Of a stretch of DNA of 64,000 nt, positions 1-64,000 are shown in pieces (position 1 is the first letter of the stretch; every line of letters begins with the position of its first letter). The notes under the pieces were generated by a model. It was given only the letters and a program-made list of their open reading frames with translations. It had not been told where the DNA came from and did no database searches. The stretch is from NCBI GenBank assembly GCA_041675085.1, contig JBAYUN010000003.1, forward strand, positions 28,798 to 92,797, in the 5' to 3' direction. The stretch is from Minisyncoccota bacterium. Its GTDB lineage: Bacteria > Patescibacteriota > Minisyncoccia > Phycocordibacterales > UBA9973. The position numbers were made by a program, and so were the translations under genes.

Positions 1-344
1 ATAACGAATAGTGAATATTTACTGAGCCAAGAGTTGGCATATTTATTATTTCTTCTTTAAGTATTTTACCGTATGCAACTACGATAAATAGCGTAGCTTC
101 TATTTGGCGTAATTTTTGAATTACTTCTTCATCAAATTTCTCAGGCTGTATGTATTCTGTATTATTCTCTATTGCCCAGACTTTTGCGGGTGGAGGAGTT
201 AGTAGCATTTTTCGCCCCTGCGGTTTATCTGTAGCAGTGACTATCAGAGAAGGTAAAAATCCTGATTCTTTGAGAATTTCTAGAGTTTTACTAGCTACAT
301 CAGGTGTACCAAAAAATACAAATTTAAAATTTTTATCTTGCATG
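1..344 (-). CDS. fmt: methionyl-tRNA formyltransferase, N-terminal part (gene continues beyond window start)
   Basis: Reverse-complement of 1..344 translates from the ATG at 342-344 as MQDKNFKFVFFGTPDVASKTLEILKESGFLPSLIVTATDKPQGRKMLLTPPPAKV. This is the classic Fmt N-terminus (FxGTPxxA ... TxPDxPxGRGxxLxPSPVK). It lies directly downstream of def on the same strand (def-fmt operon). It is absent from the ORF track because it runs off the window. Confidence 0.8.
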
Positions 345-355
345 TTTATTCTTAA

Positions 356-889
356 TTAAGGCAAATCTTCTATACGCAATTCTTTTGCATGGTCTATAAA
401 AAGGATACCGTTTAGGTGATCTGTCTCATGTTGGAATATTTGCGCTAAAAGCCCACTCCCACCACGACTGAATTTATTGCCTTCTTCGTCATAGGCTTCG
501 ACTGTAGCTTTTTTGGCTCTGTATGTCTTGCCATATACTGGACGAACAGAGAGACATCCTTCGGGTACCCAATCTTTTTCTTTTGATAGTTTGGTTATAA
601 CTGGATTAATAAACACTAAATTCTTTACATGTTCTGTATTTTCCGTCTTCTTGCCTCTAATAAAACTCTTTTCAAAAATTTTACCTGACACTAAAAAAAT
701 ACGATAAGAATATCCTATCTGAGGTGCAGCAATAGCTACGCCATCGTATTGGCTGTCTAAAGCTTCCGACATATCTTTTAGCATTTTTACGACTTTAGGA
801 GTCTTAATGTTTTTAAGGTCGACTTCTTTGGCAATTTCTCTCAAGACAGGTTCTTCACTTTGTAAAATAGTTTTTACTTTACTTTTCAT
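356..889 (-). CDS. def: peptide deformylase
   Basis: The 177-aa ORF carries the three PDF motifs: GVAIAAPQIG (GxGxAAxQ), EGCLSV (EGCLS) and QHETDHLNG (HExxH). Confidence 0.9.
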   Translation of the reverse strand: MKSKVKTILQSEEPVLREIAKEVDLKNIKTPKVVKMLKDMSEALDSQYDGVAIAAPQIGYSYRIFLVSGKIFEKSFIRGKKTENTEHVKNLVFINPVITKLSKEKDWVPEGCLSVRPVYGKTYRAKKATVEAYDEEGNKFSRGGSGLLAQIFQHETDHLNGILFIDHAKELRIEDLP

Positions 890-900
890 GGCTTGTTATG

Positions 901-2196
901 TTATTTGATTTCTTTTAAGTATTCTAACAATTTACTGATTTTAACTGTATTTTGAGATCTATTAGACATGTCGCGTACAATCACAGAATCTTCTATTGCT
1001 TCTTTTACTCCAAAGATGATAGCGTAGGGGATATTGAGTCTCTCTGCTACAGCTAATTGAGATCCTAGAGAATCTTTAGACAAAGATTGCATTATCGGTA
1101 TATGAGCTTTTCTTAAGATTTCGATAATATTTAGACTTTTTAGTTTTGCTTCTCCACCTAGTTGGATAAAATATATTTTTGGTTTTTTGATAATACGAGG
1201 AGAAAGTTTTTTGTACCAAGTAGATCCGACTACGCGATCAACTCCAATAGAGAATCCTACAGCAGGTACATCTTTTTTGCTACCGATTTGTTTAGCTAAA
1301 TAATCATATCTGCCACCTGAAGCGATAGCCATAGTAGTGCCGTCTTCTTCATTCGTCTCTATAACTTCAAAAACTGTACGAGTATAATAAGACAAGCCTC
1401 TAACTAGATTTTTGTTGATATTATAATTAATACCCATTTCTTCCAAATATTCTAAAACTTCTTTGAAATGCTTTTTACAAGTAGGGCATAGGAAAGATAT
1501 TGCGTCTGGTGCGCCTTCATTTATCTCTTTGGTTTTTGCTTCTTTAGAGTCTAGTATACGAAGAGGGTTAGTCTTTAATCTCTCTTTGTCTATTGTTGGT
1601 AAACCTGATAAATTCTTTTTATAGTAATTTACCAATTCTTTTATATAACTATTACGACATTCTTTGTCTCCTATAGAATTGATATCTACCGATAGATTAT
1701 GAGCTCCGGCTTCTTCTAAAATGCTCATACCTACTTTGATAACCAAAGCGTCCATGATACTTTTTTCGCTACCTAGAGAGTCTATGTCGAATTGATAAAA
1801 TTGTCGGTAACGTCCTTTTTGAGGATTGTCATGTCTGAAAACCGGTCCGTATTGATAGAACATTACAGGCTGAGGCATAGTCTGCATTCCATGCTCGATA
1901 TAAGCACGCATTAAAGGTGCAGTATGTTCAGGGCGAAGAGCGAGTTGATCTCCACCTTTAGTTTTTAGAGAATACATTTCTTTGTCTATTATATCTGTAC
2001 CTTCTCCGATACCTGTAGTAAAAATACTTTCTTGTTCTAGTATTGGAGTTTCTATCGGTTTGAAACCATAGTATACAGCTACTTCTTGAGCTTTTTCAAA
2101 GAAGCCTTGGAAGCTGTAATATTCTTCGTTCATAATATCTCTCATTCCTTTTGGAGATGCTATTTCTTTTGGAGTTGTTTTCTTTGCGTTTTTCAT
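901..2196 (-). CDS. hisS: histidyl-tRNA synthetase (class II)
   Basis: The ORF contains GMRDIMNEE, RPEHTAPLMR and GPVFRHDNPQKGRYRQFYQFD (HisRS motif 2), with a C-terminal anticodon-binding domain. The track start at 2214 is a GTG. The first ATG (MKNAKK..) at 2194-2196 is preferred and also removes the overlap with lepB. Confidence 0.85.
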   Translation of the reverse strand: MKNAKKTTPKEIASPKGMRDIMNEEYYSFQGFFEKAQEVAVYYGFKPIETPILEQESIFTTGIGEGTDIIDKEMYSLKTKGGDQLALRPEHTAPLMRAYIEHGMQTMPQPVMFYQYGPVFRHDNPQKGRYRQFYQFDIDSLGSEKSIMDALVIKVGMSILEEAGAHNLSVDINSIGDKECRNSYIKELVNYYKKNLSGLPTIDKERLKTNPLRILDSKEAKTKEINEGAPDAISFLCPTCKKHFKEVLEYLEEMGINYNINKNLVRGLSYYTRTVFEVIETNEEDGTTMAIASGGRYDYLAKQIGSKKDVPAVGFSIGVDRVVGSTWYKKLSPRIIKKPKIYFIQLGGEAKLKSLNIIEILRKAHIPIMQSLSKDSLGSQLAVAERLNIPYAIIFGVKEAIEDSVIVRDMSNRSQNTVKISKLLEYLKEIK

Positions 2197-2200
2197 TTTT

Positions 2201-2752
2201 TTATTTAAAATCACCTGGTTTATAATTGATATGATTGATAGGGAATAGTCTCAGGAATGCTTGGCCTATTATTAAATCTTTCGGTACCGCGCCCCAATAT
2301 CTCGAATCCGAACTTGCATTACGATTGTCTCCCATAACAAAGTATTCGTCCGCTTTGAGTTCAAAAAAAGTTGCGCCGTCGGCTATCTGACTTTTAATGA
2401 AAGGTTCTGAGAGAGTTATCTCATTGCCGTCTTTTTGGATTATCTTTATGACATCTTTCTGAATACTGACTGTTTCATTTGGTAATCCTATAACTCTTTT
2501 GATAAAGAATTTAGATGGGTCTTCGGGGTATCTAAATATAACGACATCATTTCTCTCTACTTCACTCACTCTATATGATATTTCGTCGACTATTAGATAG
2601 TCGCCATTCTCAAATGTAGGGTACATAGATGAGCCCGATACAATGAAAGGCTGAGCTACGAAAACTCTAATCGGAATAACAATAATAATTGAGAGAATAA
2701 TAAATTTTATTGTCTCCCAAAACGCATTCTTTTTAATTTTTTCTTCTTCCAT
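2201..2752 (-). CDS. lepB: signal peptidase I
   Basis: An N-terminal TM segment is followed by SGSSMYPTF (catalytic Ser box), a KRVIGLPNE region and GDNRNASSDSRYWG (box E). The track start at 2806 is a TTG. The internal ATG (MEEEKIKK..) just before the TM is the more plausible start. Confidence 0.8.
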   Translation of the reverse strand: MEEEKIKKNAFWETIKFIILSIIIVIPIRVFVAQPFIVSGSSMYPTFENGDYLIVDEISYRVSEVERNDVVIFRYPEDPSKFFIKRVIGLPNETVSIQKDVIKIIQKDGNEITLSEPFIKSQIADGATFFELKADEYFVMGDNRNASSDSRYWGAVPKDLIIGQAFLRLFPINHINYKPGDFK

Positions 2753-2848
2753 GTAGCAATTGTAGCACAAAATAAACTTGACTGAATAGACAAACACATT
2801 GTGCAATATAATTTACTTTAATATTTTAAATGTTATTATTAAAAACAA

Positions 2849-3379
2849 ATGAGTATTATATTTGGATTGGGAAATATCGGTGAAGAATATAAAAACACAC
2901 GTCACAATGCGGGTGTGATAATTTCTAATTTAGTAGAGAAGAAACTAGGAGATGATAAGAAATACAAATTTGTAGAGATAGATAACTTTATGAATAATTC
3001 AGGCAAGACCATCTCGTACTATATTAAAAATCAAAAAGATTTGTCTAAGCTTGTAGTTATCTATGATGATATTGATTTACCATTAGGTAAAATTAAAATA
3101 TCTTTCAAACGCTCCAGTGGTGGGCACAATGGCGTTGGTAATATCATTAAAGTTTTAAAGAGTGAAGAATTCTTGCGTATTCGTATCGGGATCTGCCCAA
3201 CAACTCCGACAGGCAAAAACAAGAAACCAAAAGGGGAGGATAAAATCTTAAAATTCCTCCTTGGTGAATTCAAAAAAGAAGAATTAGATGTACTAAAAAA
3301 AGTAGCTAAAAAAGTAACTGAAGCAATAGAAGTAATAGAAAAAGAAACCTACCAAAAGGCTATGACTTTGTATAATTAA
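2849..3379 (+). CDS. pth: peptidyl-tRNA hydrolase
   Basis: GLGNIGEEYKNTRHNAGV (Pth N-terminal His motif), NNSGKT and GGHNGV are conserved. Length is 176 aa. Confidence 0.85.
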   Translation: MSIIFGLGNIGEEYKNTRHNAGVIISNLVEKKLGDDKKYKFVEIDNFMNNSGKTISYYIKNQKDLSKLVVIYDDIDLPLGKIKISFKRSSGGHNGVGNIIKVLKSEEFLRIRIGICPTTPTGKNKKPKGEDKILKFLLGEFKKEELDVLKKVAKKVTEAIEVIEKETYQKAMTLYN

Positions 3380-3382
3380 GCT

Positions 3383-3411
3383 TGACTTTTTAGTAAAAGT
3401 ATGCTATATTA
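3383..3411 (+). promoter_or_regulatory. sigma70-like promoter (TTGACT-17-TATATT)
   Basis: cTTGACTttttagtaaaagtatgcTATATTat lies upstream of the 3523 ORF. Confidence 0.35.
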
Positions 3412-3522
3412 TAGCTGTATTTTGATCTTTTAAAAAGAGAATTTTGAAGGTTGGTAATAGCTTGTAGCTAATTATTTTTTTGGCTTTAAACTATTACTTA
3501 ACCATTTAAAAATTTTTACATA

Positions 3523-3873
3523 ATGAAAGCAGGATATTTCTTTTTGAAAGATTCAAGAAATGGAAAAAATATTTCCATAGTACTTTTTCACAAATTAAAT
3601 AAAAAATTAAACGTGTTCCATGCTATAAATATAGCAAATAGTTTTTTGCCAATGAAACAATATTCCCTAAAATCATTGGGGAAAAAAGCTACAAAAAAAC
3701 AAGTTAAAGATTTTATGAGTGTAGAGTTGTATTATACATATCATCCAGAAGAATTCTATAATCTAGTGAATCATTGCAAATTCCATTGTAATAGAACAAC
3801 AAAAACACGCTATTTAGCGTTAATGGATTTTGTTGGTTTACCAAAAAAAAGATTTTCTCGTTTTGAAAATTAA
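3523..3873 (+). CDS. hypothetical protein
   Basis: 116-aa ORF, basic, with no recognisable motifs. It is followed by a stem-loop terminator. Confidence 0.25.
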   Translation: MKAGYFFLKDSRNGKNISIVLFHKLNKKLNVFHAINIANSFLPMKQYSLKSLGKKATKKQVKDFMSVELYYTYHPEEFYNLVNHCKFHCNRTTKTRYLALMDFVGLPKKRFSRFEN

Positions 3874-3916
3874 ATGATTTTCTGAGACGGGAATACTGTA
3901 TTAGATTAGTAATACA

Positions 3917-3953
3917 AAAGCTTGAAAGGGATTTAACCTTCAAGCTTTTTTTA
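3917..3953 (+). terminator. rho-independent terminator
   Basis: AAGCTTGAA-agggatttaacc-TTCAAGCTT is followed by a T7 run. Confidence 0.5.
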
Positions 3954-3990
3954 TTTCCTATTTTTATATTTCTTTAACTGCTTCGATTGG
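3946..3990. repeat. direct repeat copy 1 (duplicate of dnaE 3' end plus stop)
   Basis: tttttttatttccta[ttttt ata]tttctttaactgcttcgatt matches 4601..4638 apart from a small indel. Its reverse complement encodes ..PIEAVKEI*, the same as the dnaE C-terminus (LIEAVKEI*). Confidence 0.5.
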
Positions 3991-4099
3991 GAAGGTCAGA
4001 CTTTCCATGTTTGACAATATCTTTTTAATTTTACAAAGTAGACAACTTGTGTTAAGGTAAATTTGAGATTAAATTGTTCAATTTTTAAAATATAATAGT

Positions 4100-4558
4100 A
4101 TGTCACTAATAATATGTGGTACAAAAGATATAATTTCGATTCCTGTACCAAAAGAAATTTCTTGTCCTCTAACTGTATTACTAGAGTTGCAAAAAATATT
4201 TAATACTGAAGTACTGGGTATTACTTATGGAAAGAATAGTCCTTTTCTTCTCAAAGATCATAACTTATTTTGCATAACAACAAACAATAAAGGTTTATTT
4301 GATTTATGCGTAAAGAACGGAACCTTGTCTTTCTATGAACAAGAGCATAGCAGGCCTACGCATGTTGACCTTTCTGCTTTAGACGTATCTACAGTTCTTC
4401 TAAATTTCTTTAGTGCTTTAAAAAAAGTACTATATTCTGAAATAAGAATCGAATTACATAGCACAGACGCTACAAGAACTTTTTCTTATAGATTGTCGAT
4501 TAAAGAGGACGTATTGTTAAGAGAAAGTCTGGATTTTAAGAGATCTTCTGATTTCTGA
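4100..4558 (+). CDS. hypothetical protein (cargo between direct repeats)
   Basis: 152-aa ORF with no recognisable motifs. It is bracketed by ~40-nt direct repeats at 3946..3990 and 4601..4638. Confidence 0.3.
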   Translation: MSLIICGTKDIISIPVPKEISCPLTVLLELQKIFNTEVLGITYGKNSPFLLKDHNLFCITTNNKGLFDLCVKNGTLSFYEQEHSRPTHVDLSALDVSTVLLNFFSALKKVLYSEIRIELHSTDATRTFSYRLSIKEDVLLRESLDFKRSSDF

Positions 4559-4600
4559 AAGATTAATTTACAAAAGTACACTTTATAAAGTTAGAGTGTA

Positions 4601-4638
4601 TTTTTTTTATTTCCTAAATTTCTTTAACTGCTTCGATT
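4601..4638. repeat. direct repeat copy 2 (authentic dnaE 3' end)
   Basis: tttttttatttcctaaatttctttaactgcttcgatt overlaps the last codons and stop of dnaE (minus strand). Confidence 0.5.
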
Positions 4639-7600
4639 AGTATGGTCTTAGTGTCTTGTCTTATTGAGACTTTGCCAGTGAAGGCTATGCATTTTTCTGT
4701 TTGGAGTATGGCTTCTGAAGTTTTATAAATACTTGGGAACGCTACGACTTCTATACTTCCAGTAAAATCAGCCACTCTCAAGAACGCCATCTTTTCATTT
4801 TTCTTAGTTATGATTTCTTTTGTATTTTCTATAATTCCAGCTAGAGTGACAACGTTGCCCTCTTTACCTTTTTCTAAAATTTTAGCGATATTGATTTCTC
4901 TTTTTTCTAATTTATCTCTAACTCTATCGAGTGGATGACCTGAGATATAGAGTCCGAGTAATTCTTTTTCCCAAAGTAATTTCTCGTTCTTATTCGCTAG
5001 TGGAGCATCAGTGAGTTTGAATTCTGGAGCTTTTATCTCAGATAATCCTCCAAACAGGGAAATCTGATTTGCGTTTTGTTTGCTACCTTCTTTGTTGTAG
5101 AGGAGCATGTCTTCTAGGTTTGCTAGCAATACTCCACGATCAGCCCACTGGTCCATGCTTCCAGATTTGATTAGAGCTTCCATGGATTTTTTATTTAAAT
5201 TTTTATGTTTAATTCTATCTAGAAAGTCGCCAATAGATTTGAATTTGCCATTATTTTTTCTCTCAGATATTATAGCTTCTCCGATATCGGCTCCAAAGTT
5301 TTTAATAGTATAGAGTCCAAAACGTATCGTCTCTTGGTTAACACAAGTAAAACCTTTAAAGCTTTCATTAATATTTGGAGGCAAGACTTTGATTTTCATT
5401 TTCTCACACTCACTAACTATTTCAGAAATTTTTTCTACGTCTCCGGATTCAGCTGTGAGTACAGCGGACATGTATTCTACCGGGTAATTCGCCTTCATAT
5501 AAGCGGTCTGATATGCGACGCGTCCATATGATGCTGAGTGAGCTTTGTTGAAACCGTAGGCTGCGAAAGGTTCTATCTGACTCCAGAGTTCTTGTGCTTT
5601 TTTCAAAGGCCATTTAGAGTGCTCAACACAACCAGTGATAAAATGTTCTTTTTGTTTTTCCATTTCTTCTGGGATTTTCTTACCCACAGCTTTACGGAAT
5701 TTGTCAGCTTCTCCCCAAGAGTATCCTGCAATATCAATAGCTATCATCAAAAGGTCGTCTTGATATACAAGCACTCCATAAGTTTGCTTTAGTATTGGTT
5801 CAAGCATTGGATCCATGTATTTCACTAGACTTGGGTTGTGTTTGCGTTCGATATAAAGAGGGATGAATTGTATCGGACCGGGACGGTATAGAGCGACCAT
5901 AGCGTTGATATCGTGAATAGAAGTAGGTTTCAATTGTTTTAAATATTGAGTCATACCTCCACCGTTGAGTTGGAATAATCCCATAGTTTCTCCACGCGCG
6001 AGAAGCTCGAAAGTTTTTTTGTCTGCTACGTCAACGTTCTCGATATCTACTTCAATGTTGTGAATTTTCTTTACTATTTTCACAGCGTCAGCAAGGATAG
6101 AGAGGTTACGAATACCCAAGAAGTCGAATTTAGGAAGACCAACGTCTTCTATCTGATACATGTCGTATTGAGTTATGACATCGCCACCTTTCGGATCGTA
6201 TTGTACTGGAGTGAATTCGTACAAGGGCTTCGGAGCGATGACGATACCGGCCGCATGCACCGATACGTGACGGACACAACCTTCCATCTTTTTCGCCAGG
6301 TCGATAATCTCACGAGTAATTTCTTCTTTTTCATATGCTTCTTTGAGTTCGGGAACTAATTTAAAAGCATGCTTGATAGTCATCGGCATACCTTGAGAAC
6401 CCATAGGTATCATACTCGAAATGCGGTCACCAACAGAGTATTCATGACCCAAGGCGCGAGCTACGTCGCGCACCGAACCTTTAGCCATCATGGTTCCAAA
6501 AGTTCCTATTTGAGCTACACGATCTTTGCCGTATTTTTGTTTGGTATATTCTATCATCTCGGCGCGTCTGTTGTCGGCAAAGTCCATATCGATATCGGGC
6601 AGCGACGGACGTTCGGGATTTAGGAATCTTTCGAAAGGTAATTTGTAAGTTAACGGGTCGACGTTGGTAATACCGAGGAGGTATGTAGTCAGAGAGCCGG
6701 CGACTGATCCTCTGATGTTTGTTAGGATACTATTCTCACGAGCATAACGAAGCAAATCTCCCACAACTAGGAAATAAGTCGAATAACCTTTTTGTTTAAT
6801 GATACCGAGTTCGTATTCGAGTCTATCGACGTAGTCTTTAGTTTGTTCTAGCTTACGGAAAGGGAATCCAGCATAAGCGAGTTCTTTTAATACTATATTT
6901 GGGTCACGGTCACCTTCGATTTTGAATTCTGGGAAATACGGCACCCCGAGTTCTATCTCGTAGTCTTCACACATATCGGCTACTATTTTTGTATTACTGA
7001 CCGCCTCCGGAGCGTCTTTAAAGTATTGAAAAGCAGTCTTGGTATCGATAAAAGAAAAGTCATCATCTGAGAATTCAAATTTACCTTTTTCTTTTCCGTC
7101 GGAACCGGTATTAACTTGGAGCAAAGTGTGGTGAGCTTTATGATCGTCACGACAAGGATAATGAGAGTCTTGAGTTGCGACTACTCGCAATCCAAAACGA
7201 GTAGCGAGCGCCAATAGCTTTTCTCTGAGCTCTGCGTCACGTTCGATATGAGGGTGAGATTGAATCTCTAGAAAATAATTTTCCTTACCAAAAATATCAA
7301 TATGAGTATTTATTATCTCTTCTACTTTTTCATGATTCTCAGCCAAGATAGCGCGTGAGAGTTTGCCTCCCATACAACCCGAAAGACAGATAATACCTTC
7401 AGCGTGTTTTTTAACTAATTCTTCATCGACGCGAGGTTTATAATAATATCCGTCGAGGTTAGCCGTCGTCACTATCTGCATTAAATTTTTGTAACCTTTT
7501 AAGTTTTTGGCTAGCAGTATTAGGTGATATCTTTTGTTATCTATACCAGGAGATTTGTCGGTAAGTTTTCTCTCGGCGACGTAGACTTCACAACCGATGA

Positions 7601-7799
7601 TAGGCTTGATACCTTCTTTTTTACATTCTTTATAAAACTCAATAGCGCCGTACATATTGCCGTGATCGGTCAGAGCTACAGCAGGCATTTTGAATTTCTT
7701 GGCTAAAGCTACAATATCCTCCACCTTAGAAAGTCCGTCGAGTAGGGAATAATGAGAGTGAGTATGCAAATGTATGAATTCTTTTGTAACTTTTGTCAT
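4614..7799 (-). CDS. dnaE: DNA polymerase III alpha subunit
   Basis: 1061 aa. The N-terminal PHP domain reads [47 protein letters not shown] polymerase core follows and a C-terminal OB-fold. Confidence 0.9.
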
Positions 7800-7859
7800 T
7801 TTTTCTATAATAGCATATTTAGAGATTATTTTTATTGTGTTTAGTTTTTTGTGGAAATT

Positions 7860-7880
7860 GGCGGAGGTAACGCCTCCGCC
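7860..7880. repeat. GC-rich REP-like hairpin
   Basis: GGCGGAGG-taacg-CCTCCGCC in an AT-rich intergenic region just downstream of the RAYT-like gene. A near-identical hairpin sits at 8564..8589. Confidence 0.5.
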
Positions 7881-7902
7881 AATTTGGTTCTTATGTTCTT
7901 AG

Positions 7903-8541
7903 TTAATTTTCTAACCTAAAATTAAGCCAACCAAAAAGCTCTTTTTTGTGATCATTTATTTTTATAAAATAATCTGGAAAAACTTCTGGATTTATTGTCG
8001 TAAATGAATTTTCAGAGTATTCCTTTATGCTTGAATATTTATAACTAAAAACATAGTCTAATAATTTTATTGAATTTCTGGTCCTATTCTCTTTCCAATT
8101 CTTGTCTATTAGTTTAGCAGGGTTTAAATGAACGTATGAATAAATATATTTTAAATAATTATCTGTATTTAAATGAGTTGATTTGAATACACCTTCATAT
8201 AATTTACCAGTTCTTTTGTATTTTTTGTTAAAATACATAGTATAGGCAGTCATTAATTTAAGCATATATTTAGAAATGCCACCTTCTGTATTTTCAGTGA
8301 TTAAAATATGAAAATGATTTGGCATTAAAACATAAGCACCTATATTTACCAATAATTCTATTCTATCAAATTTCTCATTTATTTTTCTCAGTTCAAGGCT
8401 TTTTGTTGTGTTGCAAACATACATTAAATACAAAAAGTGGTTATAATCTTTTTCATCTAAAAATATTTCTCTTTTTTCTGTACCTCTATTATATAAATGA
8501 TAAAATTCACCATGTGCAAAATTTTGTTTTCTGTAACTCAT
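7903..8541 (-). mobile_element. IS200/IS605-family Y1 (HUH) transposase, RAYT-like (COG1943)
   Basis: Motifs: FAHGEFYHLYNRGTEKREIF (the conserved YHVxxRG N-terminus of COG1943 transposases), the HUH motif MPNHFHILI, and a C-terminal Tyr region YIYSYVHLNP. Flanked on both sides by GGCGGAGG/CCTCCGCC hairpins. Confidence 0.6.
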
Positions 8542-8563
8542 ATCTATATTTTACTAAAAGATT

Positions 8564-8589
8564 AGGGCGGAGGCAACGCCTCCGCCCTA
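8564..8589. repeat. GC-rich REP-like hairpin
   Basis: AGGGCGGAGG-caacg-CCTCCGCCCT, immediately upstream of the RAYT-like gene start. Confidence 0.5.
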
Positions 8590-8640
8590 ACAGTTTTGCT
8601 TTGTTTAGTTTTTCGTGTTATTATGATTCTTGAATAAGTT

Positions 8641-9435
8641 TTGTTTCTTCACAATTTAAATTACCATATTATGGATAATAATAAAAAAACCTTAATAAGT
8701 CTTTTTAGAATAACTTTATTTCTAACATTAATACATGGATTTTATTTGTTTTATACATATGGAACAGACATGTTCTATATGTATTATCCAAATAAATTTG
8801 TATTTTTCCAACAAGACCAATTACTTTTATTCTCGTCTATGATACCTAAAGAAATAACACTATCATTTACCTTACCTAAGGTGATTGATATTTTATTTGT
8901 ACCATTATTGTTTTTTGCTTATTTTCTTGTTGTCATAGACCATTCTGAGCCAGAATATAATCAAATGCATTATGATCCTAAAGAAATGGATGATGATAAT
9001 TTCATGTCTTTAATTGTCGTTATCGTGACATTAGGTATTTTCTTTGTTTGTTATGGAATTGCTATTAATTTATATGCTCACATGAGGCTAGAACACTATT
9101 TGGACATATATATATTTTCCATATATCTGGTGCCTGTTTTGTTTTGTGAATTTTATAAACTTGCTGTAGGTCAAGTAATTTTCACCTCAGAACAAGAAAA
9201 TACTGCTGGCCTTGTGGTTGTAACACCTATTATCTCTTTATTATTCATTAATTTTGTTAATAATAATGATGGTAATTCTATTACACTTTCATTATTAGCA
9301 TCATTAGTAATTGTTTTTCCTTTACTAGAATTTCTTACTTTTGTTGCATCTCAAAAAAGTACTATTGTTTTTTTAGCAAAAAAAATAATGCTACTTTTTA
9401 CCAATTTTGGTAAATGGCTGTTATTCGTTAAATAA
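8641..9435 (+). CDS. hypothetical polytopic membrane protein
   Basis: 264 aa with multiple hydrophobic helices. The likely start is MDNNKK at 8671. No catalytic motifs. Confidence 0.35.
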   Translation: MFLHNLNYHIMDNNKKTLISLFRITLFLTLIHGFYLFYTYGTDMFYMYYPNKFVFFQQDQLLLFSSMIPKEITLSFTLPKVIDILFVPLLFFAYFLVVIDHSEPEYNQMHYDPKEMDDDNFMSLIVVIVTLGIFFVCYGIAINLYAHMRLEHYLDIYIFSIYLVPVLFCEFYKLAVGQVIFTSEQENTAGLVVVTPIISLLFINFVNNNDGNSITLSLLASLVIVFPLLEFLTFVASQKSTIVFLAKKIMLLFTNFGKWLLFVK

Positions 9436-9446
9436 TAAACAAAATT

Positions 9447-9482
9447 ATTATAAGACAAGCTTCGCGAAGTTTGTCTTTTTTA
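9447..9482 (+). terminator. rho-independent terminator
   Basis: GACAAGCTTCG/CGAAGTTTGTC stem followed by TTTTTTATTTT. Confidence 0.5.
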
Positions 9483-9631
9483 TTTTGTCTAAAAGGCATA
9501 AAGAGGTTATAATATAACTATTAAAATTTAGTCGGTAAAAAGGAAAACACCCCCGCAAGAATTTTCAAAAGAAAACTTAAGGGTAACTGTGTTTTTTGTA
9601 AAAAAATTATAAGTTAAATAAATAAAATATT

Positions 9632-10675
9632 ATGAGTGAAAATTCAAACGGGGCAAGAAAAATCAGAGTAGCTATTAATGGATTTGGTCGTATTGGTAGA
9701 GCCTTTTTAAAAATTGCTTGGGAGCGTCCTGAGATAGAGATAGTCGCCGTGAATGACTTGGGTTCTATTGAGTCTTTAGCATATCTTTTGAAATACGATA
9801 CTGTTTATCGTAAATGGATTCATGACGTCGTTGTCGACGGTACAGACCTGCTCGCAGACGGCAAGAGGATTAAATTTATCTCAGAGCGCGATACTACTAA
9901 ACTTCCTTGGAAAGAATTAAATGTAGACGTGGTTGTAGAATCAACTGGACTTTTTACTGCTTATGAAAAAGCAAAGTTTCACCTAGATCAAGGTGCGAAG
10001 AAAGTCGTTATCTCTGCTCCTAGTAAAGGCGACGGATCTTTCCCAGGAGAGACTATCTTACTCGGAGTCAACGAAGATAAATTTGGAACTTGCGATATTA
10101 CTTCTAATGCTTCTTGTACTACCAACGCTGCTAGTCCACTTATCGGAATTTTAAACGAAGCTCTAGGTGTAGAGAAAGCAATACTAAATACTGTGCACGG
10201 ATATACTGCTAGTCAGTCTCTAGTCGACGGTCCAAGTAAAAAAGATTTGCGTGAAGGTCGCGCTGCAGCGCAAAATATCGTGCCTTCTTCTACAGGTGCG
10301 GCTATTGCTGTGACGAAAGCATATCCTGAACTCGAAGGATTATTCGATGGTATTTCTATCCGCGTACCTGTACCAGCGGGATCTATAGTCGACGTGACTT
10401 TTATTTCTAAGAAAAATACTACTATGGAAGAAGTAAATGAAATCTTAAAGAAAGCCTCAAATGACCCACGTTGGAGTAAAGTTTTTGCAGTAACAGAAGA
10501 GCCGTTAGTCTCTAGTGATATTTTAGCGAATTCTCATGCATCTATTGCTGACCTTGCTATGACTCGTGTAGTAGGAGGCAACTTGGTAAAAGTTATGGGC
10601 TGGTATGATAATGAATATGGATATACTTATACTTTAGTTGAACATGTTATTAAGACAGGAGGAACGATTAAGTAA
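9632..10675 (+). CDS. gap: glyceraldehyde-3-phosphate dehydrogenase
   Basis: NAD-binding N-terminus INGFGRIGR, the active-site SNASCTTN, and WYDNEYGY near the C-terminus. Confidence 0.9.
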   Translation: MSENSNGARKIRVAINGFGRIGRAFLKIAWERPEIEIVAVNDLGSIESLAYLLKYDTVYRKWIHDVVVDGTDLLADGKRIKFISERDTTKLPWKELNVDVVVESTGLFTAYEKAKFHLDQGAKKVVISAPSKGDGSFPGETILLGVNEDKFGTCDITSNASCTTNAASPLIGILNEALGVEKAILNTVHGYTASQSLVDGPSKKDLREGRAAAQNIVPSSTGAAIAVTKAYPELEGLFDGISIRVPVPAGSIVDVTFISKKNTTMEEVNEILKKASNDPRWSKVFAVTEEPLVSSDILANSHASIADLAMTRVVGGNLVKVMGWYDNEYGYTYTLVEHVIKTGGTIK

Positions 10676-10676
10676 T

Positions 10677-10892
10677 ATGGAAAATTACATCGAAGATGTT
10701 GTAAATCAATTAATAGAAGATGCTCTTGAAGTTAAATCAAAAGCCGTTGATGATAGTACTAAAGGTGTATTATTGGGCTATTATCTTTGTATATCAAGCA
10801 TATTAAATCAAGCAACAGCTTTTGGTGTTCATGATAAATTGTCTAAAAAATTACAAGAATTTGTTCCTGAAAGTTTGATAAATCCAAAATAA
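10677..10892 (+). CDS. hypothetical small protein
   Basis: The ATG sits 1 nt after the gap stop (MENYIEDVVNQ..). 71 aa, acidic and helical. Confidence 0.3.
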   Translation: MENYIEDVVNQLIEDALEVKSKAVDDSTKGVLLGYYLCISSILNQATAFGVHDKLSKKLQEFVPESLINPK

Positions 10893-10952
10893 GTTTTTAT
10901 TTTTTTTATTGAATGAAAGTTCCTAAATTTGCAAGCATATTTATTAAATATT

Positions 10953-10980
10953 TGACTTATTAATTATTATATGTATAATA
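10953..10980 (+). promoter_or_regulatory. sigma70-like promoter (TTGACT-16-TATAAT)
   Basis: aTTGACTtattaattattatatgTATAATat upstream of the 11002 ORF. Confidence 0.4.
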
Positions 10981-11001
10981 TATAGAATAAAAATTGTTCT
11001 T

Positions 11002-11379
11002 ATGAAATACGAATCAGGTTCAAGGTATTGGGTATATAGTTATGCTATATATACCCCTAAAAAAAATATTTTTTGTAGGTTGTTTCCTTATCTAAATGTT
11101 ATTTTTGGTTTTTGTCATTCAGTTGGTACTGCTAAAATTGGTTCAGACGGACCAGATTTTAAAGAATTTGAAAAAAGAATTTTTCCTGCCCCTTCTTTCC
11201 CAAAAGAATTAGCTAAAAAAATGGCAATTAAGTGGCATTGTGGGGGGAGTGATGATTTTTATGGTGATTATGTCTCTATTACAGATGTGGCAGAAGTCTC
11301 TAGTTCTTTTTATAATCTTTCTCCTGGAGAAAAAATTATCTCACGAACTAAACCAAAAGAATATTATTCTTTTTATTAA
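11002..11379 (+). CDS. hypothetical protein
   Basis: 125 aa, no recognised motifs. Confidence 0.3.
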   Translation: MKYESGSRYWVYSYAIYTPKKNIFCRLFPYLNVIFGFCHSVGTAKIGSDGPDFKEFEKRIFPAPSFPKELAKKMAIKWHCGGSDDFYGDYVSITDVAEVSSSFYNLSPGEKIISRTKPKEYYSFY

Positions 11380-11390
11380 GTAAATCTTGT

Positions 11391-11420
11391 AAAAGGCTCT
11401 ATTTTTTAGAGTCTTTTTAG
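11391..11420 (+). terminator. rho-independent terminator
   Basis: AAGGCTCTA-ttttt-TAGAGTCTT (one G-U pair) followed by TTTTAG. Confidence 0.4.
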
Positions 11421-11447
11421 TTGTTATATATATGTTATAATTTAACT

Positions 11448-11936
11448 ATGAAAATATACATAGGTGGAGATCATGTGGGTTATAAATACAAGGAAGAACT
11501 TAAGACTTATTTAAGTGAAGTTTTTTTGGATGCTGAGATCTTAGACAAGGGAGCTTCTAATTTGAATGAAGACGATGACTATCCTGATTTTATAACTCCT
11601 GTAGCTGAAAGTGTCGCTAGTGATGAGGAAAGCTTTGGAATAATTCTCGGAGGTTCGGGTCAGGGAGAAGCTATGTGTGCTAATAGAGTTCGTGGTGCGC
11701 GAGCTATAGTTTTCTATGGAGAAGAATTGCCAGAAGGTGAAGTAGATATATCGGGCAGAAAGAGTATTGATACTTTTGAAATAGTAAAACTCGGTAGAAT
11801 GCATAATGATGCAAATATTTTATCTATTGGGGTTAGATTCGTATCACTCGATGAAGCAAAATTCGCTATAGAACTTTTCTTGAAAACAGAATTCTCAAAA
11901 GAAGAAAGACACACTAGAAGAATAAATAAATTTTAA
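11448..11936 (+). CDS. rpiB: ribose-5-phosphate isomerase B
   Basis: MKIYIGGDHVGYKYKEELKTYL matches the RpiB/LacAB N-terminus (MKIAIGxDHxG..K). An ILGGSGQGEAMCANR region follows. Length is ~160 aa from this ATG. Confidence 0.75.
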   Translation: MKIYIGGDHVGYKYKEELKTYLSEVFLDAEILDKGASNLNEDDDYPDFITPVAESVASDEESFGIILGGSGQGEAMCANRVRGARAIVFYGEELPEGEVDISGRKSIDTFEIVKLGRMHNDANILSIGVRFVSLDEAKFAIELFLKTEFSKEERHTRRINKF

Positions 11937-11944
11937 TTATATAT

Positions 11945-12652
11945 ATGATAGAAATAATACCAGCAATATTGCCATCAAATTATGAAGACATGAAGAACAA
12001 GATAGCCTTGGTTCGTGGGCTAGTACCTATCGTGCAGATAGATATTTGTGATGGAGATTTTGTAAAAAATACGACTTGGCCTTTCTCGACTGGTGGAGCA
12101 TCGGACTATAATTTTCAAAATATTATGAACGAACAAGAGGGTATGCCTTTTTGGGAAGATATTGATTTTGAGCTTGATTTGATGGTGTCTGACGCTGTGG
12201 CGAACTTTGATATCTATACTAAGCTTAGTCCAAAGAGAATAGTCTTTCACTTAGAAGCAGAAGAGATTAAAAGAGATATAGTAGAATTCAAAAATTTCAT
12301 AGAAGGTATCGATCCTTATATTCGAGATAGTATCGAGATAGGTGTAGCGATAAATACTACGACTAACTTAGAAGAGATTTTTCCAGTTGTGAACTCTGTA
12401 GATTTTATTCAATGCATGGGTATAGAAAATATTGGTTTTCAAGGGCAAGAATTTGATAATAGAGTGATATCTCATATCAAAACTTTAAAAGAAAAATATT
12501 CTGATCTAGTTATCTCAGTAGATGGAGCAGTAGATTTAGAAAATGCATCCGCACTCATACAAGCAGGTGCGACTCGACTCGTAATAGGCTCGGCAATTTT
12601 TAAACAAAATGATATAATAGATAGTATAGAAAGTTTTACCCGTCTCCATTAA
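11945..12652 (+). CDS. rpe: ribulose-phosphate 3-epimerase
   Basis: IIPAILPSN .. VQIDICDGDFV matches the Rpe HxDxMDGxFV metal-binding block. FHLEA .. SVDGAV follows, in TIM-barrel order. It sits within a pentose-phosphate cluster. Confidence 0.65.
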   Translation: MIEIIPAILPSNYEDMKNKIALVRGLVPIVQIDICDGDFVKNTTWPFSTGGASDYNFQNIMNEQEGMPFWEDIDFELDLMVSDAVANFDIYTKLSPKRIVFHLEAEEIKRDIVEFKNFIEGIDPYIRDSIEIGVAINTTTNLEEIFPVVNSVDFIQCMGIENIGFQGQEFDNRVISHIKTLKEKYSDLVISVDGAVDLENASALIQAGATRLVIGSAIFKQNDIIDSIESFTRLH

Positions 12653-12689
12653 AATTACGAGCGGGCAAGAAAATTTTTATATTTGAAAT

Positions 12690-13550
12690 ATGCTCACTCA
12701 AGATAAAATTTTAATTTTAGAAGAAAAAGCAAATGATATTCGTGAATCTATTATCACGATGCTATTAGAAGCGGGGAGTGGTCATACTGCGGGACCTCTC
12801 GGCATGGCAGATATTTTTACATATTTTTATTTTCACGCTTTAAATCATAATCCTTTAAAACCTGACTGGGATGATAGAGACCGAGTGATATTATCAAACG
12901 GTCATATCTGCCCAGTTCTTTATGCTACGATGGCGCATGCTGGATATTTCGGAGTTGAAGAACTTAAAACTTTGAGAAAATTTGGCTCTCGTTTACAAGG
13001 GCATCCTCATCGCGAATTTCTCCCAATGCTCGAGAATTCTTCGGGTCCGCTCGGTTCTGGACTTTCTCAAGCGGTAGGTATGGCTCTCGCAGATAGGATA
13101 GACGGGAAGGATAAGTCTCGATTTATTTATACCTTTTTAGGTGACGGAGAATTAAATGAAGGAAATAATTGGGAAGCTATGATGCTAGCTGGTAAAAATA
13201 AATTGCATAATCTTATCGCTGTAGTTGATAGAAATAATATTCAAATAGACGGCTACACCGAAGACGTCATGCCTTTGGAATTATTAGCCGACAAGTGGAG
13301 AAGTTTTAATTGGCATGTGCTCGAGATTTCGGGACATGATTTTCATGCTATCGATCAAGCTGTTATAGAAGCTCATAGTGTGTACGATATGCCGACGGTG
13401 ATCATCGCTTATACTGTACCAGGTAAGGGAGTTCGGGAATTTGAGAGAGATTATAAATGGCACGGTAAGGCTCCAAATAAAGAAGAGGCAGATATGGCTT
13501 TGAAACAATTACGCACCTTGGGTGGGCAGATTCGTGCCGAGCATCAATAA
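12690..13550 (+). CDS. transketolase, N-terminal (TPP-binding) subunit
   Basis: GSGHTAGPLGMADIFTYFY and GDGELNEGNNWEAM...VDRNNIQIDG are the canonical Tkt N-terminal TPP motifs. The gene is split, as in many small genomes. Confidence 0.85.
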   Translation: MLTQDKILILEEKANDIRESIITMLLEAGSGHTAGPLGMADIFTYFYFHALNHNPLKPDWDDRDRVILSNGHICPVLYATMAHAGYFGVEELKTLRKFGSRLQGHPHREFLPMLENSSGPLGSGLSQAVGMALADRIDGKDKSRFIYTFLGDGELNEGNNWEAMMLAGKNKLHNLIAVVDRNNIQIDGYTEDVMPLELLADKWRSFNWHVLEISGHDFHAIDQAVIEAHSVYDMPTVIIAYTVPGKGVREFERDYKWHGKAPNKEEADMALKQLRTLGGQIRAEHQ

Positions 13551-13557
13551 AAATATT

Positions 13558-14559
13558 ATGTTAAATCCACATTTAAAATTAAATCCAAAACTTTTCAATA
13601 CTGACGTAGAACAACAACCAATACGTAAAGGTTTTGGTATTGGACTTTTGCAAGCAGGGGAATTCAATCGCCGTGTCGTGGCTCTCTGTGCTGACTTGAC
13701 TGAGTCTACTCAAATGCATTTATTCAAAGAAAGATTCCCTGAGAGATTTATCGAGATAGGAGTCGCCGAGCAAAATCTAGTGACTGTAGCGAGTGGTATG
13801 GCGGCCATGGGTAAAATCCCTTTTTGTTCTAGTTATGCAATGTTTTCTCCTGGTAGAAATTGGGAGCAAATACGGACTACTATCGCTTATAATGACCGCA
13901 AAGTTATCATTGTCGGTTCGCATGCAGGGATATCTGTAGGTCCTGACGGAGGTACGCACCAAGCTCTAGAAGATATGGCGCTGATGCGTATTATTCCGAA
14001 TATGGACGTAGTTTCTCCTTGTGATTCTATACAAGCAAAGAAAGTTACTTTTACTTTTTTGGAATCTCCACGTCCCGCGTATTTACGTCTCGCTCGTGAA
14101 AAAACTCCTATTATAACTACAGAAGAAACTCCTTTTGAAATAGGCAAAGCTGATATCTATTGGATCCCTGACGTCGGTCTCGCTGATGTCGGTATTATCG
14201 TTACAGGAGGACTGACTCATCGTACTCTCGTAGCTGCAAAAGAATTAGAATCCGTTGGTATTAAAACTAAAGTTATGAATTTGTCTTGTATCAAACCAAT
14301 AGACAGAGAGGCTATCTTAGCTCTGGCTAAAGAAACTAAATGCATCGTCACAGTGGAAGAGCATCAGATTTTAGGAGGTATGGGTTCGGCTGTGGCTGAA
14401 GTCTTGGGAGAGAATTATCCTGTACCGATAGAATTCATCGGAGTCAGAGATCAATTTGGTCAATCAGGAACTCCAGAAGAACTCATAGAACATTATGGTA
14501 TGGGTAAAGAAAATATTAAAGACGCTGTCAAAAAAGTCTTGAAACGAAAGGGGAAATAA
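13558..14559 (+). CDS. transketolase, C-terminal (pyrimidine-binding) subunit
   Basis: IGVAEQNLVTVASGMAAMGKIPFCSSYAMF, the pyrimidine-binding domain, and a C-terminal Tkt domain. The first ATG after the upstream stop is preferred. Confidence 0.85.
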   Translation: MLNPHLKLNPKLFNTDVEQQPIRKGFGIGLLQAGEFNRRVVALCADLTESTQMHLFKERFPERFIEIGVAEQNLVTVASGMAAMGKIPFCSSYAMFSPGRNWEQIRTTIAYNDRKVIIVGSHAGISVGPDGGTHQALEDMALMRIIPNMDVVSPCDSIQAKKVTFTFLESPRPAYLRLAREKTPIITTEETPFEIGKADIYWIPDVGLADVGIIVTGGLTHRTLVAAKELESVGIKTKVMNLSCIKPIDREAILALAKETKCIVTVEEHQILGGMGSAVAEVLGENYPVPIEFIGVRDQFGQSGTPEELIEHYGMGKENIKDAVKKVLKRKGK

Positions 14560-14680
14560 AAAAAATATAGAAACGAAACTTTTTCCGGTACAGATTTTTT
14601 GAAGCTTAAAAAATCCTGAAGTTGACTCGCCGTCGCTCGCCAAACCCCTCCAAAAGTTTGTTTCTATATTTTTTTTACTT
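14560..14680. repeat. conserved ~68-nt core element embedded in a long AT-rich palindrome (copy 1)
   Basis: Arms aaaaaaaatatagaaacgaaactttt and aaaagtttgtttctatatttttttt are inverted repeats of each other with 1 mismatch. They enclose the core tccggtacaGATTTTTTgaagcttAAAAAATCctgaagttgactcgccgtcgctcgccaaacccctcc (14584..14651). It sits between convergent tkt and the PfkB kinase. The same core recurs at 17408..17475 with 2 substitutions. Confidence 0.6.
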
Positions 14681-15694
14681 AACTTCAGTAATCTTATAAC
14701 TCTCTGGTGCGTTTTTTAGAAGTTCTTCTAATTTCGCGCGAGGTAGTAATCCTTTTTGTGCGCCGACATGTTGCACCACTGACATAGAATTAATCGGTCC
14801 AAAAGATAAAGCTTCAGGTATAGTTTTACCAAGTCCGAGGGCAGCAGTGAAAGTCGAAGCGAAAGCGTCTCCTGCTCCAGTCCTGTCTACTGCGGGAGCT
14901 GTATCAGGATAAATAGGAGTGAACCAGACATGCTCTCCGTCAGAAGCGTAGGCTCCGTTTGGCCCGTCAGAAATAGCGACTATCTTCGGTCCTAATGCGT
15001 GAATGCCGTCTGATAAAACTTTGATATCTTTTGTATCATTACTCAATATTTTTTGAGCTTCTTCGACGTTGCAGAAGAATACATGAGTATTAGCATAAAT
15101 ATCTTTTAATTTCTCTATACCTAATTTGATTTGAAAAGTTCCAGGTTGGAAAGCGAGTTTGGTCTCTTTATGTTTTTTCAAATATTCTGCAATTTCTAAA
15201 TGATAAGGTAGGGAATTATCAGCAAGGGACGATAGATACATCCAAGATATTTCTGTATTTTCAAAAGAAGGGAATTTGAAATCAAATTCTGTGTGTTTGA
15301 CTAAAATAGTTCTCTCAACTCCAAACCACAAAACATAATGATAATTAGTTTTTTTATTTTTTTGTATAGATATATAGTCAGTCGAGATACCTTCTTTTTT
15401 TAATTCTTCAATACAGTCACGACCGTTTTGATCATCTCCGATATTAGTCACGAGAGCAGAATTGAGTCCGAGCCTTTTTGCACTTACTGCAGCATTCGGA
15501 CTATTGCCGACGGCGTTTAATACGTCTACAGATTCATAAGGGATTTTATCTCCAAATCTCATACATAATTCACAAGTATTTGTGTCTACTTTGCAATTCA
15601 CATGAGCGTCTTGTAATTTGATAAAAGCGTCGATGACTATATCACCTATAGCTAGAAAGTCTATTTTCTTTGTTTTCTTTTTAAATATATTCAT
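14675..15694 (-). CDS. PfkB-family carbohydrate kinase (ribokinase-like)
   Basis: N-terminal AIGDIVIDAF and the C-terminal GAGDAFASTFTAALGLG (PfkB signature 2). Confidence 0.7.
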   Translation of the reverse strand: MNIFKKKTKKIDFLAIGDIVIDAFIKLQDAHVNCKVDTNTCELCMRFGDKIPYESVDVLNAVGNSPNAAVSAKRLGLNSALVTNIGDDQNGRDCIEELKKEGISTDYISIQKNKKTNYHYVLWFGVERTILVKHTEFDFKFPSFENTEISWMYLSSLADNSLPYHLEIAEYLKKHKETKLAFQPGTFQIKLGIEKLKDIYANTHVFFCNVEEAQKILSNDTKDIKVLSDGIHALGPKIVAISDGPNGAYASDGEHVWFTPIYPDTAPAVDRTGAGDAFASTFTAALGLGKTIPEALSFGPINSMSVVQHVGAQKGLLPRAKLEELLKNAPESYKITEVK

Positions 15695-15730
15695 AGTATG
15701 ATTATAGCATAATAGAATTAAGTAAATATA

Positions 15731-17146
15731 ATGCCAAGAAAATTAATTTTAATTTTAGCATTTGTTTTCTTTTTAAACTTTCCACAAGGTGTTTTTGCTA
15801 ATGTTTTGATAAATGAGGTGCAAATAGGAGTCGAAGGGAATGCCAATGATGAATTTATTGAGCTTTACAATAATGGATCAAGTGAAGTTGATCTGACAGG
15901 ATTTTCAATTTATAAGAAAACTTCATCTGGTGCAGAGAGCTCTGTCGTTTCTAAAAGTCGTTTTGATAGTAAGAAAATCCCTGCAAATGGGATTGTATTT
16001 TTGGCTAGAGAAGATGAATATACTGGTAGTAAAACTGTAGATATACTTTGGCCAAATTCATACAGCCTGGCATCCAATAATTCATTAACTTTATACAAAG
16101 ATTTCGAGAGCAAGACAGTAGAGGATACTGTATCTTGGGGAGATGTTAAAAATTTTAAACGTTCAAATACAAATACTGGAACTTCACCTGACTCAGAAAA
16201 TAATCCGGAAATAGAAATAGATGAAGTTGCTACAAATAATATTTTAAATTCTTCTAGTAATTTTGTTTCTAAAACTCAAAAACCTACACTTAAAATCATT
16301 AGTAAAAATTCTGGCTTCGTTGGTGTGCCTATGGAATTCGAAGCTCGGTTGGAATCTCTCGAATACAAGAATCTCTATGCAAAATATGTCTGGAATTTTG
16401 GTGACGGCTCGGCTGTAGAGTTCAAAGATTATGAAAATAAAAAGTTCTCTCACACTTTTTATTATGCTGGAGAATATCTAGTAAGCTTAGAGTACTATGC
16501 AAATCCTCAGCAATTAAGCGCAGATTATATAGCTAAAATCAATATTAAGATAATTCATCCAAATATTTTAATCTCAAGTATTGGAGATACTGGGAATTTT
16601 TATGTGGAGATTACGAATACTTCGGCGCTCGATGTGGACTTGGGTGAGTGGGTTTTATTGGGTAATAATAAATCTTTTACTTTCCCGAAAAATACAAATT
16701 TATTAAGCATGAAGAAGATAATACTTTCGCCTCGAATTACAAATTTTACAATTGAAGATAAAAATTTTCTAGAATTATTAGACAAAAATAGAACTGTAAT
16801 TTTCTCATATAAAAATATAATTAATCAAAAACAAAATACAGGAAACAATATCGTAAAGTATAAAAATACTAATACTATTTTACCTAAAAATAATTCTACG
16901 AATGACATAAGTCCAGAATATTTTATAGAAAATTACGAAGAAGAATTTGAGAATCATGATATCTCGGGAGCTGTCATATTGTCAGATGAAAATCCTCAAC
17001 AAGAAAATAATTTTATTTATATAATTTTGTTTATTTTGCTTATAGGTTTAGCTGTTTTTAGTATTTACTTTTTGCGTAAAAATAGGGGAAATAAAGAGGA
17101 AGAAAATCAAGAAGATTTAGAAGACTTTGAAATTTTAGATGAATAG
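15731..17146 (+). CDS. secreted protein with two lamin-tail domains (LTD) and C-terminal TM anchor
   Basis: Signal peptide. LTD1 is NVLINEVQIGVEGNANDEFIELYNNGSSEVDLTGFSIY (the canonical INEV...EFIELxN...DLxGW LTD start). LTD2 begins around ILISSIGDTGNFYVEITNTSALDVDLGEWVLL. C-terminal hydrophobic anchor FIYIILFILLIGLAVFSIYFL. Confidence 0.6.
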   Translation: MPRKLILILAFVFFLNFPQGVFANVLINEVQIGVEGNANDEFIELYNNGSSEVDLTGFSIYKKTSSGAESSVVSKSRFDSKKIPANGIVFLAREDEYTGSKTVDILWPNSYSLASNNSLTLYKDFESKTVEDTVSWGDVKNFKRSNTNTGTSPDSENNPEIEIDEVATNNILNSSSNFVSKTQKPTLKIISKNSGFVGVPMEFEARLESLEYKNLYAKYVWNFGDGSAVEFKDYENKKFSHTFYYAGEYLVSLEYYANPQQLSADYIAKINIKIIHPNILISSIGDTGNFYVEITNTSALDVDLGEWVLLGNNKSFTFPKNTNLLSMKKIILSPRITNFTIEDKNFLELLDKNRTVIFSYKNIINQKQNTGNNIVKYKNTNTILPKNNSTNDISPEYFIENYEEEFENHDISGAVILSDENPQQENNFIYIILFILLIGLAVFSIYFLRKNRGNKEEENQEDLEDFEILDE

Positions 17147-17154
17147 TATATTAT

Positions 17155-17376
17155 ATGAAAATGTTTAAAAATTTTTTATTGAAAAAGATGCTTCGCACTC
17201 AAGGTGTACCAGAAGCTCAGATAGATATGTTTATTAAAATGATGGAGAAAGACCCTCAACTTTTTGAAAATATTGCAAAAGAGATCAAAGCTAAGATGGA
17301 TGGAGGTATGGATCAACAGTCTGCGTCTATGGAAGTGATGAAAAAGTATGAAAATGATCTCAAAAAGTTGGTTTAA
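17155..17376 (+). CDS. hypothetical small helical protein
   Basis: 73 aa, charged, no motif recognised. Confidence 0.3.
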   Translation: MKMFKNFLLKKMLRTQGVPEAQIDMFIKMMEKDPQLFENIAKEIKAKMDGGMDQQSASMEVMKKYENDLKKLV

Positions 17377-17387
17377 ATTCTAGATAA

Positions 17388-17497
17388 TAAAAACAAAAAC
17401 AATTTTTTCCGGTACAGATTTTTTGAAGCTTAAAAAATCCTGAAATTGGCTCGCCGTCGCTCGCCAAACCCCTCCAAAAATTGTTTTTGTTTTTATT
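17388..17497. repeat. conserved ~68-nt core element embedded in a long AT-rich palindrome (copy 2)
   Basis: Arms aaaaacaaaaacaatttttt and aaaaattgtttttgttttt are inverted repeats of each other but unrelated to the copy-1 arms. The core at 17408..17475 matches 14584..14651 with 2 substitutions. Confidence 0.6.
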
Positions 17498-17519
17498 AAA
17501 AAAGTTATTAACAGTTTTA

Positions 17520-17552
17520 CTAAAAAAACACCCTAAAAAGGTGTTTTTTTAT
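17520..17552 (+). terminator. terminator-like hairpin
   Basis: AAAAAAACACC-ctaaaaa-GGTGTTTTTTT. Confidence 0.35.
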
Positions 17553-17585
17553 ATGTGAAAATGTATTATAATTTAAAGATATTTA

Positions 17586-20500
17586 ATGAAATTAAATAAA
17601 AAAAATAATTTGAGAAATATTTGGAAAAATAAATCCATGAGGGTTGTTTTTGGTGTTTCATTTTTTGTATTTATTTTTTTATTTTCAACTCTATTTTCTA
17701 GTTTAGTTTATGCTGCCGCAGGAGTGCCTAAGGTTATAAATTTTCAAGGGAGACTTTTGAATTCTTCTGGAGATCTTTTGGGTGGTACGGGTGGTACTGA
17801 TTACTGTTATAAATTTTCTATTTATGATGCTTCGACTGGTGGTAGTAAAATCTGGCCAGCGGGAAGTCCTAGCACTATGACCATCGTCACTCGCGAAGGA
17901 GTTTTTAATGCGAACGTGGGAGACACAGGTGCGGGAGGAGATACTTTAGATTTAACTTTCACCGATGATCAAGCATACATGAATATCGAAGTTGCAACGA
18001 AAGTAGGTTCAACTTGTGCACCAGGAGATGGGGCCGAAAGTTTTGAAACTCTTTCTCCTCGTCAGAGAATAGCTTCATCTGCTTTTGCTATAAATTCGGG
18101 AACAGTCGGAGGATATACTCCGGCGACTAGTGCGACAGGTTCTCAAATCCCAGTTCTCTCTTCGGGCTCATTAATCCTCGGAGATACAAATCCAGGATTA
18201 AGAGTAACAGGAAGCAATACTCTAACTTTTCAAAGTGGCGTAACTGGAGATATTCAATTTTTCTCTGGAACAAATAAAATTACTTCTGCAGGAGTTCTGA
18301 CTATCGGAGGTGCGTTAAATTCTGCGGGAATAAATTCTTCAGGAACAATAACTTTCTCTGGGCTCTCTGGAGGAGGTTCACAATGTTTGCAAGTAGATAA
18401 CTCTGGAGTAGTCACAGGTACGGGTAGTTCTTGTGGAGCAGGGTCAGTAACGTGGAATTCTTTCACTAACCCAACAGGTACTCAAACCCTCACTTTCGAT
18501 GATGGAGAATTAAACGCATGGACTGTAAATTCAGACACAGAAACTTTCCAAACAATCACAGCTAATTCTCTGACTACTGGTAAAGTTTTAGGAATATCTT
18601 CTTCATCTCTTACTTCAGGCTCACTTGTTGACCTAACTGTTACAGGAACAGGAGCTTTAACAGGGCAGAAAGGATTAAACATTTCTCTCTCTGGTGCAAA
18701 CGGTACCGGAGCTCAGACTACTTATGGAGCATATCTATCTAATACTCATACAGGAACTTCTACTAACGTTGGACTTTATGCTACAGCTTCAGGAGGGACT
18801 AATAATTATGCTGCTATATTTGATAATGGCAACGTAGGTATAGGAGACTCATCTCCCACTTCATTATTCACCGTAGGGTCTGGTGATCTTTTCCAGATAA
18901 ATTCATCGGGACAAATAGGTTCTCAACAAGCCCCGGTGTCAGATTATCTTTTTGCTTTAAATGGAACTACGGGGAACAATAATAGTAGGATTATTGATAT
19001 TGTGCAGTCAAATAACGCAGATGAAAGTTCTAGTGTTGTTAATATCGTTGCTACTCCAACTTTAGGAACTATAGGAAGTGGTAGGACAGTAACAGGGAAT
19101 TATCTCTCTTTGACTCCTTCTGCTACGGTGAGTGATGCATTTTTGAGTACTTATGGTAGTTCAAATAATTTATCTTTATCTAATTTAACCTTAGGAGATG
19201 GTGAGGTTGGTATCTATAGTTATGGGGATTATAGTTGGATAACAGGTTCTCCTGTTTATAATGGGGTTGGTGAGTCGACTGAGTTCGACACTTATGGTAC
19301 TTATACTAATGTTAATATTTCACCAACCTTAACAGCTGTACCTGACGCTTCTTTCTTTCGTACATATGGAGGTAGATTTAATGCTTTTGTAACTTCTGCA
19401 GGAAATTCAGAACTGTCAGCATACGTTTATGGTGTTTCTGGAACAGCGAGTGGCAATTTAACTACAACAGGAAATACCTTCCACTCTGGAGGATATTTTA
19501 GTGCAAGCGGTTCAGCAGATACTAACTACGGTATTTCTTCTTCAGTTGGAGGCGCAACTACAAATTATGGAGGATATTTCTCTGCTTTCGGTGCATCAGA
19601 TACTAACTATGGTATTTATGCGACGGTTGGCGGAGGGACTGCAAATTATTCAGGTATTTTTATGGGAGGTAATTTTGGTATAGGAGATGACACTCCAACC
19701 TCATTATTCACTGTAGGTAACGGCGACCTTTTCCAAGTAAATTCTTCCGGTGCTATAGCCGCAGCCACAGGTATAACCTCAAGTGGTACGATAAATTTCT
19801 CAGGACTTACAGCAAGCGAATTAACAGCAACAGATGCAAGCAAAAACTTAGTATCTCTTTCTACTTCTACTTACCCTTCACTGACAGAGATATCTTATGT
19901 AAAAGGAGTAACTAGTGCAATCCAAACTCAATTGAATGCAAAAGGTGATGTTTCAAAAGTAGGTACACCTGTCAACAAACAAATAGGTGTTTGGACTGGA
20001 GACGGAACTTTGCAAGGATTAGCAGACTTTACTTACGAAAATCTTGCAGGTGGTGGTCAGGGAGGACAATTAATTATTGGTGAAGAAAATTCTAACAACT
20101 TTATTAAAGCACCAGATGCAACTACTAGTAATACGTGGGGTGGAACTTTGTATATGTCTGGAGGTGTAGGTAATGGAACAGGACGTGGAGGAAGTTTTAA
20201 TCTTACTGGTGGAGCTTCTGGCACAGGAGATGGAGGAGAGGGAGGAAGTATTGGGATATATGCGGGTAATGCAATAGGTTCAGGAAATGGAAATGGAGGT
20301 AATGTTAATTTACAACCTGGTAGGGGTAAAGGTAGTGGCAATGAAGGTAAGGTTCGTATATTTTCTCAAAATGGAGACGTAGGAGTATTTTTTGACTTGT
20401 CTCTTATAGATGACTTTTACGATTATACTTTCCCAAATGGTGGTGGAACTTTCACTTTAAATGACGCTGCTCAAACTCTAACCAATAAAACAATAAATGG

Positions 20501-23500
20501 TGCAAACAATACTATAACTAACGTATCTCTTGCTACGGGGGTGACTGGCAATCTGCCTGTTACAAATCTTAATTCAGGTACTGGAGCTTCATCTTCTACA
20601 TATTGGAGAGGAGACGGTACTTGGGCTACTGTATCAAGTGGTAGTAGCGTTTGGTCAGACCTCACAGTTCCAACAGGCAACCTCTCTCTAGCTCACGGCG
20701 GATACACTACAGACTTTACATACAACTCCGTAACTACAGATAATGCATTCACATTATCTTCTTCATCTTTGTCTTCAGGTTCATTAGTAAACCTAGCAGT
20801 CACAGGTACAGCTGCAGCATCTAATACACAAAAAGCATTAAATATATCTAACTCTGGAGCTAACGCTACAAGTACTCAAACAACTTACGGAGCATTTTTA
20901 TCTAATACTCGTACAGGAACTTCTTCTACTAACGTTGGACTTTATGCTACAGCTTCTGGAGGTACGAACAATTACGCTGCGATTTTTGATGCGGGAGATA
21001 TTGGTGTAGGTACAACTGCTCCTACTGCTCGATTAGATGTGCGTGGTACAGCTACAGGATCTAAGTGGTTGGGTCTTTTTGTAGAGGATGGTGCTACCCC
21101 TGAAGCTTCCGCAATTATTTCTGCAAACCAAAATGCTGCCGTGTCTGTACAGGGTGATGGAAGCGCTTATTTCTTGGGCCGAGATGTTACTAATGATATA
21201 GAATTTATTATGGGTACTTCTACTGCAGGAGGTGCTTTTGCTGGAGCTATGACATCTCATCCTTTTTGGTTAAGAACTGATAATCAAACCAGATTAACTA
21301 TCTTAAACACATCAGGTAATGTTGGTGTCGGTGATACAAGCCCCGCTTCACTATTCACTGTAGGATCGGGTGATTTGTTTCAAGTAAACTCATCAGGTGC
21401 GATAGTTGCAGCTACAGGTATAACTTCAAGTGGTACTGTTACTTTATCAAGTATTTCAGGTTCTACTCAATGTCTCCAAGTAAATTCTTCTGGGGTAGTC
21501 TCGGGTACAGGTAGTACTTGTGGTGGTGGACTTACAGTAGGTACTACAGCTATATCAAGCGGAGGTACAAATAGAGTTTTGTTTGAAAATGGATCAAATA
21601 TTTTATCTGAAAGTGCAGACTTTACTTATGATGGGACTACTTTAGGTGTAGCGACTTCTTCTACTGTTGCTTCAAATAAAGCTTTAAATATTTCTCAAAC
21701 TGGAGCAACTTCTGGTACTGATTATGCAGGATATTTTTCTAATACTGGTGCTGCTACTACTAACGTAGGACTTTATGCTACTGCAACTGGTGCTACTACT
21801 AATCTTGGTTTGAATGTAGATTCTGGTCAAACTTTACTCGGAGGCACAACTTTAAGTTCTGGCACTTTAGCAAAACTAAATATCGTATCAACTATGGCTT
21901 CAAATGGAGTTACTACTGCGATAGCTGGTATTCATGGAGATTATACTTTCAATAACGGTGGAGCTAGTAGTTATGTACAAGTAGGAAACCGTTTTGTGTT
22001 CAATAATGCTCCGACTACGAATGCAAATACTATGGTAGGAGAGATACTTCGTGTTATTGATAATACTACTCTAGCAAATCTAGTCCGTGGTATAGAAATC
22101 ACAGCAAATGCTGGTAGTAATACTGCTGGTACAAATACAGGTATCAGAACTACTGGTGCGACTTTTGGTATTCAAGCTATAACCAACGGAGCTGCTGGAG
22201 GGGCATCATTGCCAGCTGCAATTTATGGAGAGAATACAGGAACCACTCAAGGAGATGTTTTAAGATTGTATTCTAATAGTATTACAACAGCTCCACAAAT
22301 GGCTCAATTTTATCACAATACTAGTACTTTTAGTGGTACAGGTTTGCTTATGGATTTTGCTGAGGGTTCTGGAACTTTCTCTGGTAATTTCTTGGATTTC
22401 CAAAAGAACAATACTACTTTATTTAAAGTTACTAACGGAGGAGTACTGAGTTTAGGTTTTAGTACTAACCAGACTGCAACTTCAGCTGTGTGTTCTACAT
22501 TAGCCAATTCAACTGCTCCTACAGCTGATACTTTATATGAACTCAGAGATTGTGGTAGTACTCCTGTAGCTGACTATGCTGAAATGTACCCAGTCGAAAA
22601 TGATATAGAATTTGGAGATATAGTTGCGGTGGGTACAGAACTTGTTAATACTTATGATGTTACCGAGGGATCTATTGACTGGACAAAAGTTAAGGGTACT
22701 ATAACTAAATTAGTAAAATCAGAGAAAGCTTATCAAGGTAATGTGATAGGTATTGTTTCTGACAACTTTGGAGATTTTTCTTCTACTGGTTACAATATTA
22801 AACCTGAAGATAATCCTATGCCTGTAGCACTTGTGGGACGTTTGCCTGTAAAGATAGCTACTAGCTCGAGCGATATTAAAGCTGGGGATTATATTACGAC
22901 TTCTAATGAAATAGGTAGAGGAATGAAAGCAAATCGTGCTGGTTTTGTTATAGGTAAAGCACTCGAGGATTGGAGTAATGTAGATGGTAAAGATACAGTT
23001 ATGGTTTTTGTAGAACAAGGATATTACAATGGAGTCAGTGCAACAAATTTTGCAGGAATAGATATAAATACAATTCCTCAAAACGAAATCAATAAACAGA
23101 TTTTAGCTAAATTAATATTAGAAGAAAATAATATTGATCCTCTTAATGCAAATGAATTATTTACAGATAGAGTTGTGGCTGGTCTTGAAGTTGTTACCCC
23201 AAATCTAGTAGCATCTACTGTAAATACAGATTCTTTGTTGGTAGAAGATGATTCTGTTTTTAAAGGATTATCTTTCTTTGAAAGTGATGCAGGATTTTTA
23301 GCTGGAGTTAAATTTAATGGTAATGCAGAATTCATTTTGCCTCCATTATTTAATAGTGATACTGCAGGTTTCGCCATTATAAAAGCAGGAAGTAAAAAGG
23401 TAGATATACTTTTTGAGAATCCATACATCACTCAACCAGTAGTAACTACTTCTATTTCATTTGAAGATAATATTGTTACTTCCCCAAATACTAATGAAGA

Positions 23501-23900
23501 TTCGCTGGATACTCTCACTAACGAAGAGGTTAATGAATTCTTTAATGAAAATATTAATCATGTTGTGACAAATAAAACTAAAGAAGGATTTAGTATTAGA
23601 ATAAACAAAGAAGCGAACAGAGATATTAAATTCTCTTGGGTAGCATTAGCTGTGCGAGACGCTAATATTTTCGAAAGTGCTATTCCAGGTTTATCAATTG
23701 ATCAAAATAGTATACCTGTGAATAATCCTCCTGCAACAGATAATACAGAGTCACAAGAAGAGAATATAGAAATTCCTGTAGAGGAAAATACAGATGAAGG
23801 AGCAGCGGTAGAAGAGGTGATACCAGAAGTTGTAGTAGAAGAATTTATACCTGATCCAGTGATTGAAGAAACTGTAGCAGAGAATCCTATAGTAGAATAA
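17586..23900 (+). CDS. giant extracellular repeat protein (2104 aa), putative adhesin/surface-layer component
   Basis: N-terminal signal/TM. Extremely G/S/T/N-rich. Internal repeats: SLFTVGSGDLFQ(I/V)NSSG x3 and GLYATASGGTNNYAAIFD x2. Acidic C-terminal tail. No enzymatic motif. Confidence 0.55.
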   Translation: MKLNKKNNLRNIWKNKSMRVVFGVSFFVFIFLFSTLFSSLVYAAAGVPKVINFQGRLLNSSGDLLGGTGGTDYCYKFSIYDASTGGSKIWPAGSPSTMTIVTREGVFNANVGDTGAGGDTLDLTFTDDQAYMNIEVATKVGSTCAPGDGAESFETLSPRQRIASSAFAINSGTVGGYTPATSATGSQIPVLSSGSLILGDTNPGLRVTGSNTLTFQSGVTGDIQFFSGTNKITSAGVLTIGGALNSAGINSSGTITFSGLSGGGSQCLQVDNSGVVTGTGSSCGAGSVTWNSFTNPTGTQTLTFDDGELNAWTVNSDTETFQTITANSLTTGKVLGISSSSLTSGSLVDLTVTGTGALTGQKGLNISLSGANGTGAQTTYGAYLSNTHTGTSTNVGLYATASGGTNNYAAIFDNGNVGIGDSSPTSLFTVGSGDLFQINSSGQIGSQQAPVSDYLFALNGTTGNNNSRIIDIVQSNNADESSSVVNIVATPTLGTIGSGRTVTGNYLSLTPSATVSDAFLSTYGSSNNLSLSNLTLGDGEVGIYSYGDYSWITGSPVYNGVGESTEFDTYGTYTNVNISPTLTAVPDASFFRTYGGRFNAFVTSAGNSELSAYVYGVSGTASGNLTTTGNTFHSGGYFSASGSADTNYGISSSVGGATTNYGGYFSAFGASDTNYGIYATVGGGTANYSGIFMGGNFGIGDDTPTSLFTVGNGDLFQVNSSGAIAAATGITSSGTINFSGLTASELTATDASKNLVSLSTSTYPSLTEISYVKGVTSAIQTQLNAKGDVSKVGTPVNKQIGVWTGDGTLQGLADFTYENLAGGGQGGQLIIGEENSNNFIKAPDATTSNTWGGTLYMSGGVGNGTGRGGSFNLTGGASGTGDGGEGGSIGIYAGNAIGSGNGNGGNVNLQPGRGKGSGNEGKVRIFSQNGDVGVFFDLSLIDDFYDYTFPNGGGTFTLNDAAQTLTNKTINGANNTITNVSLATGVTGNLPVTNLNSGTGASSSTYWRGDGTWATVSSGSSVWSDLTVPTGNLSLAHGGYTTDFTYNSVTTDNAFTLSSSSLSSGSLVNLAVTGTAAASNTQKALNISNSGANATSTQTTYGAFLSNTRTGTSSTNVGLYATASGGTNNYAAIFDAGDIGVGTTAPTARLDVRGTATGSKWLGLFVEDGATPEASAIISANQNAAVSVQGDGSAYFLGRDVTNDIEFIMGTSTAGGAFAGAMTSHPFWLRTDNQTRLTILNTSGNVGVGDTSPASLFTVGSGDLFQVNSSGAIVAATGITSSGTVTLSSISGSTQCLQVNSSGVVSGTGSTCGGGLTVGTTAISSGGTNRVLFENGSNILSESADFTYDGTTLGVATSSTVASNKALNISQTGATSGTDYAGYFSNTGAATTNVGLYATATGATTNLGLNVDSGQTLLGGTTLSSGTLAKLNIVSTMASNGVTTAIAGIHGDYTFNNGGASSYVQVGNRFVFNNAPTTNANTMVGEILRVIDNTTLANLVRGIEITANAGSNTAGTNTGIRTTGATFGIQAITNGAAGGASLPAAIYGENTGTTQGDVLRLYSNSITTAPQMAQFYHNTSTFSGTGLLMDFAEGSGTFSGNFLDFQKNNTTLFKVTNGGVLSLGFSTNQTATSAVCSTLANSTAPTADTLYELRDCGSTPVADYAEMYPVENDIEFGDIVAVGTELVNTYDVTEGSIDWTKVKGTITKLVKSEKAYQGNVIGIVSDNFGDFSSTGYNIKPEDNPMPVALVGRLPVKIATSSSDIKAGDYITTSNEIGRGMKANRAGFVIGKALEDWSNVDGKDTVMVFVEQGYYNGVSATNFAGIDINTIPQNEINKQILAKLILEENNIDPLNANELFTDRVVAGLEVVTPNLVASTVNTDSLLVEDDSVFKGLSFFESDAGFLAGVKFNGNAEFILPPLFNSDTAGFAIIKAGSKKVDILFENPYITQPVVTTSISFEDNIVTSPNTNEDSLDTLTNEEVNEFFNENINHVVTNKTKEGFSIRINKEANRDIKFSWVALAVRDANIFESAIPGLSIDQNSIPVNNPPATDNTESQEENIEIPVEENTDEGAAVEEVIPEVVVEEFIPDPVIEETVAENPIVE

Positions 23901-23902
23901 AA

Positions 23903-23950
23903 ATCAAAACTAGGATAAAATATTTTATTCTGGTTTTGATTTTTTGATTA
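23903..23950. terminator. bidirectional terminator hairpin
   Basis: AAATCAAAAC ... GTTTTGATTTTTT between convergent genes. Confidence 0.45.
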
Positions 23951-24380
23951 AATTTAATAAATTGTATTTTACTTGTGGATAACTTTTGTCTTTTTCCTTT
24001 ATGTATATCTCAGCATTCATTTGTTTTTTTAGGGCAGGGAATTTGTTTTCTTCTTTTGGTTTACTTAAGCTTAGAGCCCAGGCTTTGAAGGTTAAAGTAT
24101 TTTTTGGGTCAAGTAATTTTAATATTGAAGTTATTGTATCTACATTAGCAACATCCGTCAAGTAAAATTTGCCATCCGAGGCTATAAATTTAAGTTGGTT
24201 ACATTCTGTAACCAACTGATTTTGTCTTTTTTTTAAACGGTTTTTGTAAACTTTCCAGTAATTTCGTGGATTAGAACTTGAAGTTACTATAGCCACAATA
24301 TCTACAATAGAAAAATACCATTTTCCTTCATTTTTATTCCACTCTTTGCGTATAGTGTCAAATTTTATTTTCTTTTCCAT
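23925..24380 (-). CDS. DinD/Bro-N-like domain protein
   Basis: FDTIRKEWNKNEGKWYFSIVDIVAIVTSSSNPRNYWKVYKNRLKK resembles the Bro-N/DinD pattern F..IR....E.W.sA.dvA.lL.y.nprNf.kv. The internal ATG (MEKKIKF) is preferred over the track start. Confidence 0.35.
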   Translation of the reverse strand: MEKKIKFDTIRKEWNKNEGKWYFSIVDIVAIVTSSSNPRNYWKVYKNRLKKRQNQLVTECNQLKFIASDGKFYLTDVANVDTITSILKLLDPKNTLTFKAWALSLSKPKEENKFPALKKQMNAEIYIKEKDKSYPQVKYNLLNLIKKSKPE

Positions 24381-24482
24381 TTTATATGTATTGTTTATAA
24401 ATACATTATATACCAATCTTGGTACGAGGAGTAGTCTCGAGCATATATTTGAATCTGAAAATATTTAGTTATAAAAGCATGT

Positions 24483-24510
24483 TGATTTATGTATAAATAA
24501 GTTATAATTA
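24483..24510 (+). promoter_or_regulatory. sigma70-like promoter
   Basis: TTGATT tatgtataaataagt TATAAT upstream of 24524. Confidence 0.35.
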
Positions 24511-24523
24511 AAATATTAAATAA

Positions 24524-25576
24524 ATGAAAATAAAAAATAATTTAAATAAAAATATATTTTTTGGATTGATAGGCTTTATATTTGGAATTATTGTAATGAT
24601 AGTTATTTTTTATACTAATTTTTTTGGTTTTAATTCTGCTAATGTAAATAAAAGTCCCTTTTTTACTGAATCTAGTTTAGATAATGATAAATATAATTTC
24701 CTGAGACCATTTATTGCTTCTGGGTATAAAGATAATAATGAAAAGGAATCATTAAAGTGGTTTCCTTCAGAAAGAAATTTAAAAAATTTAGTACAAGATG
24801 CTGTTTTTGAAAACAATGAAGTAAAGACTAGCGTATTTTTTCTAAATTTAAATAACTCAGGTTGGTTTAGTGTAAACCCTACTGATACTTTTATTCCAGC
24901 AAGTTTGTTAAAGTTACCCATGCTGATTTCGTATTACAAATTACATGAATCTGAAAAAGATTTATTTGATAAAAAAATAAATTATCAAGGTGAGAATTTT
25001 AACCAGTTTAAAAATCTTGGCAACGGGACTATTGTACCAGGGCAGACTTATACAGTTAAAGAATTAATGAGAGAGATGGTTGTACATTCCGATAATAATG
25101 CTTTGCAGCTGCTCTATAAGTACAGAGAGGAATCTTTGAAGTCTATATTTGCTGATATGAATATACCACTACCATCTACTGATCAAGAAATAGCTTCAAA
25201 AGATTTCATGACTGCTAGGGATATTGGTCGTTTTCTTTTGGTCTTATATAATTCTTCGTATCTAAGTTTAGAAAATTCTGAAGAAGCTTTACAGATATTA
25301 TCTGAATCTGTGTTTAAAGATGGTATTGTAGCTGGTGTTCCTAGTAATATAGTGGTGAGTCATAAATTTGGTGAAAGGACATTGGATCAAAATGGGCAAA
25401 ATTTAAAAACTGAATTGCATGATTGTGGTATTGTATATCATCCCAATATACCATACATAGTTTGTGTCATGACCAAAGGAAGTGATATTGAGTCAGAAAA
25501 ATTGCAAATTCAAAAAATCTCAAAAATAATTTATGAGGGCGTTGATTCTTTTGCCAATAATTCTAAAGAAAATTAA
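24524..25576 (+). CDS. membrane-anchored class-A beta-lactamase-like serine hydrolase
   Basis: N-terminal TM. PASLLK (SxxK), VHSDNNA (SDN loop) and HKFG (a KTG-like triad variant) appear in the correct order and spacing. The stop overlaps the start of the downstream 3210-aa gene (TAATG). Confidence 0.5.
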   Translation: MKIKNNLNKNIFFGLIGFIFGIIVMIVIFYTNFFGFNSANVNKSPFFTESSLDNDKYNFLRPFIASGYKDNNEKESLKWFPSERNLKNLVQDAVFENNEVKTSVFFLNLNNSGWFSVNPTDTFIPASLLKLPMLISYYKLHESEKDLFDKKINYQGENFNQFKNLGNGTIVPGQTYTVKELMREMVVHSDNNALQLLYKYREESLKSIFADMNIPLPSTDQEIASKDFMTARDIGRFLLVLYNSSYLSLENSEEALQILSESVFKDGIVAGVPSNIVVSHKFGERTLDQNGQNLKTELHDCGIVYHPNIPYIVCVMTKGSDIESEKLQIQKISKIIYEGVDSFANNSKEN

Positions 25577-28500
25577 TGAAAAAAGATTTTTATATTAATC
25601 TAATAAAATTTTCTTCAACACTTTTTGTTTTTGTGTTTCTATTTTTGTTTACTACAAATGCAGCAGAAGCTGCTGTGAAGACATGGACTGGATCTACTAG
25701 TGATTTGTGGTCTGTGGGTGCGAACTGGGGAGGTGATGTTCCTGTCACGGGAGATGACTTGGTGTTTCCTGATGGAACATCAAATCTTTCTAGTACGAAC
25801 GATTTGACTGAAAATACAATTTTTAATTCAATTACTTTTTCTGGTAGTGGTTACACTCTTTCAGGAAACAGTATTATTTTAGGACCAGGGCTTGCAGGTA
25901 TTACTGACGTTACTTCTTCTGGAGGAAATACGATTGCATTTGATATTCGTTTAGATGTTACTCGTGATATTTATGTAACTAATATAAATGAGACTTTGAC
26001 TATCAGTGGTAGAATAGCTGGTGTCGGAGGTATTAATAAAGAAGGTGAGGGAAAATTAATTCTTTCTGGTGCGAATACTTATGGCGGTATTACAAAAGTA
26101 AATGTGGGAGTATTGAATGCACAGAACGATAAATCTCTCGGGACTATTTTGGCAGGAACAGAAGTTGTAGGTAATGCTGTTCTTGAGTTGCAAGGAGGAA
26201 TCAATATTAGTTATGAAGCTTTAGCTTTGCGTGGTTACGGGGTTTCAGAAAATGGAGCCTTAAGAAATATTAGTGGCAATAATACTTATGGTGGATTAAT
26301 TACACTGAGTTCGGCTGGAGGTACAGAAATATCATCGGATGCTGATACTCTCACAATCACAGGAGGTATGACTGGAGCGTTTCCATTATTCATTGATGGA
26401 CCAGGTAATATTACTTATTCTACTACTCCTATTGCTATTGCAGCCGGTACAGTTACAAAGAAAGGTTCTGGTACTTTGAGATATAATTTTCCTAATACTT
26501 ATACTGGTTTAACAATCATTGACGCAGGGACTCTTCTTTATGGGACAAATAATGCAATCCTTTCTGGAGGTGTTACTGTGACAGGAGGAACTTTAGATAT
26601 ATCTAATTATTCTGATATGTTAGGAACTGTAACTCTTGGAACTTTAGATTTAGCTAGTGGTACTATTACAGGTACTTCAGGAGTATTAAGTAGTCCTACT
26701 TGGACAGTTTATAATGGTAGCATTAATGCTATTATTTCTGGATATGGTGGAACTCTCACAAAGAGTACTCCAGGCACTGTAGTTTTAGGGAGAGCTAATA
26801 GGTATACTGGAGCTACTAGTATAAATGGAGGTATTTTAGAAATTCAAGATAGTTCATCTCTTGGAACAATTGATGGTATTACTACTGTTTCTGGTGGCTC
26901 AACATTGCAAATAAATGGAGATGGAATGTTAATACCAGAATATATTGCTTTTTCTGGTACTGGACATTTATATAAAGGTGCTATTCGCAACAAAAATGGA
27001 AACAATACTTTATCGGGTTTATTGACTACGGGTTCTGGGGCTATGATTGTGTCTGAGATAGATACAATTTTAACAATTGATGAGAGAGGCGTTTCAGTTA
27101 CAACAATAGGTTTGACTGTAGGGGGTGCGGGTGATGTTGTTTTTACCGACGATGCACCTATATATGGAACCACTGGTACTTTAACCAAAAATGATGAAGG
27201 TCTTTTAACTATAAATTCTTTTTCTAATATTACTGGTGTTATATCTATAAATAGAGGTGATGTTGTATTGAGTGGTTTAGGCGCTTTACCAATTGCTACG
27301 ACAATTTTTATAAATGCTGGAGCTACTTTGACGCTAGATAATACTTCAAATATAGTAAATGATCGTATCGCCGATACAGCTGTGGTTACGATGAATGGTG
27401 GTAATTTTAATTTTAAAGGCTCGAGTTCTGGTGATGTTCTTGAAACTACTGGAGTCTTAACATCAGGTATAGCTACTCAGTCAGGAGATAATAAAATAAC
27501 TATTACTCCAGGTTCTGGAGGGTCTACTGTTATGCGTTTTGCATCACTTATACGTACCGCTGGATCTTCATTACTTTTTAGAGGTACTTCTCTCGGCTCT
27601 ACTCCGGCGGCCAATGTATCGACTTTACTTTTCACAACTGCGCCTACTTTGTTGGGAGATGATGGAGAATCTAATTCACCAACACTCAGTATTATTCCTG
27701 GTGCTTTTGGCGACAATTCTCTAACTGGCACTGGTACAGATATGGTAACTTACAATAAAGGTAATATTAATGGATTACGTTTATTGAATGGGATAGGTTT
27801 TACTGGAGAATATACTAGTGATATTAATAGGACTAATGGAAATGTGAAACTCACTTCTTCTATCTCAGCTACTACTTCACTAATAAATTCTCTCATACTT
27901 AGCTCTGGATCAAGTATTACTAATCCAAGCACATCTCAAAATATTACTTTAACTTCTGGAAATATTTTAAATTTAGTGAATGGTGCTAACATTGCTGGAG
28001 CTAATACTACTTTGATTATGGATGGTAATGTTGAAGGATTCATTCGTGCAGTAGAGGATATTGATTTTTCTTCTTCTATTGCAACAACCGGAGGATTTAC
28101 AAAAACAGGTGAAGGAACACTAACTTTTTCTAGAGCTCAAACTTATACAGGTCTTACCTCGGTTAATGAAGGTACTTTTTTATATGGTATAGCTGATACT
28201 ATTTCTTCTGGTAACGTGACTGTTAATGGTGGAATTTTAGATATTGCAAACTTTAATGATACTGTAGGTGCAGTTATTTTACAAAAAGGAACTATTACTG
28301 GTAGCACTGGAGTATTGAGTGGAGCTTCATATAATCTCAGAGAAGGAACAGTGAGTGCTATTTTGGGAGGAGGGGTAACTCTCACACGTATTGCAACAAA
28401 TACCGCGGCTGATAGTATTGTGGCTTTGACTCGAGAGAATAGTTATACAGGAGTGACAACTATAACAAGCGGTATTTTGAAAATAGGTGCAGCTGGGAAC

Positions 28501-31500
28501 GGTACGAATTCTCCTCTTGGTACAATAGCTAGCGGTACGACTATCGCCAACATAGCCGCGCTTGACCTTAATGGTTATACTTTGTCGACTACAGAAGCTA
28601 TAACTTCTCTTAATGGATCAGGTTTTGGACCTAGTGCTACTGTTGCTAATGGTAATAGTGTTATGGGTGCTCTAATGAATAGCTCGGGAACTTCTGTTAG
28701 TTATAATGGAAATATTGCTCTTGGGTCTGCGTCGAGAATTAATGCGGATTTTGGAACAATTAATATTACTGGGAATATCTCCGGGGCTTTTGGTCTCACT
28801 ATCGGAGGGTATAGCAATACAACTTTAGCAGGGACTATTGGTGCTGGTGCTTTGTCTTTAACTAAAGATGGAATAGGTACACTTACACTATCAGGTTCAA
28901 ATTCTTATACTGGGGCAACAACTGTGAGTTCAGGTACAATTAAACTTGGTGCAACTGGTAGCGGTAGTAATACACCTCTTGGTACTACAGGAGGTACAAC
29001 AACTGTCGCTACTGGTTCACGTTTTGATCTTAATGGTTTTACTTTAGCTACAGCAGAAACTATTACTTTAAATGGTGTTGGTTATGGTATTGGTAATGGA
29101 GCTAGTGGGGCATTAATCAATAGTTCTGTTTCTTCTGTTACATATAGTGGGCAAATCTTGCTTGGTTCTACGGGTACAATGGTTAAAGCCGATTATGGTG
29201 ATATTAATCTAACTGCTGCAGGTACAATCACGGGTGCAAATTTTGGTTTAATTTTAGCGGGATCTGGTAATGGAACTTTGTCTAGTATTATTGGTACTAC
29301 CTCTGGAACAGTTACAAAAATTGGAAGTGGAATGTGGACCTTGTCGGGTTCTAGTACGTATACTGGAGCGACTAATATAAATATAGGTACTTTGAGGCTT
29401 GGGGCGACTGGGGGAGCGACAAATACACCACTTGGAACTATTGGGTCTGGGACTGTGGTCTCAAGTGGAGCGGTCTTGGATTTAAATGGTTATACTCTCG
29501 GCACAGTTGAAGGTCTAACTATTAACGGACGTGGTATTGGTAACGGAGGTGTGCTTATTAATAATTCTATTAGTAGCACAACTTATCCTGGCGGAATAAA
29601 TCAAGCTACAGATTCTCGTATTGCAAATTCAGGAGCTGGGCTTTTGACACTATCCGGTGCAGTCAGTGGGGCTTTTACTCTTCAGGTGGGTGGAGCGGGT
29701 AGTACTACATTTAGCACCGCTATTCCTACTACCTTTCTTATTTTAAGAAAACAAGGTGCGGGTACTCTAACTCTGACGGGTACGAATCTAAATATAGGAG
29801 GAGTAATAATAGATGAAGGAACATTAACTTATGGAGCGGCAACAACTTTAGCCGCCACTCCAATGACTGTTCTCGGTGGGACTTTTAATATGAATGGGAC
29901 TACAGATGCTATTGGTGCCGTTACTCTTATCGGAGGCAATATTTCTAATGGAACTCTAACATCTGCTACTAGCTATACTCTTGAAAGTGGTACAGTTAGT
30001 GCTATTTTAGCAGGAGCTGTGCCTGTCATAAAAAATACAAATAATACTGTTGTACTCTCTGGTGTAAATACTATAAGTAGTACCACTACTATCAACGCTG
30101 GTACTCTAACCATTAGCGGTAGTGGAAGCGCTACAGCGACTACTATCACAGTAAACTTGGGTGGGACTTTAACTTTGGATAATTCTTCTACAGCTGTAGC
30201 TAGTCGTTTAGGAGATGCAATAGCGCTCACTATGAACGGTGGTAATTATAATTTTATTGGTAATTCTGCAGGAGCATCCTCTGAAACAACAGGAGCCTTA
30301 ACTTTATTAACTGGGCATAATACCGTGACTGTTACTCCTGGTTCTGGTGGAAGTACTACAATGACTTTTGCAAGCTTGTCTCGCACTGCCGGAGCTACTG
30401 TTCTTTTCCGAGGAACTGGTCTAGGGACAGCTTCTGCTGCTAATATTTCTACTTTAGTTTTTACAGCAACACCTACTTTAACTGGTGGGGGTGGTGCATC
30501 TGGTTCTACGACTGTCAGTGTGATTAAAGGAGCATATGGAGACTCTTCTTTATCTGGTACAGGTAGTGATATGGTGACTTATCAAGGTGGAACTGGTTTA
30601 CGTTTATTAAACGGCGCAGGATTTTCTGGAGAATATGCGACTAATTTATCTACAGCAAATGCTAATGTAAAATTAACTGCTAGTGCAACAGCTACAACAA
30701 CAAATACGAACTCATTAATTTTAAATGGTTTTAGTGTTACTGATCCTGGAGTAGATACTACTTTACCAATTGCATCTGCTTCGCTTGCTGGAAATATTTT
30801 AATAAACTCGGCTAATGACATTGCTGGTTCAAATACAACTCTAGGTATTACAACTTTTGAATTACCTATTTTAGCAACATCTAATGGAGCGATCACTGCT
30901 AAGATAGGTACTGCTACCTCAGGGGTGCTTACTTTGAGTGGTTCTGGAAATGTCACCTTAAGTGCGGCTAATCTTTATAATGGGTTAACATACATTAATG
31001 GAGCTACTCTTACTTATGGTGTAAGTAATGCTATTTCTACTGGAGGTGTGGTTGTGCGTGGTGGTTTGTACGACTTGAATGGAAATTCAGATATTATAGG
31101 TTCTTTATCTCTTACTGCAGCTTCTGTTGCTACGGCATCTGGTACTCTTACTTTAGGTGGAGATCTTACAAGTATTGCTAATGGAAATTTTAGTTCAAAG
31201 ATAACTGGTAATCTGGATCTTGGGTTTAATAGAATTTTTAATATCGGTGACGGGCTTGTTGATAATGATCTTATTGTGTCGGCTATTGTTAGTGGTGCTT
31301 TTAATGTAACAAAAAGTACAGGTACTGGGGTTTTGGTATTCTCTGGAGATAATACTTACACTGGTTCCACTACTATCAGTGCTGGAACTTTAAGGCTTGG
31401 TGCAAATGGTGGTGTTACAAATACACCTCTTGGTACTACTTTAGGCAATACTATTGTTTCTGGTGCATCTTCAGCTCTTGATTTGAATGGTTTTACTTTA

Positions 31501-34500
31501 GGCACGGCTGAGCCTTTGACATTAACTGGAGCACTGGCTACTGGTGCTTTGCAAAATACCTCAAGTGATTCTGTGACTTACAGTGGTTTAATAACTCTTG
31601 GTGCAGCTAGTACTATAATATCTAATTATGGTGATATTAATATTAGTAATGGCGGTAACATAACAGGGAATACTTTTGGTCTTACTATTGGAGGTGCAGG
31701 TAATGGAACTCTGTTTAGCAATTTAAATACTGGAACTGGCACTTTAACTAAAAATGGTTTAGGCGTTTGGACTATATCAGGTGGGGCTAGTACATACACA
31801 GGACTTACTACAATTAGTGCGGGTACTTTGAAACTTGGTTCTGCTGGTAGCGGAGTGAACACTCCACTTGGCACTGTCGCTGGTGGAGTTACTGTTACCA
31901 GTGGAGCAATATTTGATTTAAATGGTTTTACTTTAGCTACAGCAGAACCCATTGGATCTTTAAACGGAACAGGTATTGCAAACATCGGTGCACTTATTAA
32001 TAGCTCCAGTAATACAATATCATTCACTGGGACAATTACTTTAGGTGCTGCTTCTCGTGTCGTTAATTATGGTAACGGAGTTTTGACTTTAGCTGGTAAT
32101 ATAGGTGGTAACTTTGCTTTAACTTTAGTGACTGTAGGTGGTATTACGCAATCTTCTAACAGTATACGTTCTGGTACTAGTACAATAATCAAAGAAGGTT
32201 CTGGTACATTAATCTTGACTGGTCAAAATACTTTTACTGGTGCTGTAACTGTAAGTACAGGTGTATTGCAACTTGGAGCCAGTGGTGGGGCTACGAATAC
32301 ACCCTTGGGTACTAGTGCTGGAGGTGTAGTGGTTTCTACTGGTGCAGTTTTGGATCTTAGTACTTATTCTTTAGGTGGAGCTTCTACTTATGAAACTTTA
32401 AACCTAAGTGGTACTGGTATTGGTAATGGTGGTGTATTAATTAGTACAGCTAGTGGAAATAATAATTTTGGTGCAGTGACAGTGGCGGCGAGCTCTCTCG
32501 TTGTTAATAATGGTAGTGGTACTATAACTTTTGGTGGAACTATTACAATTGCTAATAGTATAAACTTAAGTATTGGCGGTACAGGACCGACAACAATCTC
32601 TGGAGCTTATGGAGCAACAGCAACATCTGCAACTTTAACAAAATGGGATTCTGGAACATTGTCTATGGGTAGTGTAGCAAGTATTACTACTGGCTTAGTG
32701 CGTATTAATGGTGGAACTATAAAATATGGAATAAATGATTCATTCGCCACTCCTTTTTTAACAATAGCTGGTGGAACCTTAGACTTAAATGGATTTAATG
32801 AAACTAATATTGGAGCTGTTACTTTAATTGATGGATCTATTGTAAATACTGGTGGTGCATCAACTCTTACATCTACTACTACTTATACAGTAGAGAATGG
32901 AACAATTAGTGCTGTTTTAGCTGGTGCAGCCATAGCTTTTAATAAAAATACTGGCGGTACAGTTAGTCTATCTGCCGCTAATACTTTCGCAGGATTAACA
33001 AGTATTAACGCAGGAACTCTTGCTTGGGGAATTAATGATGCATTGTCTAGTGGAGCTCTTACTGTGACGGGAGGTATTGCTGATTTAGGAACTCATACTG
33101 ATACTGTTGGTACTGCTACTTTAACCTCTGGAAGTATAAAAAGTAGTACAGGTATTTTAACCGCAACTTCTTATGCTGTAGCGAGCGGTAGTATTGGTGC
33201 TATTCTTGCTGGCGCAGTGAATTTAACTAAAACTACAGTAGGCTTAGTTACTCTGTCTGGAAATAATACTTATACTGGTATTACTACTATTAGTGGTGGA
33301 ACCTTAAGTGTATCAAATATTGGTAATGGAGGAGTAGTAGGGAATTTAGGTCAAGCTACGAATGCTGCTGCTAATATTGTATTTAATACTGGTACAGGTA
33401 CATTACAATACACAGGTTCTACGGCTTCTACTGATAGATCTTATACTACAACTACTGCTATAACTACAAACTTTGATATCACTAATCCTGGTACTGTGTT
33501 AACTTGGTCTGGTGCTGGTACTGTTACCACAGCTATTGTCACAAAAATAGGCCAAGGTACTTTAAAATTTTCAGCTTCACAAGGTCATACTGGTGCAACA
33601 AATATACTTGCAGGAACTTTACAATATGGAGTAGCTAATATGCTTTCTACTGGTACTGTAAATATAAGTAATGGTATTCTTGATATCAATAATTTCTCTG
33701 ATAGTGTGGGTGTTATTACTTTGCAAAATGCTGGTTCTATTATTGATTCTGGTGGAACCACAGCAGTTTTAACCACCACAGGAACCGGAGCTTTCCAAAG
33801 TGGATTTATTAGTGCTAGACTCGGAGGGTCAATATCTACAGCAATCACTAAATCTACTAATGGTAGAGTTGTATTGTCAGGTGATAATACTTTTACTGGT
33901 ACTATAATTTCTTTGTTCACTGGTTATTTATCTCTTCTTCATAATAATGCATTAGGCGCTTCAGGCACTTCTCTCGGTCTAATTGTAACATCTGGCGCAG
34001 TCTTGGAATTAAATGGTGATATTATGATACCGAGTACTAAAGCTTTTACTATTAATGGTTCTGGTGTAAATAACTTGGGTGCAATTAGAAATGTCAGTGG
34101 TGCAAATACTATAATGGCTTTTGGTAATTTTGCTTTAGGTTCTAATAGTCGCATTAATTCGGATAGTGGTAGTTTAACTATCCCTACTATTTCTGGTAAT
34201 AGTAGGAGTCTAACATTCGGTGGGGCTGGAGATATAACTGTCACTGGTGCTATCAGTACAACCAGTGGTACTCTAACTAAAGAAGGTTCTGGTGTTTTGA
34301 CTCTTACTGGAACGAATACGTACTATGGAACAACTACTCTAACTTTGGGGACTATTATAGCCAACTCTACTTCATCTCTAGGAGATGGTAGTGCTACTAA
34401 TACTTTAATATTTAATGGTGGAACTTTAAAAGCTTCAGGGACTATAACTTCCCCTGTTGATCGAACTGTGACTCTTGCTGGTAACGCTACTATTGATACT

Positions 34501-35208
34501 AATGGTAATAATGTTAGTATCGCGGGAACTGTTGGTTCAGCTGGAGGTCTGACTAAAAATGGTGCCGGGACCCTAACTCTCACCGGAGTAACTACTATCG
34601 GTAATGGTCTCACTATAGATGACGGAACTTTTGTGGCTCCGACCAGTTTAACTATTACTGGAGATCTGACCAATAGTGGTACTTTCACTCATAGTAATGG
34701 TACAGTGGTTTTAAACCCTAATGCAATAAATAGTACTGCTAATGTATTTGGTAGTTCTAATACTATTTTTTATAATTTTACTTATGCTACAGCTAACTCG
34801 AATCTAAAATTTAAAGCCGGCAATACTTATACTTTCACAAATCTTTTAACCTTAACCGGAACTCTAGGTAGTCCTATTTCATTAAGTTCAGACACCAATG
34901 GAGTTCAGTGGCTCATGGTCCTTTCTGGTTCTAGTAGTGTTGCTTATATAAATGTACGAGACTCTGGATGTAGTAGTGGTAATACTGTCCCTGTTGATTA
35001 TCCTTCTATTTCTAACTCTGGAAATAATGGGTGGTGCTGGTCATTTATAAGTCTCAGTGGTGGTTCTGTGAGTAATGTAGAAGTTTCTGTAACCCCAGAT
35101 CCAGATCAAACAGGAGGAGATGAGGGTGGAGGTGTGGGAATTGAAGATGAGGGAACGGGAGATGTGGAAGGTGGAGGTGGTTCTGGTGGAGGTGGCGGTT
35201 TAGAATAG
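25576..35208 (+). CDS. giant surface protein (3210 aa) built from autotransporter-associated beta-strand (PATR-like) repeats
   Basis: Signal peptide. There are dozens of degenerate repeats of the form TKxGxGTLTLSGxNTYTGxTTIxxGTLxLG, for example TKIGSGMWTLSGSSTYTGATNINIGTLRLGATGG. The C-terminus is Gly-rich (GGGGSGGGGGLE). Confidence 0.65.
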   Translation: MKKDFYINLIKFSSTLFVFVFLFLFTTNAAEAAVKTWTGSTSDLWSVGANWGGDVPVTGDDLVFPDGTSNLSSTNDLTENTIFNSITFSGSGYTLSGNSIILGPGLAGITDVTSSGGNTIAFDIRLDVTRDIYVTNINETLTISGRIAGVGGINKEGEGKLILSGANTYGGITKVNVGVLNAQNDKSLGTILAGTEVVGNAVLELQGGINISYEALALRGYGVSENGALRNISGNNTYGGLITLSSAGGTEISSDADTLTITGGMTGAFPLFIDGPGNITYSTTPIAIAAGTVTKKGSGTLRYNFPNTYTGLTIIDAGTLLYGTNNAILSGGVTVTGGTLDISNYSDMLGTVTLGTLDLASGTITGTSGVLSSPTWTVYNGSINAIISGYGGTLTKSTPGTVVLGRANRYTGATSINGGILEIQDSSSLGTIDGITTVSGGSTLQINGDGMLIPEYIAFSGTGHLYKGAIRNKNGNNTLSGLLTTGSGAMIVSEIDTILTIDERGVSVTTIGLTVGGAGDVVFTDDAPIYGTTGTLTKNDEGLLTINSFSNITGVISINRGDVVLSGLGALPIATTIFINAGATLTLDNTSNIVNDRIADTAVVTMNGGNFNFKGSSSGDVLETTGVLTSGIATQSGDNKITITPGSGGSTVMRFASLIRTAGSSLLFRGTSLGSTPAANVSTLLFTTAPTLLGDDGESNSPTLSIIPGAFGDNSLTGTGTDMVTYNKGNINGLRLLNGIGFTGEYTSDINRTNGNVKLTSSISATTSLINSLILSSGSSITNPSTSQNITLTSGNILNLVNGANIAGANTTLIMDGNVEGFIRAVEDIDFSSSIATTGGFTKTGEGTLTFSRAQTYTGLTSVNEGTFLYGIADTISSGNVTVNGGILDIANFNDTVGAVILQKGTITGSTGVLSGASYNLREGTVSAILGGGVTLTRIATNTAADSIVALTRENSYTGVTTITSGILKIGAAGNGTNSPLGTIASGTTIANIAALDLNGYTLSTTEAITSLNGSGFGPSATVANGNSVMGALMNSSGTSVSYNGNIALGSASRINADFGTINITGNISGAFGLTIGGYSNTTLAGTIGAGALSLTKDGIGTLTLSGSNSYTGATTVSSGTIKLGATGSGSNTPLGTTGGTTTVATGSRFDLNGFTLATAETITLNGVGYGIGNGASGALINSSVSSVTYSGQILLGSTGTMVKADYGDINLTAAGTITGANFGLILAGSGNGTLSSIIGTTSGTVTKIGSGMWTLSGSSTYTGATNINIGTLRLGATGGATNTPLGTIGSGTVVSSGAVLDLNGYTLGTVEGLTINGRGIGNGGVLINNSISSTTYPGGINQATDSRIANSGAGLLTLSGAVSGAFTLQVGGAGSTTFSTAIPTTFLILRKQGAGTLTLTGTNLNIGGVIIDEGTLTYGAATTLAATPMTVLGGTFNMNGTTDAIGAVTLIGGNISNGTLTSATSYTLESGTVSAILAGAVPVIKNTNNTVVLSGVNTISSTTTINAGTLTISGSGSATATTITVNLGGTLTLDNSSTAVASRLGDAIALTMNGGNYNFIGNSAGASSETTGALTLLTGHNTVTVTPGSGGSTTMTFASLSRTAGATVLFRGTGLGTASAANISTLVFTATPTLTGGGGASGSTTVSVIKGAYGDSSLSGTGSDMVTYQGGTGLRLLNGAGFSGEYATNLSTANANVKLTASATATTTNTNSLILNGFSVTDPGVDTTLPIASASLAGNILINSANDIAGSNTTLGITTFELPILATSNGAITAKIGTATSGVLTLSGSGNVTLSAANLYNGLTYINGATLTYGVSNAISTGGVVVRGGLYDLNGNSDIIGSLSLTAASVATASGTLTLGGDLTSIANGNFSSKITGNLDLGFNRIFNIGDGLVDNDLIVSAIVSGAFNVTKSTGTGVLVFSGDNTYTGSTTISAGTLRLGANGGVTNTPLGTTLGNTIVSGASSALDLNGFTLGTAEPLTLTGALATGALQNTSSDSVTYSGLITLGAASTIISNYGDINISNGGNITGNTFGLTIGGAGNGTLFSNLNTGTGTLTKNGLGVWTISGGASTYTGLTTISAGTLKLGSAGSGVNTPLGTVAGGVTVTSGAIFDLNGFTLATAEPIGSLNGTGIANIGALINSSSNTISFTGTITLGAASRVVNYGNGVLTLAGNIGGNFALTLVTVGGITQSSNSIRSGTSTIIKEGSGTLILTGQNTFTGAVTVSTGVLQLGASGGATNTPLGTSAGGVVVSTGAVLDLSTYSLGGASTYETLNLSGTGIGNGGVLISTASGNNNFGAVTVAASSLVVNNGSGTITFGGTITIANSINLSIGGTGPTTISGAYGATATSATLTKWDSGTLSMGSVASITTGLVRINGGTIKYGINDSFATPFLTIAGGTLDLNGFNETNIGAVTLIDGSIVNTGGASTLTSTTTYTVENGTISAVLAGAAIAFNKNTGGTVSLSAANTFAGLTSINAGTLAWGINDALSSGALTVTGGIADLGTHTDTVGTATLTSGSIKSSTGILTATSYAVASGSIGAILAGAVNLTKTTVGLVTLSGNNTYTGITTISGGTLSVSNIGNGGVVGNLGQATNAAANIVFNTGTGTLQYTGSTASTDRSYTTTTAITTNFDITNPGTVLTWSGAGTVTTAIVTKIGQGTLKFSASQGHTGATNILAGTLQYGVANMLSTGTVNISNGILDINNFSDSVGVITLQNAGSIIDSGGTTAVLTTTGTGAFQSGFISARLGGSISTAITKSTNGRVVLSGDNTFTGTIISLFTGYLSLLHNNALGASGTSLGLIVTSGAVLELNGDIMIPSTKAFTINGSGVNNLGAIRNVSGANTIMAFGNFALGSNSRINSDSGSLTIPTISGNSRSLTFGGAGDITVTGAISTTSGTLTKEGSGVLTLTGTNTYYGTTTLTLGTIIANSTSSLGDGSATNTLIFNGGTLKASGTITSPVDRTVTLAGNATIDTNGNNVSIAGTVGSAGGLTKNGAGTLTLTGVTTIGNGLTIDDGTFVAPTSLTITGDLTNSGTFTHSNGTVVLNPNAINSTANVFGSSNTIFYNFTYATANSNLKFKAGNTYTFTNLLTLTGTLGSPISLSSDTNGVQWLMVLSGSSSVAYINVRDSGCSSGNTVPVDYPSISNSGNNGWCWSFISLSGGSVSNVEVSVTPDPDQTGGDEGGGVGIEDEGTGDVEGGGGSGGGGGLE

Positions 35209-35246
35209 TATTCTATCTCTCTTCTTATTGTGCTATGATATTATAG

Positions 35247-35636
35247 ATGAAAAATTTTTTACAGAAACATGCCTTATACTTTTTGGTTTTTACTGTTTCA
35301 GTTATTTTTGTATTAATTTTTATTTTAGTAAAATTTGTTTTTTTTCAAAAATCAGAAGTAAAAACTGAGAGTGATATATTGATAGATAAAGTAGGAGAGA
35401 TAGTGTATTTGCCAATAGGTGAGACGCCTTCTGTCGCTACCGTGACCGATCCTTCCAAATTAAAAAACCAAAACTTTTTTGAAAACGCAAAAACAGGAGA
35501 TAAGGTTTTGATTTATCCCAAATCAGGTAAAGCAGTGTTATATGATCCTGAAGTACATAAAATCGTAAATATTTCTTCAATTTTATTGAATGCATCTTTG
35601 GAAAACGAATCAAATATTAATCAACAAGAATTTTAA
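35247..35636 (+). CDS. hypothetical N-terminally anchored protein
   Basis: 129 aa with a single N-terminal TM. It is the first gene of the surface locus. Confidence 0.3.
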   Translation: MKNFLQKHALYFLVFTVSVIFVLIFILVKFVFFQKSEVKTESDILIDKVGEIVYLPIGETPSVATVTDPSKLKNQNFFENAKTGDKVLIYPKSGKAVLYDPEVHKIVNISSILLNASLENESNINQQEF

Positions 35637-35637
35637 A

Positions 35638-36633
35638 ATGATTAAAAAGAATTTTGTTACAAAAATCTTTATATTGTCTTTTCTCTTATTGTTGTCTTTT
35701 TTTAATGCTTTTGCTGAAGATCTGACTAGTACTAATTTCATAGTTCGTGATCCTATTATTGGTACAGGTGGTTCTTATGGAACCTCTACGAATTTTAAGC
35801 TTTATGGTTCTGGGAATGCCAATATTTCAGGCCAAGGATCTTCTACTAATTTTATTGGACGTAGTGGATTTTTATATTTTCCATTTGTTGATGTTGGTGT
35901 TTTGACCGCTCTACAGAACGGAGTTGATGTTGATTTATCGTGGACTGTTTCTACTGCTGGTTTAGGTTTTAACGTGTCTGGATACAAGGTTGGATTCTCT
36001 GGTGTGCCAGGTGGACCGTATAGTTATACTACACTCGGTTTAGTAACTACTTATACTTATGAAGATATAACTCCCGGAGAGTACTGTTATGTTGTTGAGA
36101 CTTTAGATAGTTTTGGGAATACTATCGGTAAAACCAATGAAGATTGTATTACTGTAGATCCAGTCATATCGTTTTCTATTTCTGATAATAGTTTAAATTT
36201 TGGTAATTTATCTATTTCTGGTCCGAGATATGCTAATACATCTACTGGTAGTGCTACAAGTACTGTCGCTCATACAATATCTGCAGGATCTAATGCTAAT
36301 TCGGGTTATGTTATTACATATAATGGGTCTACTCTAACAAGTGGGTCTAGTAATATAGATGTTGCTTCATCTGTGTCAGGGGACGGAACTCCTGGTGTTG
36401 AACAATTCGGCATCTCTCTTAGTACTAATGGTTCTGCTATTATCCCAATACCTTATAGGCAAACAGGTCCAACTCGGACATATGTCGCAAATACTACGAC
36501 TGAGATAGCTTCGACTAGTGGAGTTACTTCTTCTGAGACTTTTAGTTTGTATTATTTAGCTAATATTTCAAGTATTACAGAAGCAGGTGAGTATCAAGCT
36601 AATATTACTTACGTGGCGACCGGTGAATTCTAG
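35638..36633 (+). CDS. secreted surface protein, paralog A (Fn3-like domain plus WxL/TasA-like C-terminal beta domain)
   Basis: Start at MIKKNF with a Sec signal ending in a predicted AFA cleavage site. Three S(T)NF motifs. An Fn3-like segment reads DVDLSWTVS..GYKVGFSG..YSYTTL. The C-terminal domain runs ISFSISDNSLNFGNLSISG ... TEAGEYQANITYVATGEF and is paralogous to that of 36718..37770. Confidence 0.45.
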   Translation: MIKKNFVTKIFILSFLLLLSFFNAFAEDLTSTNFIVRDPIIGTGGSYGTSTNFKLYGSGNANISGQGSSTNFIGRSGFLYFPFVDVGVLTALQNGVDVDLSWTVSTAGLGFNVSGYKVGFSGVPGGPYSYTTLGLVTTYTYEDITPGEYCYVVETLDSFGNTIGKTNEDCITVDPVISFSISDNSLNFGNLSISGPRYANTSTGSATSTVAHTISAGSNANSGYVITYNGSTLTSGSSNIDVASSVSGDGTPGVEQFGISLSTNGSAIIPIPYRQTGPTRTYVANTTTEIASTSGVTSSETFSLYYLANISSITEAGEYQANITYVATGEF

Positions 36634-36717
36634 TTATCCACATACTATCAAACTTATTTTTTTTGTATTAAAATGTTATAATATATGTATTATTTATTAG
36701 TTAGTTAATTTAAAATT

Positions 36718-37770
36718 ATGTTTAGAAAAATCACGAGTTTTGTTTTGATGTTTATGTTAGTTTTAGTTTCTTCTTACTCATCTGTTTCGTCTTATGCATA
36801 TGCAGCTTCTTTGTCTGCTATGTCTGCTACTTTAAGTACAGAAAAAGCTTCGACTGCTTCCAATTACACCATACAGTTTACAACTCCTACTGGTGTAGCA
36901 TCAGGGCAAACTATTATTTTAACTTTTGATAACTCTACGAGTGTTCATGCTTCTTTGGACTTTACAGATATTGATCTAAAAGACGACGGAGTAGACGTAA
37001 CACTAGCTGCTGCTCCAGCAGCTGCAACTTGGGGAGTAGTACGTACTTCTGGTACAGTTATTACTTTCACTAACGGTACTACAGCAGTAGGTGCTGGTAG
37101 TGTTATAAATATAGAGATTGGTACTCATGCTACTACAGGTGCGACTGGTGACCAACAAATCACAAACGGTTCTGCGGGAACAACATTGCTTACCATGTCT
37201 GGTACATTTACTGATACTGGCGTTATAGGTATTCCAGTAATAGCTGATGATGTTGTGGTTGTGAATGCTCGTGTTCAACCTTCTATTTCATTTACTGTTT
37301 CTGATAATACTATCTTTTTTGGTAATCTACGTACAGCTGGAGCTTGTTTTGCACAAGGTACAGATCCTGGAGCAGTAACTTGTCCTACCACTACTGAAAC
37401 AGAAGCTTTCAATCTTACAGCTGGAACAAATGCTACCTCCGGTTATGTTATAACTGTACAAGGAGCAACTTTGACTTCGGGCGCAGATACTATTGATCCT
37501 TTGGCTGTGAATACTGCTTCAAGTCCTGCTTCAGAACAATTCGGTATGCGTATTACTGCATCAGGTGGTTCTGGTGCTGTGACTGCTCCGTATGCAGCTG
37601 CTGGTTATGCTTGGACAGCGTCAGCTTCTACTCCAGCTCAAATAGCTTCAGCTGGAGACCCTTCAGCTACTACTACATATTCTGTTCGCCAATTGGCTAA
37701 CATTTCAGCTGTAACAGAAGCTGGTACATATACTTCAACTCAAACTTACGTTGCTACTGCTACCTATTAA
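36718..37770 (+). CDS. secreted surface protein, paralog B
   Basis: Sec signal ending in a predicted AYA cleavage site. The C-terminal domain runs SFTVSDNTIFFGNLRTAG ... NATSGYVITVQGATLTSG ... TEAGTYTSTQTYVATATY and aligns with paralog A. Confidence 0.45.
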   Translation: MFRKITSFVLMFMLVLVSSYSSVSSYAYAASLSAMSATLSTEKASTASNYTIQFTTPTGVASGQTIILTFDNSTSVHASLDFTDIDLKDDGVDVTLAAAPAAATWGVVRTSGTVITFTNGTTAVGAGSVINIEIGTHATTGATGDQQITNGSAGTTLLTMSGTFTDTGVIGIPVIADDVVVVNARVQPSISFTVSDNTIFFGNLRTAGACFAQGTDPGAVTCPTTTETEAFNLTAGTNATSGYVITVQGATLTSGADTIDPLAVNTASSPASEQFGMRITASGGSGAVTAPYAAAGYAWTASASTPAQIASAGDPSATTTYSVRQLANISAVTEAGTYTSTQTYVATATY

Positions 37771-37801
37771 TTTAATTTAAAGTGTGTTAATCTGAATAAT
37801 T

Positions 37802-38812
37802 ATGAATAGCCTAAAAATAGTTAAAACTTGTATCTTATTAATTGCTTTTTTTGGGCTTTTTGTGACTTTTTCTCATACAGCACACGCATTGACTATATCT
37901 CCACCAAGGTTAGAACTTTCAGGTGATCCTGGAGATTTAATTAAAGAGAACTTAACTTTAACAAATGAGAAAAATGTAACTCAGAAATTTTTCTTATCTT
38001 TTGAGAATTTTGAAGCTCAAGGTGAGAGTGGTACACCTTCTTTTGTTGAACCCAAAAGTGGCTTAGGGACTTGGATGTCTGCGGAGCCTTCCGTGTCTTT
38101 GTTGCCAGGGGAGAGTAAGATTATTCCATTTACTATTAAAATACCAGAAAATGCTGAAGCGGGTGGTCATTTTGCTTCTGTCTTTTGGGGTACAAGTCCT
38201 TCTGGGTCTGGTGGTGGTCAGGTTTCAATTGGTGCAAAGGTTGGAACTTTGATTTTACTTTCTGTCTCAGGAGATATCAAAGAAGAAGCTGGTTTATTGT
38301 CATTTAATACTTTAAATAATAAATTTTTCTACAAAACCCTACCTGTTTCTTTTGAATATCGATTTAAAAATGATGGTAATGATCGCATCAAGCCAGTAGG
38401 TAATGCTTTAATTAGAAACACTTTATTTATTCCTACAGAAAAAATTGACGCCAATATATCTCTAGGTAACGTTCTCCCTGGTAGCACTAGAAAGTATGAT
38501 TTCAAATGGTTGGAATATGAACGAGATGCTAATGATGTAAATAGAGAAGGTTATTTTGGTAATTTTATTGATAATATTAGCTATCAGTGGAAGAATTTTG
38601 CAGTCGGTTTGTATTCTGCAAATCTAAAATTAGCTTATGGTATAAACAGTCAGGAGGTATCTAAGACAGTTTTATTTTTTGTATTTCCTTGGGAGCTTGT
38701 TTTGGTTATGCTTTTTTCTTTATTTATCATTTATTTCTTTGGCGGGAAAATTATTCGTAAGTACAATAGATATATTATAGAAAAAGCTAGAAATGGTATG
38801 AAAATATCATAG
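37802..38812 (+). CDS. DUF916/DUF3324-like cell-surface protein with C-terminal TM anchor
   Basis: Signal peptide. LTISPPRLELSGDPGDLIKENLTLTNEKNVTQKFFLSF resembles the DUF916 N-terminal Ig-like block. A C-terminal TM (LVLVMLFSLFIIYFF) is followed by a basic tail. Overall architecture matches enterococcal/lactobacillal WxL-interacting proteins. Confidence 0.35.
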   Translation: MNSLKIVKTCILLIAFFGLFVTFSHTAHALTISPPRLELSGDPGDLIKENLTLTNEKNVTQKFFLSFENFEAQGESGTPSFVEPKSGLGTWMSAEPSVSLLPGESKIIPFTIKIPENAEAGGHFASVFWGTSPSGSGGGQVSIGAKVGTLILLSVSGDIKEEAGLLSFNTLNNKFFYKTLPVSFEYRFKNDGNDRIKPVGNALIRNTLFIPTEKIDANISLGNVLPGSTRKYDFKWLEYERDANDVNREGYFGNFIDNISYQWKNFAVGLYSANLKLAYGINSQEVSKTVLFFVFPWELVLVMLFSLFIIYFFGGKIIRKYNRYIIEKARNGMKIS

Positions 38813-38820
38813 TATTAACT

Positions 38821-39732
38821 ATGGTTAATTATTTTTTTAAAAAAATCATATTAGCTTTACTAATAATTTTATCCTTATTTCCATTTTATGTTATTAGAGC
38901 AGTAGACATTATAGATTCAGATGATGTTGTTGTTAGTGCAAGAGTCATAGACACTAGTATAGTCATTCCTCCAACCCCTACATCTCTGGGTGGTGGCGGG
39001 GCGGTGAATCTTTTTATTCCAAAGATAGGTGTCGCCTTAAGAGGGGAAGCGTATCCAAATGCAAAGATAACATTACTGAAAGGTGGTATTTTTGTTCTTT
39101 CAGTGAATGCTGATAATCGTGGATTTTTTAATATGTCAATTGAAGAAAAGTATGAGAATACAGCTCTCTATACAATTTTTGCCGAAGACTCTGATGGAAA
39201 TAAATCTTTGCTGCTAAATTATCCAGTAGCAGTTTATTCTGGGTATATTACCGAGCTTAGTAATATACGCTTTGCTCCGACCATATCTTTAGATAAATCC
39301 GAAGTTTTAGAAGGTGACTATATTACTATATATGGTTATGCTATGCCTGATAGATCTTTATATGTATCTTTAGATGGCTTAAATCAGAAAAATTTTCTTA
39401 CCAATTCTTTATCAGATGGATCATATAAAATAACCATACCAATGACAGATTTATCAAAAGGTAGTTATAGTTTGAATATTAAATATTTAAATGATACTCG
39501 TATTAGTAAGTTAGTAAAATTTATAATTGGAGATTCTAATAAAAATGTCGAAAATTATCCTCTTGTAATACAAGGTGATTGTAATAAAGATAATTTGATA
39601 AATCTTATAGATTTTTCGGTGATGGCTTTTTGGTACAAGAAAGATAATCCACCTTCATGCGTAGATGTGAATAGTGACAATGTTGTAAACTTAATAGACT
39701 TTTCTATATTAGCTTATTTCTGGACCAATTAA
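38821..39732 (+). CDS. secreted dockerin-domain protein
   Basis: Signal peptide. The C-terminus carries duplicated Ca-binding dockerin loops: GDCNKDNLINLIDFSVMAFWY and VDVNSDNVVNLIDFSILAYFW. Both place D/N/D/N/D at loop positions 1,3,5,9,12. Confidence 0.6.
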   Translation: MVNYFFKKIILALLIILSLFPFYVIRAVDIIDSDDVVVSARVIDTSIVIPPTPTSLGGGGAVNLFIPKIGVALRGEAYPNAKITLLKGGIFVLSVNADNRGFFNMSIEEKYENTALYTIFAEDSDGNKSLLLNYPVAVYSGYITELSNIRFAPTISLDKSEVLEGDYITIYGYAMPDRSLYVSLDGLNQKNFLTNSLSDGSYKITIPMTDLSKGSYSLNIKYLNDTRISKLVKFIIGDSNKNVENYPLVIQGDCNKDNLINLIDFSVMAFWYKKDNPPSCVDVNSDNVVNLIDFSILAYFWTN

Positions 39733-39735
39733 TTT

Positions 39736-40614
39736 ATGAAAAAAAATATTTTTTTAATAATTTGTGCTTTATTTTTTATCCCTCGTGTTCTTTTTGCTTC
39801 TAGTATATATCTTACTGGAGAACAAAATACTAACATCGGAGAATCTTTTAAAGTACTTGTTTCTATTGATTCAGAAAATAATGCTATTAATTCTATTGAT
39901 GCTATTGTGGGTTTTGATTCTAATTTAATTGATTATATTGGTTTTCAAGATAATGAAACTTTATTTAAAAATTGGATCCAAGCCCCGTCTGTATTTGAAA
40001 GTAATAAAATTCAAATGACTGGTATTGTGCCTGGGGGGGTTAGTGGTATTTATAATCCAAATCAAAAAAAACTCGATGATATTCGTGTAGTCTATCTTGT
40101 TTTCAAGTCTAAAAAAACAGGTGTGGCGAATTTTGTTTTTCATAAAAAAGATGTCTTGCAAAATGATGGTTTAGGTAGTCCTCTTTCTGTAGATAGCAAA
40201 AATTTCTCTGTAAATATAAAAGACAATAATTCTCCTACATTTAATTATGACGCATTCGAAGCTCAAAAAAATACAGAAGATACATTGCCACCTTTACCTT
40301 TTATAATTACATTTATACCTGCCCTAAAAGCCTCAGAGACAAATACTATGATTTCTTTTATAGCCGAAGATATTGAGTCTGGTATTAAAGAATATCGCAT
40401 CAAAAAAGGTGGATCTTATGAAGTTGTGACTAGTCCATTAATCGTAAATAAAAGTTTGTTTTCTAAAAAGATAACCATCAGAGCTTATGATTTTAATGAT
40501 AATTTTACTGAATCTCATATTCAGATAGACGGTATTGTGACTTTTTGGCATATAATAATTCTTTTGATTGGATTGTTTTCTTCTAGTCTTTTCGTGCGTA
40601 AATTGCTAAAATAG
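39736..40614 (+). CDS. membrane-anchored cohesin-like domain protein 1
   Basis: Signal peptide. SFKVLVSIDSENNAINSIDAIVGFDSNLIDYIGFQDN ... VVYLVFKSKKTGVANFVF ... NDGLGSPL fits the cohesin beta-sandwich pattern. C-terminal TM FWHIIILLIGLFSSSLFV. Confidence 0.45.
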   Translation: MKKNIFLIICALFFIPRVLFASSIYLTGEQNTNIGESFKVLVSIDSENNAINSIDAIVGFDSNLIDYIGFQDNETLFKNWIQAPSVFESNKIQMTGIVPGGVSGIYNPNQKKLDDIRVVYLVFKSKKTGVANFVFHKKDVLQNDGLGSPLSVDSKNFSVNIKDNNSPTFNYDAFEAQKNTEDTLPPLPFIITFIPALKASETNTMISFIAEDIESGIKEYRIKKGGSYEVVTSPLIVNKSLFSKKITIRAYDFNDNFTESHIQIDGIVTFWHIIILLIGLFSSSLFVRKLLK

Positions 40615-40618
40615 AATT

Positions 40619-41731
40619 ATGTATTTTAGGAATTTTTTAATAATATTCATTTTATTTTTTGGGCTTTTCTTTTCTTTAAACATGGACGCCCTAGCTTCCT
40701 CTTCACTCTATTTTAGTAAACCCCCTATTGTGTCTGAAGGAGACAGACTGACTATCTTTTTAAGAGTAAATTCTACAGATCAATCCATAAATGCTGTCTC
40801 TGGTGTAGTTTCTTTTCCAGAGAATTTATTGCGAGCTGTGTCTGCCTCTAAAGAGTCTAGTATTATTAATCTCTGGACTGGTGAGCCTAAAATAACTAGG
40901 GGTCAAATATCTTTTGAGGGAGTTATTCTTAACCCTGGTTTTTCTGGTAATAATGGACTAGTTTTAAAAATTGTCTTTGAAGCAAAGACTAAAGGAGTCG
41001 CCAATTTAAATTTTACTGAAGGCTCGATTTTGGCTAATGACGGATTGGGTAGTAACGTTTTAGCAGATTTGTCAGGTACGAGTATTAGGATCAATAGTTT
41101 TGTAAAACCGACTGATACTCGTCCTATAAAAGTTGTAGCGGAAGAAAAGACAGAAATAAAGACAGAAAATAAACTTGCAAAATTACCAGTGATAGTAGAA
41201 GCCTCTTCGTCCATAGCCTCAAAAGAAAAGATATACATATCAGGTAAAGGTGAGCCCAACAGTCTTACCAAAATCGTATTCAAAGACGTATCATTGAGGT
41301 CTCTTGGTGAAGAACTTTTGACTCGACTTCAATTCAAGAAAACTAAATTAGATTCTATCTTAGTTAAAAATGATGAATTGGGTAATTTCCAGTACACTAG
41401 TACTTCAAATTTAATAGCAGGAGTTTATAATGCTACCCCTTTTCTTGTCGATGAAAATGAGAGTATCGAGAAACCAGGTCTAGGTACTCAGATTTTAGTT
41501 AGTGATAGTAAAATTGTAAAAAATCTAATTGTATTTATTAACGTACTAGGTCTGTTTATACCGATAGTTATACTCTGTGTTATAATTTACTTTATACCTT
41601 GGTATTCATGGCTTCGAATGAGAATCCTAAAAAAGAAATTAGGGTTAGAAGAAGAGAAGATAGAACTTACTGGTATCAATTTAGCACGTCAAGATAATTT
41701 ACTTAATCAAAATATTAATGAAAAAAAATAA
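40619..41731 (+). CDS. membrane-anchored cohesin-like domain protein 2
   Basis: Signal peptide. DRLTIFLRVNSTDQSINAVSGVVSFPENLL ... LVLKIVFEAKTKGVANLNF ... NDGLGSNV is a paralog of the preceding cohesin-like domain. C-terminal TM LIVFINVLGLFIPIVILCVIIYF. Confidence 0.45.
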   Translation: MYFRNFLIIFILFFGLFFSLNMDALASSSLYFSKPPIVSEGDRLTIFLRVNSTDQSINAVSGVVSFPENLLRAVSASKESSIINLWTGEPKITRGQISFEGVILNPGFSGNNGLVLKIVFEAKTKGVANLNFTEGSILANDGLGSNVLADLSGTSIRINSFVKPTDTRPIKVVAEEKTEIKTENKLAKLPVIVEASSSIASKEKIYISGKGEPNSLTKIVFKDVSLRSLGEELLTRLQFKKTKLDSILVKNDELGNFQYTSTSNLIAGVYNATPFLVDENESIEKPGLGTQILVSDSKIVKNLIVFINVLGLFIPIVILCVIIYFIPWYSWLRMRILKKKLGLEEEKIELTGINLARQDNLLNQNINEKK

Positions 41732-42821
41732 CCTCAATTTTATATTCCTGTTTTTGTCTGTTTTGGCTATAATGATAGTCCCGACATTTTTATTGTCCGC
41801 TCAAAATAGAGATTTATTAACCCCAGAAGAAACTCTTTGGCTTAGCTCTAGAAACAATACTATAGTAGTCTATCCTGAGAAATCTTTTGCTCCTTTTTCT
41901 TATCAGTCTAATTCAGGTACTCCTCTTGGTCTATCTGTCGATTATATAGAATTAATAGCCGAGAAAGTTGGCGCACAGGTAGAATACTTGCCAGCTAAGT
42001 CCCTTGCTCAGATCATAGAAGACGTAAAGCTCGGTAAAGGGGATGTAGTCACTTCACTCATTGATTCTCCTGAGAAACAAGGTCTTCTTTATTTTACTGA
42101 TAGTTATACTGATATATCTTCTGTTGTCGTAACTCGTAAAGATTCCGTTATTAAGAGTGGTATTACTTTAAATGACTTGAACGGCCAAAAAGTAGCAGTG
42201 ACTTCGGGCAGAGCTGTAGAGAATTTCATTGCTAAGAATTACCCTAGAGTTATTATTAGTCCGGTGACAGATGATGAGATAGGTCTACAACAAGTAGTCT
42301 TAGGGGAAGTAGATGCTGCTATTATGGATATTGCCTCTTTGTCTTTTTATTTATCAAAGCAAGTCCTAAGTAGCGTGAAGGTTGTAGGTAATGCAGGTTT
42401 TGAATACAAATTATCTTTTGGTGTACCTAAAGATAAACAAATATTGCAATCAATACTAGACAAAGGTTTGACTCAGATAAGCAAAAATGAAAGGAAGATT
42501 TTTAATGAAAAATGGATAGTGACTCCAGAAGATCAGAAAAATAATTTTTGGAGTATAGCAGGAGCTACTCTTACTAATGATATTTTTCAGTATAATTTTT
42601 TCTTATTGACAATATTTATTTTAGTTATTGTTTTTATAAAGCATAAAGACAATTATAAAAGTCGTTACTATAGATTTCTTAAAAAGAAAGAAGACGTGGA
42701 CGAAGTAGAAGAAGAAGTAGATAAATTAGAAAAAATGAGTGATATGCTAAAAGAAGAATTGGACCATATTAAAGAAACTGAAAATAAATTAAAAGAAAAA
42801 TTAGACTCTATTGAAAAATAA
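41718..42821 (+). CDS. SBP_bac_3 (polar amino-acid binding protein fold) domain protein with C-terminal TM and coiled coil
   Basis: Signal peptide. NTIVVYPEKSFAPFSYQSNSGTPLGLSVDYIELIAEKVGAQVEY matches the GlnH/HisJ-type SBP start. A TM follows (FFLLTIFILVIVFI) and then a charged coiled-coil tail (EELDHIKETENKLKEKLDSIEK). Confidence 0.55.
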   Translation: MKKNNLNFIFLFLSVLAIMIVPTFLLSAQNRDLLTPEETLWLSSRNNTIVVYPEKSFAPFSYQSNSGTPLGLSVDYIELIAEKVGAQVEYLPAKSLAQIIEDVKLGKGDVVTSLIDSPEKQGLLYFTDSYTDISSVVVTRKDSVIKSGITLNDLNGQKVAVTSGRAVENFIAKNYPRVIISPVTDDEIGLQQVVLGEVDAAIMDIASLSFYLSKQVLSSVKVVGNAGFEYKLSFGVPKDKQILQSILDKGLTQISKNERKIFNEKWIVTPEDQKNNFWSIAGATLTNDIFQYNFFLLTIFILVIVFIKHKDNYKSRYYRFLKKKEDVDEVEEEVDKLEKMSDMLKEELDHIKETENKLKEKLDSIEK

Positions 42822-42846
42822 TTTTCAAAATAAGTTATAATATAGT

Positions 42847-44577
42847 ATGACTCAAGAACAGGCGCTACTAATTTTAAAAACTGGAGCCAATGTATTTCTC
42901 ACAGGAGAGCCAGGAGCAGGTAAGACTTATACTATCAATAAATACATAGCTTATCTAAAAGAACATCATATTGATCATTCTATTACTGCGTCTACTGGTA
43001 TTGCTGCGACTCATGTCGGCGGTATGACTATTCATTCTTGGAGCGGGATAGGTATAAAAGAGTTTTTAAGTAAATATGATTTAGACAAGATTTCTACAAG
43101 TGAATATCTGACTCGTCGGATAGTAAAGACCAAAGTCTTGATAATCGATGAGATATCTATGTTACATTCCAATACTTTGTCTATGGTAGATATGGTCTGT
43201 CGTTTGATTAGGCAAAACGATGAACCTTTTGGAGGATTGCAAGTTATCTTTGTTGGTGACTTTTTCCAACTTCCACCTATTAACAAAAAAAGTAATAGAG
43301 AAGAATCTAAAAAAGAAAAAGAAATTCAATTATTTGAAGAAGAAGAAATAGGAGACTTTGCGTATCAGTCTCCAGCTTGGCTCCGGGCGAGTCCTGTTAT
43401 ATGTTATATTCACGAACAGCATCGTCAAGATGATGAAGACTTTTTGGATTTACTACTCTCTATTCGTAGAGGTACTCTCGAAGGTGAGCATTTAGATTAT
43501 CTCAAATCTCGCTTTGTAAAAAGGGAAGAATTCCCTTCAAATGTGACCAAGCTTTTTTCTCACAATCTAGACGTCGATAGAGTAAACACAGATATGCTTT
43601 CAAAAATAGAAGGAGTAGAGAAAAAATTCTTAATGAGCTCTACTGGTAAAGATAATATCGTAGCTACTTTGAAAAAAGGTTGTCTGTCGCCAGAGGTTTT
43701 AGTTTTGAAAAAAGGAGCTATTGTTATGTGTACTAAAAATAATCCCAAAGAACGATATGTCAACGGCACATTGGGCGAGGTGATTGATTTTGACTCTTTC
43801 TCTGGTAATCCTATCATTCGCACTATTTCAGGGGCTCATATTACTATTACGCCACTTGATTGGAGCATAGAAGACAACGGTAAGATTAAAGCCAAAATCA
43901 GTCAGATACCTTTACGGCTCGCTTGGGCTATCACGGTGCATAAAAGTCAGGGTATGAGCATGGATTCGGCTATTATGGATCTATCTTCTGTTTTTGAATA
44001 TGGGCAAGGGTACGTGGCTTTGTCGCGCGTACGTCGTATGTCAGGTTTGTATCTTTTAGGTTTTAACGATATGTCTTTGAAAGTTCATCCGGAAATCTTA
44101 GAGCAAGACAATGATTTTCGCGAGGCGTCAGAAAAAGCCGTTGAGCTTTTCTGTAACATTCCAAATGATGAGATGAAAAAAATGCACAAGAATTTTGTCG
44201 TGGCTATGGGCGGTAAATGGACTGATAAAAAAACTGCAAAAACAAATAAAAATAGTGATAGCAAAAATAATACAGAAGCCGATACAAGTGACTATATAGA
44301 AGATGGAGAGTATCAAGAGCATTCTATCTCTAAGCTTGATAAAATTCGAGAAAAACACACTAACGCTTATAAGAAATGGACCATAGAAGAAGAAGAGAAA
44401 GTAGTATCAGATTTTAAAAAAGGGAAAAGTATTAAAGAGATTGCGAGTATAAACGGACGCCAAGTTGGAGGAATACGTGCTCGGCTTGTTAAATTAGGAT
44501 TAATAGAAGACGATAAAAAATACAAAAAAGAAGACAAGAAAGTGTCTAATAAAAAAGATGAAGAAAACCCATTTTAA
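42847..44577 (+). CDS. Pif1/RecD-family SF1B helicase with C-terminal HTH extension
   Basis: Walker A ANVFLTGEPGAGKTYT. Walker B VLIIDEISML. ITVHKSQGMSMDSAIMDL is the Pif1/RecD motif V-VI region. A C-terminal HTH-like segment reads KSIKEIASINGRQVGGIRARLVKLGL. Confidence 0.65.
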   Translation: MTQEQALLILKTGANVFLTGEPGAGKTYTINKYIAYLKEHHIDHSITASTGIAATHVGGMTIHSWSGIGIKEFLSKYDLDKISTSEYLTRRIVKTKVLIIDEISMLHSNTLSMVDMVCRLIRQNDEPFGGLQVIFVGDFFQLPPINKKSNREESKKEKEIQLFEEEEIGDFAYQSPAWLRASPVICYIHEQHRQDDEDFLDLLLSIRRGTLEGEHLDYLKSRFVKREEFPSNVTKLFSHNLDVDRVNTDMLSKIEGVEKKFLMSSTGKDNIVATLKKGCLSPEVLVLKKGAIVMCTKNNPKERYVNGTLGEVIDFDSFSGNPIIRTISGAHITITPLDWSIEDNGKIKAKISQIPLRLAWAITVHKSQGMSMDSAIMDLSSVFEYGQGYVALSRVRRMSGLYLLGFNDMSLKVHPEILEQDNDFREASEKAVELFCNIPNDEMKKMHKNFVVAMGGKWTDKKTAKTNKNSDSKNNTEADTSDYIEDGEYQEHSISKLDKIREKHTNAYKKWTIEEEEKVVSDFKKGKSIKEIASINGRQVGGIRARLVKLGLIEDDKKYKKEDKKVSNKKDEENPF

Positions 44578-44842
44578 AATTGTAGTCAAAGTATGGCTTT
44601 GGCCGGGACAAGCTGGTTGGCATTTTGCAACCATTGGTGAAGAAATCTCAGAAGTGATATTGCAAAGAGGCATAAAAGGCATGATCCCGATAGAAGCTCA
44701 GATAGGCAAGACCAAATGGCTTACCTCTCTTTTCCCTCATAAAATGTCTAGAGGATATATAATTTGTTTAAAAAAAGACATTCGCAAAAAAGAAGATATC
44801 TTTGCGGGGGATAGTATTAAATTAAGTTTTAAAGTCCTTTAA
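44558..44842 (+). CDS. DUF1905-family small protein
   Basis: WHFATIGEEISEVI...IPIEAQIGKTKWLTSLFP...GDSIKLSFKV follows the DUF1905 (YdeI-like) pattern. Overlaps the helicase 3' end by 20 nt. Confidence 0.4.
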   Translation: MKKTHFKIVVKVWLWPGQAGWHFATIGEEISEVILQRGIKGMIPIEAQIGKTKWLTSLFPHKMSRGYIICLKKDIRKKEDIFAGDSIKLSFKVL

Positions 44843-44862
44843 TAGTTCTTTTAGTAATTCTA

Positions 44863-46413
44863 TTAGTAGTCACGGGGTCGGCCACTTTTTTTACCATCAA
44901 GTCCGTATCTTTTTAGGGCTTCTTCGCGAGCGTGTTCATGTGGCACGATAGGATATATTCTATCTTTATTATCTTCAAATAAATTATTATTTTTTATTTC
45001 ATCTATTTTTTTTAATTCTTTGGTCGTTAAATATTTTGCTAGTTTTTCTTTACCGAGCCATTTTCCTTGATAGATATTTTCGCTATCGTAATTCTCAGCT
45101 TGTAGATAAGGGTTAAATATACGAATAGGTTTCGGGTCGGCTCCTGTACTCGCGCCCCATTGCCAGCCTCCGTTGTTAGACGCCTCGTCGAGGTCTATCA
45201 ACATACAACGGAAATATTCTTGTCCTGCTCTCCAGTCCACTCCTAGATTTTTAGTCAATACCGAAGCGACTATCATGCGAGCGCGATTATGCATGTAGCC
45301 AGTCCGAGCGAGTTCTATCATAGCTGCGTCTACTACCGCATAGCCAGTCTCTCCCTTTATCCAAGCCAAAAATCTCTCATGACTTTTGTCTTTATCTGCC
45401 CATTTTATTCTACGTCGGAATTTCATTTGGAATTCTTCATTCATCAGGTTAGGGTAGTGATAGAATAAATATTTATAAAATTCTCTCCAGATCAGTTCAC
45501 TTATATAATGAGTAGCATCTTCGTGCTTTATAGAGTATGGATTTTCAAAATTAGTATCGTAATGTTTTAATATCATATTTTTGAGCGTCCTACTAGATAG
45601 TAGTCCCCAAGCTAAACCGAGCGACATCTTAGAAGTCTTCTCACGATCCAGATAATCTCTTTCTTTTTTATAGATATCAATATTTTCTTTTAAATACTTA
45701 CTGTATTTTTTAAGAGCAGTATTTTCATCAAAATACCAATTCTCTAAATCCGGCTTATATGGAATTAATTTATCAATATCAAAAGTCTCGCCTAGGGCGT
45801 ATATCTTTCTATTTTTAGAGAATTTTTCCCAGAGTATTTCTTCTTTATTTTCTATTTGATTTTTAAGTTTCTTTAGATTTTCTTTGTCCAAATACTTTAT
45901 ATTTTCTGGATTAACTTTGTCGTATTCTTTTGCTTCTATAAATTCTTGCCAGACTGCGTTCTTGAAAGGAGTAAATATAGAATAGACACTGCCAGTACCA
46001 GACCGAGTATCTTTATCTATTGTCATCATATCTCTACAGACTGTGATATCTATATTTTCTTTTTTGAGTTTTTCGATTTGAGTATAAAAGTCTGGATACA
46101 CGTCTTCGTTTACAAATATTTTGATATCGAAATGCGTAGCCAAGTATTTCAAATACTTAGACCCTTTACCGTGAACCAATAAAAATTCTTTAAAGTTTTC
46201 TCCCCATAGAGGTAGAGCTTTCATTAAGAAATATCGACTTGGATAGCCGAATTGGTATAAAGGATCATTCTTGTACATATAATCCTCAAGTATAAAGACA
46301 GGTAAAAAGGGGATAGTGTGCTCTTTTGAGTATTTTAGAGATTCAGATAAAGCAGGATTATCCCGCAAACGAAAATCTCTCCGTGACCAATAAATAACTA
46401 ATTTATCTTTCAT
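44863..46413 (-). CDS. phr: deoxyribodipyrimidine photolyase / cryptochrome family
   Basis: A photolyase N-terminal alpha/beta domain, then the FAD-binding block GYMHNRARMIVASVL...WRAGQEYF..LIDLDEASNNGGWQWGASTG. Confidence 0.85.
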   Translation of the reverse strand: MKDKLVIYWSRRDFRLRDNPALSESLKYSKEHTIPFLPVFILEDYMYKNDPLYQFGYPSRYFLMKALPLWGENFKEFLLVHGKGSKYLKYLATHFDIKIFVNEDVYPDFYTQIEKLKKENIDITVCRDMMTIDKDTRSGTGSVYSIFTPFKNAVWQEFIEAKEYDKVNPENIKYLDKENLKKLKNQIENKEEILWEKFSKNRKIYALGETFDIDKLIPYKPDLENWYFDENTALKKYSKYLKENIDIYKKERDYLDREKTSKMSLGLAWGLLSSRTLKNMILKHYDTNFENPYSIKHEDATHYISELIWREFYKYLFYHYPNLMNEEFQMKFRRRIKWADKDKSHERFLAWIKGETGYAVVDAAMIELARTGYMHNRARMIVASVLTKNLGVDWRAGQEYFRCMLIDLDEASNNGGWQWGASTGADPKPIRIFNPYLQAENYDSENIYQGKWLGKEKLAKYLTTKELKKIDEIKNNNLFEDNKDRIYPIVPHEHAREEALKRYGLDGKKSGRPRDY

Positions 46414-46470
46414 TTATCTATTTTAGCATATTTAATAAAAATTCTGTTTTATGTTAATCTTGATTTATAT

Positions 46471-46752
46471 ATGAGTTTTTATGCTGATAAGAATAATAAG
46501 TACAAGCAAGTCCCGGAGCTCGTTTTAGACCTGCATGGATACACTACGCTAGAATGCGAAGATGTACTTTTTGATCTTATCAATGAGCGTGAGTATAATC
46601 ATGTCCGTCTAATAGTCGGCAAAGGTAGAAATAGTCAAAACGGTCCAGTTCTGCCTAACTTTGTTAAGAATTATCTAACAGATCGGGATATCCGTTTCAA
46701 TCAATCCAAGCTCCAAGATGGAGGCGAAGGATCTCTCGAAGTATTTTTCTAA
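46471..46752 (+). CDS. Smr-domain protein
   Basis: LVLDLHGYTTLECEDVL...VRLIVGKGRNSQNGPVLPNFVKNYL matches the Smr domain (DLHG...IIHGKG...LK..V). Confidence 0.5.
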   Translation: MSFYADKNNKYKQVPELVLDLHGYTTLECEDVLFDLINEREYNHVRLIVGKGRNSQNGPVLPNFVKNYLTDRDIRFNQSKLQDGGEGSLEVFF

Positions 46753-46760
46753 TTGCGTAG

Positions 46761-46910
46761 ATTAGATTTTATTTGCTTTTTTTATATCATTGTACTATAC
46801 TATTGATAGTATTGATCTTTTAAAAAGTTAAAAAATCAATACATAAAAAATTCGAATATGTTCATGTAATTAAAACATCGCTTGGGGCTCGGAACCTCAA
46901 GCTTTTTTTT
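46761..46910 (+). ncRNA. tandem unit A: promoter-like box plus ~90-nt transcript plus intrinsic terminator (candidate sRNA)
   Basis: Begins atttgctttttttatatcattgtactatact (extended -10-like TGtACTATAcT). Contains the hairpin GTATTGATC...GATCAATAC. Ends GCTTGGGG-ctcggaa-CCTCAAGC plus a T8 run. Unit B at 46911..47050 is a near-identical copy. The call is speculative. Confidence 0.3.
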
Positions 46911-47050
46911 ATTTGCTTTTTTTATATTATTGTACTATGCTATTAGCAGTATGATCCTTAAAAAGTTAAAGATCCATACTGGAAATTTTAGAGTACTTTT
47001 TTTTTGGTTTGACAATTAATAGTTTGGGGTATCTTACCTCAAGCTATTTT
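46911..47050 (+). ncRNA. tandem unit B (paralog of unit A)
   Basis: atttgctttttttatattattgtactatgct ... ttggggtatcttacctcaagc plus a T-run. About 80% identical to unit A by eye. Confidence 0.3.
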
Positions 47051-47093
47051 ATATTTATATGTGGGTTTTAAAATTTTATGATATTATAAAATT

Positions 47094-47327
47094 ATGATTT
47101 ATATAGATGTGAGGACAAGAATGGAATATGACATGGGTCATAAAGACGGTGCTATGCATCATGATATCATGGATATTATGCAAGGAGTTTTGCCGGCAAT
47201 ACCGAAAGACTCTGAGGTGACTTTGTACTGTGAAAGTGGCAATAGATCTATGATGGCGAAAACTATGCTCGAAAATGCAGGGTTCACTAATGTGACTAAT
47301 GGTGGTAGTTTGGACGACGTTTCTTAA
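47094..47327 (+). CDS. single-domain rhodanese (sulfurtransferase)
   Basis: IYIDVRTRMEY...VTLYCESGNRS holds the active-site Cys loop CxxGxR. Confidence 0.7.
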   Translation: MIYIDVRTRMEYDMGHKDGAMHHDIMDIMQGVLPAIPKDSEVTLYCESGNRSMMAKTMLENAGFTNVTNGGSLDDVS

Positions 47328-47371
47328 TTTTTATTTTTGTGTTAAAGTAAAAGTACAATCAAATATTGTAT

Positions 47372-47535
47372 ATCAAGAGTGAGGTTTCTTTTGAATTTCA
47401 AAAGAAAAGAGAATTGGCTCAGACCTCCAGCAACCTGTCTTTTAAGGAAAGGTGCTAAATCCAACCTAAAGCCCTAAGGCTGAAGGAAAGATATGTCTCG
47501 CGTCTAGTCCATGCAAGAAAATTCTTTCCTTCATT
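47372..47535 (+). promoter_or_regulatory. SAM-I (S-box) riboswitch with terminator expression platform
   Basis: AUCAAGAGUGAGG...AGAGAAUUGGCUCAGACCUCCAGCAACC...AAGGUGCUAAAUCCAACC...GAAAGAUAUG matches S-box conserved blocks (AUCAAGAG.GG.GGAGGGA.uGGCCC..UGA..CCCGGCAACC / AAGGUGCUAAAUCC). The terminator AAGGAAAGA...TCTTTCCTT plus U-run follows. It lies directly upstream of metK. Confidence 0.8.
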
Positions 47536-47560
47536 ATTATAATGTAGGAATTTTTTATTT

Positions 47561-48496
47561 ATGATTAAAACAGCTGAGTTTGTGAGTCCACGTCATCCAG
47601 ACAAGATTTGTGATTTTATTGCAGATTCTATTCTGGACGCTTATTTAGAGGGCGACGTTGATAGTCGTGTGGCTATTGAAGTTATGGGTGGTCATAACCT
47701 TATCACTATCAACGGTGAAGTCACTTCTAAGACAGAAATTAATATAGAAAATATTGTTAAGAATATAGTTGGTGAGGGTTATAAGGTTCTATCCAATATC
47801 GCTTTGCAGAGTCGGGAAATAGCGAGCGGTGTAGATACGGGCGGGGCAGGAGATCAAGGTATTATGAAAGGATATGCGACTCACGAGACTGAGAGTCTAC
47901 TACCTTTAGAATACGAACTTGCGAGAGATTTGTGTCAAAAGATTTATAAAGTTTATCCTTATGACGGCAAGACTCAAGTTACTGTCGAAGATGGGCGGGT
48001 GAAAGTCGTCGTAGCGAGTTTTCAAAATTCTAAGAATAGTAAACTTCTAGAATTAGTAAAAAGTATAATCGACTCCGAAGAATATCTAATCAATCCAGCT
48101 GGAGAATGGGTCTCGGGTGGCTTTGATTCTGATACAGGTCTTTCTGGACGCAAACTCGTCGTGGATAATTACGGCCCCGAAGTCGCTATCGGAGGTGGGT
48201 CTTTCTCGGGCAAGGATTATACCAAAGTAGATAGAAGCGGAGCGTATATGGCCCGCAAGATAGCCGTAGATTTATTGCGTAAATATGAGGCGAAAGAAGT
48301 CGTCACCAAGCTTGCTTATGCTATAGGTAAAAGCGAACCTGTCATGGCTATAGCTATAGTCGACGGTAGAGAAGAAGAAATAGCTGATTATGATCTAAGT
48401 CCAAAAGGTATCAGAGAATATCTCAAACTAAAAGACGTAAAGTTCGCTGAGACTTGTACTTGGGGACATTTTGGGCGAGGTTTTAGTTGGAAATAA
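47561..48496 (+). CDS. metK: S-adenosylmethionine synthetase (compact 311-aa form)
   Basis: SPRHPDKICDFIADSILDA (GHPDKIxDQISD), GGAGDQGIMKGYATHET (GAGDQGxMFGYA), DTGLSGRKLVVDNYGPEVAIGGGSFSGKDYTKVDRSGAYMAR and the C-terminal WGHFGR. Confidence 0.85.
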   Translation: MIKTAEFVSPRHPDKICDFIADSILDAYLEGDVDSRVAIEVMGGHNLITINGEVTSKTEINIENIVKNIVGEGYKVLSNIALQSREIASGVDTGGAGDQGIMKGYATHETESLLPLEYELARDLCQKIYKVYPYDGKTQVTVEDGRVKVVVASFQNSKNSKLLELVKSIIDSEEYLINPAGEWVSGGFDSDTGLSGRKLVVDNYGPEVAIGGGSFSGKDYTKVDRSGAYMARKIAVDLLRKYEAKEVVTKLAYAIGKSEPVMAIAIVDGREEEIADYDLSPKGIREYLKLKDVKFAETCTWGHFGRGFSWK

Positions 48497-48739
48497 TTAT
48501 CCTTTCTTTAAGAATTCAGTTCTCAAGACCAAACCTTTCATTCCGTCGGCGTTGCATTCAACGAGTTCTTCATCGTCAGTAAGTCTAATATTTTTAATCT
48601 TAGTTCCTTGCTTGAGAGTACTAGAGGTGCCTTTGACCTTTAAGTCTTTAATAACTATAACGCTATCTCCGTTGGCTAAAATATTACCATGCGCATCACG
48701 GACTATTATCTCATCTTCATTTTCTATATTTTCATTCAT
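48497..48739 (-). CDS. PhnA-domain protein (YjdC/PhnA family)
   Basis: IVRDAHGNILANGDSVIVIKDLKVKGTSSTLKQGTKIKNIRL matches the PhnA C-terminal domain. Length is 80 aa. Confidence 0.6.
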   Translation of the reverse strand: MNENIENEDEIIVRDAHGNILANGDSVIVIKDLKVKGTSSTLKQGTKIKNIRLTDDEELVECNADGMKGLVLRTEFLKKG

Positions 48740-48768
48740 TTAGATAGTATACTAAAAATACCAAAATA

Positions 48769-49323
48769 ATGAAGCCAATTTTCTTAATTAAAAATACTGA
48801 GGTACGTTATACGATAAAAGTCCGCAAAGGTACAAGGGGTATTCGTATTAGTGTCTCGCCAGATTTATCTGTCGTCGTGATTAAACCGCGCAATATTTCA
48901 GACTCTTATGTTCAAAATCTCGTCGAGACGAAGACTGACTGGATTCTAGAACAGATAGAGAATTTAAAAAAAAGACCAAAGAAACTCCTCGCGCATTTCT
49001 CCATCAAAGATTATCAACTCTATAAACAAGACGCCTCCGATATAGCTCTCGAGAGATGTCTCTATTTCAATCAATTTTACAATTTCAAAATCAAAAGTAT
49101 CAAGATACGCAATCAGAAAACTAGATGGGGTAGTTGCTCAAGCTCGGGCGAACTTTCTTTCAATTATAAAATATTTTTCTTACCTCCCGACCTACGCGAC
49201 TATATCATCGTGCACGAATTAGCGCATTTAAAAGAAATGAATCACGGAGCAAAATTCTGGGCTTTGGTGAGTCTTCAAATTCCAGATTATAAAAGACGCA
49301 TGCAGGATATACGACTTTATTAG
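48769..49323 (+). CDS. DUF45/YgjP-like zinc metallohydrolase
   Basis: IIVHELAHLKEMNHGAKFW carries HExxH plus a downstream H, in the WLM/YgjP arrangement. Basic N-terminus. Confidence 0.5.
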   Translation: MKPIFLIKNTEVRYTIKVRKGTRGIRISVSPDLSVVVIKPRNISDSYVQNLVETKTDWILEQIENLKKRPKKLLAHFSIKDYQLYKQDASDIALERCLYFNQFYNFKIKSIKIRNQKTRWGSCSSSGELSFNYKIFFLPPDLRDYIIVHELAHLKEMNHGAKFWALVSLQIPDYKRRMQDIRLY

Positions 49324-49372
49324 TGTATAAATATTTTAATGAATTTGTGTTATTATTAGATTAATGAAAATA

Positions 49373-49430
49373 AGTTTTTCGGCGTTAAGGCAAAAGGAGA
49401 ATGCTCTAGAAAAACTATTTAATGAATTTT
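49373..49430 (+). promoter_or_regulatory. 58-nt leader element, copy A (stem AGTTTTTC...GAAAAACT enclosing AAGGAGAATGCTCT)
   Basis: agtttttcggcgttaaggcaaaaggagaatgctctagaaaaactatttaatgaatttt. A near-identical copy lies at 50103..50160. Each sits ~80-140 nt upstream of the next gene start. Confidence 0.4.
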
Positions 49431-49511
49431 TGGATTATTAGATTTATTAAAATTAATTAAAAATTGTGCCGCGTTTTAATGGACAGTTACGCGGCATGAT
49501 TTTACAAAAAA

Positions 49512-50081
49512 ATGTCAAAAATATCAATTTGGGTTTTGGTAGGAATTATATTCGTTGGGGGAGGATATTATGCTTTGAATGTTTCAAAGAATAATAATAC
49601 TAATACATTAGATAATGAGGTAGTAGTCGATACAAATCAAGAAGACGATACTATAAATACAGACGCGACTACTGAGGCGACGCCTTCTGGTAAGAAGATG
49701 GCCTTCTCGCAATTTATCGCGACAGATAAAGGCTCTTATGAATGCACCGTGAATCAATACGTGAACGATATCGAAAGCAAAGGTAAAGTCTATATCAACA
49801 ACGGCATGATCAAAGGGGAATTCAATACAAAGACCGCTGGACTCAGTATAGATACTTCACTCATAGTCAGAGACGGTTTTACTTATACTTGGAGCTCTAT
49901 GTTGCCAGGCGTAGGCTTTAAAGCAAAAGTCGTAGCCGATACGAATACAAATACCGATACAAAAACTACCGCTCAATATAGCTTTAATGCAGAACAAATA
50001 GGGGATTATGATTGCCAACCTTGGGCTACCGACGAGAGTAAATTCATTTTACCTACTAGTATCGTCTTCAAAGAAGTCTAG
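49512..50081 (+). CDS. hypothetical N-terminally anchored Thr/Asn-rich protein
   Basis: An N-terminal TM then a T/N/D-rich region with Cys pairs (C..C, C). No motif recognised. Confidence 0.3.
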   Translation: MSKISIWVLVGIIFVGGGYYALNVSKNNNTNTLDNEVVVDTNQEDDTINTDATTEATPSGKKMAFSQFIATDKGSYECTVNQYVNDIESKGKVYINNGMIKGEFNTKTAGLSIDTSLIVRDGFTYTWSSMLPGVGFKAKVVADTNTNTDTKTTAQYSFNAEQIGDYDCQPWATDESKFILPTSIVFKEV

Positions 50082-50102
50082 GAAATAAAAAAATAATACA
50101 AT

Positions 50103-50160
50103 AGTTTTTTGGCATTAAGTCATAAGGAGAATGCTCTTAAAAAACTATTTGCATTATTTT
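50103..50160 (+). promoter_or_regulatory. 58-nt leader element, copy B
   Basis: agttttttggcattaagtcataaggagaatgctcttaaaaaactatttgcattatttt. Confidence 0.4.
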
Positions 50161-50244
50161 CTCTATAAAGGATTGCTAAAATTCTATTTTTATTGTAGGA
50201 TTATTTTGATATAAAATAGTTCATCATATTAAAACAGAATAAAA

Positions 50245-50925
50245 ATGGAAGTTAATGGCAGTCCTACCCCAGAAGGATTTGAGTGGTTTGCTCTTGAAAT
50301 GCAAGCGTTAGGGTTCACTAAAATCGGAGGGAAAAAAATTCGTCAAGATTTTACAAGACTTGATCTTCAAACAAGGATTCGAAAAATCCAAGGTTATGAA
50401 ACCGGTTTTCAGTATTCAAATGGAACCTATGCAGTGAAAGTTTGGACAACTTTTCTTGAAAAAGAAAATAAGCTCCGAGACAAGGGGACTGATGCTGGAT
50501 GGGTTATTATCACAAAAGGTGATGTTTTGATTTATTGCGCTCAGTATTTTACGAGAAAAAATAAGAATTTTTTTGTAGACATGAAGGAATACGCCCGAAT
50601 CAATAAAAAGAAAATTGATGGCAATCCTCTTTGCCCTTGCAAAAAATGTGAACGTGAGATGGAAATTCACCGTAAAAAAGGAAGTCGTCAGTATTTCTGG
50701 ATTTGTATAAATCCAGAAAAACACTCAAAACCAGAATACTTGTCTTGGGATTATGGTTTATCGGAAGAAGATAAAAAATTCTTGGAAATAAGGAGACAAA
50801 ATACAGCTTCTTATAAAAAGAAAAATCAAAAAGCAAAAGAAGAGTCAGGAAAAGAAATTCCTACTCCTAAAGCTACCACAAGGAAAGTCCGTGAGGTCGG
50901 CAGACCAGACAACTTAAAAAAATGA
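50245..50925 (+). CDS. hypothetical protein with topoisomerase-type C4 zinc-ribbon
   Basis: LCPCKKCEREMEIHRKKGSRQYFWICINPEKH resembles the zf-C4_Topoisom pattern CPxCg..l..r.g..G.F.gCsnyP.C. Basic C-terminal tail. Confidence 0.3.
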   Translation: MEVNGSPTPEGFEWFALEMQALGFTKIGGKKIRQDFTRLDLQTRIRKIQGYETGFQYSNGTYAVKVWTTFLEKENKLRDKGTDAGWVIITKGDVLIYCAQYFTRKNKNFFVDMKEYARINKKKIDGNPLCPCKKCEREMEIHRKKGSRQYFWICINPEKHSKPEYLSWDYGLSEEDKKFLEIRRQNTASYKKKNQKAKEESGKEIPTPKATTRKVREVGRPDNLKK

Positions 50926-50961
50926 AAATAGTTTTCTCTCTGTAAAAAAGAGAATAAGTCC

Positions 50962-50990
50962 CATACCGTTGGGACTTTTTTATTTTTATT
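50962..50990 (+). terminator. rho-independent terminator
   Basis: AGTCCCA-taccgt-TGGGACT plus a T-run. Confidence 0.5.
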
Positions 50991-51057
50991 TTTATCTCAA
51001 ATTATTTCATTATTTTTTAATCAAGATTAATATTTCTATTTGCTGTATAATACAAGC

Positions 51058-51381
51058 ATGATAAATACTTTTACAACAGGTTGGGGACTCGTCGTCGCTA
51101 TGTATCTCCTTGCGGGGATTTTCGGACTTTTATATCGAGCAATTCTCAAAAAATTAGCAAAGAATGCCGTCGTCGGAAAAGTTGGACGCGGTAGTAAAAA
51201 TATAGGTAAAGGCGACCGCCTGTTGAGACTCTTGATAGGAGTAGGGTTATTAGCATGGGCAGTAATGACCTCATGGAGCCCAATCCTCTTATTCTTCTCC
51301 GGATTCGCAATATTTGAAGCATTATTCAGCTGGTGTGGCTTTTATGCAGCAATAGGGAAAACTACTTGCCCTGTGGAATAG
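51058..51381 (+). CDS. DUF2892 (YgaP-like) small membrane protein
   Basis: Two TM helices and the C-terminal CGFYAAIGKTTCP, typical of DUF2892. An extended -10 TGtTATAAT at 51044..51051 puts the TSS at or near the ATG (leaderless). The track start at 51040 is a TTG. Confidence 0.4.
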   Translation: MINTFTTGWGLVVAMYLLAGIFGLLYRAILKKLAKNAVVGKVGRGSKNIGKGDRLLRLLIGVGLLAWAVMTSWSPILLFFSGFAIFEALFSWCGFYAAIGKTTCPVE

Positions 51382-51419
51382 ATTGCTTTTATATTTTAAA
51401 AATATGCTAAAATATTAGT

Positions 51420-52376
51420 ATGACTAGAAGCGAAATTATAGAAAAACTCAAAACTGATTTTGACCTACATGATATCTATATTCAGCATGTTTTAAGACAT
51501 GCAAAAAATAATTTTAATTATGAAAATCTAAAAAATATTATCGACTCAAAACCGAAACCTTTTGTAAAGTGGGTCGGAGGCAAGAGGCAACTCCTAAAGC
51601 AATTTAAAAAAATGAACTTGTATCCTCCTTTTGGATTTGATGCAAATAAGAATACTTACTTTGAACCGTTTGTCGGAGGTGGAGCTGTATTCTTTGACCT
51701 GCTACCCAAAAAAGCTTTCTTGTCGGATTTGAATTCTGATTTAGTGATTACTTATAACGTAATTAAAAATAATATCGATGCTTTGATAAAATCTTTAAAA
51801 AAGCATGAATACGAAAAAGATTATTTCTTGAAAGTTAGAGCTAAAAATCCGAAAGAACTTTCTGATTTAGAAATAGCTTCAAGATTTATTTTCTTAAACC
51901 GTACTTGTTTCAACGGCATGTATAGAGTAAATAGTAGTGGGCAGTTCAACGTACCTTTCGGGAAATATACCAATCCTTTGATTTGTGACGAAGATAATTT
52001 GAGAAAAGTTTCTAAAGCGTTAGAGAACGTAGAAATCAAACACCAAGACTATAAAGCGGTCTTAAAGAAAGCAAAGAAAGGGGACTTTATATACTTTGAT
52101 CCACCATATTATCCAATAAGTAAAACTGCATCTTTCACTACATATACTACAGAAGCATTCTTAGATAAAGAGCAAATAGAACTAAGAGATACATTTTTAG
52201 AACTTCATAAAAGAGGTTGTTTTGTTATGCTTTCAAATTCAGATGCACCTTTTATTAATAAAATTTATACAGGATTTAAAGGAGTGAAAATAAACAAAGT
52301 AGAAGCTGGTCGCGCAATCAATTCAGATTCTTCCAAGAGAGGAAAAATCACGGAAGTATTAATAACTAATTATTAA
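51420..52376 (+). CDS. Dam-family N6-adenine DNA methyltransferase (MethyltransfD12)
   Basis: KPFVKWVGGKRQLL (Dam motif), FEPFVGGGAVFF (FxGxG) and YFDPPY (DPPY motif IV). Confidence 0.85.
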   Translation: MTRSEIIEKLKTDFDLHDIYIQHVLRHAKNNFNYENLKNIIDSKPKPFVKWVGGKRQLLKQFKKMNLYPPFGFDANKNTYFEPFVGGGAVFFDLLPKKAFLSDLNSDLVITYNVIKNNIDALIKSLKKHEYEKDYFLKVRAKNPKELSDLEIASRFIFLNRTCFNGMYRVNSSGQFNVPFGKYTNPLICDEDNLRKVSKALENVEIKHQDYKAVLKKAKKGDFIYFDPPYYPISKTASFTTYTTEAFLDKEQIELRDTFLELHKRGCFVMLSNSDAPFINKIYTGFKGVKINKVEAGRAINSDSSKRGKITEVLITNY

Positions 52377-52381
52377 GATTT

Positions 52382-53641
52382 ATGGCTAATAATGGAAAAA
52401 TAGAATTTTCTTGTTTATGTTTCGATAAAGATAATCAATGTGTTTTTGGGGATGATCCTTCTCGTTTGGCGATGTCTTTAAAAAGTAACATATTGTTGTT
52501 TCCTAAAAATACAACTATTACTGATCACGACAATACTAAAACTTTAATAAAAGATAATGATAATGGCTTAGTTTTGAGTGTAATAAAATTATCTGGTTCT
52601 AATTTTCTAGATTATACAGCGGTTTTTTATCTTAAATGTGAAATAATTGGAAATGAAAAAAATATCTCTTATTTAGATAAATTTCGATTGAACATTGTTA
52701 ATTATTTAGTTGAACAAAAACTAGGTAAAATTTATGTAACCACAGATGAACTTTCATCAATGCTTTTGAATGAGCTTTATATCAAAATGAATAAAGTTGA
52801 AAATTTATTAAGGTCTTATATAACAAAACATTTTTCCATGACAGAAGGTGTTAGTTATTGGTTTAACAACGTCCTTGACAATGAAGTTAAAAATAAAACA
52901 GGGAAAAGAAAAGGTAATGAAGATGTGTTTTCAACAATAGTCGAGGAAAATGATAAAAAGGGTTTTGTTGTAGATACTAGGATGTATTTAATTGATTTCG
53001 AAGACTTGGGGAATATTATTTATGCTAACTCTTTTGGCAATTTAAAAATTGAAGATTTGGTTACAAGAATTGAAAATTCTGAAGATCTGGATGATTTAAA
53101 ATTAGCAGTTAAAAATAATATAGAAAGATATTTTCAAAGCTTTAAAGATGTAAGATTTCAGGAGAAATGGGATTTTTTAAAAAATATAAGACATAAAATT
53201 GCTCATAATGGACTTATTTCAATTGAACAAAAAACAAAAGCTGATCTGTATTTAAATGAATTGATTAATTTTATGACTGAAAAAGATACAGAAACAATTG
53301 GCAAAATATCAGATGTTGATATTTTTATAGATATAGAAAAGCGTGAGTATTCTTATATTGACTTTCATCATAAAGAAATAACAAAAAATGAATTAATACT
53401 TGAGCTTTCAAATTATCAAAAATGGTCAAAAAGCATAGGGAGAGATTTTCTAGGATTAAAAAACTTTCTTTTTAATCGTTTAGGAGGTATGGATTTCCAT
53501 ATTGGAAAAGCATGGGATAAGCTTGAAGAATTAGAACAAGACGGATATATTCAAATTTATGAATGGAAAGATCCTAAAGGTATATATACAGACCAAAAAG
53601 CAATAAAAATCTTGAAAGATTTACCAATTTATTCTGTTTAA
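52382..53641 (+). CDS. hypothetical protein with HEPN-like Rx4HxxG motif (Abi/Swt1-like?)
   Basis: 419 aa. LKNIRHKIAHNG matches the Rx4-6H HEPN RNase motif seen in Abi_2/Swt1-like families. The rest of the protein is unrecognised. It sits between the two methyltransferases. Confidence 0.3.
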   Translation: MANNGKIEFSCLCFDKDNQCVFGDDPSRLAMSLKSNILLFPKNTTITDHDNTKTLIKDNDNGLVLSVIKLSGSNFLDYTAVFYLKCEIIGNEKNISYLDKFRLNIVNYLVEQKLGKIYVTTDELSSMLLNELYIKMNKVENLLRSYITKHFSMTEGVSYWFNNVLDNEVKNKTGKRKGNEDVFSTIVEENDKKGFVVDTRMYLIDFEDLGNIIYANSFGNLKIEDLVTRIENSEDLDDLKLAVKNNIERYFQSFKDVRFQEKWDFLKNIRHKIAHNGLISIEQKTKADLYLNELINFMTEKDTETIGKISDVDIFIDIEKREYSYIDFHHKEITKNELILELSNYQKWSKSIGRDFLGLKNFLFNRLGGMDFHIGKAWDKLEELEQDGYIQIYEWKDPKGIYTDQKAIKILKDLPIYSV

Positions 53642-53645
53642 AAAT

Positions 53646-54404
53646 ATGGCAAACAATAATTCTTGGAAAAAAATATTTGATGATTATAAAATTTTGAAAC
53701 ACGACTTTTCAAAAGCACCTTTTTATTTGTCTGCAAAAGATATAAAAAAATCCGTTCAAGATTTTAAAGGTACAACCGAAAAAGAAGTTCGTATATTGTG
53801 CAAAATGGATACAAGAGAAAGTGTTCCAGAAGTAATGAGGGAAAGGGGCTTGATTTTGTTACCAGTTAAAAACGGTTATTATGTAATTTTGAAGGGAGAA
53901 GGATATATTGATATACCTGACATAAAAAATGATGCTGAAATATACAATACTAAATTAGATTTTGATTTGGATACTGTAAAAATTGGTAACTCTGAAATGC
54001 AACATTTAGATTTTGCTTATGCTTCAAGTTTGATTAGAACATTTATGGAAGATCCGACACTTGTTTTAACTATTCGTGGTAGAAAATATACACCTGAATT
54101 TAGTTTTAAAATTGGTAAGCATCTTATCGAAACAGAAAGTGTGCAAACTGAAGTTGATGCGGGTTATGAAGGTAAAAATCAAATAGTTTTAATTGAAGCA
54201 AAGAATTCAAAAACAAAAAATACAATCATTAGGCAATTATATTATCCTTATAGACAATGGTCAGAATATACAAAGAAAAAAGTTGTTTTATTGTTTTTTG
54301 AGAAAAGAATTGATGAATATTTAATTTGGCAATATGAATTTTCCAACAAAGATAATTATGACTCAATAAAATTAGTTAAATCAAAAAAATATAAAATAGT
54401 TTAA
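53646..54404 (+). CDS. candidate PD-(D/E)xK restriction endonuclease
   Basis: VDAGYEGKNQIVLIEAKNS supplies D...(x12)...E-A-K in a hydrophobic beta-strand context. The stop overlaps the start of the downstream MTase (TAATG). Confidence 0.35.
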   Translation: MANNNSWKKIFDDYKILKHDFSKAPFYLSAKDIKKSVQDFKGTTEKEVRILCKMDTRESVPEVMRERGLILLPVKNGYYVILKGEGYIDIPDIKNDAEIYNTKLDFDLDTVKIGNSEMQHLDFAYASSLIRTFMEDPTLVLTIRGRKYTPEFSFKIGKHLIETESVQTEVDAGYEGKNQIVLIEAKNSKTKNTIIRQLYYPYRQWSEYTKKKVVLLFFEKRIDEYLIWQYEFSNKDNYDSIKLVKSKKYKIV

Positions 54405-55156
54405 TGTCACAAAAAGAATTAAAACTTCATCCCGAGAATTTTGAAATGGAGTGCACAAGCGTTTGGGCTTTTCCTAGGCGTGGGAATTGGGCTACTCATA
54501 CTTCGGATTGGAGAGGGAATTGGTCGCCTGAAGTTGTGCGTAATATAATTCTACGATATTCAAAAGAAGGGGAGCATTTGCTTGACTGCATGATAGGAGG
54601 CGGTACGACAGCGATAGAAGCCAAAATTCTAAATAGACATATAACTTGCCTAGATATCAACGAAGAAGCCCTAGAGAGAACTAAACGAGTTTTAAACTTT
54701 GAAAGTGATAACAAAGCCAAGCAGAGAGTCTTGAAATGTGATGCTCGGAACATGACTTGTATTAAAGATGGTGAGATAGATTTAGTCTTAACTCATCCAC
54801 CTTATGCAGATATTATTAAATATAGCGAAGGTCAGATTTTAGAAGACTTATCTAATATTCATGATATTGATAAATTTTGTGATGAAATAGAACAAGTAGC
54901 TAGAGAGCTTTTTAGAGTTTTAAAGAAAGGAAAATATTGTGCTATTTTGATAGGAGATACAAGGAGAAATAAAATGTATCAACCTTTGGCTTTTAAGGTT
55001 ATGGAAAAGTTTTTGAAAGCAGGTTTTGTTTTAAAAGAAGATATAATCAAAAGACAATTTAATTGCAAAGCGACAGGGTTCTGGGTAAACAAATCCAAAG
55101 AAGCAAATTTCTTATTAATAATGCATGAACATTTATTTATTTTTCAGAAAGTTTAG
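54404..55156 (+). CDS. N6_N4-type DNA methyltransferase (N6-adenine or N4-cytosine)
   Basis: LLDCMIGGGTTAIEA (SAM-binding) and DLVLTHPPYAD ((S/D)PPY/F catalytic motif). About 250 aa, DpnA/M.MboIC-like in size. Confidence 0.75.
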   Translation: MSQKELKLHPENFEMECTSVWAFPRRGNWATHTSDWRGNWSPEVVRNIILRYSKEGEHLLDCMIGGGTTAIEAKILNRHITCLDINEEALERTKRVLNFESDNKAKQRVLKCDARNMTCIKDGEIDLVLTHPPYADIIKYSEGQILEDLSNIHDIDKFCDEIEQVARELFRVLKKGKYCAILIGDTRRNKMYQPLAFKVMEKFLKAGFVLKEDIIKRQFNCKATGFWVNKSKEANFLLIMHEHLFIFQKV

Positions 55157-55214
55157 TATAATAAATTCTGATAAATATATGTTATAATAAAAAAGTGCTA
55201 CTATTAAATAGTTT

Positions 55215-55350
55215 AATCAAGAGTGGTGGTAGAGAATTGGCTCAGTAACCCCACAGCAACCTACAAATGTAAGGTGCTAAATCCAACCAGGTGCGAAAGC
55301 ATCAGGAAAGATATGTCTCGCGTCTAGTCCACGAGAGAAAAATCTTTCCT
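55215..55350 (+). promoter_or_regulatory. SAM-I (S-box) riboswitch, second copy
   Basis: AAUCAAGAGUGGUGGUAGAGAAUUGGCUCAGUAACCCCACAGCAACC...UAAGGUGCUAAAUCCAACCAGGUGCGAAAGCAUCAGGAAAGAUAUG. Terminator GAAAGA..TCTTTCC plus a T-run. Confidence 0.8.
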
Positions 55351-55376
55351 CTTATTAGAGGAATTTTTTATTTATT

Positions 55377-56312
55377 ATGAAGAAAACAGCAGAATTTGTT
55401 AGTCCAATGCATCCAGATAAAATCTGTGATCATATCGCAGATACTATACTCGATGCATATTTAGAAGGAGATAAAAATAGTCGTTGCGCTATAGAGGTTA
55501 TGGGTGGTCATAATCTGATTACTATCAATGGAGAAATCACCTCTAAAACAGAAGTTAACATTGAAGAGATTGTTAAAAATATCGTTGGTGAGAATTATAA
55601 AGTTTTATCAAATATTGCTTTGCAGAGTACGGAGATAGCGGCGGGTGTAGATACTGGCGGTGCGGGTGATCAAGGAATCATGAAAGGTTATGCGACTCGG
55701 GAGACCGATAATTTTATGCCATTAGAATATGAACTTGCGAGAAATCTTTGTCAGAAAATATTTGAGATATATCCTTATGACGGTAAGACTCAGGTCACGA
55801 CAGAAGATGGGCAGGTCAAAGTAGTTGTGGTGAGTTTTCAGAATTCTAAAAATATTGAACTTTTAGAATTAGTAAAAAGTATTATTCCTGCTGAAGAATA
55901 TCTGATCAATCCAGCTGGAGAATGGGTGCAGGGAGGATTTGATTCAGATACTGGTCTTTCAGGAAGAAAATTAATAGTAGATAACTATGGACCAGAAGTT
56001 GCTATTGGTGGTGGGTCTTTCTCAGGCAAGGATTATACTAAGGTAGATAGAAGTGGAGCATATATGGCTCGCAAGGTTGCCGTAGATCTGCTTAAAAAAT
56101 ATAAAGCTAAAGAGGTACATATAAAACTTGCATATGCTATAGGAAAAGCAGAACCAGTAATGGCTGTGGCTAATATTGATGGCATTGAAATAGAAATCAC
56201 AGGATATGATTTAACACCTAAAGGAATATTTGATTATTTAAAATTAAGTAAAATAAAATTTTCTAAAACTTCTAATTGGGGTCATTTTGGAAGAGGTTTT
56301 TCTTGGAATTAA
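55377..56312 (+). CDS. metK: S-adenosylmethionine synthetase, second paralog (311 aa)
   Basis: SPMHPDKICDHIADTILDA, GGAGDQGIMKGYATRET, DTGLSGRKLIVDNYGPEVAIGGGSFSGKDYTKVDRSGAYMAR. About 75-80% identical to the first copy by eye. Confidence 0.85.
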   Translation: MKKTAEFVSPMHPDKICDHIADTILDAYLEGDKNSRCAIEVMGGHNLITINGEITSKTEVNIEEIVKNIVGENYKVLSNIALQSTEIAAGVDTGGAGDQGIMKGYATRETDNFMPLEYELARNLCQKIFEIYPYDGKTQVTTEDGQVKVVVVSFQNSKNIELLELVKSIIPAEEYLINPAGEWVQGGFDSDTGLSGRKLIVDNYGPEVAIGGGSFSGKDYTKVDRSGAYMARKVAVDLLKKYKAKEVHIKLAYAIGKAEPVMAVANIDGIEIEITGYDLTPKGIFDYLKLSKIKFSKTSNWGHFGRGFSWN

Positions 56313-56356
56313 TATATGAAAACATTAAACTTTAAAATGATAGCTTAGATATCTGT

Positions 56357-56827
56357 TTGAGTTATACAAGCCTTAACATTAAATGTTATAATAATTCTAT
56401 GCAAATAAGATGCCGAGGGATAATTTTAGATAAGGAGGGGAAGATGCTTGCCGTTCGACATGGGGCGGATTTTGATTATTATGCTTTGCCTGGAGGGAAA
56501 TTGGATGACGGGGAGAATCCTTTGGTTTGTATCAAGCGGGAAATATTTGAAGAATTTGGAGTAGAAATACAAGTAGAGAATACTAAACTTCTTTATGTTC
56601 ATAATTGGAAGAACAAAGAAGACGGAGTTGAAAATTTGGAATTCATATTTTTGATAAAAGATAATGGAGAATTCATGAATCTAGAAGAAAAAAAGGGAAG
56701 TCATGCTTTTGAAATATTTGAAATCAAATGGATAGATCGGAATACAGAAATAAATCTCTTGCCAAAGCAGGTCCTAATAGATTATAAAAAAGGCTTCTCG
56801 GATGAGGTAGTATTCTTGTCAGTCTAG
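56357..56827 (+). CDS. NUDIX hydrolase
   Basis: Nudix box GGKLDDGENPLVCIKREIFEEFGVEI (Gx5Ex7REuxEExGu). The true start may be MQIRCRG at 56399. Confidence 0.65.
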   Translation: MSYTSLNIKCYNNSMQIRCRGIILDKEGKMLAVRHGADFDYYALPGGKLDDGENPLVCIKREIFEEFGVEIQVENTKLLYVHNWKNKEDGVENLEFIFLIKDNGEFMNLEEKKGSHAFEIFEIKWIDRNTEINLLPKQVLIDYKKGFSDEVVFLSV

Positions 56828-56841
56828 AATTATAAATACAT

Positions 56842-57303
56842 ATGAACTACTGGCTAATTAAAAGTGAAATGGAGTGTTATGGGATTGATGACTTGAAGAA
56901 GGATAAGAAGACTTTTTGGTCTGGGGTGCGGAATTACCAAGCGAGGAATTTTATGATGAAGGGGATGGAGATTGGGGACGGGGTACTCTTTTACCATTCC
57001 AACGGTACGAAAGAAAATCCGGCGGGGGTTTACGGACTAGCAAAAGTGGCGAGTAAGGCGCGTGCGGACGAGACGCAGTTTGATAAAAAGGATGAACATT
57101 ATGATAAGAAAGCTACTAAGGAAAGGCCGATATGGTACTCTGTTGATATGGCATTTGTAAAAAAGTTTGAAGAGCCGGTATCTCTTTCAGAAATTAAAAT
57201 TGATCCAGCATTCGCCGGCATGCCACTCCTCGCCCGAGGGCAACGCCTTTCTGTGATGCCCGTTTCCAAAAAGCATTTTGAGCATATCGTTACTCGAGCT
57301 TGA
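56842..57303 (+). CDS. EVE (PUA-like) domain protein
   Basis: MNYWLIKSEMECYGIDDL...WSGVRNYQARNFMMKGMEIGDGVLFYHSN...GVYGLAKVAS is a near-consensus EVE domain. Confidence 0.8.
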   Translation: MNYWLIKSEMECYGIDDLKKDKKTFWSGVRNYQARNFMMKGMEIGDGVLFYHSNGTKENPAGVYGLAKVASKARADETQFDKKDEHYDKKATKERPIWYSVDMAFVKKFEEPVSLSEIKIDPAFAGMPLLARGQRLSVMPVSKKHFEHIVTRA

Positions 57304-57331
57304 GCAAAAAAAGTAGAATAATATTACAAAA

Positions 57332-57365
57332 AATAAAGACCTTCATTTTTTTTTGAAGGTCTTTT
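57332..57365. terminator. bidirectional terminator
   Basis: AAAGACCTTCA-ttttttttt-TGAAGGTCTTT between convergent genes. Confidence 0.55.
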
Positions 57366-57379
57366 GATGTAAGAAGAAA

Positions 57380-57601
57380 TTATTTCTTCTTCTTGTTTGA
57401 TTTTTTGATTGAGGTGTATTTCACCTCCATGCCTTTTGGGCGTTTGGATTTTTTTACTCCGCAACTTGCGCTGCGGTTTTTAGCTATACCAGAGTTTGAG
57501 TACTTCTTACTCCACTCATAGCTCCCTGGTTGGGGAGTGCTACAGCTTGAGAAAAATAAACAACCAAAACCCAATACGATATAAAGAACAAACTTTTTCA
57601 T
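57380..57601 (-). CDS. small lipoprotein
   Basis: Signal peptide with a lipobox-like FFSSC. 73 aa, basic C-terminus. Confidence 0.35.
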   Translation of the reverse strand: MKKFVLYIVLGFGCLFFSSCSTPQPGSYEWSKKYSNSGIAKNRSASCGVKKSKRPKGMEVKYTSIKKSNKKKK

Positions 57602-57732
57602 GAATAAAGAATTTAGTGTGTGAAGAAATCTGTGTATATTATATCATAGATATATCTAAAAGTCAAGTATACGTGATGGTTCAATACCTTGGAATCACCT
57701 CAAATCATTAAATATATTAGGATTTAGGCCTA

Positions 57733-57806
57733 ATATCGTTAAAATCTGTTAAATATTATTGTTTTTAACGATATTGCTTGACTTTATCAGCAATATTTAA
57801 TATAAT
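57733..57806 (+). promoter_or_regulatory. consensus sigma70 promoter (TTGACT-17-TATAAT) overlapped by two palindromic operator-like sites
   Basis: TTGACT 57778..57783, 17-nt spacer, TATAAT 57801..57806. IR1 is ATATTGCT(57771..57778)/AGCAATAT(57789..57796), spanning the -35 and spacer. IR2 is ATATCGTTAAAA(57733..57744)/TTTTAACGATAT(57763..57774). The ATG lies 8 nt after the -10, so the mRNA is leaderless or nearly so. Confidence 0.55.
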
Positions 57807-57813
57807 CTTATAT

Positions 57814-58695
57814 ATGGCAAATACATTCAAGGCATATAAACAAATACAAGAACTACGGGAAAGGTATTATAAAGCCCTTGTTGGCAAAGAATCTCTTGTA
57901 AAAATGATTTCTGAAGCTGAAATTTCAGAGCAAGTTTATAACTCAAATGCTATTGAGAATAGTACTTTGTCTTTAGATGAAACAGATAAAATCCTACTTC
58001 AAATAGACCTTGATAGATATATATCCGAGAGAGAGATTTTTGAAGCTAAAAACCTAGCTCGAGTCGTAAGTTATATTGAAACTAAATCTAAAGCTAGTGA
58101 ATTAGATTTTGCAATTATTCTATCTTTGCATAAAATGTTAATCTCAAATATTAGAGATGAAATAGCAGGAAGATTTAGAAAAGAAGGTGAATGGGTTCGT
58201 GTGGGCGATCATATAGCTCCAGATCCTTTAGAAGTTGAAAACTTATTGCAAAAAGTTTTAACTGAATATAATGGAAATTCTAAAGAATCCATTGTAAAAA
58301 AAATTGCAAGATTTCACTTGGGTTTTGAATACGTGCATCCTTTTTGTGATGGCAATGGGCGTATCGGTAGAGTGTTAAATAATTACCTTTTGATTCGTGG
58401 AGGTTACGTACCTATAAATATTAAATTTATTGATAGAGCTATGTATTATGATGCTTTCCGTGAATTTCAAAAAAAAGGTACTACAAAAATAATGGAGATA
58501 ATAGTGCTTAAAGCTTTAACTAATAGTTATCATAAAAGATTAGCTTATTTAGAAAATAAATTAATTATTAATTTATCTGATTATGCTAAAAGAAATAAAA
58601 TTTCGCATGCAAATCTAATTAATAAAGCAAAAAGGCAAACTATCGAAGCTTTTATGGAGAGAGGTATTTGGAAAATTGGTGTAGATAAAAATTAA
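57814..58695 (+). CDS. Fic-domain protein (AMPylase family)
   Basis: HPFCDGNGRIGR is the canonical Fic motif HPFx(D/E)GNGRxxR. The start is reassigned to MANTFKAYK downstream of the promoter. Confidence 0.8.
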   Translation: MANTFKAYKQIQELRERYYKALVGKESLVKMISEAEISEQVYNSNAIENSTLSLDETDKILLQIDLDRYISEREIFEAKNLARVVSYIETKSKASELDFAIILSLHKMLISNIRDEIAGRFRKEGEWVRVGDHIAPDPLEVENLLQKVLTEYNGNSKESIVKKIARFHLGFEYVHPFCDGNGRIGRVLNNYLLIRGGYVPINIKFIDRAMYYDAFREFQKKGTTKIMEIIVLKALTNSYHKRLAYLENKLIINLSDYAKRNKISHANLINKAKRQTIEAFMERGIWKIGVDKN

Positions 58696-58950
58696 ATGCA
58701 AAGCTTTAGAGAAAAAGTTTTAGATATTGTGAAAAATATCCCTCGGGGGAAAGTTATGACTTATAAGGAAGTCGCGCTAAAGGCGGGGAGTGGGCGCGCT
58801 TCGCGGGCTGTAGGCTCGATACTAAAAATGAATTATGATAAAAATATACCTTGTCATAGAGTGATCAGAAGTGACGGGCAAACGGGCGAATACAATAGAG
58901 GCAGAGAAAATAAAATCAAATTACTTAAACAAGAAGGTGCTATTTTGTAG
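58696..58950 (+). CDS. MGMT/Ogt-family DNA-binding domain protein (methylated-DNA--protein-cysteine methyltransferase C-terminal domain only)
   Basis: TYKEVALKAGSGRASRAVGSILKMN...IPCHRVIRSDGQTGEY carries the PCHRV active-site motif. Only 84 aa, so no N-terminal domain. The ATG immediately follows the Fic stop. Confidence 0.7.
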   Translation: MQSFREKVLDIVKNIPRGKVMTYKEVALKAGSGRASRAVGSILKMNYDKNIPCHRVIRSDGQTGEYNRGRENKIKLLKQEGAIL

Positions 58951-59136
58951 CAGTTGACAATGAGTTGACAATAAAAACCATTTAGTTGTCGATGAGTTTA
59001 CAAGAGTGTTTTTTTTTGAAATATAAGTTATTTCTGGTATATTAAGAGAATGTCACTATCAATAGGCCCCAGTACTAAAGCATAGTTTAGTGCGGGGTAA
59101 AAATCGTAGGACAATTATTATTTTATATTTACTATT

Positions 59137-60246
59137 ATGAGTTTATCAATTGGAATCGTGGGACTACCTAACGTCGGGAAATCTACTTTATTTAATGCAT
59201 TGACTAAAAAGTCTGTACCGGCGGAGAATTATCCTTTCTGTACTATAGATCCTTCTGTAGGAATCGTACCTGTGCCTGATGCTCGTCTCTGGGCTCTTTC
59301 CGAATTCTCTAAAACTAAAAAGACTGTACCGGCTGTGGTGGAATTCGTAGATATTGCGGGACTCGTCGAAGGTGCGAGTAAGGGTGAAGGTTTGGGTAAT
59401 AAATTCTTAGCGAACATTCGCGAGACAGACGCTATACTGCACATGGTGCGTCTTTTTCCGCTCACTGGAGGCGATAAAGAGATAGCTCACGTTTACGGCA
59501 ATATTGATCCTATGAGGGACATCGGAGTTATTAATCTCGAGTTAGTTTTGGCAGATTTTGAGACAGTAATGAAGAGAATAAATAATTTACAAAAAGACGT
59601 AAAGCGTGGAGATAAAGAAGCTGTATTTGAAGAGACTCTACTGAAGAGAGTTGAGAAAATTCTTGAAGAAGGTAAACTCGCGAACGTCCTCGAATATACT
59701 CCCGAAGAAGCTAAGAAAATCAAACAATTAAACTTGCTAACTATCAAACCAATGATTTACGGTTTGAATAAAAAAGCTGGAGTCAAAAATCTCGACGAGC
59801 AGAATCCTGTATTCTTTCAAGAGATGACTGATGAGATATTGAAAAGTGGATCGAATTTTATTCTGATTGATGCAAAGATAGAAGACGAATTAAAAGATTT
59901 TGAAGGAGAAGAGAAGGATATTTTTAGAAAAGAACTCGGAGGTGAGCATGACGGTATCAACGACCTTATCGTCGGGTGCTACAAGCTCCTAGGTCTCGAG
60001 ACTTATTTCACGACTGGAGTCGAAGAGACTAGAGCTTGGACTATATTGAAAGGTTCGACTGCGCCGGTAGCGGGTATGGCTATTCATACGGATTTCAAAG
60101 ATAAATTCATTAGGGCGGAAGTAGTAGCCTATGACAAGCTTTTAGAAGCGGGGAGTTATGCGAATGCGAGAGAAAAAGGCTATGTACGTACAGAAGGCAA
60201 AGAATACATAGTCAAAGATGGGGATGTTATAGAATTTAAGGTTTAG
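59137..60246 (+). CDS. ychF: redox-regulated ATPase YchF (Obg-like)
   Basis: IVGLPNVGKSTLFNALT (G1), DIAGLV (G3), NKxD-like, plus a C-terminal TGS domain. Confidence 0.9.
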   Translation: MSLSIGIVGLPNVGKSTLFNALTKKSVPAENYPFCTIDPSVGIVPVPDARLWALSEFSKTKKTVPAVVEFVDIAGLVEGASKGEGLGNKFLANIRETDAILHMVRLFPLTGGDKEIAHVYGNIDPMRDIGVINLELVLADFETVMKRINNLQKDVKRGDKEAVFEETLLKRVEKILEEGKLANVLEYTPEEAKKIKQLNLLTIKPMIYGLNKKAGVKNLDEQNPVFFQEMTDEILKSGSNFILIDAKIEDELKDFEGEEKDIFRKELGGEHDGINDLIVGCYKLLGLETYFTTGVEETRAWTILKGSTAPVAGMAIHTDFKDKFIRAEVVAYDKLLEAGSYANAREKGYVRTEGKEYIVKDGDVIEFKV

Positions 60247-60324
60247 ATTTTAAATCTTGCTAAATATTTATATAGTTATAGAATATAAGAGGATATAATT
60301 CTTTAACTTTTTAATTTTATTAAC

Positions 60325-60636
60325 ATGGGACTCAAAGGTTTGAATATTAATTTGTCAGCAGGGCTTCCTGGTATAGACTATTTTGTAAAGATTTTTAATG
60401 AGGAATATCCTCAAACCAAAAATTTTGATAAAATAGTAAATGCTATTTGGTCGAAATTCTCTCCTTTCTCTGTTTTTAGAGATAAATACCCTAGAGTTAG
60501 TACTCTATCATGTGCTATTAGTACAGAGAAAGCCAGGTTATCAAAACTAAAAAAAGAGGAAGAGAGAAAAAAATTAGTTAAAACAGTTAAAAACAAAAAG
60601 TCGTGCGAAGTGGTACAGTTGAGTTTAAAATTTTAG
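60325..60636 (+). CDS. hypothetical protein
   Basis: 103 aa with a Lys-rich C-terminal tail. Confidence 0.25.
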   Translation: MGLKGLNINLSAGLPGIDYFVKIFNEEYPQTKNFDKIVNAIWSKFSPFSVFRDKYPRVSTLSCAISTEKARLSKLKKEEERKKLVKTVKNKKSCEVVQLSLKF

Positions 60637-60647
60637 AAAAAATTTAA

Positions 60648-60685
60648 AAAGTGATGATCAATATCTTATCATCACTTTTTTTATT
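60648..60685. terminator. bidirectional terminator
   Basis: AAGTGATGAT-caatatctt-ATCATCACTT flanked by A/T runs, between convergent genes. Confidence 0.5.
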
Positions 60686-60686
60686 T

Positions 60687-61241
60687 CTATTTTTTTTCTT
60701 TTTTGAGTTTGTTGATTTCTTCTAATAGGACTTCGAGAGTACGTTCTATTTTTTCAAATTTCTTTTTTTCTATTTCTTCTTCTTGATCGTCTTCTGTTGT
60801 ATCTTCTTCCTCTTCGTTTATCTCTTCGACGTCCTTTTGAATCTCGCCAACGTCTTCAGATATTTCGTCGACGTCCTCAGAAATCTCTTCGACGTCTTTC
60901 TGAATCTCGTCGACGTCCTCCGAAATCTCGTCGACGTCTTTTTGAATCTCTTCAACATCTTCAGAGATCTCTTCAACGTCTTTCTGGATTTCTTCAATGT
61001 CTTCAGATACGTCTTCGAGGTCCTGACTGTGTTGGTTGATAGTTATTTGAATAAATATAGCTAAATATATGGCTTCGAGTGAAACGATAGTAGTCAGTAT
61101 TAGTAAAATATCAGAAGATTCTACCCCAAAAAAACTAAGAGAAAACATAACCATAAAGAATATAGTATGTACGACGAGAGAGCTAGTAGAGCCAACCCAA
61201 GAAGTTATTTTAGTTGAAAAATCTTTTTTTTCTTTTCTCAT
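60687..61241 (-). CDS. membrane-anchored acidic coiled-coil protein with perfect heptad tandem repeats
   Basis: Two N-terminal TM helices, then about 10 consecutive heptads of the form (E/K)DV(E/D)EI(S/Q) encoded by a 21-nt tandem DNA repeat (60780..61022). Acidic tail. Confidence 0.4.
   Translation of the reverse strand: MRKEKKDFSTKITSWVGSTSSLVVHTIFFMVMFSLSFFGVESSDILLILTTIVSLEAIYLAIFIQITINQHSQDLEDVSEDIEEIQKDVEEISEDVEEIQKDVDEISEDVDEIQKDVEEISEDVDEISEDVGEIQKDVEEINEEEEDTTEDDQEEEIEKKKFEKIERTLEVLLEEINKLKKEKK
60780..61022. repeat. 21-nt tandem repeat array (about 10 units) inside a CDS
   Basis: tcttcgacgtctttctgaatc / tcgtcgacgtcctccgaaatc units. It generates spurious plus-strand ORFs at 60783..61064 and 60797..61039. 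Confidence 0.6.
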
Positions 61242-61253
61242 TTTGTAGTTGTT

Positions 61254-62336
61254 TTGATAAAAATCTTAAATATTAAATTAGTCTTATTATATGGTATAAT
61301 ACTTTGTATGGAAACACAAACAAATCATGGGTCAAAACTTAATATAGGATTCTTCTTTTTATCATTAGGTGTACTGATTTCTCTTATAACAAGTGTCGTA
61401 TCTTTTTTAAATCTGGCTTTTTCGACTCTCGACAAGCGTTTCCCAGACGTCCTGAACGCTACTTATGGATACGGGTACAATACGTATGATTATGAAAGTA
61501 TTCGTACATCACTCGCGACTCTGATTATCTTCTTCCCAGTATTTTTATTGATTTCATATTTTTGGAATAAATTTGCCAAACATAAAATGCATCATGTTGA
61601 TGAATTGGTAAAGAAATGGATGATATATATTATCCTATTCTTGTCTTCTCTGGTAGTGGTGATAGACTTGGTGACTTTGGTGCGATATTTTGTATCAGGT
61701 GAGATAACCAATCGTTTTATTTATAAAGTATTGATCACTTTAGTTATCGCTTTGTTTGTGGGTGTGTACTATGTATTTGAATTAACAAATAGAAAAAAAG
61801 TTTATGGCTTACCTGTAGGAATATCTTCAGCTGTAAAGTCTTCTGTACTTGTCTTACTACTAGTTATCTTTAGTTTTTATATTATGGGTAGTCCCGCATC
61901 TCAAAGACAATTGAGATTAGACGAAAGAAGAATATCTGATCTACAAAGTATTCAAAGTGCAGTGATTAATTATTGGCAACAAAAAGAGAAATTGCCAATA
62001 ACTCTCACTGAATTATCAAATCCTCTGTCTGGTTTTACTTTACCGCCTGATCCAGAATTCCAAAAAGGATTTGTGTATGAGTACAAGGTAAAAGAAGGTT
62101 TGACTTTTGAGTTATGTGCGACTTTTGCAAAACCGATACCAAAAGGTTGGAGAGAAAATACTAATTATTACGCAGAGCCCTATCTAGGGGAAAAATATAT
62201 AGCAGTATCATATCCTGGTTATCCTGTATCAGGGACTAATGAATCTTGGGATCACGAAGCTGGACGTACTTGTTTTGAGAGGACTATAGATAAAGATATC
62301 TATCCTCCTTATCCAAAAGCAGATATTGTTAGATAA
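61254..62336 (+). CDS. hypothetical polytopic membrane protein with C-terminal soluble domain
   Basis: Four or five TM helices then a ~120-aa C-terminal domain (..GYPVSGTNESWDHEAGRTCFER..). The likely start is METQTNHG at 61302. Confidence 0.35.
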   Translation: MIKILNIKLVLLYGIILCMETQTNHGSKLNIGFFFLSLGVLISLITSVVSFLNLAFSTLDKRFPDVLNATYGYGYNTYDYESIRTSLATLIIFFPVFLLISYFWNKFAKHKMHHVDELVKKWMIYIILFLSSLVVVIDLVTLVRYFVSGEITNRFIYKVLITLVIALFVGVYYVFELTNRKKVYGLPVGISSAVKSSVLVLLLVIFSFYIMGSPASQRQLRLDERRISDLQSIQSAVINYWQQKEKLPITLTELSNPLSGFTLPPDPEFQKGFVYEYKVKEGLTFELCATFAKPIPKGWRENTNYYAEPYLGEKYIAVSYPGYPVSGTNESWDHEAGRTCFERTIDKDIYPPYPKADIVR

Positions 62337-62365
62337 TTATTTAATATATTTTAAATTGTAAAATA

Positions 62366-64000
62366 ATGAAAGAATACAATCATTTAAAGATAGAAAAGCG
62401 TTGGCAAATAGAATGGGAGAAGAATAAGGTTTATAAGACCAATAATCCTGGAAAACAAAAAAAGATGTATGTTTTGGACATGTTCCCGTATCCGTCTGGA
62501 GCGGGGCTTCATGTTGGGCATCCGAGAGGATATATCGGTAGTGACGTGTATGCGCGTATGAAGAGAATGCAGAATTATAATGTCTTGCATCCTATGGGTT
62601 ATGACGCTTTCGGTTTACCTGCAGAGCAATACGCTATCGAGCACAAGATACATCCTCGTCGTGCAGTAGAAATAAACGTAAAAACTTTTGAGAAGCAATT
62701 GTCTTTTATGGGACTTTCTTATGATTGGGAAAGGAGAGTAAATACTACCGACCCTGAGTACTATAAATGGACACAATGGATTTTCCTACAACTTTATAAT
62801 TCTTGTTATGATACAAAGAAAAACAAAGCTGTACCTATCTCAAGTCTAGTAAAAATATTTGAAAAGTCTGGTAACAAAAACGTATCTATATATAATTCTT
62901 TTGATACTATTTTTACAGCTAAAGAATGGAGAGAATTTTCTGAAATAGAAAAACAAAAAATCTTGATGAATTATCGTCTGGCTTATGAAGCTGAAGCCGA
63001 GGTGAACTGGTGCCAAGTTTTGGGTACAGTGCTCGCTAATGATGAGATAGTCAATGATAAAGATGGACGCATGGTGTCTGAGCGTGGAGGTTATAAAGTA
63101 GAGAAGATAAAGATCAATCAATGGCTTATGCGTATTACGGCTTATGCGGATAGATTACTCTCGGGGCTCGATACTCTAGACTGGGCGAATTCTATTAAAG
63201 AAATTCAAAGAAATTGGATAGGGAAGAGCGTAGGTAGCGAGATTGATTTTCCTGTTAAATTAAACTCCCGGGGAGGACTGACCTCCCCAGATGGGGAGGT
63301 CAGTCCTCCCCAGATACGTGTTTTCACTACTCGCGCAGATACTATTTTTATGGCGACTTATGTAGTGCTAGCTCCGGAGCATGATCTAATATTTCAATTG
63401 AAAGACAAGATAGAGAATTGGGGAGAGGTTTTGAGTTATGTAGAGAAAGCAAAAAGTAAAGAAGATATAGATCGTACTCGTGAAGATAAAGAAAAAACAG
63501 GAGTAGAGCTCAAAGGTATAAGAGCTATTAATCCTGCAAACAATGAAGAGCTACCTGTTTGGATAGCGGACTATGTATTGGCTCATTATGGTACTGGAGC
63601 TATTATGGCTGTGCCTATGCACGACGAACGTGATCGAGATTTTGCTAATACTTATAAATTGAAAATTACAGATTTACCATTAGTGGATGCAAAAGAAATT
63701 ACACAAAAAGTAGGAGGACAATTAGTAAGTAAATATAAAATGCGTGATGCGATATTTGCACGTCAGAGATATTGGGGTGAACCTATTCCTCTGTATCGAG
63801 ATAAAAAAGGAATACTTCATGAAGTCAAAAAACTCCCTCTAGAATTACCAAAAGTAAAATCATACGAACCTACAGGGCTCGCTGAAGGGCCTTTGGCAGG
63901 AGTAAAGTCTTGGGTCTCGTCTGGATATGAGACGAATACTATGCCGGGTTGGGCGGGATCATCTTTCTATTTCTTGCGTTATATGGATCCTAAAAATAGT
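62366..64000 (+). CDS. leuS: leucyl-tRNA synthetase, N-terminal part (continues beyond window end)
   Basis: MKEYNHLKIEKRWQIEWEKNKVYKT..MFPYPSGAGLHVGHPRGY (HIGH motif), HPMGYDAFGLPAE, RVFTTRADTIFMATYVVLAPEH, DERDRDFA. Not in the ORF track because there is no stop in the window. Confidence 0.9.
   Translation, partial: MKEYNHLKIEKRWQIEWEKNKVYKTNNPGKQKKMYVLDMFPYPSGAGLHVGHPRGYIGSDVYARMKRMQNYNVLHPMGYDAFGLPAEQYAIEHKIHPRRAVEINVKTFEKQLSFMGLSYDWERRVNTTDPEYYKWTQWIFLQLYNSCYDTKKNKAVPISSLVKIFEKSGNKNVSIYNSFDTIFTAKEWREFSEIEKQKILMNYRLAYEAEAEVNWCQVLGTVLANDEIVNDKDGRMVSERGGYKVEKIKINQWLMRITAYADRLLSGLDTLDWANSIKEIQRNWIGKSVGSEIDFPVKLNSRGGLTSPDGEVSPPQIRVFTTRADTIFMATYVVLAPEHDLIFQLKDKIENWGEVLSYVEKAKSKEDIDRTREDKEKTGVELKGIRAINPANNEELPVWIADYVLAHYGTGAIMAVPMHDERDRDFANTYKLKITDLPLVDAKEITQKVGGQLVSKYKMRDAIFARQRYWGEPIPLYRDKKGILHEVKKLPLELPKVKSYEPTGLAEGPLAGVKSWVSSGYETNTMPGWAGSSFYFLRYMDPKNS
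63270..63311. repeat. perfect 19-bp GC-rich palindrome inside leuS
   Basis: GGGGAGGACTGACCTCCCC-agat-GGGGAGGTCAGTCCTCCCC. In frame, it encodes ..RGGLTSPDGEVSPPQ.. between the conserved FPV and RVFTTR blocks. Confidence 0.6.

Follow-up and report, generated by a model that had tools for sequence, protein, structure and literature searches.

Two SAM-I riboswitch-metK units around a DpnII-style cassette in a Candidatus Paceibacterota genome are probably a product of locus history

Why should one Candidatus Paceibacterota genome carry two copies of a unit in which a promoter and a SAM-I riboswitch precede a compact MetK gene, one on each side of a restriction-modification (R-M) block? Within the window, the whole 64,000-nt stretch of DNA analyzed here (Table 1), an initial annotation saw the two copies as bracketing a single ~6.7-kb accessory/defence island rich in methyltransferases. 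It proposed that the island had been acquired together with its own SAM synthetase or, alternatively, had inserted by recombination inside a metK duplication that already existed. Our analysis favors an account of the second kind, built on two anciently diverged units and the history of the locus, in which, taken as a whole, we place moderate confidence.

Table 1. Features of the two metK units and their surroundings in the window
Feature	Position	Strand	Basis or remark
Extended -10-like box TGTTAAAGT, module 1	47340..47348	+	Predicted promoter
SAM-I-derived aptamer 1	47367..47497	+	RF00162, 36.7 bits; P2 K-turn replaced by hairpin, insert 47385-47407
Expression platform 1	47485..47556	+	Antiterminator 47485-47529 overlaps terminator hairpin and U6, 47526-47556
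metK1	47561..48496	+	Compact 311-aa methionine adenosyltransferase; Pfam N, M, and C domains; vertical orthologue
Conserved backbone: YjdM/PhnA(-), YgjP-like, 189-aa protein, Zn-ribbon 226-aa protein, YgaP-like TM protein	48497..51381		Pfam
Dam-family D12 N6-adenine DNA MTase, left frame of R-M cassette	51420..52376	+	PF02086, 220 bits; TIGR00571, 293 bits; PADLOC MTase_II
419-aa HEPN/Abi-like protein, variable middle slot	52382..53641	+	Via family relatives
Putative type II REase (DUF6996 and DUF6997)	53646..54404	+	Pfam; PADLOC REase_II, E = 6.7e-31
N6_N4 (DpnA-like) DNA MTase, right frame of cassette	54404..55156	+	PF01555; PADLOC MTase_II PDLC03376, full-length match
Extended -10 box TGTTATAAT, module 2	55180..55188	+	Predicted promoter
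Canonical SAM-I aptamer 2	55211..55317	+	RF00162, 55.2 bits, E = 5e-10, full model length
Expression platform 2	55305..55369	+	Antiterminator 55305-55349 overlaps terminator TTCCTCT-TATT-AGAGGAA and T6, 55346-55369; terminator scan
metK2	55377..56312	+	Second compact 311-aa MetK; Pfam; putative lineage-specific paralogue or xenologue
NUDIX, EVE, small lipoprotein(-), Fic: accessory genes between metK2 and ychF	56357..58695		Pfam
Ancestral right flank: ychF GTPase, DUF948(-), DUF5671	59137..62336		Pfam

Both metK reading frames proved genuine, each matching all three MetK Pfam domains, and the regulatory and coding modules are, as annotated, direct repeats (7816 nt apart), with homology confined to the stretch from the -10 box and aptamer through the metK stop codon. 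The proteins are 82% identical, slightly more than the 75-80% first estimated, and the genes 77% identical. The nucleotide alignment recommended for dating the duplication gave a dS of ~1.4 and a dN/dS of ~0.09, marking the copies as old paralogues that diverged under purifying selection. metK1 shares 91-92% identity with the single-copy metK of relatives showing matching Rhodanese-metK-YjdM synteny, with a dS to these orthologues of 0.63-0.80, and is by these measures the vertically inherited orthologue. For metK2, no orthologue above 85% identity was found among 5.8 billion protein clusters. Its closest kin, at 85%, are the copy 1 orthologues within its own narrow clade and not the metK of locus L087; a neighbor-joining tree places it as sister to the copy 1 clade, to which its dS is 1.1-1.7. 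Across nt ~120-300 of the gene, copy 2 resembles the orthologues more closely than copy 1 does, which suggests some exchange between the copies. When relatives were compared for metK copy number, as also recommended, none of 80 loci anchored on YgaP and none of 80 metK loci from species representatives contained a second metK. For L001, L002, and L005, the nearest relatives, whose contigs or flanks stop short of where the variable region ends on the right, the absence of metK2 is based on the protein database search and not on contiguous sequence. The MetK length of 311 aa, described as unusually short, is so only against classical bacteria and is typical of the clade (305-346 aa in 74 CPR species representatives).

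A riboswitch preceding metK is the norm in this clade (16 of 20 loci), and all aligned metK leaders have a TGnTAnAnT box at a fixed distance, ~20-25 nt, 5' of P1. The description of clear S-box aptamers before both genes held for leader 2; for leader 1, RF00162 was recovered only when a local search was run permissively (E = 8e-7), and the score falls short of the 44.4-bit gathering score of Rfam because a 23-nt genome-specific hairpin replaces the P2 K-turn. Formally, this is the Rfam failure that the initial annotation would have counted against its reading, but the insertion accounts for it, and outside the insertion aptamer 1 appears by homology to be an intact SAM-I aptamer. The insert is missing in leader 2 and in five orthologous leaders, making the K-turn loss unique to this genome, and no repeat of it was found within the window. 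The annotated terminator platforms were borne out in both leaders by mutually exclusive folds, namely, an antiterminator (-21.1 kcal/mol, z = -3.2, in platform 1; -18.4 kcal/mol in platform 2) and a terminator with U6 (-7.3 kcal/mol, z = -2.95, and -8.8 kcal/mol, respectively).

Each unit would be expected to act as a classic S-box OFF switch upstream of metK, transcribed from its predicted promoter and responsive to SAM. With SAM abundant, P1 would be stabilized and the UUCCUC...GAGGAA hairpin and U6 freed, terminating transcription; with SAM scarce, the 3' strand of P1 (GGAAAGAU) would pair with AUCUUUCC to form the antiterminator, and metK would be transcribed. The K-turn is important for SAM binding (PMC4316175). 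Leader 1 lacks it, and the two copies therefore probably differ in their SAM response. A division of labor may exist in which metK2 is under canonical feedback and metK1 under altered, probably weaker, SAM sensing.

The DNA between the units is not a single island. The DUF45 (YgjP-like), PhnA (YjdM), Zn-ribbon, and DUF2892 (YgaP-like) gene calls were correct by Pfam, and the backbone to which these genes belong, almost half of the supposed island, occurs in identical order in L001, L002, L004, L005, and L170, leaving only 51420-55156 as the mobile part. This remainder is, by its distribution, a mobile DpnII-style cassette with a predicted R-M specificity. Both DNA MTase calls were confirmed by Pfam, although the supposed richness in methyltransferases amounts to these two genes. 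The frame that they form recurs in five further distinct contexts (L198, L200, L203, L205, and L215); the window D12 MTase is 93% identical in L198 and 86% identical in L200, and between CPR lineages, both MTase genes retain 78-97% conservation (the N6_N4 MTase across many lineages) around a swappable middle slot (AIPR, GmrSD, or unknowns). Counterparts of the window REase occur in the L205 cassette (88% identical) and in L092 (67% identical), where the gene adjoins an N6_N4 MTase. The 419-aa protein had no direct Pfam match; its family comprises 199 cluster representatives with R270 and H275 (Rx4H motif) invariant, and HEPN_Swt1 was matched by 33 of 40 relatives and Abi_2 by 6 of 40.

Could metK2, possibly with NUDIX and EVE, nevertheless be defence-island cargo that arrived with or was recruited to this two-methylase cassette, its SAM supply matching methylase demand? 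Riboswitch 2 does begin right after the last MTase gene, as annotated (54 nt downstream), with no terminator between, and metK2, which has no orthologue in relatives, lies in a YgaP-Fic interval that is empty in L154 and L156, where YgaP directly adjoins Fic. In L087, only 33 nt separate a riboswitch-metK from the homologous cassette downstream of it (N6_N4, 84% identical; D12, 68% identical), an independent case of an adjacency that chance would not easily give and that hints at some linkage. However, L087 may simply have its native metK there, downstream of which the cassette inserted, and among the five further contexts, sampled through the cassette MTase without regard to metK, none had metK beside the cassette. 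In L198, this cassette also occupies the site after YgaP, where the next gene is YjdM instead of metK. Furthermore, metK2 is nearest to the metK of the local clade, has its own promoter-like box, and would be serving two MTases only. Acquisition of the island together with its own SAM synthetase is not supported by these contexts, by the kinship of metK2, or by the backbone, and we consider the cargo explanation unlikely. Work on phage T3 SAM lyase versus MetK, and on SAM-dependent defences, shows that conflicts between phages and host defences extend to SAM supply and MetK (bioRxiv 10.1101/2023.02.27.530186; PDB 8bb1). As a speculative reading only, this might explain why an additional MetK would be of use close to an R-M system; unlike in that case, nothing in the window ties metK2 to defence.

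The flanks of the two genes speak to their origin. Outgroups have one ancestral locus consisting of left flank, metK, and ychF: the left flank is seen in L008 and L036 and the right flank in L034, with ychF, DUF948(-), and DUF5671 directly 3' of a single metK, and in L007, where ychF and DUF948(-) follow a single metK. In the window, each metK copy retains one ancestral flank. The NUDIX/EVE/lipoprotein/Fic set (PADLOC: Fic as SoFic/PDC-S04, NUDIX as PDC-S07) was absent from relatives' metK neighborhoods; defence genes 3' of YgaP differ among L001, L005, L170, L092, and L198; L087 has its R-M cassette directly after metK; and the metK-ychF interval of L007 holds a serine-recombinase/D5-primase element. 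By these comparisons, the metK-ychF interval is a recurrent insertion hotspot.

In the explanation that we prefer, both metK copies would lie within what was ancestrally one locus, whose metK-ychF interval gained clade-specific backbone genes and then a defence hotspot after YgaP, which here carries the cassette of Dam MTase, HEPN/Abi-like protein, REase, and DpnA-like MTase. metK2 would be an extra copy retained only in this lineage, as either an old duplicate lost elsewhere, which requires the clade to have lost it at least twice, or a xenologue from a sister lineage, for which an unsampled donor is needed. Given one ancestral locus with hotspot insertions, the history of the locus would explain the bracketing, rather than a composite mobile element or a co-transferred SAM-supply module. 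Insertion within or next to a pre-existing duplication, the second proposal of the initial annotation, fits better with one ancestral flank per copy and a dS of 1.4.

Retention of one flank per copy would also be expected, as would direct repeats confined exactly to the promoter-riboswitch-CDS module, had circular DNA bearing a riboswitch-metK recombined with the homologous metK of the chromosome in a Campbell-type integration that duplicated the module around the insert. The L198 cassette end even abuts YjdM(-), the junction predicted for a circularized inter-metK segment, albeit without metK. Nevertheless, the genes do not form a two-block chimera, copy 1 being native-like and copy 2 divergent over the whole gene length; the YjdM...YgaP DNA beside metK1 is common to relatives showing one metK; and a search for an integrase or att-like repeats found none. 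We regard such an integration as very unlikely. An assembly chimera of two related Paceibacterota genomes, with metK1 and metK2 from different organisms, seems equally improbable. The D12 and N6_N4 genes are 93-97% identical between different organisms and are therefore plausible mis-join points, closely related genomes do end up in the same MAG bin in this group (one bin contains both L013 and L017, collinear at 87%), and metK2 resembles the orthologue of a sister lineage. Against this, both MetK proteins are recorded on one 529 kb contig, ten genes apart, the left and right flanks are complementary as one ancestral locus with no duplication, and neither side is a compositional outlier.

The locus invites comparison with several known systems. 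The DpnII R-M cassette of Streptococcus pneumoniae comprises DpnM, DpnA, and DpnB, and its endonuclease, too, is framed by a Dam-class D12 MTase and a second MTase of the N6_N4 type. The sister cassettes in L087, L200, and L215 carry a true DpnII-family REase, as in that system, whereas the window cassette has a DUF6996/DUF6997 protein as its REase and an extra HEPN/Abi-like gene in the middle. Defence-island hotspots between conserved core genes have been described for Escherichia coli and other bacteria, with fixed flank genes (here YgaP or, on a larger scale, metK/ychF) and cargo differing in each relative; unlike in those hotspots, this genome has two copies of one of the flank genes, metK, and no integrase was seen except in L007.

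The window proteins are predicted to be active MetK/MAT enzymes. Like E. coli MetK (384 aa; TIGR01034), both have three beta-alpha-beta-beta-alpha-beta domains, the bacterial MetK motifs HPDK, GAGDQG, and GGGxFSGKD, and residues K166, D239, R245, K246, K266, K270, and D272 (E. coli numbering), and their fold matches solved MATs at a TM of 0.74-0.77. They are nonetheless ~70 residues shorter, with approximately nine loop deletions and the 15-aa C-terminal tail missing; they score 245-253 bits against the TIGR01034 equivalog cutoff of 309, and no MAT structure has been solved for forms under 357 aa. With the metK S-box leader of Firmicutes such as Bacillus subtilis, the window units share the conserved-core four-way-junction aptamer, a terminator/antiterminator OFF switch directly before metK, and, presumably, SAM feedback on the synthetase itself. 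Unlike in Firmicutes, the host is a CPR genome in which the unit is present twice, the sub-threshold leader 1 has an 8-bp hairpin instead of the K-turn and folds as a three-way junction, and a 27-nt segment after P1, whose CUAGUC loop is invariant, is identical in both leaders. The parts are of known kinds and ordinary for the CPR group; their arrangement is unusual but explicable.

The arrangement of two riboswitch-metK units around 6.9 kb of intervening DNA is best read as the product of locus history in an insertion hotspot, in which a mobile DpnII-style restriction-modification (R-M)/HEPN cassette would be one insert. The two metK genes share 77% nucleotide and 82% amino acid identity, the latter slightly above the 75 to 80% of the initial annotation. 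With 56% identity at third codon positions, a dS of about 1.4, and a dN/dS of about 0.09, these are old paralogues, each evolving under purifying selection, and the dS and third-position identity rule out a recent duplication. DNA alignment of the two loci showed that similarity starts at the leader and stops at the stop codon, with unrelated flanks. The dS between metK1 and its orthologues is 0.63 to 0.80, and metK1 is the vertical orthologue. The best relatives of metK2 are likewise copy-1 orthologues, and among 5.8 billion protein clusters no relative exceeds 85% identity; in the tree, metK2 is sister to the whole copy-1 clade, with a dS of 1.1 to 1.7 to that clade and at least 1.9 to outgroups. 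The two copies may reflect either an old duplication with losses elsewhere or entry of metK2 from an unsampled sister lineage. Neither copy stood out in a compositional outlier test, and compositional foreignness of metK2 is rejected. No single-crossover chimera, seen as a two-block pattern, was found in either copy; a short stretch of metK (nucleotides ~120 to 300) may reflect gene conversion.

Outgroup loci place the two flanks of the window at a single metK gene. The window's left-flank genes lead directly into metK in L008, Smr lies directly 5' of metK in L036, and Rhodanese does so in L012, L013, and L017. In L034, ychF, DUF948 (minus strand), and DUF5671, which in the window lie downstream of metK2, are directly 3' of metK. 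In L007, from another Paceibacterota genome, the metK-ychF interval contains an integrated element that encodes a large serine recombinase, abutting ychF, and a D5_N/DUF5906 primase-helicase. Together, loci L008, L036, L034, and L007 indicate that DNA has inserted repeatedly into the interval 3' of metK; each metK copy in this genome keeps one ancestral flank. An artificial origin, through an assembly mis-join inside near-identical methyltransferase (MTase) genes, is very improbable: the left and right flanks are complementary, and both metK genes lie on one long contig of 529 kb, which belongs to a Candidatus Paceibacterota (CPR/Patescibacteria) MAG. A search through metK2 for an independent assembly of the junctions returned no record. 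An apparent second two-copy genome was also dismissed. L013 and L017, from one MAG bin (CAINWY01), each carry Rhodanese, SAM-I, and metK, and the two contigs, flanks included, align collinearly at 87% nucleotide identity; they are therefore most likely two populations binned together, not true paralogues.

Coordinates of features discussed here (positions in the window unless another locus is named)
Feature	Position	Remark
Giant ORFs upstream of the studied region	17586-23900; 25576-35208	2104 and 3210 aa
Direct-repeat pair 2	46767-46812; 46907-46952	Smr-Rhodanese spacer
Leader 1	47367-47497	
Hairpin insert in leader 1	47385-47407	23 nt, 8 bp
Shared expression-platform stretch, leaders 1 and 2	47485-47511; 55305-55331	27 nt
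metK1	47561-48496	311 aa
metK1-YjdM(-) abutment	48494-48499	
Backbone	48497-51381	YjdM/PhnA(-), YgjP-like, 189-aa, Zn-ribbon 226-aa, and YgaP-like genes
Direct-repeat pair 1	49373-49420; 50103-50150	upstream of 189-aa and 226-aa genes
Cassette	51420-55156	
419-aa protein gene	52382-53641	
Leader 2	55211-55317	RF00162 model positions 1-108
metK2	55377-56312	311 aa
NUDIX and EVE genes	56357-57303	3' of metK2
Bidirectional terminator	57335-57364	
Integrated element	10987-17415 (L007)	metK-ychF interval
N6_N4 MTase-YjdM(-) abutment	5323-5325 (L198)	

The DNA between the metK copies comprises more than one unit, a backbone and a hotspot insert. YjdM (minus strand), the YgjP-like gene, the 189-aa gene, and the YgaP-like gene occur in the same order 3' of the single metK of close relatives, which is 91 to 92% identical to copy 1. 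The inner 2.9 kb is thus backbone, and the initial view of the whole interval as one accessory island does not hold. After YgaP, relatives carry a D12 MTase fusion (L001 and L002), MazG with an SLFN-helicase/S24 protein (L005), a PLD-SNF2 protein (L170), an MTase with a DUF6996/7 protein (L092), Fic (L154 and L156), or an R-M cassette (L198); since this content is different in every relative, the site is a defense hotspot. A scan of metagenomes anchored on YgaP, aimed at the right end of the region in the closest relatives, recovered relatives at no more than 78% identity, and the L001 contig was not among them. A mobile island bounded by metK direct repeats, of composite or Campbell type, is not supported: backbone lies inside, a Pfam search found no integrase or recombinase between the metK copies (only a weak Zn-ribbon match), there are no att-like repeats around the cassette, and the absence of a two-block pattern in the metK copies rules out a Campbell-type chimera.

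Several smaller features of the region were also recorded. YjdM/PhnA (minus strand) is 99 to 100% conserved among close relatives (L001 to L006), and it abuts (0 to 1 nt) the stop codon of its convergent upstream gene: metK1 in the window, the N6_N4 MTase gene in L198. The window holds two pairs of intergenic direct repeats of 46 to 48 nt at 88 to 89% identity; in relatives, the spacer that harbors pair 2 contains a 226-aa gene homologue. Two giant ORFs are listed with these features in the table.

Whether metK travels with the cassette can be judged from both sides. Five distinct contexts of the cassette were found through its MTase and therefore sampled without regard to metK; metK was near the cassette in none of them, and its status as an integral cassette part is rejected for these five. 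The L198 cassette sits at the same site after YgaP as the window cassette, the sequence of the YgaP-D12 junction being conserved, and its next neighbor is YjdM (minus strand), not metK. Within 10 kb, none of 80 species-representative metK loci had another metK or the MTases of this cassette, and metK was absent from all 80 YgaP-anchored loci. The exception is L087, a locus found through metK, in which 33 nt separate a riboswitch-metK of a different lineage from a homologous cassette downstream, an adjacency that is suggestive of linkage. An island bringing its own SAM synthetase (metK2), as first proposed, would have been interesting; the comparative data, with the cassette lacking metK in five sampled contexts, lend it no support.

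The NUDIX and EVE genes follow metK2 with gaps of 44 and 14 nt and are themselves followed by a bidirectional terminator. They may be cotranscribed with metK2 under riboswitch 2; the metK2-NUDIX-EVE trio occurred in no relative. MetK and SAM are contested in phage-defense conflicts (PDB 8bb1; bioRxiv 10.1101/2023.02.27.530186), and nothing found here ties metK2 to defense. A matched SAM supply for the MTases is a minority possibility. One form of it, which we consider improbable, would have metK2 (perhaps as a riboswitch-gated metK2-NUDIX-EVE operon) as defense-hotspot cargo, a SAM-supply module traveling with or recruited beside Dam/DpnA-type cassettes in the window and L087; in parallel, the sensor of the housekeeping copy (leader 1) would have been rewired by a three-way junction in place of its K-turn. 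If true, SAM-dependent defense would be kept working under limiting housekeeping supply or in the face of phage SAM-depleting or MetK-inhibiting factors.

Both leaders had been annotated as clear S-box aptamers, a description that holds for leader 2. In a covariance-model search, leader 2 matched RF00162 at 55.2 bits (E = 5e-10), above the Rfam gathering score of 44.4 bits, and it was the sole SAM-I element in the whole-window Rfam scan at gathering thresholds. Leader 1 was absent from that scan and was seen only in a permissive local search, at 36.7 bits (E = 8e-7). Its P2 5' strand carries an inserted perfect hairpin (TTTCTTTTGA-ATT-TCAAAAGAAA); in addition, the 3' strand has lost 3 nt and P2a shows a compensatory change, and these alterations explain the subthreshold score. 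The insert is present in this genome alone among six orthologous leaders, and it has no second copy within the window, ruling out a repeated mini-element. In an alignment of eight leaders (leader 1, five orthologous leaders, leader 2, and the L087 leader), J1/2 AUCAAGAG, P3 GCAACC...GGUGC, J3/4 UAAAUCCA, and J4/1-P1 GAAAGAU are identical or differ by one substitution. The P1 to P4 helices show covariation, with P3 and P4 varying in length and sequence yet staying self-complementary. The core strands of leader 1 are thus all conserved other than in the P2 K-turn region.

In SAM-I riboswitches, the P2 K-turn bends the helix and docks the P2 loop on J3/4. Fold prediction for leader 1 yielded no P2 K-turn and a three-way junction in its place. 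Bending of P2 by the K-turn allows the loop to dock and the SAM pocket to form, and SAM binding is lost when the K-turn is disrupted, yet an unrelated pk-turn can take the place of the SAM-I K-turn (PMC4316175); a k-junction offers a further precedent (PMC4005666). Because its K-turn is replaced, leader 1 is a derivative of SAM-I with an uncertain response to ligand. The K-turn-less leader 1 is the most unusual single feature of the locus, and this genome-specific replacement of a SAM-I K-turn by a hairpin junction constitutes a natural experiment on how much of the architecture is dispensable.

The remainder of the two leaders is closely similar. An extended -10-like box lies at a constant distance 5' of both, and from this box to the ATG they are 84% identical, above the identity of the coding sequences. 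Terminator scans and folds showed in both leaders that P1 competes with an antiterminator (GGAAAGAU/AUCUUUCC, predicted at -18 to -21 kcal/mol) and the antiterminator with an intrinsic terminator, whose hairpin and U6 overlap it. The two leaders share 27 nt of expression platform, GGAAAGATATGTCTCGCGTCTAGTCCA, without a single difference, although the coding sequences have diverged to a dS of ~1.4; this stretch folds as a small hairpin inside the antiterminator, and every aligned relative, L087 among them, has the same CTAGTC loop. Of 20 loci tested, 16 had RF00162 above threshold upstream of metK, and contig ends truncate two of the other four; riboswitch-metK is the norm in the clade. Each unit would act as a conventional S-box OFF switch for a compact methionine adenosyltransferase (MAT) that looks functional.

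Both metK products match all three S-adenosylmethionine synthetase Pfam domains above cutoffs (N-terminal, 76 to 77 bits; central, 55 to 56 bits; C-terminal, 113 to 119 bits). Compared with E. coli MetK, the compact form lacks about nine loops and a 15-aa C-terminal tail. Owing to the deleted loops, the copies score 245.5 and 252.7 bits against NCBIfam TIGR01034, under its 309.4-bit equivalog cutoff, which accounts for the NCBI label "methionine adenosyltransferase domain-containing protein." Alignment with the E. coli enzyme showed H15, D17, K18, E43, GAGDQG, K166, D239, R245, K246, GGGxFSGKD, K270, and D272 to be invariant and HPDK to be kept; we take these residues and motifs to be catalytic and ligand binding, in agreement with the initial statement that the substrate-binding blocks are retained. 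The three beta-alpha-beta-beta-alpha-beta domains are all present in the AlphaFold2 (AF2) monomer model (pLDDT 76), which has low confidence at residues 91 to 99 and 184 to 224, active-site loops at the interface. The top 50 Foldseek matches in the PDB were all MATs (TMq 0.69 to 0.77), and the MAT structures matched, at TM 0.74 to 0.77, were all at least 357 aa long. Heavy trimming of the central-domain loops suggests that a tetramer contact may have been lost. We argue from the conserved riboswitch and catalytic residues that compact MetK is probably a functional enzyme. The length of 311 aa, initially called unusually short, is clade typical and therefore not peculiar to this locus: thousands of Paceibacteria and Nomurabacteria MetK proteins have 311 to 312 aa, and 74 CPR species representatives, down to 44% identity, range from 305 to 346 aa (median, 317).

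Compact CPR MetK falls below the NCBI cutoff and in this way probably gives rise to false "metK absent" calls; metabolic reconstructions could then wrongly credit reduced genomes with no SAM synthesis. As a natural minimal MAT without a solved structure, compact MetK is of interest for enzyme engineering. Our literature search on CPR MetK, SAM riboswitches in CPR, and MetK in defense islands found nothing relevant. Viral contigs yielded short MetK relatives at 64% identity or less. Distant, apparently shortened MetK-like proteins (30 to 35% identity) occur in gut Firmicutes genomes (L084 to L086) and many IMG/VR viral contigs (L185 to L197) and may be phage- or prophage-borne SAM synthetase relatives.

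The cassette itself encodes a Dam-family D12 MTase, the 419-aa protein, a DUF6996/DUF6997 protein identified by PADLOC as REase_II (E = 6.7e-31), and an N6_N4 MTase. Its middle genes are at the AT-rich extreme of composition. The family of the 419-aa protein comprises about 200 cluster representatives; an Rx4H motif (R270 and H275) is invariant in 40 relatives, 33 of which match HEPN_Swt1 and 6 Abi_2. The window protein had no HEPN-family profile match and no match in a PDB profile search, and its single-sequence AF2 model (pLDDT 38) was unusable. Judging from its relatives, the protein is probably an RNase of abortive-infection type carried within the R-M cassette. The N6_N4 MTase is 78 to 97% identical across several CPR lineages and one archaeal (Nitrosarchaeum) MAG, and the cassette is therefore highly mobile; a 63-kb Logan contig holds relatives of both the REase and the N6_N4 MTase at 90% identity or more, and no N6_N4 MTase relative was found in viral contigs. 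The observed/expected ratio of GATC, 0.77, is similar to those of CTAG and TATA and hence uninformative on specificity.

In the window and six related cassettes, the two MTase genes are conserved and frame a middle slot with exchangeable content: AIPR and DpnII in L087, GmrSD in L198, GmrSD and DpnII in L200 and L215, small ORFs in L203, and a 199-aa protein with the window's REase in L205. This D12...N6_N4 frame with an exchangeable nuclease/Abi middle is a tidy case of modular defense exchange in CPR, where defense is little studied. The pairing of a Dam-family D12 MTase with a second, N6_N4 MTase is that of DpnII-type systems. The DpnII-family endonuclease (PF04556), present in sister cassettes L087, L200, and L215, was not found in the window cassette. 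Relative to DpnII-type two-methylase type II R-M systems, the window cassette shares both MTases and differs in its endonuclease, which is the DUF6996/DUF6997 protein.

Follow-up and report, generated by a model that had tools for sequence, protein, structure and literature searches.

Does a HEPN gene that lies inside a two-methylase restriction-modification operon serve the restriction system, or does it form a defense of its own? The question is raised by a block of four closely packed genes on the + strand (positions 51420–55156; every gene, domain, and motif described within it lies on this strand) of a 64,000-nucleotide stretch of DNA from a Candidate Phyla Radiation (CPR) bacterium, referred to here as the window. 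All four ORFs reported for this block in an earlier, sequence-only reading are present in the ORF list of the window, and the motifs it quoted (KWVGGKR, DPPY, NIRHKIAHNG, D-x12-EAK, and HPPY) are all found in the sequence. The genes are separated by gaps of 5, 4, and -1 nt, and our scan of the block found no terminator-like site inside it; a sigma-70 promoter scan was set aside given that it did no better than shuffled sequence in this AT-rich DNA. We consider the four genes to be real rather than chance ORFs, because each has many homologs and because dN/dS is low (0.07–0.12) for the three genes (Dam, 419-aa, and 252-aa) that are comparable with L008, the sole other locus that shares the gene arrangement of the window. 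The 419-aa and 252-aa genes of the window have a common 'MANN' start that is not seen in L008 and that may be an insertion footprint.

The two methylases

The first gene (51420..52376) encodes a Dam/DpnM-type N6-adenine DNA methyltransferase of 318 aa, and matches to PF02086 (Pfam, E 4.1e-65) and TIGR00571 (NCBIfam, E 1.8e-87) confirm its earlier placement in the Dam family. The protein contains the KWVGGKR motif and a DPPY motif at aa 227–230 (52098–52109). Its closest solved relative is DpnM (PDB 2dpm, E 2.6e-71; E. coli Dam, 3e-36), to which it is ~50% identical, and by sequence similarity we assign it as a DpnM ortholog. The loop NRTCFNGMYRVN of this methylase aligns opposite the E. coli Dam loop NRYGYNGLCRYN, which we take to carry the GATC-contacting residues N120 and R124.

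The fourth gene (54404..55156) encodes a second DNA methyltransferase, of 250 aa (M250), which matches PF01555 in two permuted stretches (E 1.4e-22), as expected of the N6_N4 methylase with HPPY that had been described here, and the PADLOC model MTase_II (PDLC03376, E 1.1e-86). The permutation is evident in an alignment to TTHA0409 (2zie): motif I (DCMIGGGT, 54584–54607) lies ahead of motif IV (HPPY, aa 131–134, 54794–54805), and all 27 homologs keep HPPY unchanged. This order and this form of motif IV contradict the proposal of the sequence-only reading that M250 is a beta-class enzyme of the DpnA/M.MboIC type; beta-class methylases fill the M250 position only in related cassettes and not in the window. 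The TAATG stop/start overlap that joins the gene upstream to that of M250, and the translational coupling it implies, are present in the sequence as had been stated.

The 252-aa nuclease and the specificity of the cassette

The third gene (53646..54404) encodes a candidate Type II restriction endonuclease of 252 aa (R252), composed of DUF6996 (53658–53888; PF22515, E 6.9e-21) and DUF6997 (53895–54395; PF22518, E 2e-52), that matches the PADLOC model REase_II (PDLC03513, E 6.7e-31). The predicted catalytic residues, D171-x12-E184-A-K186 (54156–54203), are invariant among R252 homologs. Searched with Foldseek against the PDB, the AF2 model of R252 (pLDDT 87.4) has the Cas4-family protein ACE1 as its best match (E 1.3e-3, probability 0.99), and the top matches, to Cas4-family, RecU, Hjc, McrC, and HincII nucleases, are PD-(D/E)xK enzymes. 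On the strength of this model, which agrees with the signature recognized in the sequence-only reading, we assign R252 to the PD-(D/E)xK nucleases; sequence and profile searches against all PDB chains returned nothing useful. Its supposed membership in the DpnII/MboI family did not hold: none of 33 members of the R252 family matches PF04556 (DpnII) at E ≤ 10, and hhalign comparison with the DpnII-family protein of a related locus (L067) gives a probability of 0.1%.

R252 belongs to a very large uncharacterized family (3860 clusters at 90% identity) that is found across CPR, Bacteroidota, spirochaetes, cyanobacteria, and archaea. We found no papers in a literature search on DUF6996, DUF6997, and PF22518, and the RefSeq name of a Microcystis homolog is 'type II restriction enzyme'. 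In 80 fetched R252 loci, a DNA methylase adjoins R252 every time (79 by HMM classification and L061 by tblastn), drawn from three alternative methylase families, which shows that the genomic pairing of R252 with a methylase is obligate. The order Dam-R252-M250 occurs in 20 of the 80, mostly with gaps of 0–10 nt (wider gaps separate Dam from R252 in three loci and R252 from M250 in three), and about 20 Patescibacteria genomes besides that of the window have this cassette. The block is a Type II restriction-modification operon, in line with the earlier description of a block with two methylases. The remaining arrangements include seven loci in which Dam is the sole methylase adjoining R252, five in the MboI order (Dam, R252, beta-class methylase), and seven that combine Dam, a true DpnII restriction enzyme (PF04556, E 1e-96 to 1e-106), R252, and a beta-class methylase. 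In these last seven loci, the DpnII enzyme occupies the slot held by the 419-aa gene in the window.

An alternative is that R252 is not a GATC restriction enzyme but cuts another site or has another role, for instance as a nickase that senses methylation state or as an auxiliary nuclease that works alongside a separate restriction enzyme. This would fit the lack of sequence or profile similarity to DpnII, the absence of a match to any Pfam or NCBIfam model of a restriction enzyme, the hypothetical label that R252 carries in most databases, and its seven co-occurrences with a bona fide DpnII enzyme, beside which a second enzyme for the same site looks redundant; the role of R252 could thus differ from plain GATC restriction. 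We nonetheless regard this alternative as unlikely, given that a methylase from one of three different families adjoins R252 at every locus, that most loci, including the seven with Dam as the only methylase, have no other nuclease candidate inside the cassette, and that the catalytic triad is invariant even where DpnII co-resides. Two restriction enzymes for one site also have a precedent in SsuDAT1I. From the similarity of the first methylase to DpnM, and from the loci with Dam as sole methylase, with a co-resident DpnII enzyme, or in the MboI order, GATC specificity of the cassette is likely. GATC is mildly depleted in the window (137 observed vs 178 expected, z -3.7), a signal that is not diagnostic because it is weak and common to other palindromes (CTAG, GGCC, and TATA). 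With R252 read as a GATC restriction enzyme, the DUF6996/DUF6997 family would gain a probable function, that of a restriction endonuclease partnering GATC-type methylases, and would probably be a second family beside DpnII/MboI.

The gene order of MboI is M-R-M (mboA-mboB-mboC), as in the cassette, which like the MboI and DpnII systems opens with a Dam/DpnM-type methylase and packs a nuclease and two methylases closely into one operon. In some related cassettes, the DpnA/MboC position is taken by a beta-class methylase, or a genuine DpnII enzyme is present. The cassette differs from these systems (for the composition of dpnMAB, see PMC3812788) in its DUF6996/DUF6997 nuclease, which has no PF04556 signal, in its permuted second methylase with motif I first and HPPY, and, in the window, in an extra HEPN gene. 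Given that the nuclease and the second methylase fall outside the DpnII/MboI families, we take the resemblance to be functional and architectural rather than one of family membership.

The inserted HEPN protein

The second gene (52382..53641) encodes a 419-aa protein, a predicted RNase effector of the HEPN (Abi2/Swt1-like) type. Apart from the window, it is found between Dam and R252 only in L008 and is missing from about 20 otherwise collinear cassettes; it is a genuine insertion in the cassette. Between the embedded copies of the window and L008, the gene has a dN/dS of 0.088 at a dS of ~1.6, values that show, at the level of the coding sequence, that it is under purifying selection. The cassette junctions take alternative accessory genes, with the DpnII enzyme, a coiled-coil/membrane protein, and the HEPN gene among those found.

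In the 419-aa protein, aa 1–122 (52382..52747) form an N-terminal alpha/beta domain that has no family match; its AF2 model contains six strands and two helices (block pLDDT mostly 83–92, lower in blocks 1 (69) and 8 (76)) and in Foldseek weakly resembles START/KA1-like folds (E > 0.02). The central HEPN domain (aa 123–307, 52748..53302) carries an Ex3R motif (E140-x3-R144, 52799–52813) and an R-H-x3-H motif (R270-H271-x3-H275, 53189–53206; NIRHKIAHNG is aa 268–277). The C-terminal winged-helix-like domain (aa 335–410, 53384..53611) is modeled as three helices and a beta hairpin, with local Foldseek matches to DnaD-N, RTP, RepA-like proteins, and HTH regulators (probability 0.8–1.0, E > 0.05). 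Foldseek searches of the whole model against the PDB and BFVD gave no HEPN match and sub-threshold local matches to the end domains only, sequence and profile searches against all PDB chains gave nothing useful, no Pfam model covers the full-length protein, and no ATPase family was matched.

The HEPN assignment draws on conservation across the family. Residues E140, N141, R144, R270, K272, H275, and N276 are invariant in 18 family sequences, down to 26% identity, and in the AF2 model R270 ends helix 259–274 and H275 opens the loop before helix 281–307. In the HEPN definition (PMC3710099), helix 3 ends in an Rx4-6H motif whose arginine is followed by a polar residue, and an Ex3[KR] motif lies upstream; the motifs of the family and their structural position fit this definition. 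HEPN_Swt1 (PF18731) matches 13 of the 18 members, at best with 25.8 bits against a gathering cut-off of 27.5 and in one member (P0019) over profile positions 6–114 of 115, and another member (P0013) scores 29.7 bits on Abi_2, above the gathering cut-off of 25.6. These matches begin with the Ex3R helix and extend as far as the Rx4H motif. The protein of the window itself is below all Pfam thresholds, with no Pfam HEPN model matched. The description of an inserted HEPN-motif gene with a novel N-terminus is borne out by the cassettes that lack it, the family matches, and the unmatched N-terminus, and on its sequence we class the 419-aa protein as a divergent Abi2/Swt1-type HEPN protein and as a probable RNA-cutting suicide enzyme.

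The Abi2 (AbiD/AbiF)/Swt1-like HEPN clade has been listed as 'embedded in R-M operons' (Anantharaman et al. 2013, Table 1; PMC3710099), and both the Abi_2/HEPN_Swt1 matches and the restriction-modification context of the 419-aa protein fit this clade. The family differs from it in its size (~400 aa), its three-domain architecture with an unmatched N-terminus and a winged-helix-like C-terminus, and the long helical stretch between the two motifs of its HEPN domain. The PADLOC profile PDC-M34B, for subunit B of PDC-M34, is matched by 16 of the 18 family members (best E 3.4e-12), but the match is partial, spanning only ~aa 127–216, and no conserved partner gene that might be a PDC-M34 subunit A was found in the contexts inspected; a literature search on PDC-M34 found no papers.

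A probable autonomous module or a possible guard of the restriction enzyme

The family of the 419-aa protein comprises 1011 representatives at 50% identity. Relatives mostly stand alone in defense islands, and their neighbors include PifA, Nhi/AbiO-like, AbiEii-like, GmrSD-HNH, and DUF3427-PLD genes as well as recombinases, IS66, and a group II intron, and some homologs sit alone in housekeeping contexts. Tblastn searches of plasmids, phages, and IMG/VR gave no match to the 419-aa protein, and nothing points to phages or plasmids as carriers of its gene. Alternatively, the 419-aa protein could serve the restriction-modification system as a regulator without catalytic activity or as a DNA-binding accessory, akin to a controller protein, in which the HEPN motif is incidental; its winged-helix-like domain and its location inside the operon would suit such a role, but the invariance of Ex3R and RHx3H over the 18 divergent sequences, the distance of most homologs from any restriction-modification system, and the canonical cassettes that work without the gene make this highly improbable.

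Taken as a whole, the locus is probably best explained as one operon with two layers, a GATC restriction cassette and an autonomous HEPN abortive-infection module. The first layer would be a mobile Type II restriction-modification cassette of Dam, the DUF6996/DUF6997 PD-(D/E)xK endonuclease, and the permuted HPPY methylase, in which R252 most likely cleaves unmethylated GATC and each methylase is most likely sufficient by itself to protect the host. The second would be a single-gene defense module placed precisely at the junction of the Dam and nuclease genes, whose central Abi2/Swt1-type HEPN domain is predicted to be a metal-independent RNase, and whose unique N-terminal and winged-helix-like C-terminal domains presumably restrain this RNase until the cell is infected. 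Transcribed together with the restriction genes, the module would then act at the RNA level, by abortive infection, as a second step after DNA restriction. We infer the RNase activity and its targets from sequence, and posit the infection trigger and any functional cross-talk with the restriction enzyme as parts of this model.

A closer tie between the layers is conceivable. In the accounts cited here, PrrC is the paradigm of a second-line defense that is freed when restriction fails (PMC1484252; PMC3710099), and the 419-aa protein might likewise be bound in a latent state by the adjacent restriction enzyme and freed as an RNase when phage anti-restriction disables that enzyme. Genes of the family directly adjoin the restriction enzyme genes of two unrelated Type II systems: the HEPN gene of the window ends 4 nt upstream of R252, and in L113–115 a relative lies downstream of, overlaps (ATGA), and is translationally coupled to the gene for an MvaI-like restriction enzyme (2oa9, E 2.3e-17). 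Moreover, the embedded arrangement was kept under purifying selection through the divergence from L008, and exactly this logic has been proposed for restriction-linked HEPN genes (PMC3710099). As at the EcoprrI type Ic locus of PrrC, a HEPN-type gene is set among restriction-modification genes; however, the system is of Type II rather than Type I, and in place of the ABC-ATPase N-domain of PrrC and RloC the 419-aa protein has a small alpha/beta domain of 122 aa. A restriction-modification system adjoins the gene in only 3 of the roughly 28 distinct loci of the family, most relatives being unlinked to restriction-modification, and a specific protein interface would need to evolve twice because R252 and the MvaI-like enzyme are unrelated. 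Compared with the latency complex of PrrC and RloC, the family is known here from gene adjacency to these two enzymes. We treat a guard of this kind as possible but less probable than the autonomous module.

A broader version of the guard, which we consider doubtful, would make this unnamed, widespread family of three-domain HEPN effectors, docked repeatedly in CPR onto Type II restriction enzyme genes (DUF6996/6997 and MvaI-like), a minimal, ATPase-free counterpart of PrrC that is inactive as long as the restriction enzyme is intact and cleaves RNA once a phage has disabled that enzyme; alongside this, the junction of Dam and nuclease would be a slot that captures accessory defense genes in general.

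That HEPN genes can lie within restriction-modification operons has been on record since 2013, with PrrC as the model case (PMC3710099), and the two-methylase system is itself widespread; the operon adds a new variant to a known form of phage-defense stacking, and its surprise is limited because the general principle is in the literature. Under the preferred reading as two layers, it offers a concrete case of layered immunity in small CPR genomes and, with four genes of a Type II system and no ATPase, a compact test system for the old idea of restriction-linked HEPN RNases as back-ups for failed restriction.

Downstream of the block, we rejected metK (55377–56312) as a component of the system, given that metK is near none of the 80 related cassettes. 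The sequence-only reading had a Nudix and an EVE gene follow the island; both are present (56357–56827 and 56842–57303, respectively), but they are preceded by metK and a SAM riboswitch (55211–55317), which that reading did not mention.

Operon Organization and Surroundings

The four open reading frames at 51420–55156 (+ strand) encode a Dam/DpnM-type methylase (318 aa), a 419-aa protein, a 252-aa nuclease candidate (R252), and a 250-aa methylase (M250), and are spaced by 5, 4, and −1 nt. No terminator-like sites were found within the block; an upstream terminator is located at 50956–50977, two genes ahead of it, and the next one (55346–55363), downstream of the block, serves a SAM riboswitch as its expression platform. 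The sequence-only reading had described this four-gene block by its motifs, every one of which is present where it was reported.

The 6.9-kb segment containing the operon is bracketed by two metK paralogs (47367–48496 and 55211–56312) that share 83% protein identity and 77% DNA identity over 1097 nt including the leader. A SAM-I riboswitch precedes each of them; the downstream one scores 55.2 bits, and the upstream one, at 36.7 bits, falls short of the gathering score. A duplicate SAM synthetase adjoining SAM-dependent methylases is curious, and metK was found near none of 80 related cassettes. The region 3' of the second metK (56357–58950) includes a Nudix gene, an EVE-domain gene, a Fic-domain gene (57778–58695) matching the PADLOC SoFic and PDC-S04 profiles, and an 84-aa ORF (58696–58950), and these surroundings look like a small defense island.

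The Restriction–Modification Genes

R252, which is identical to NCBI entry WC011_02660, is composed of DUF6996 and DUF6997 (PF22515, E = 7e-21; PF22518, E = 2e-52) and is matched by the PADLOC REase_II profile (E = 6.7e-31). The best PDB matches of its AlphaFold2 model (pLDDT 87.4) are PD-(D/E)xK nucleases, among them the Cas4-family ACE1 (E = 1.3e-3, probability 0.99), and other matches include SSO0001, RecU, Hjc, McrC, and HincII, in agreement with the earlier proposal that the 252-aa ORF encodes a nuclease. Homologs as distant as 56% identity all retain D171, E184, and K186, as well as E117, D122, and E169. The proposal that this nuclease is of the DpnII/MboI type fails, however: the DpnII model (PF04556) matches none of 33 diverse members of the R252 family even at E ≤ 10, and comparison of R252 with a genuine DpnII-family protein using hhalign gave a probability of 0.1%. 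One Microcystis homolog is labeled "type II restriction enzyme" in RefSeq and most other records are "hypothetical"; plasmid relatives (~30% identity) also adjoin genes for a "DNA adenine methylase." Homologs of R252 total 3860 clusters. Those designated P0020–P0139 are 80–88% identical across many CPR lineages, among them Nomurabacteria, Woesebacteria, Moranbacteria, Gracilibacteria, and Wolfebacteria, and this degree of identity points to frequent horizontal movement of the cassette in recent times.

The first gene of the operon encodes a Dam family member (PF02086, E = 4e-65; TIGR00571, E = 2e-87) whose best match among solved structures is pneumococcal DpnM (2dpm, E = 2.6e-71), an enzyme of the DpnII system, followed by Escherichia coli Dam (3e-36), and we conclude that it is a true DpnM ortholog. 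In the alignment with E. coli Dam, its loop NRTCFNGMYRVN falls opposite NRYGYNGLCRYN and retains both the N and the R, the GATC-contacting N120 and R124; the same pattern is kept in nearly all Dam homologs adjacent to R252.

Genomic loci containing R252 relatives (80 in total) were fetched, and their neighbors were classified using tblastn, Pfam, and home-built HMMs. A methylase adjoins R252 in all 80 loci, usually at a spacing of 0–15 nt, in several architectures: a beta-class methylase followed by R252 (26 loci), Dam–R252–M250 (20 loci, nearly all CPR), Dam–R252 (7 loci), Dam–DpnII endonuclease–R252–beta-class methylase (7 loci, with PF04556 matches of E = 1e-96 to 1e-106), an M250-like methylase followed by R252 (5 loci), Dam–R252–beta-class methylase in the MboI order (5 loci), and Dam–beta-class methylase–R252 in the dpnMAB order (1 locus). 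The beta-class methylases of these loci form a single family with pairwise identity of at least 42%. Because Dam is the only methylase in 7 loci, the Dam of the window is an ortholog of DpnM, and DpnII enzymes share cassettes with R252, these contexts point to R252 as a putative Type II endonuclease that is directed at GATC but separate in family from DpnII/MboI. GATC is only mildly depleted in the window (137 observed vs. 178 expected, z = −3.7), as are other palindromes.

The seven DpnII-bearing loci (L066, L067, L072, L073, L079, L081, and L085, ~4200–7900 in each), from Bacteroidota, Treponema, and Lachnospiraceae, each carry two unrelated nuclease genes, for a DpnII endonuclease and R252, in one GATC-type cassette. 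In Candidatus Nealsonbacteria CP179888.1 (L032:4542–5996), a 484-aa protein encoded directly 5' of the R252 homolog combines a beta-class N6_N4 methylase in one chain with LexA DNA-binding and S24 peptidase domains, and could be an SOS-cleavable or self-regulating methylase. At another locus (L048:6772–7275), the R252 homolog is followed directly by a circularly permuted YpsA (SLOG) gene, with several Dam-like fragments upstream.

The fourth gene product, M250, is an N6_N4-family methylase that had been read as a DpnA-type second methylase. This assignment does not hold, as motif I (DCMIGGGT) precedes motif IV, an order permuted relative to beta-class enzymes such as TTHA0409, M.MboII, and DpnA. 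Motif IV (54794–54805) is HPPY in 27 of 27 homologs, the usual form being D/N/SPPY, and does not distinguish an m6A from an m4C target. The block resembles the MboI/DpnII systems in its mode of working and its DpnM-orthologous first methylase but lacks, on testing for both, their defining endonuclease family and beta-class second methylase, and it falls outside that family of systems.

The 419-aa Protein

The 419-aa protein has no match in Pfam, NCBIfam, or the PDB; however, 13 of 18 relatives match the Swt1-like HEPN model PF18731 (best E = 1.3e-5, with the match of relative P0019 covering profile positions 6–114 of 115), four match Abi_2 (PF07751; 29.7 bits for P0013 against a cut-off of 25.6 bits), and 16 match the PADLOC candidate PDC-M34B (best E = 3.4e-12). 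The HEPN active site is defined by Rx4-6H, in which a polar residue follows the arginine, and often has an upstream Ex3[KR] as well (Anantharaman et al. 2013, PMC3710099). Invariant in the family alignment are E140-N141-x2-R144 and R270-H271-K272-x2-H275-N276; these RHx3H and Ex3R motifs, with the profile matches, uphold the HEPN motif originally noticed and suggest that, within the HEPN superfamily, the protein is one of the Abi2/Swt1 branch. The N-terminal 122 residues make up an alpha/beta domain that matches nothing significantly, and the C-terminal ~75 residues weakly resemble a winged helix. A profile search of 1.84 billion representatives recovered 1011 relatives at E ≤ 1e-3, of which 129 reach E ≤ 1e-30. 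Most of the relatives are ~400 aa long, with matches that extend along the whole protein. The protein is thus a member of a sizeable, unnamed three-domain family, and its domain architecture is undescribed.

That the gene is an insertion, as first proposed, is borne out by the canonical CPR cassettes (n = 20), in which the Dam stop and R252 start are 3–10 nt apart with three exceptions: L014 and L017, which have other genes in between, and L082, whose start is ambiguous. This extra gene occupies the junction only in the window and in locus L008, whose protein (P0001) is 77% identical. Between these two loci, dN/dS is 0.088 for the 419-aa gene (dS ~1.6), 0.115 for Dam, and 0.074 for R252, which indicates an old arrangement that has been maintained. 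The 419-aa ORF starts with ATGGCTAATAAT (MANN; 52382–52393), nearly equal to the R252 start ATGGCAAACAAT (MANN; 53646–53657); recombination may have left this footprint when the gene was brought in, and the resemblance is absent from L008.

Other Dam–R252 junctions hold a DpnII endonuclease (7 loci), a DpnA-like methylase (L052), a 326-aa coiled-coil/membrane protein (L017:5007–6000), two small ORFs (L014:1249–1870), or DpnII with a membrane protein and a DndB-like protein (L066:3101–5995), and R252–M250 junctions hold small HTH-like ORFs (L015:2582–3174 and L016:1242–1853) or a 219-aa ORF (L020:6757–7423). Cargo thus differs across genomes, which suggests that both junctions are recurrent insertion slots.

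Proposed Function and Distribution of the HEPN Family

We posit that the operon combines two stacked defenses. The restriction–modification enzymes would cut unmodified incoming DNA, probably at GATC, with either methylase probably sufficient alone for self-protection, and the HEPN protein, a predicted autonomous RNase of the abortive-infection type co-transcribed with them, would be gated by its own end domains. Alternatively, the HEPN protein could act as a guard like PrrC, the anticodon nuclease of the EcoprrI locus, being kept inactive by the adjoining endonuclease and unleashed by anti-restriction. This logic matches that given for HEPN genes linked to restriction–modification (PMC3710099) and for PrrC (PMC1484252), and the HEPN gene repeatedly adjoins endonuclease genes: a relative with 56% identity (P0004) is encoded in another Type II system with a beta-class methylase and an MvaI-like endonuclease (PF15515; 2oa9, E = 2.3e-17), whose gene shares an ATGA stop/start overlap with the HEPN gene. 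Two unrelated Type II operons have therefore acquired the HEPN gene, which in both abuts the endonuclease gene. However, the 419-aa protein lacks the ATPase of PrrC and most of its relatives are unlinked to restriction–modification systems, and we consider such a guard unlikely; an autonomous RNase remains our preferred reading.

HEPN genes embedded in restriction–modification loci were catalogued in 2013 as "at least 16 distinct clades," with Abi2 listed as "embedded in R-M operons" (PMC3710099), and the phenomenon is therefore already known. What is new is the specific HEPN family, its Type II and CPR setting, and the variable-slot behavior of the cassette, as well as the classification of the large DUF6996/6997 family among nucleases that partner methylases.

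Genomic contexts were obtained for ~28 distinct loci of the 419-aa family, among which solitary copies are the majority and no conserved partner gene was found; searches of phage, plasmid, and viral-contig collections returned no relatives. Some members neighbor defense genes (a PifA-type KAP NTPase in two cases, an Nhi/AbiO-like helicase, an AbiEii-like ATPase, GmrSD-HNH, and a DUF3427-PLD helicase) and some neighbor mobile elements (serine recombinases, IS66, a group II intron, and a Rep protein). Others are located at the ends of housekeeping operons, following ribosomal-protein genes, ATP synthase gamma, or, in two cases, a Mur ligase gene. The latter two (L001:6001–7215 and L117:241–1374), from two lineages, immediately adjoin the Mur ligase gene where the cell-division (dcw) cluster ends, and the HEPN-family gene may have integrated recurrently at this site.

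Follow-up and report, generated by a model that had tools for sequence, protein, structure and literature searches.

A class II Fic gene with a conserved three-site operator, probably a self-contained and autorepressed cassette, next to a resident MGMT gene

We analyzed a stretch of 64,000 nucleotides from a Minisyncoccota bacterium (the window), in which a Fic gene is followed on the same strand, and with zero spacing, by a short gene of the MGMT type, the Fic stop codon TAA (58693-58695) directly abutting the ATG of the second gene. Upstream of Fic lies a near-consensus promoter associated with inverted repeats, and further upstream a lipoprotein-like ORF is read in the opposite direction. 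The features of the locus are listed in Table 1. An initial annotation had described the zero spacing correctly and had interpreted the two genes as an operon, in which a Fic toxin would be paired with an MGMT-like protein acting either as a DNA-binding antitoxin and repressor that recognizes the palindromes or as a DNA-lesion sensor coupled to AMPylation.

Table 1. Features of the Fic locus and its surroundings, in window coordinates.
Feature	Coordinates	Strand	Remark
Lipoprotein-like ORF, 73 aa	57380..57601	-	host gene near MGMT
Divergent consensus promoter TTGACT-17-TATAAT with upstream TG	57638..57666	-	faces lipoprotein-like ORF
Fic cassette as indel, operator/promoter and Fic ORF through stop	57672..58695	+	blastn against L081
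Operator-like site 1, AATATCGTTAAAA	57732..57744	+	left arm of 13-bp inverted repeat
Operator-like site 2, TTTTAACGATATT	57763..57775	-	same motif inverted, abuts -35 hexamer
8-bp inner palindrome, left arm ATATTGCT	57771-57778		flank of site 2
-35 hexamer TTGACT	57778..57783	+	promoter scan
-35/-10 spacer, 17 nt	57784..57800	+	position of operator-like site 3
8-bp inner palindrome, right arm AGCAATAT	57789-57796		inside spacer, within site 3
-10 hexamer TATAAT	57801..57806	+	7 nt ahead of Fic ATG at 57814
Fic gene, 293 aa	57814..58695	+	PF02661 E=1.6e-22
Inhibitory-helix motif in cis, S44-N-A-I-E48-N49	57943..57960	+	fits (S/T)xxxE(G/N)
Active-site motif HPFCDGNGRIGR, H175-R186	58336..58371	+	residues 175-186
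C-terminal ~45-residue domain, residues 249-291	58558..58686	+	predicted winged helix-turn-helix
Resident MGMT/Ogt C-terminal-domain protein, 84 aa	58696..58950	+	PF01035 E=2.6e-27
PCHRV with active-site Cys53	58849-58863	+	within MGMT

The Fic protein matches PF02661 with 80.5 bits (cut-off 24), and the core motif of this domain, HxFx(D/E)GNGRxxR, is present in the form HPFCDGNGRIGR. Among 45 family members, H175, P176, F177, D179 and G180-R186 are invariant, and residue 178, a Cys here, is variable. The protein also carries an intact inhibitory motif of its own, SNAIEN; it shows no variation among the 45 family members, and in the alignment with FICD it falls on TVAIEG. As this (S/T)xxxE(G/N) motif is located in cis and N-terminal to the core, the protein is classed by sequence as a class II Fic enzyme of the AMP-transferase type, a result that speaks against the proposed toxin-antitoxin pairing. 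A protein 100% identical to the window Fic (P0001) is annotated as 'Fic family protein [Candidatus Paceibacterota bacterium]', and exact-sequence look-ups for the window Fic, the window MGMT and P0001 returned no record. We found no relatives of phage origin in IMG/VR, and the relatives on plasmids in PLSDB were at most ~37% identical. A full-length AF2 model built with 45 close homologues reached a mean pLDDT of 63, with values below 50 at the C-terminus and a poor inhibitory-helix region, and was left aside in the fold search.

The promoter of Fic scored 11/12 and was the joint best match within 55000-61000. Its hexamers and spacer are those given by the initial annotation, and the gap to the ATG is 7 nt instead of 8. 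No Shine-Dalgarno sequence was found ahead of the Fic ATG, and considering also the geometry of the -10 and the start codon, the Fic mRNA is probably leaderless, as had been suggested. Both nested palindromes that had been noticed are present. The outer one is a perfect inverted repeat, with arms of 13 bp and not 12 (AATATCGTTAAAA/TTTTAACGATATT) and 18 nt between them; a perfect inverted repeat of at least 12 bp appeared in 0.6% of Markov simulations of the 212-nt intergenic region, and the whole 64-kb window contains 18 perfect inverted-repeat seeds of at least 12 bp against 0.26 expected. A transcript of the outer repeat would have a folding energy of -15.3 kcal/mol (z = -3.2). The 8-bp inner palindrome across the -35, taken alone, is not beyond chance (P ~0.18). 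Exact matches to the operator-like motif in the window are limited to sites 1 and 2, and further copies with up to 2 mismatches (15 matches versus 8.2 +/- 2.9 expected) were not beyond chance. A search of Rfam with 57300-59200 gave no family at the curated threshold, the two matches at E<=1 (0.46 and 0.93) being far below gathering scores. On the minus strand we noticed a further consensus promoter (57666..57638), absent from the initial annotation; as this stretch is conserved in a relative without Fic (L081), it is a promoter of the host and not of the cassette.

To place these elements in a family, 86 Fic loci were compared, consisting of the window, 80 genome loci and 5 metagenome contigs. 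A 12-13-bp motif, AAAACCGTGAAAA or, in the clade of the window, AATATCGTTAAAA, was found three times, at about -80, -50 and -30. The three sites stand at fixed offsets (spacings of 30 and 20 bp) in 71 of the 80 loci and two sites are found in the other 9; a random AT-rich 12-mer matches at a rate of 0.7%. In 78/80 loci site 1 stands about 80 nt ahead of the ATG, and site 2 was found at about -50 in all 80, while site 3, AAAACCGTGAAAA or TTATCGTTAAAA, fills the -35/-10 spacer in 73/80. The operator-like repeat at the own promoter, a feature of Fic-HTH autoregulators, is present here as three sites that flank and enter the -35/-10 region, and the outer palindrome, a true operator-like element, is conserved with Fic in all 80 related loci. 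The promoter follows the same trend, the -35 being TTGACA in 64 and TTGACT in 12 of 81 cassettes (together 76/81). The -10 ends 4-12 nt ahead of the ATG in 69/81 cassettes and only 5/81 have a Shine-Dalgarno-like sequence, in agreement with a leaderless start. These cassettes, at 70-88% protein identity, occur in MAGs labelled as many phyla (CPR bacteria, Planctomycetota, Nitrospirota, Desulfobacterota, Acidobacteriota and Omnitrophota), the labels being the depositors' own and subject to possible binning errors.

The variable base in CGT[G/T]AAAA changes together across all three sites. Because site 3 lies outside the hairpin and yet changes in concert with the others, this behavior speaks for a single specificity acting in trans and against a hairpin in RNA or DNA. 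In the window, site 3 is a derived variant, TTATCAGCAATATTTAA, which holds AGCAATAT; this GCAATAT variant is common only to the window, L001, L103 and L104, the Fic proteins of those three being 86-88% identical. As site 3 is derived there, the window Fic may be regulated differently from the rest of the family.

We considered whether the repeats could have a role other than autoregulation, being bound by another factor, serving as recombination sites for movement of the cassette, or acting as a terminator or insulator against upstream read-through. In a 4-way alignment of cassettes, identity starts exactly at site 1, which marks the left homology edge between cassettes; moreover, the cassette of L103 is flanked by 36-nt direct repeats, many cassettes are placed directly 3' of an hsdS stop codon, and the predicted folding of the outer repeat would fit a terminator. 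However, no recombinase or other conserved gene accompanies the cassette, and no single host factor could be common to MAGs of so many phyla. In addition, the repeats are conserved in sequence beyond what pairing alone would ask for, the concerted change reaches site 3, which is embedded in the spacer of the promoter, and the gene upstream of the window cassette is read in the opposite direction, which makes a terminator unneeded there. We consider a non-autoregulatory role of the repeats unlikely.

A candidate for the trans-acting specificity is the C-terminal domain of Fic itself, which is very conserved in the family. An AF2 model of residues 222-293 gave a beta-alpha-alpha-beta-beta arrangement with pLDDT of 75-84 over the C-terminal domain. 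Its Foldseek neighbours are nearly all winged-helix DNA binders, yet every E-value is at least 0.4, and the best local fit, to BldC (6ama_B, 1.7 A over 42 columns, probability 0.80), has a non-significant E-value of 1.1. The pattern L-x-x-Y-A ... S-x-x-x-I-N-K ... W-K-I-G in this domain is reminiscent of an HTH of the excisionase type. A profile search of PDB sequences with the domain gave 0 matches at E<=10, and the comparison with Pfam at E<=10 gave nothing meaningful, no Pfam HTH model matching. When the C-terminal 54 aa were searched with phmmer against 1.84 billion representatives, only the same Fic family or its fragments were found, and therefore there are no other architectures from which an annotation could be borrowed. 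Many of the short phmmer matches begin at an internal methionine, Met227. Based on the predicted fold, we propose the C-terminal winged helix as the operator-binding domain. Residue 273, in the predicted recognition helix, is associated with the variable operator base (K with T in 16/16, non-K with G in 65/65), a link that rests on one phylogenetic split, and the columns discriminating the clades are not enriched in the C-terminal domain (2/12).

The boundaries of the cassette in the window were revealed by the near-identical genome L081, where the gene order is EVE-lipoprotein-MGMT-YchF without Fic. By blastn, window 56374-57671 corresponds to L081 4684-5980 (91%) and window 58696-60281 to L081 6067-7609 (90%), the nucleotide identity of the flanks being 90-97%; at the protein level, MGMT and YchF of L081 are 98% and 99% identical to those of the window. 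Between these flanks, 1,024 bp of the window (57672-58695) are replaced by 86 bp in L081, and ~60 nt of unrelated left flank (57672-57731) are included in the indel. The indel itself is established, and its direction is either a gain in the window or a loss in L081. The lipoprotein-like ORF was found by tblastn with 80% identity in L081/L082 and 55% in L083/L084, and adjoins MGMT every time.

We then looked at the genes around the family. No conserved neighbour gene was found in the 80 Fic loci, the nearest upstream/downstream ORFs matching 64/121 Pfam families, each in at most 3 loci; clustering of the neighbours by blastp was uninformative as they were too diverse, and Pfam censuses were used instead. 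A class I Fic toxin-antitoxin module was ruled out, considering that no neighbour is conserved across these 80 loci and that the 84-aa protein is an MGMT without the role of an (S/T)xxxE(G/N) helix.

The neighbourhood could nonetheless be non-random. In Paceibacteria, the cassette may prefer an island of RM, Nudix, EVE and MGMT genes, with which it might cooperate in defence or in a DNA-damage response. The window, L103, L104/L105, L004 and L002 have an MGMT, EVE or Nudix gene ~1 kb or less from Fic, in five arrangements, and 2.5 kb upstream of Fic the window contains a type II RM pair. In 18/80 cassettes, about a fifth, the flanks carry hsdS or hsdR ends, and defence-candidate models of PADLOC match the window Fic (PDC-S04, 5.8e-33; SoFic, 2.3e-27). 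MGMT itself is at most 1.1 kb from Fic in 3 of the 4 cassettes with the derived site 3 (window, L103 and L104), which would exceed chance if the events were independent. However, the association does not extend beyond the closest clade and may go back to one ancestral arrangement, reshuffled since then; L001, L005 and L106-L108 (83-86% identity) are without MGMT, EVE or Nudix neighbours, and small genomes of ~1 Mb have few variable regions, where mobile genes accumulate without any functional link. Cooperation within such an island is in our opinion decidedly improbable.

The protein encoded after Fic matches PF01035 with 94.9 bits (cut-off 27) and TIGR00589 with 75.4 bits (E 2.6e-21, cut-off 46.4). 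Its best match in the PDB is the OGT of S. solfataricus (2.2e-10), and it was also aligned to human AGT; the alignments show that Tyr, the Arg-finger, Asn and PCHRV are kept, namely every catalytic residue of the repair enzyme. An ATL protein was ruled out by the acceptor Cys retained in PCHRV. As the match covers only ~71-147 of the 151 aa of SsOGT, the two-domain architecture of Ogt is absent. Homologues of 83-86 aa with the C-domain only are common in CPR bacteria, and 3,619 relatives were found. Judging from these alignments, the host encodes here an ordinary O6-alkylguanine alkyltransferase made of the C-domain only, which lies outside the cassette and is not special to Fic, being widespread in CPR bacteria without it.

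Is there any association of this protein with Fic besides the window? Among the 86 loci, MGMT is adjacent to Fic only in the window and within 4 kb in 4, the figures for the 80 genome loci being 0 adjacent and 1 within 4 kb. A metagenome scan with MGMT gave 14 loci, none with Fic (0/14), and MGMT occurs without Fic in L081-L084. In L103 and L104, the two closest Fic relatives with context, an MGMT of 84/85 aa is located 0.8 kb upstream of Fic, in arrangements that differ. We observed also a RhuM/Doc-type gene after MGMT in L085-L088. In the literature, we found no description of a Fic-MGMT pairing or of this cassette. Operator and promoter are kept with Fic in 80/80 loci, 79 of them without MGMT within 4 kb; as the operator travels with Fic into genomes without a nearby MGMT, MGMT cannot be its cognate binder, and the repressor role once suggested for it falls.

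MGMT domains bind DNA, which, together with the zero spacing on one strand, the MGMT genes near Fic in L103 and L104 and the RhuM/Doc-type genes, might be taken in favor of a dedicated Fic-MGMT module, be it toxin with antitoxin/repressor or lesion sensor with AMPylating enzyme, but the invariant inhibitory motif within Fic, the intact catalytic residues of MGMT, its presence without Fic in L081 and in the metagenome loci, and an adjacency that coincides with an insertion junction make such a module very improbable, and the synteny largely refutes it. The adjacency is, as far as gene order tells, an accident of insertion and not the sign of a toxin-antitoxin pair or system. The operon proposed initially is nevertheless plausible as a transcription unit: no terminator-like site was found between the two genes, and the inserted segment, which extends to the Fic stop, took the place of the sequence that natively preceded MGMT, so that transcription from the Fic promoter now probably includes MGMT.

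Taken together, we favor with moderate confidence the explanation that 57732-58695 is a horizontally spread, self-contained and autorepressed Fic cassette located between the lipoprotein gene and the resident MGMT, where it was either inserted or kept while the sister genome lost it. Direct results of this analysis are the indel, the absence of any conserved partner gene, the motif content, and sites that are both conserved and changed in concert. From them we infer binding of Fic to the sites, repression, leaderless start, co-transcription of MGMT and the enzymatic target. In the proposed mechanism, the N-terminal inhibitory helix (SNAIEN) would restrain Fic, so that no partner antitoxin would be needed, and the near-consensus sigma-70 promoter would transcribe Fic as a leaderless mRNA. 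The three motif copies would bracket this promoter, with sites 1 and 2 upstream of the -35 and site 3 in the spacer, and a Fic dimer binding them through its C-terminal winged helix would occlude RNA polymerase, providing negative autoregulation. By analogy with CccR, and with what is suggested for SoFic, autorepression is most likely exerted by Fic itself. The displacement of the MGMT upstream region by the cassette would then have created an accidental operon under the Fic promoter.

A broader view, to which we give only tentative credit, is that the ~1-kb unit is a broad-host-range, self-regulating single-gene cassette of an undescribed kind, in which a three-site operator and a leaderless ATG serve a class II Fic that has a winged helix similar to Xis/BldC. 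Its home would be the junction of hsdS and hsdR in type I restriction-modification operons, where it would be a second-line abortive-infection or addiction module. A consensus sigma-70 promoter, leaderless translation compatible with 70S ribosomes and autorepression would need nothing from the host, which would explain the persistence of the cassette across phyla.

These results suggest that the Fic-MGMT pairing should stay out of catalogues of defence and toxin-antitoxin modules. They provide instead a natural example of a Fic enzyme bringing its own promoter, operators and probable repressor domain, with a precise 12-13-bp motif and a three-site geometry now defined, and with a conservation that is unusually stringent across MAGs labelled as distant phyla, including the genome-reduced CPR. 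The case also exemplifies how an insertion can make a repair gene with a housekeeping role depend on a promoter that is foreign and probably repressed, and such a compact, host-independent expression module may serve genetics in uncultivated lineages. Finally, the idea that a Fic protein can be both enzyme and autoregulator, known from CccR and SoFic, is extended to a much smaller, predicted DNA-binding domain.

CccR of Yersinia pseudotuberculosis is a class II Fic with an HTH that acts as toxin and transcription factor, and its dimer represses its own promoter via AGATAATCAT-N26-ATGATAATCT near the -35/-10 (PMC9755527). Both proteins have the inhibitory motif in cis at the N-terminus (SARIEG in CccR, SNAIEN in the window Fic) and a wide inverted repeat beside their own -35/-10, with arms of 10 bp placed 26 bp apart in CccR and of 13 bp placed 18 bp apart in the window. 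CccR differs in being a T6SS-secreted effector of 380 aa with a larger HTH, compared with 293 aa and a ~45-residue domain in the window Fic, whose C-terminal domain is without detectable sequence relation to CccR. The window cassette has in addition a third site in the spacer, a leaderless start and a spread across phyla, and autorepression by the dimer is demonstrated for CccR, whereas for the window Fic binding is a proposal.

SoFic of Shewanella oneidensis binds to the 100 bp that precede its start codon, in a dimerisation-dependent manner (bioRxiv 10.64898/2026.07.09.737422). Like the window Fic it belongs to class II, and it is a single-gene anti-phage defence system found near RM/defence genes, with EF-Tu as target. 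Identity of the window Fic with SoFic was ruled out, the NCBIfam equivalog NF046030 giving 38.5 bits against a cut-off of 550. The SoFic in the PDB aligns with the window Fic over residues 157-208 only, its C-terminal wHTH occupies residues 281-432 of SoFic, and the 47-aa AS1-like ORF downstream of SoFic is absent in the window, where the stop of Fic abuts MGMT.

Among solved structures, the closest Fic core is that of FICD/HYPE (E=1.9e-21 over residues 26-217), in which the inhibitory helix and the active-site loop align. The identity is only ~30%, and FICD is an ER enzyme acting on BiP, with a transmembrane segment and TPR and no DNA-binding domain. The inhibitory Glu of FICD serves deAMPylation, and by analogy a bifunctional window Fic, able to AMPylate and deAMPylate, is conceivable. 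Relatives suggest EF-Tu, FtsZ and GyrB/ParE as candidate AMPylation targets. The class I systems VbhT/VbhA and FicT/FicA share with the window a potentially toxic Fic with a small gene beside it and a promoter that carries palindromes; there, however, a separate small antitoxin supplies the helix and the pairing is conserved, whereas the helix of the window Fic is in cis. As for the 84-aa protein, it resembles Ogt and Ada-C in matching PF01035 end to end, is without the N-terminal domain that Ogt, Ada-C and human AGT have, and differs from ATLs, where the acceptor Cys is replaced by Trp or Ala. BldC binds repeated half-sites as cooperative multimers, and locally it superposes best on the C-terminal model of Fic, short of significance as stated above; unlike in BldC and Xis, the domain in the window is fused to an enzyme.

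Sequence reading, the consensus scan, the repeat finder and the ORF calls together bore out the features that the initial annotation had observed around Fic and MGMT. Three independent tests spoke against its proposal that the two genes form a toxin-antitoxin or sensor operon with MGMT as repressor on the palindromes: the inhibitory motif of Fic itself, an indel relative to a near-identical organism, and a census of related loci. Fic residues S44-N-A-I-E48-N49 fit (S/T)xxxE(G/N), align to TVAIEG, the inhibitory motif of FICD (best solved relative, E=1.9e-21), and are invariant among 45 family members. As Fic carries this motif itself, it is a class II Fic and does not need an antitoxin. A database protein 100% identical to it (P0001) is annotated as Candidatus Paceibacterota, CPR lineage. 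The 84-aa MGMT keeps the conserved Tyr, Arg finger and Asn besides the PCHRV residues, has S. solfataricus OGT as best PDB match (2.2e-10) and belongs with 3,619 relatives, most of them 83-86 aa long; by its sequence, it is an ordinary Ogt-type domain.

The near-identical organism (contig L081) has the order RE-MTase-...-Nudix-EVE-lipoprotein-MGMT-YchF, without Fic, its MGMT, EVE and YchF proteins being 98%, 95% and 99% identical to those of the window. In blastn, window positions 57672-58695 (1,024 bp) correspond to 86 unrelated bp in L081, both flanks align at 90-91%, and the right edge of the indel falls exactly between the Fic stop codon TAA and the MGMT ATG that it abuts, which explains the zero spacing of the two genes. 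For the census, one genome per species was scanned, giving 329 loci with Fic relatives, of which the best 80 (70-86% identical) were used. Among these best 80 of 329, tblastn placed MGMT within 4 kb of Fic once (L024, at 1.7 kb), EVE once and Nudix three times; Fic was found at 0/14 metagenome MGMT loci and was absent near MGMT in the relatives L083 and L084, so that the survey also went against the pair. A Fic-MGMT system is thus not supported by these sequence comparisons.

Features of the window around the Fic cassette
Feature	Position	Strand	Details
Type II restriction-modification (RM) pair	53646-55156	+	2.5 kb upstream of cassette; kept in L081
SAM riboswitch RF00162	55211-55317	+	55.2 bits; upstream of metK
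metK	55377-56312		short, 311 aa
Lipoprotein-like ORF	57380-57601	-	73 aa, MKKFVLYIVLGFGCLFFSSC..., no family match
Second consensus promoter	57666..57638	-	directed at the 73-aa lipoprotein-like ORF
13-bp perfect inverted repeat	57732-57744 / 57763-57775		AATATCGTTAAAA / TTTTAACGATATT; arms 18 nt apart; repeat finder
8-bp palindrome	across -35		ATATTGCT / AGCAATAT; repeat finder
-35 hexamer	57778-57783	+	TTGACT; sequence reading and consensus scan
-10 hexamer	57801-57806	+	TATAAT; 17-nt spacer from -35
Fic ORF	57814-58695	+	293 aa, PF02661, motif HPFCDGNGRIGR
MGMT ORF	58696-58950	+	84 aa, PF01035, PCHRV
Four copies of AGTTGACAA	58952-58971, 58984-59003		two pairs, period 11; between MGMT stop codon and ychF; stretch missing from L081
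Inverted repeat in ychF leader	59068-59097		CCCAGTACTAAA / TTTAGTGCGGGG; no Rfam match; kept in L081
184-aa protein	60687-61241	-	N-terminal membrane segment, long acidic tandem repeat ((E/D)ISEDVEEIQKDV)n; L081 homologue matches DUF948

In the region read (57400-59300), the consensus promoter claimed for Fic was present and scored 11/12, with the ATG 7 nt past the end of the -10 hexamer and no Shine-Dalgarno sequence before it. When the 212-nt intergenic region was simulated with a Markov model, a perfect inverted repeat of at least 12 bp arose in 0.6% of trials and an 8-bp one in 18%; therefore, only the outer of the nested palindromes is noteworthy by itself, while the inner one stays at chance level.

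We also compared the best 80 loci over the 130 nt that precede Fic. Results showed a motif of 12-13 bp, AAAACCGTGAAAA (AATATCGTTAAAA in the window's clade), lying forward at about -80 (site 1), inverted at about -50, where it touches the -35 (site 2, 80 loci), and forward again at about -30 within the -35/-10 spacer (site 3), followed by the -10 hexamer and the ATG. The spacings between sites, 30 and 20 bp, are whole helical turns, and an A- or T-tract lies midway between sites 1 and 2. Allowing at most 3 mismatches of 12 at the expected offsets, all three sites were present in 71/80 loci, and the remaining nine have two; by chance, 0.7% of positions would match. Of 81 cassettes, 64 have TTGACA and 12 have TTGACT as their -35, and 34 have TATAAT and 25 have TATACT as their -10. 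The -10 ends 4-12 nt before the ATG in 69, and a Shine-Dalgarno-like sequence occurs in 5. As the motif is kept across 80 loci, the outer palindrome represents the first two sites of an operator-like element found throughout the family. Among the closest cassettes, a 4-way alignment shows identity from exactly site 1 onward and nothing common upstream. The same derived form of site 3, C[A/G]GCAATAT, occurs in the window, L001, L103 and L104; its GCAATAT part mirrors the site 2 flank, and the inner 8-bp palindrome is specific to this clade. At L019, L034 and L055, a 26-nt leader between -10 and ATG contains an extra operator-like copy, ATTAACGATATTAA, a possible fourth site.

Nearest upstream ORFs fall in 64 and downstream ones in 121 Pfam families, and no family recurs as a neighbour in more than 3 of the 80 loci. 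Because Fic is the only conserved gene that accompanies the motif through MAGs of many labelled phyla, the binder of the motif should be encoded by the cassette, which points to Fic itself. The last ~45 residues of Fic (LSDYAKRNKISHANLINKAKRQTIEAFMERGIWKIG) belong to its most conserved regions and occur in this Fic family alone; Pfam and PDB sequence searches with the C-terminal domain gave no match. The AF2 model of residues 222-293 is beta-alpha-alpha-beta-beta (pLDDT 75-84). Almost every Foldseek neighbour of this model is a DNA binder of the winged-helix type (ArsR/SmtB, MarR, Z-alpha), none with a significant E-value; BldC gives the best local fit (1.7 A over 42 columns, E-value likewise not significant). 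Moreover, the motif has a single variable base (CGT[G/T]AAAA), which shifts in concert at all three sites. It follows residue 273, located in the predicted recognition helix: T goes with K in 16/16 and G with non-K in 65/65, consistent with direct readout, a single clade split lying behind this link. A purely structural hairpin or terminator is disfavoured, since site 3, outside the hairpin, co-varies with sites 1 and 2. The element is a mobile, probably self-repressed class II Fic cassette.

Type I RM context recurs around the cassettes. An HsdS-like C-terminus (...KAFxGEL*) ends a few nt before site 1 in 13 loci, an HsdR-like N-terminus (MNEAETR...) begins a few nt past the Fic stop in 12, and one or both ends occur in 18/80; HsdM, HsdS and HsdR of L074 matched 9 loci (tblastn). 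L074 alone has a long HsdR-like ORF (774 aa), the others stopping after 15-73 codons, as in the MNE[AS]ETR... remnants immediately 3' of Fic in L002, L003, L007, L019, L030, L044, L049 and others. The left flank of the window retains a degenerate trace, AGGATTTAGGCCT, compared with GGGGATTTGTAGCC in L002. These short, out-of-context remnants suggest that the cassette takes fragments of a type I RM operon along as it spreads. In L103, 36-nt direct repeats (2863-2898 and 3996-4031, 89% identical) flank the cassette; after Fic, L103 and L104 share ~150 nt of 3' flank as well as a GC-rich terminator hairpin, both missing from the window. These may be a clue to cassette movement. Fic matches the PADLOC defence candidate PDC-S04 (5.8e-33) and the SoFic model (2.3e-27), scores far under the cut-off of the NCBIfam SoFic equivalog, and has no close relatives in IMG/VR or PLSDB.

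The window order is type II RM pair, SAM riboswitch, metK, Nudix, EVE, lipoprotein ORF, Fic, MGMT, ychF. Could Fic and such neighbours be functionally linked in a looser way? In L103 and L104, the two closest Fic relatives with context (87-88% identical), an MGMT of 84/85 aa lies 0.8 kb upstream of Fic, separated from it by a VTT-domain gene or by PspC and EVE, respectively, and EVE in L004 and Nudix in L002 lie directly downstream of Fic. However, no MGMT/EVE/Nudix-type neighbours were found at L001, L005 and L106-L108 (Fic 83-86% identical), and we regard such a link as quite unlikely; the host MGMT and EVE of L103/L104 are only 57-70% identical to the window's. In our reading, the recurrence reflects a variable neighbourhood shared by small Paceibacteria genomes, in which a single ancestral arrangement was shuffled later. 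Insertion of the mobile cassette would have taken out the stretch found upstream of MGMT in L081. With that stretch gone and no terminator-like site between Fic and MGMT, MGMT probably depends on the Fic promoter for its transcription and on re-initiation at TAA-ATG for its translation.

Other features were seen nearby. The restriction enzyme of the type II RM pair is of the DUF6996/DUF6997 type (PADLOC REase_II, 6.7e-31) and overlaps an N4/N6 methyltransferase (MTase_II, 1.1e-86), and L081 has a T5orf172/MUG113 gene in place of window ~55170-56373 (riboswitch and metK). The lipoprotein-like ORF adjoins MGMT divergently in L081/L082 (80% identical) and convergently in L083/L084 (55%). The AGTTGACAA motif is not enriched elsewhere in the 64-kb window. 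Fido-superfamily genes recur in this neighbourhood: in L085 (6001-7272; also L086 and L088, another Paceibacteria-like lineage) an 84-aa MGMT, 84% identical to the window's, is followed after 21 nt by a 331-aa RhuM/Doc-type protein with HPYVDGNKR, and in L024 a RhuM-like gene comes right after Fic.

Among known systems, the antitoxin AS1, of 47 aa, is encoded downstream of E. coli Sofic (PMC12249575); no AS1-like ORF was found downstream of the window's Fic. Kinch et al. noted that Fic-HTH fusions "may regulate expression of fic" (PMC2686095). SoFic, which AMPylates EF-Tu, must be dimeric to bind the 100-bp stretch that precedes its own start codon (bioRxiv 10.64898/2026.07.09.737422), and CccR, a class II Fic carrying an HTH at its C-terminus, represses its own promoter as a dimer through AGATAATCAT-N26-ATGATAATCT, close to -35/-10 (PMC9755527). 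Given these precedents of Fic-HTH autoregulation, the present cassette would, by analogy, work most like CccR. However, its Fic is not a sequence member of the CccR family, and the cassette differs in having a third site, a probably leaderless start and a predicted DNA-binding domain that is much smaller. The kind of system to which it would belong, Fic-HTH autoregulators, is known; the form of this cassette is new.
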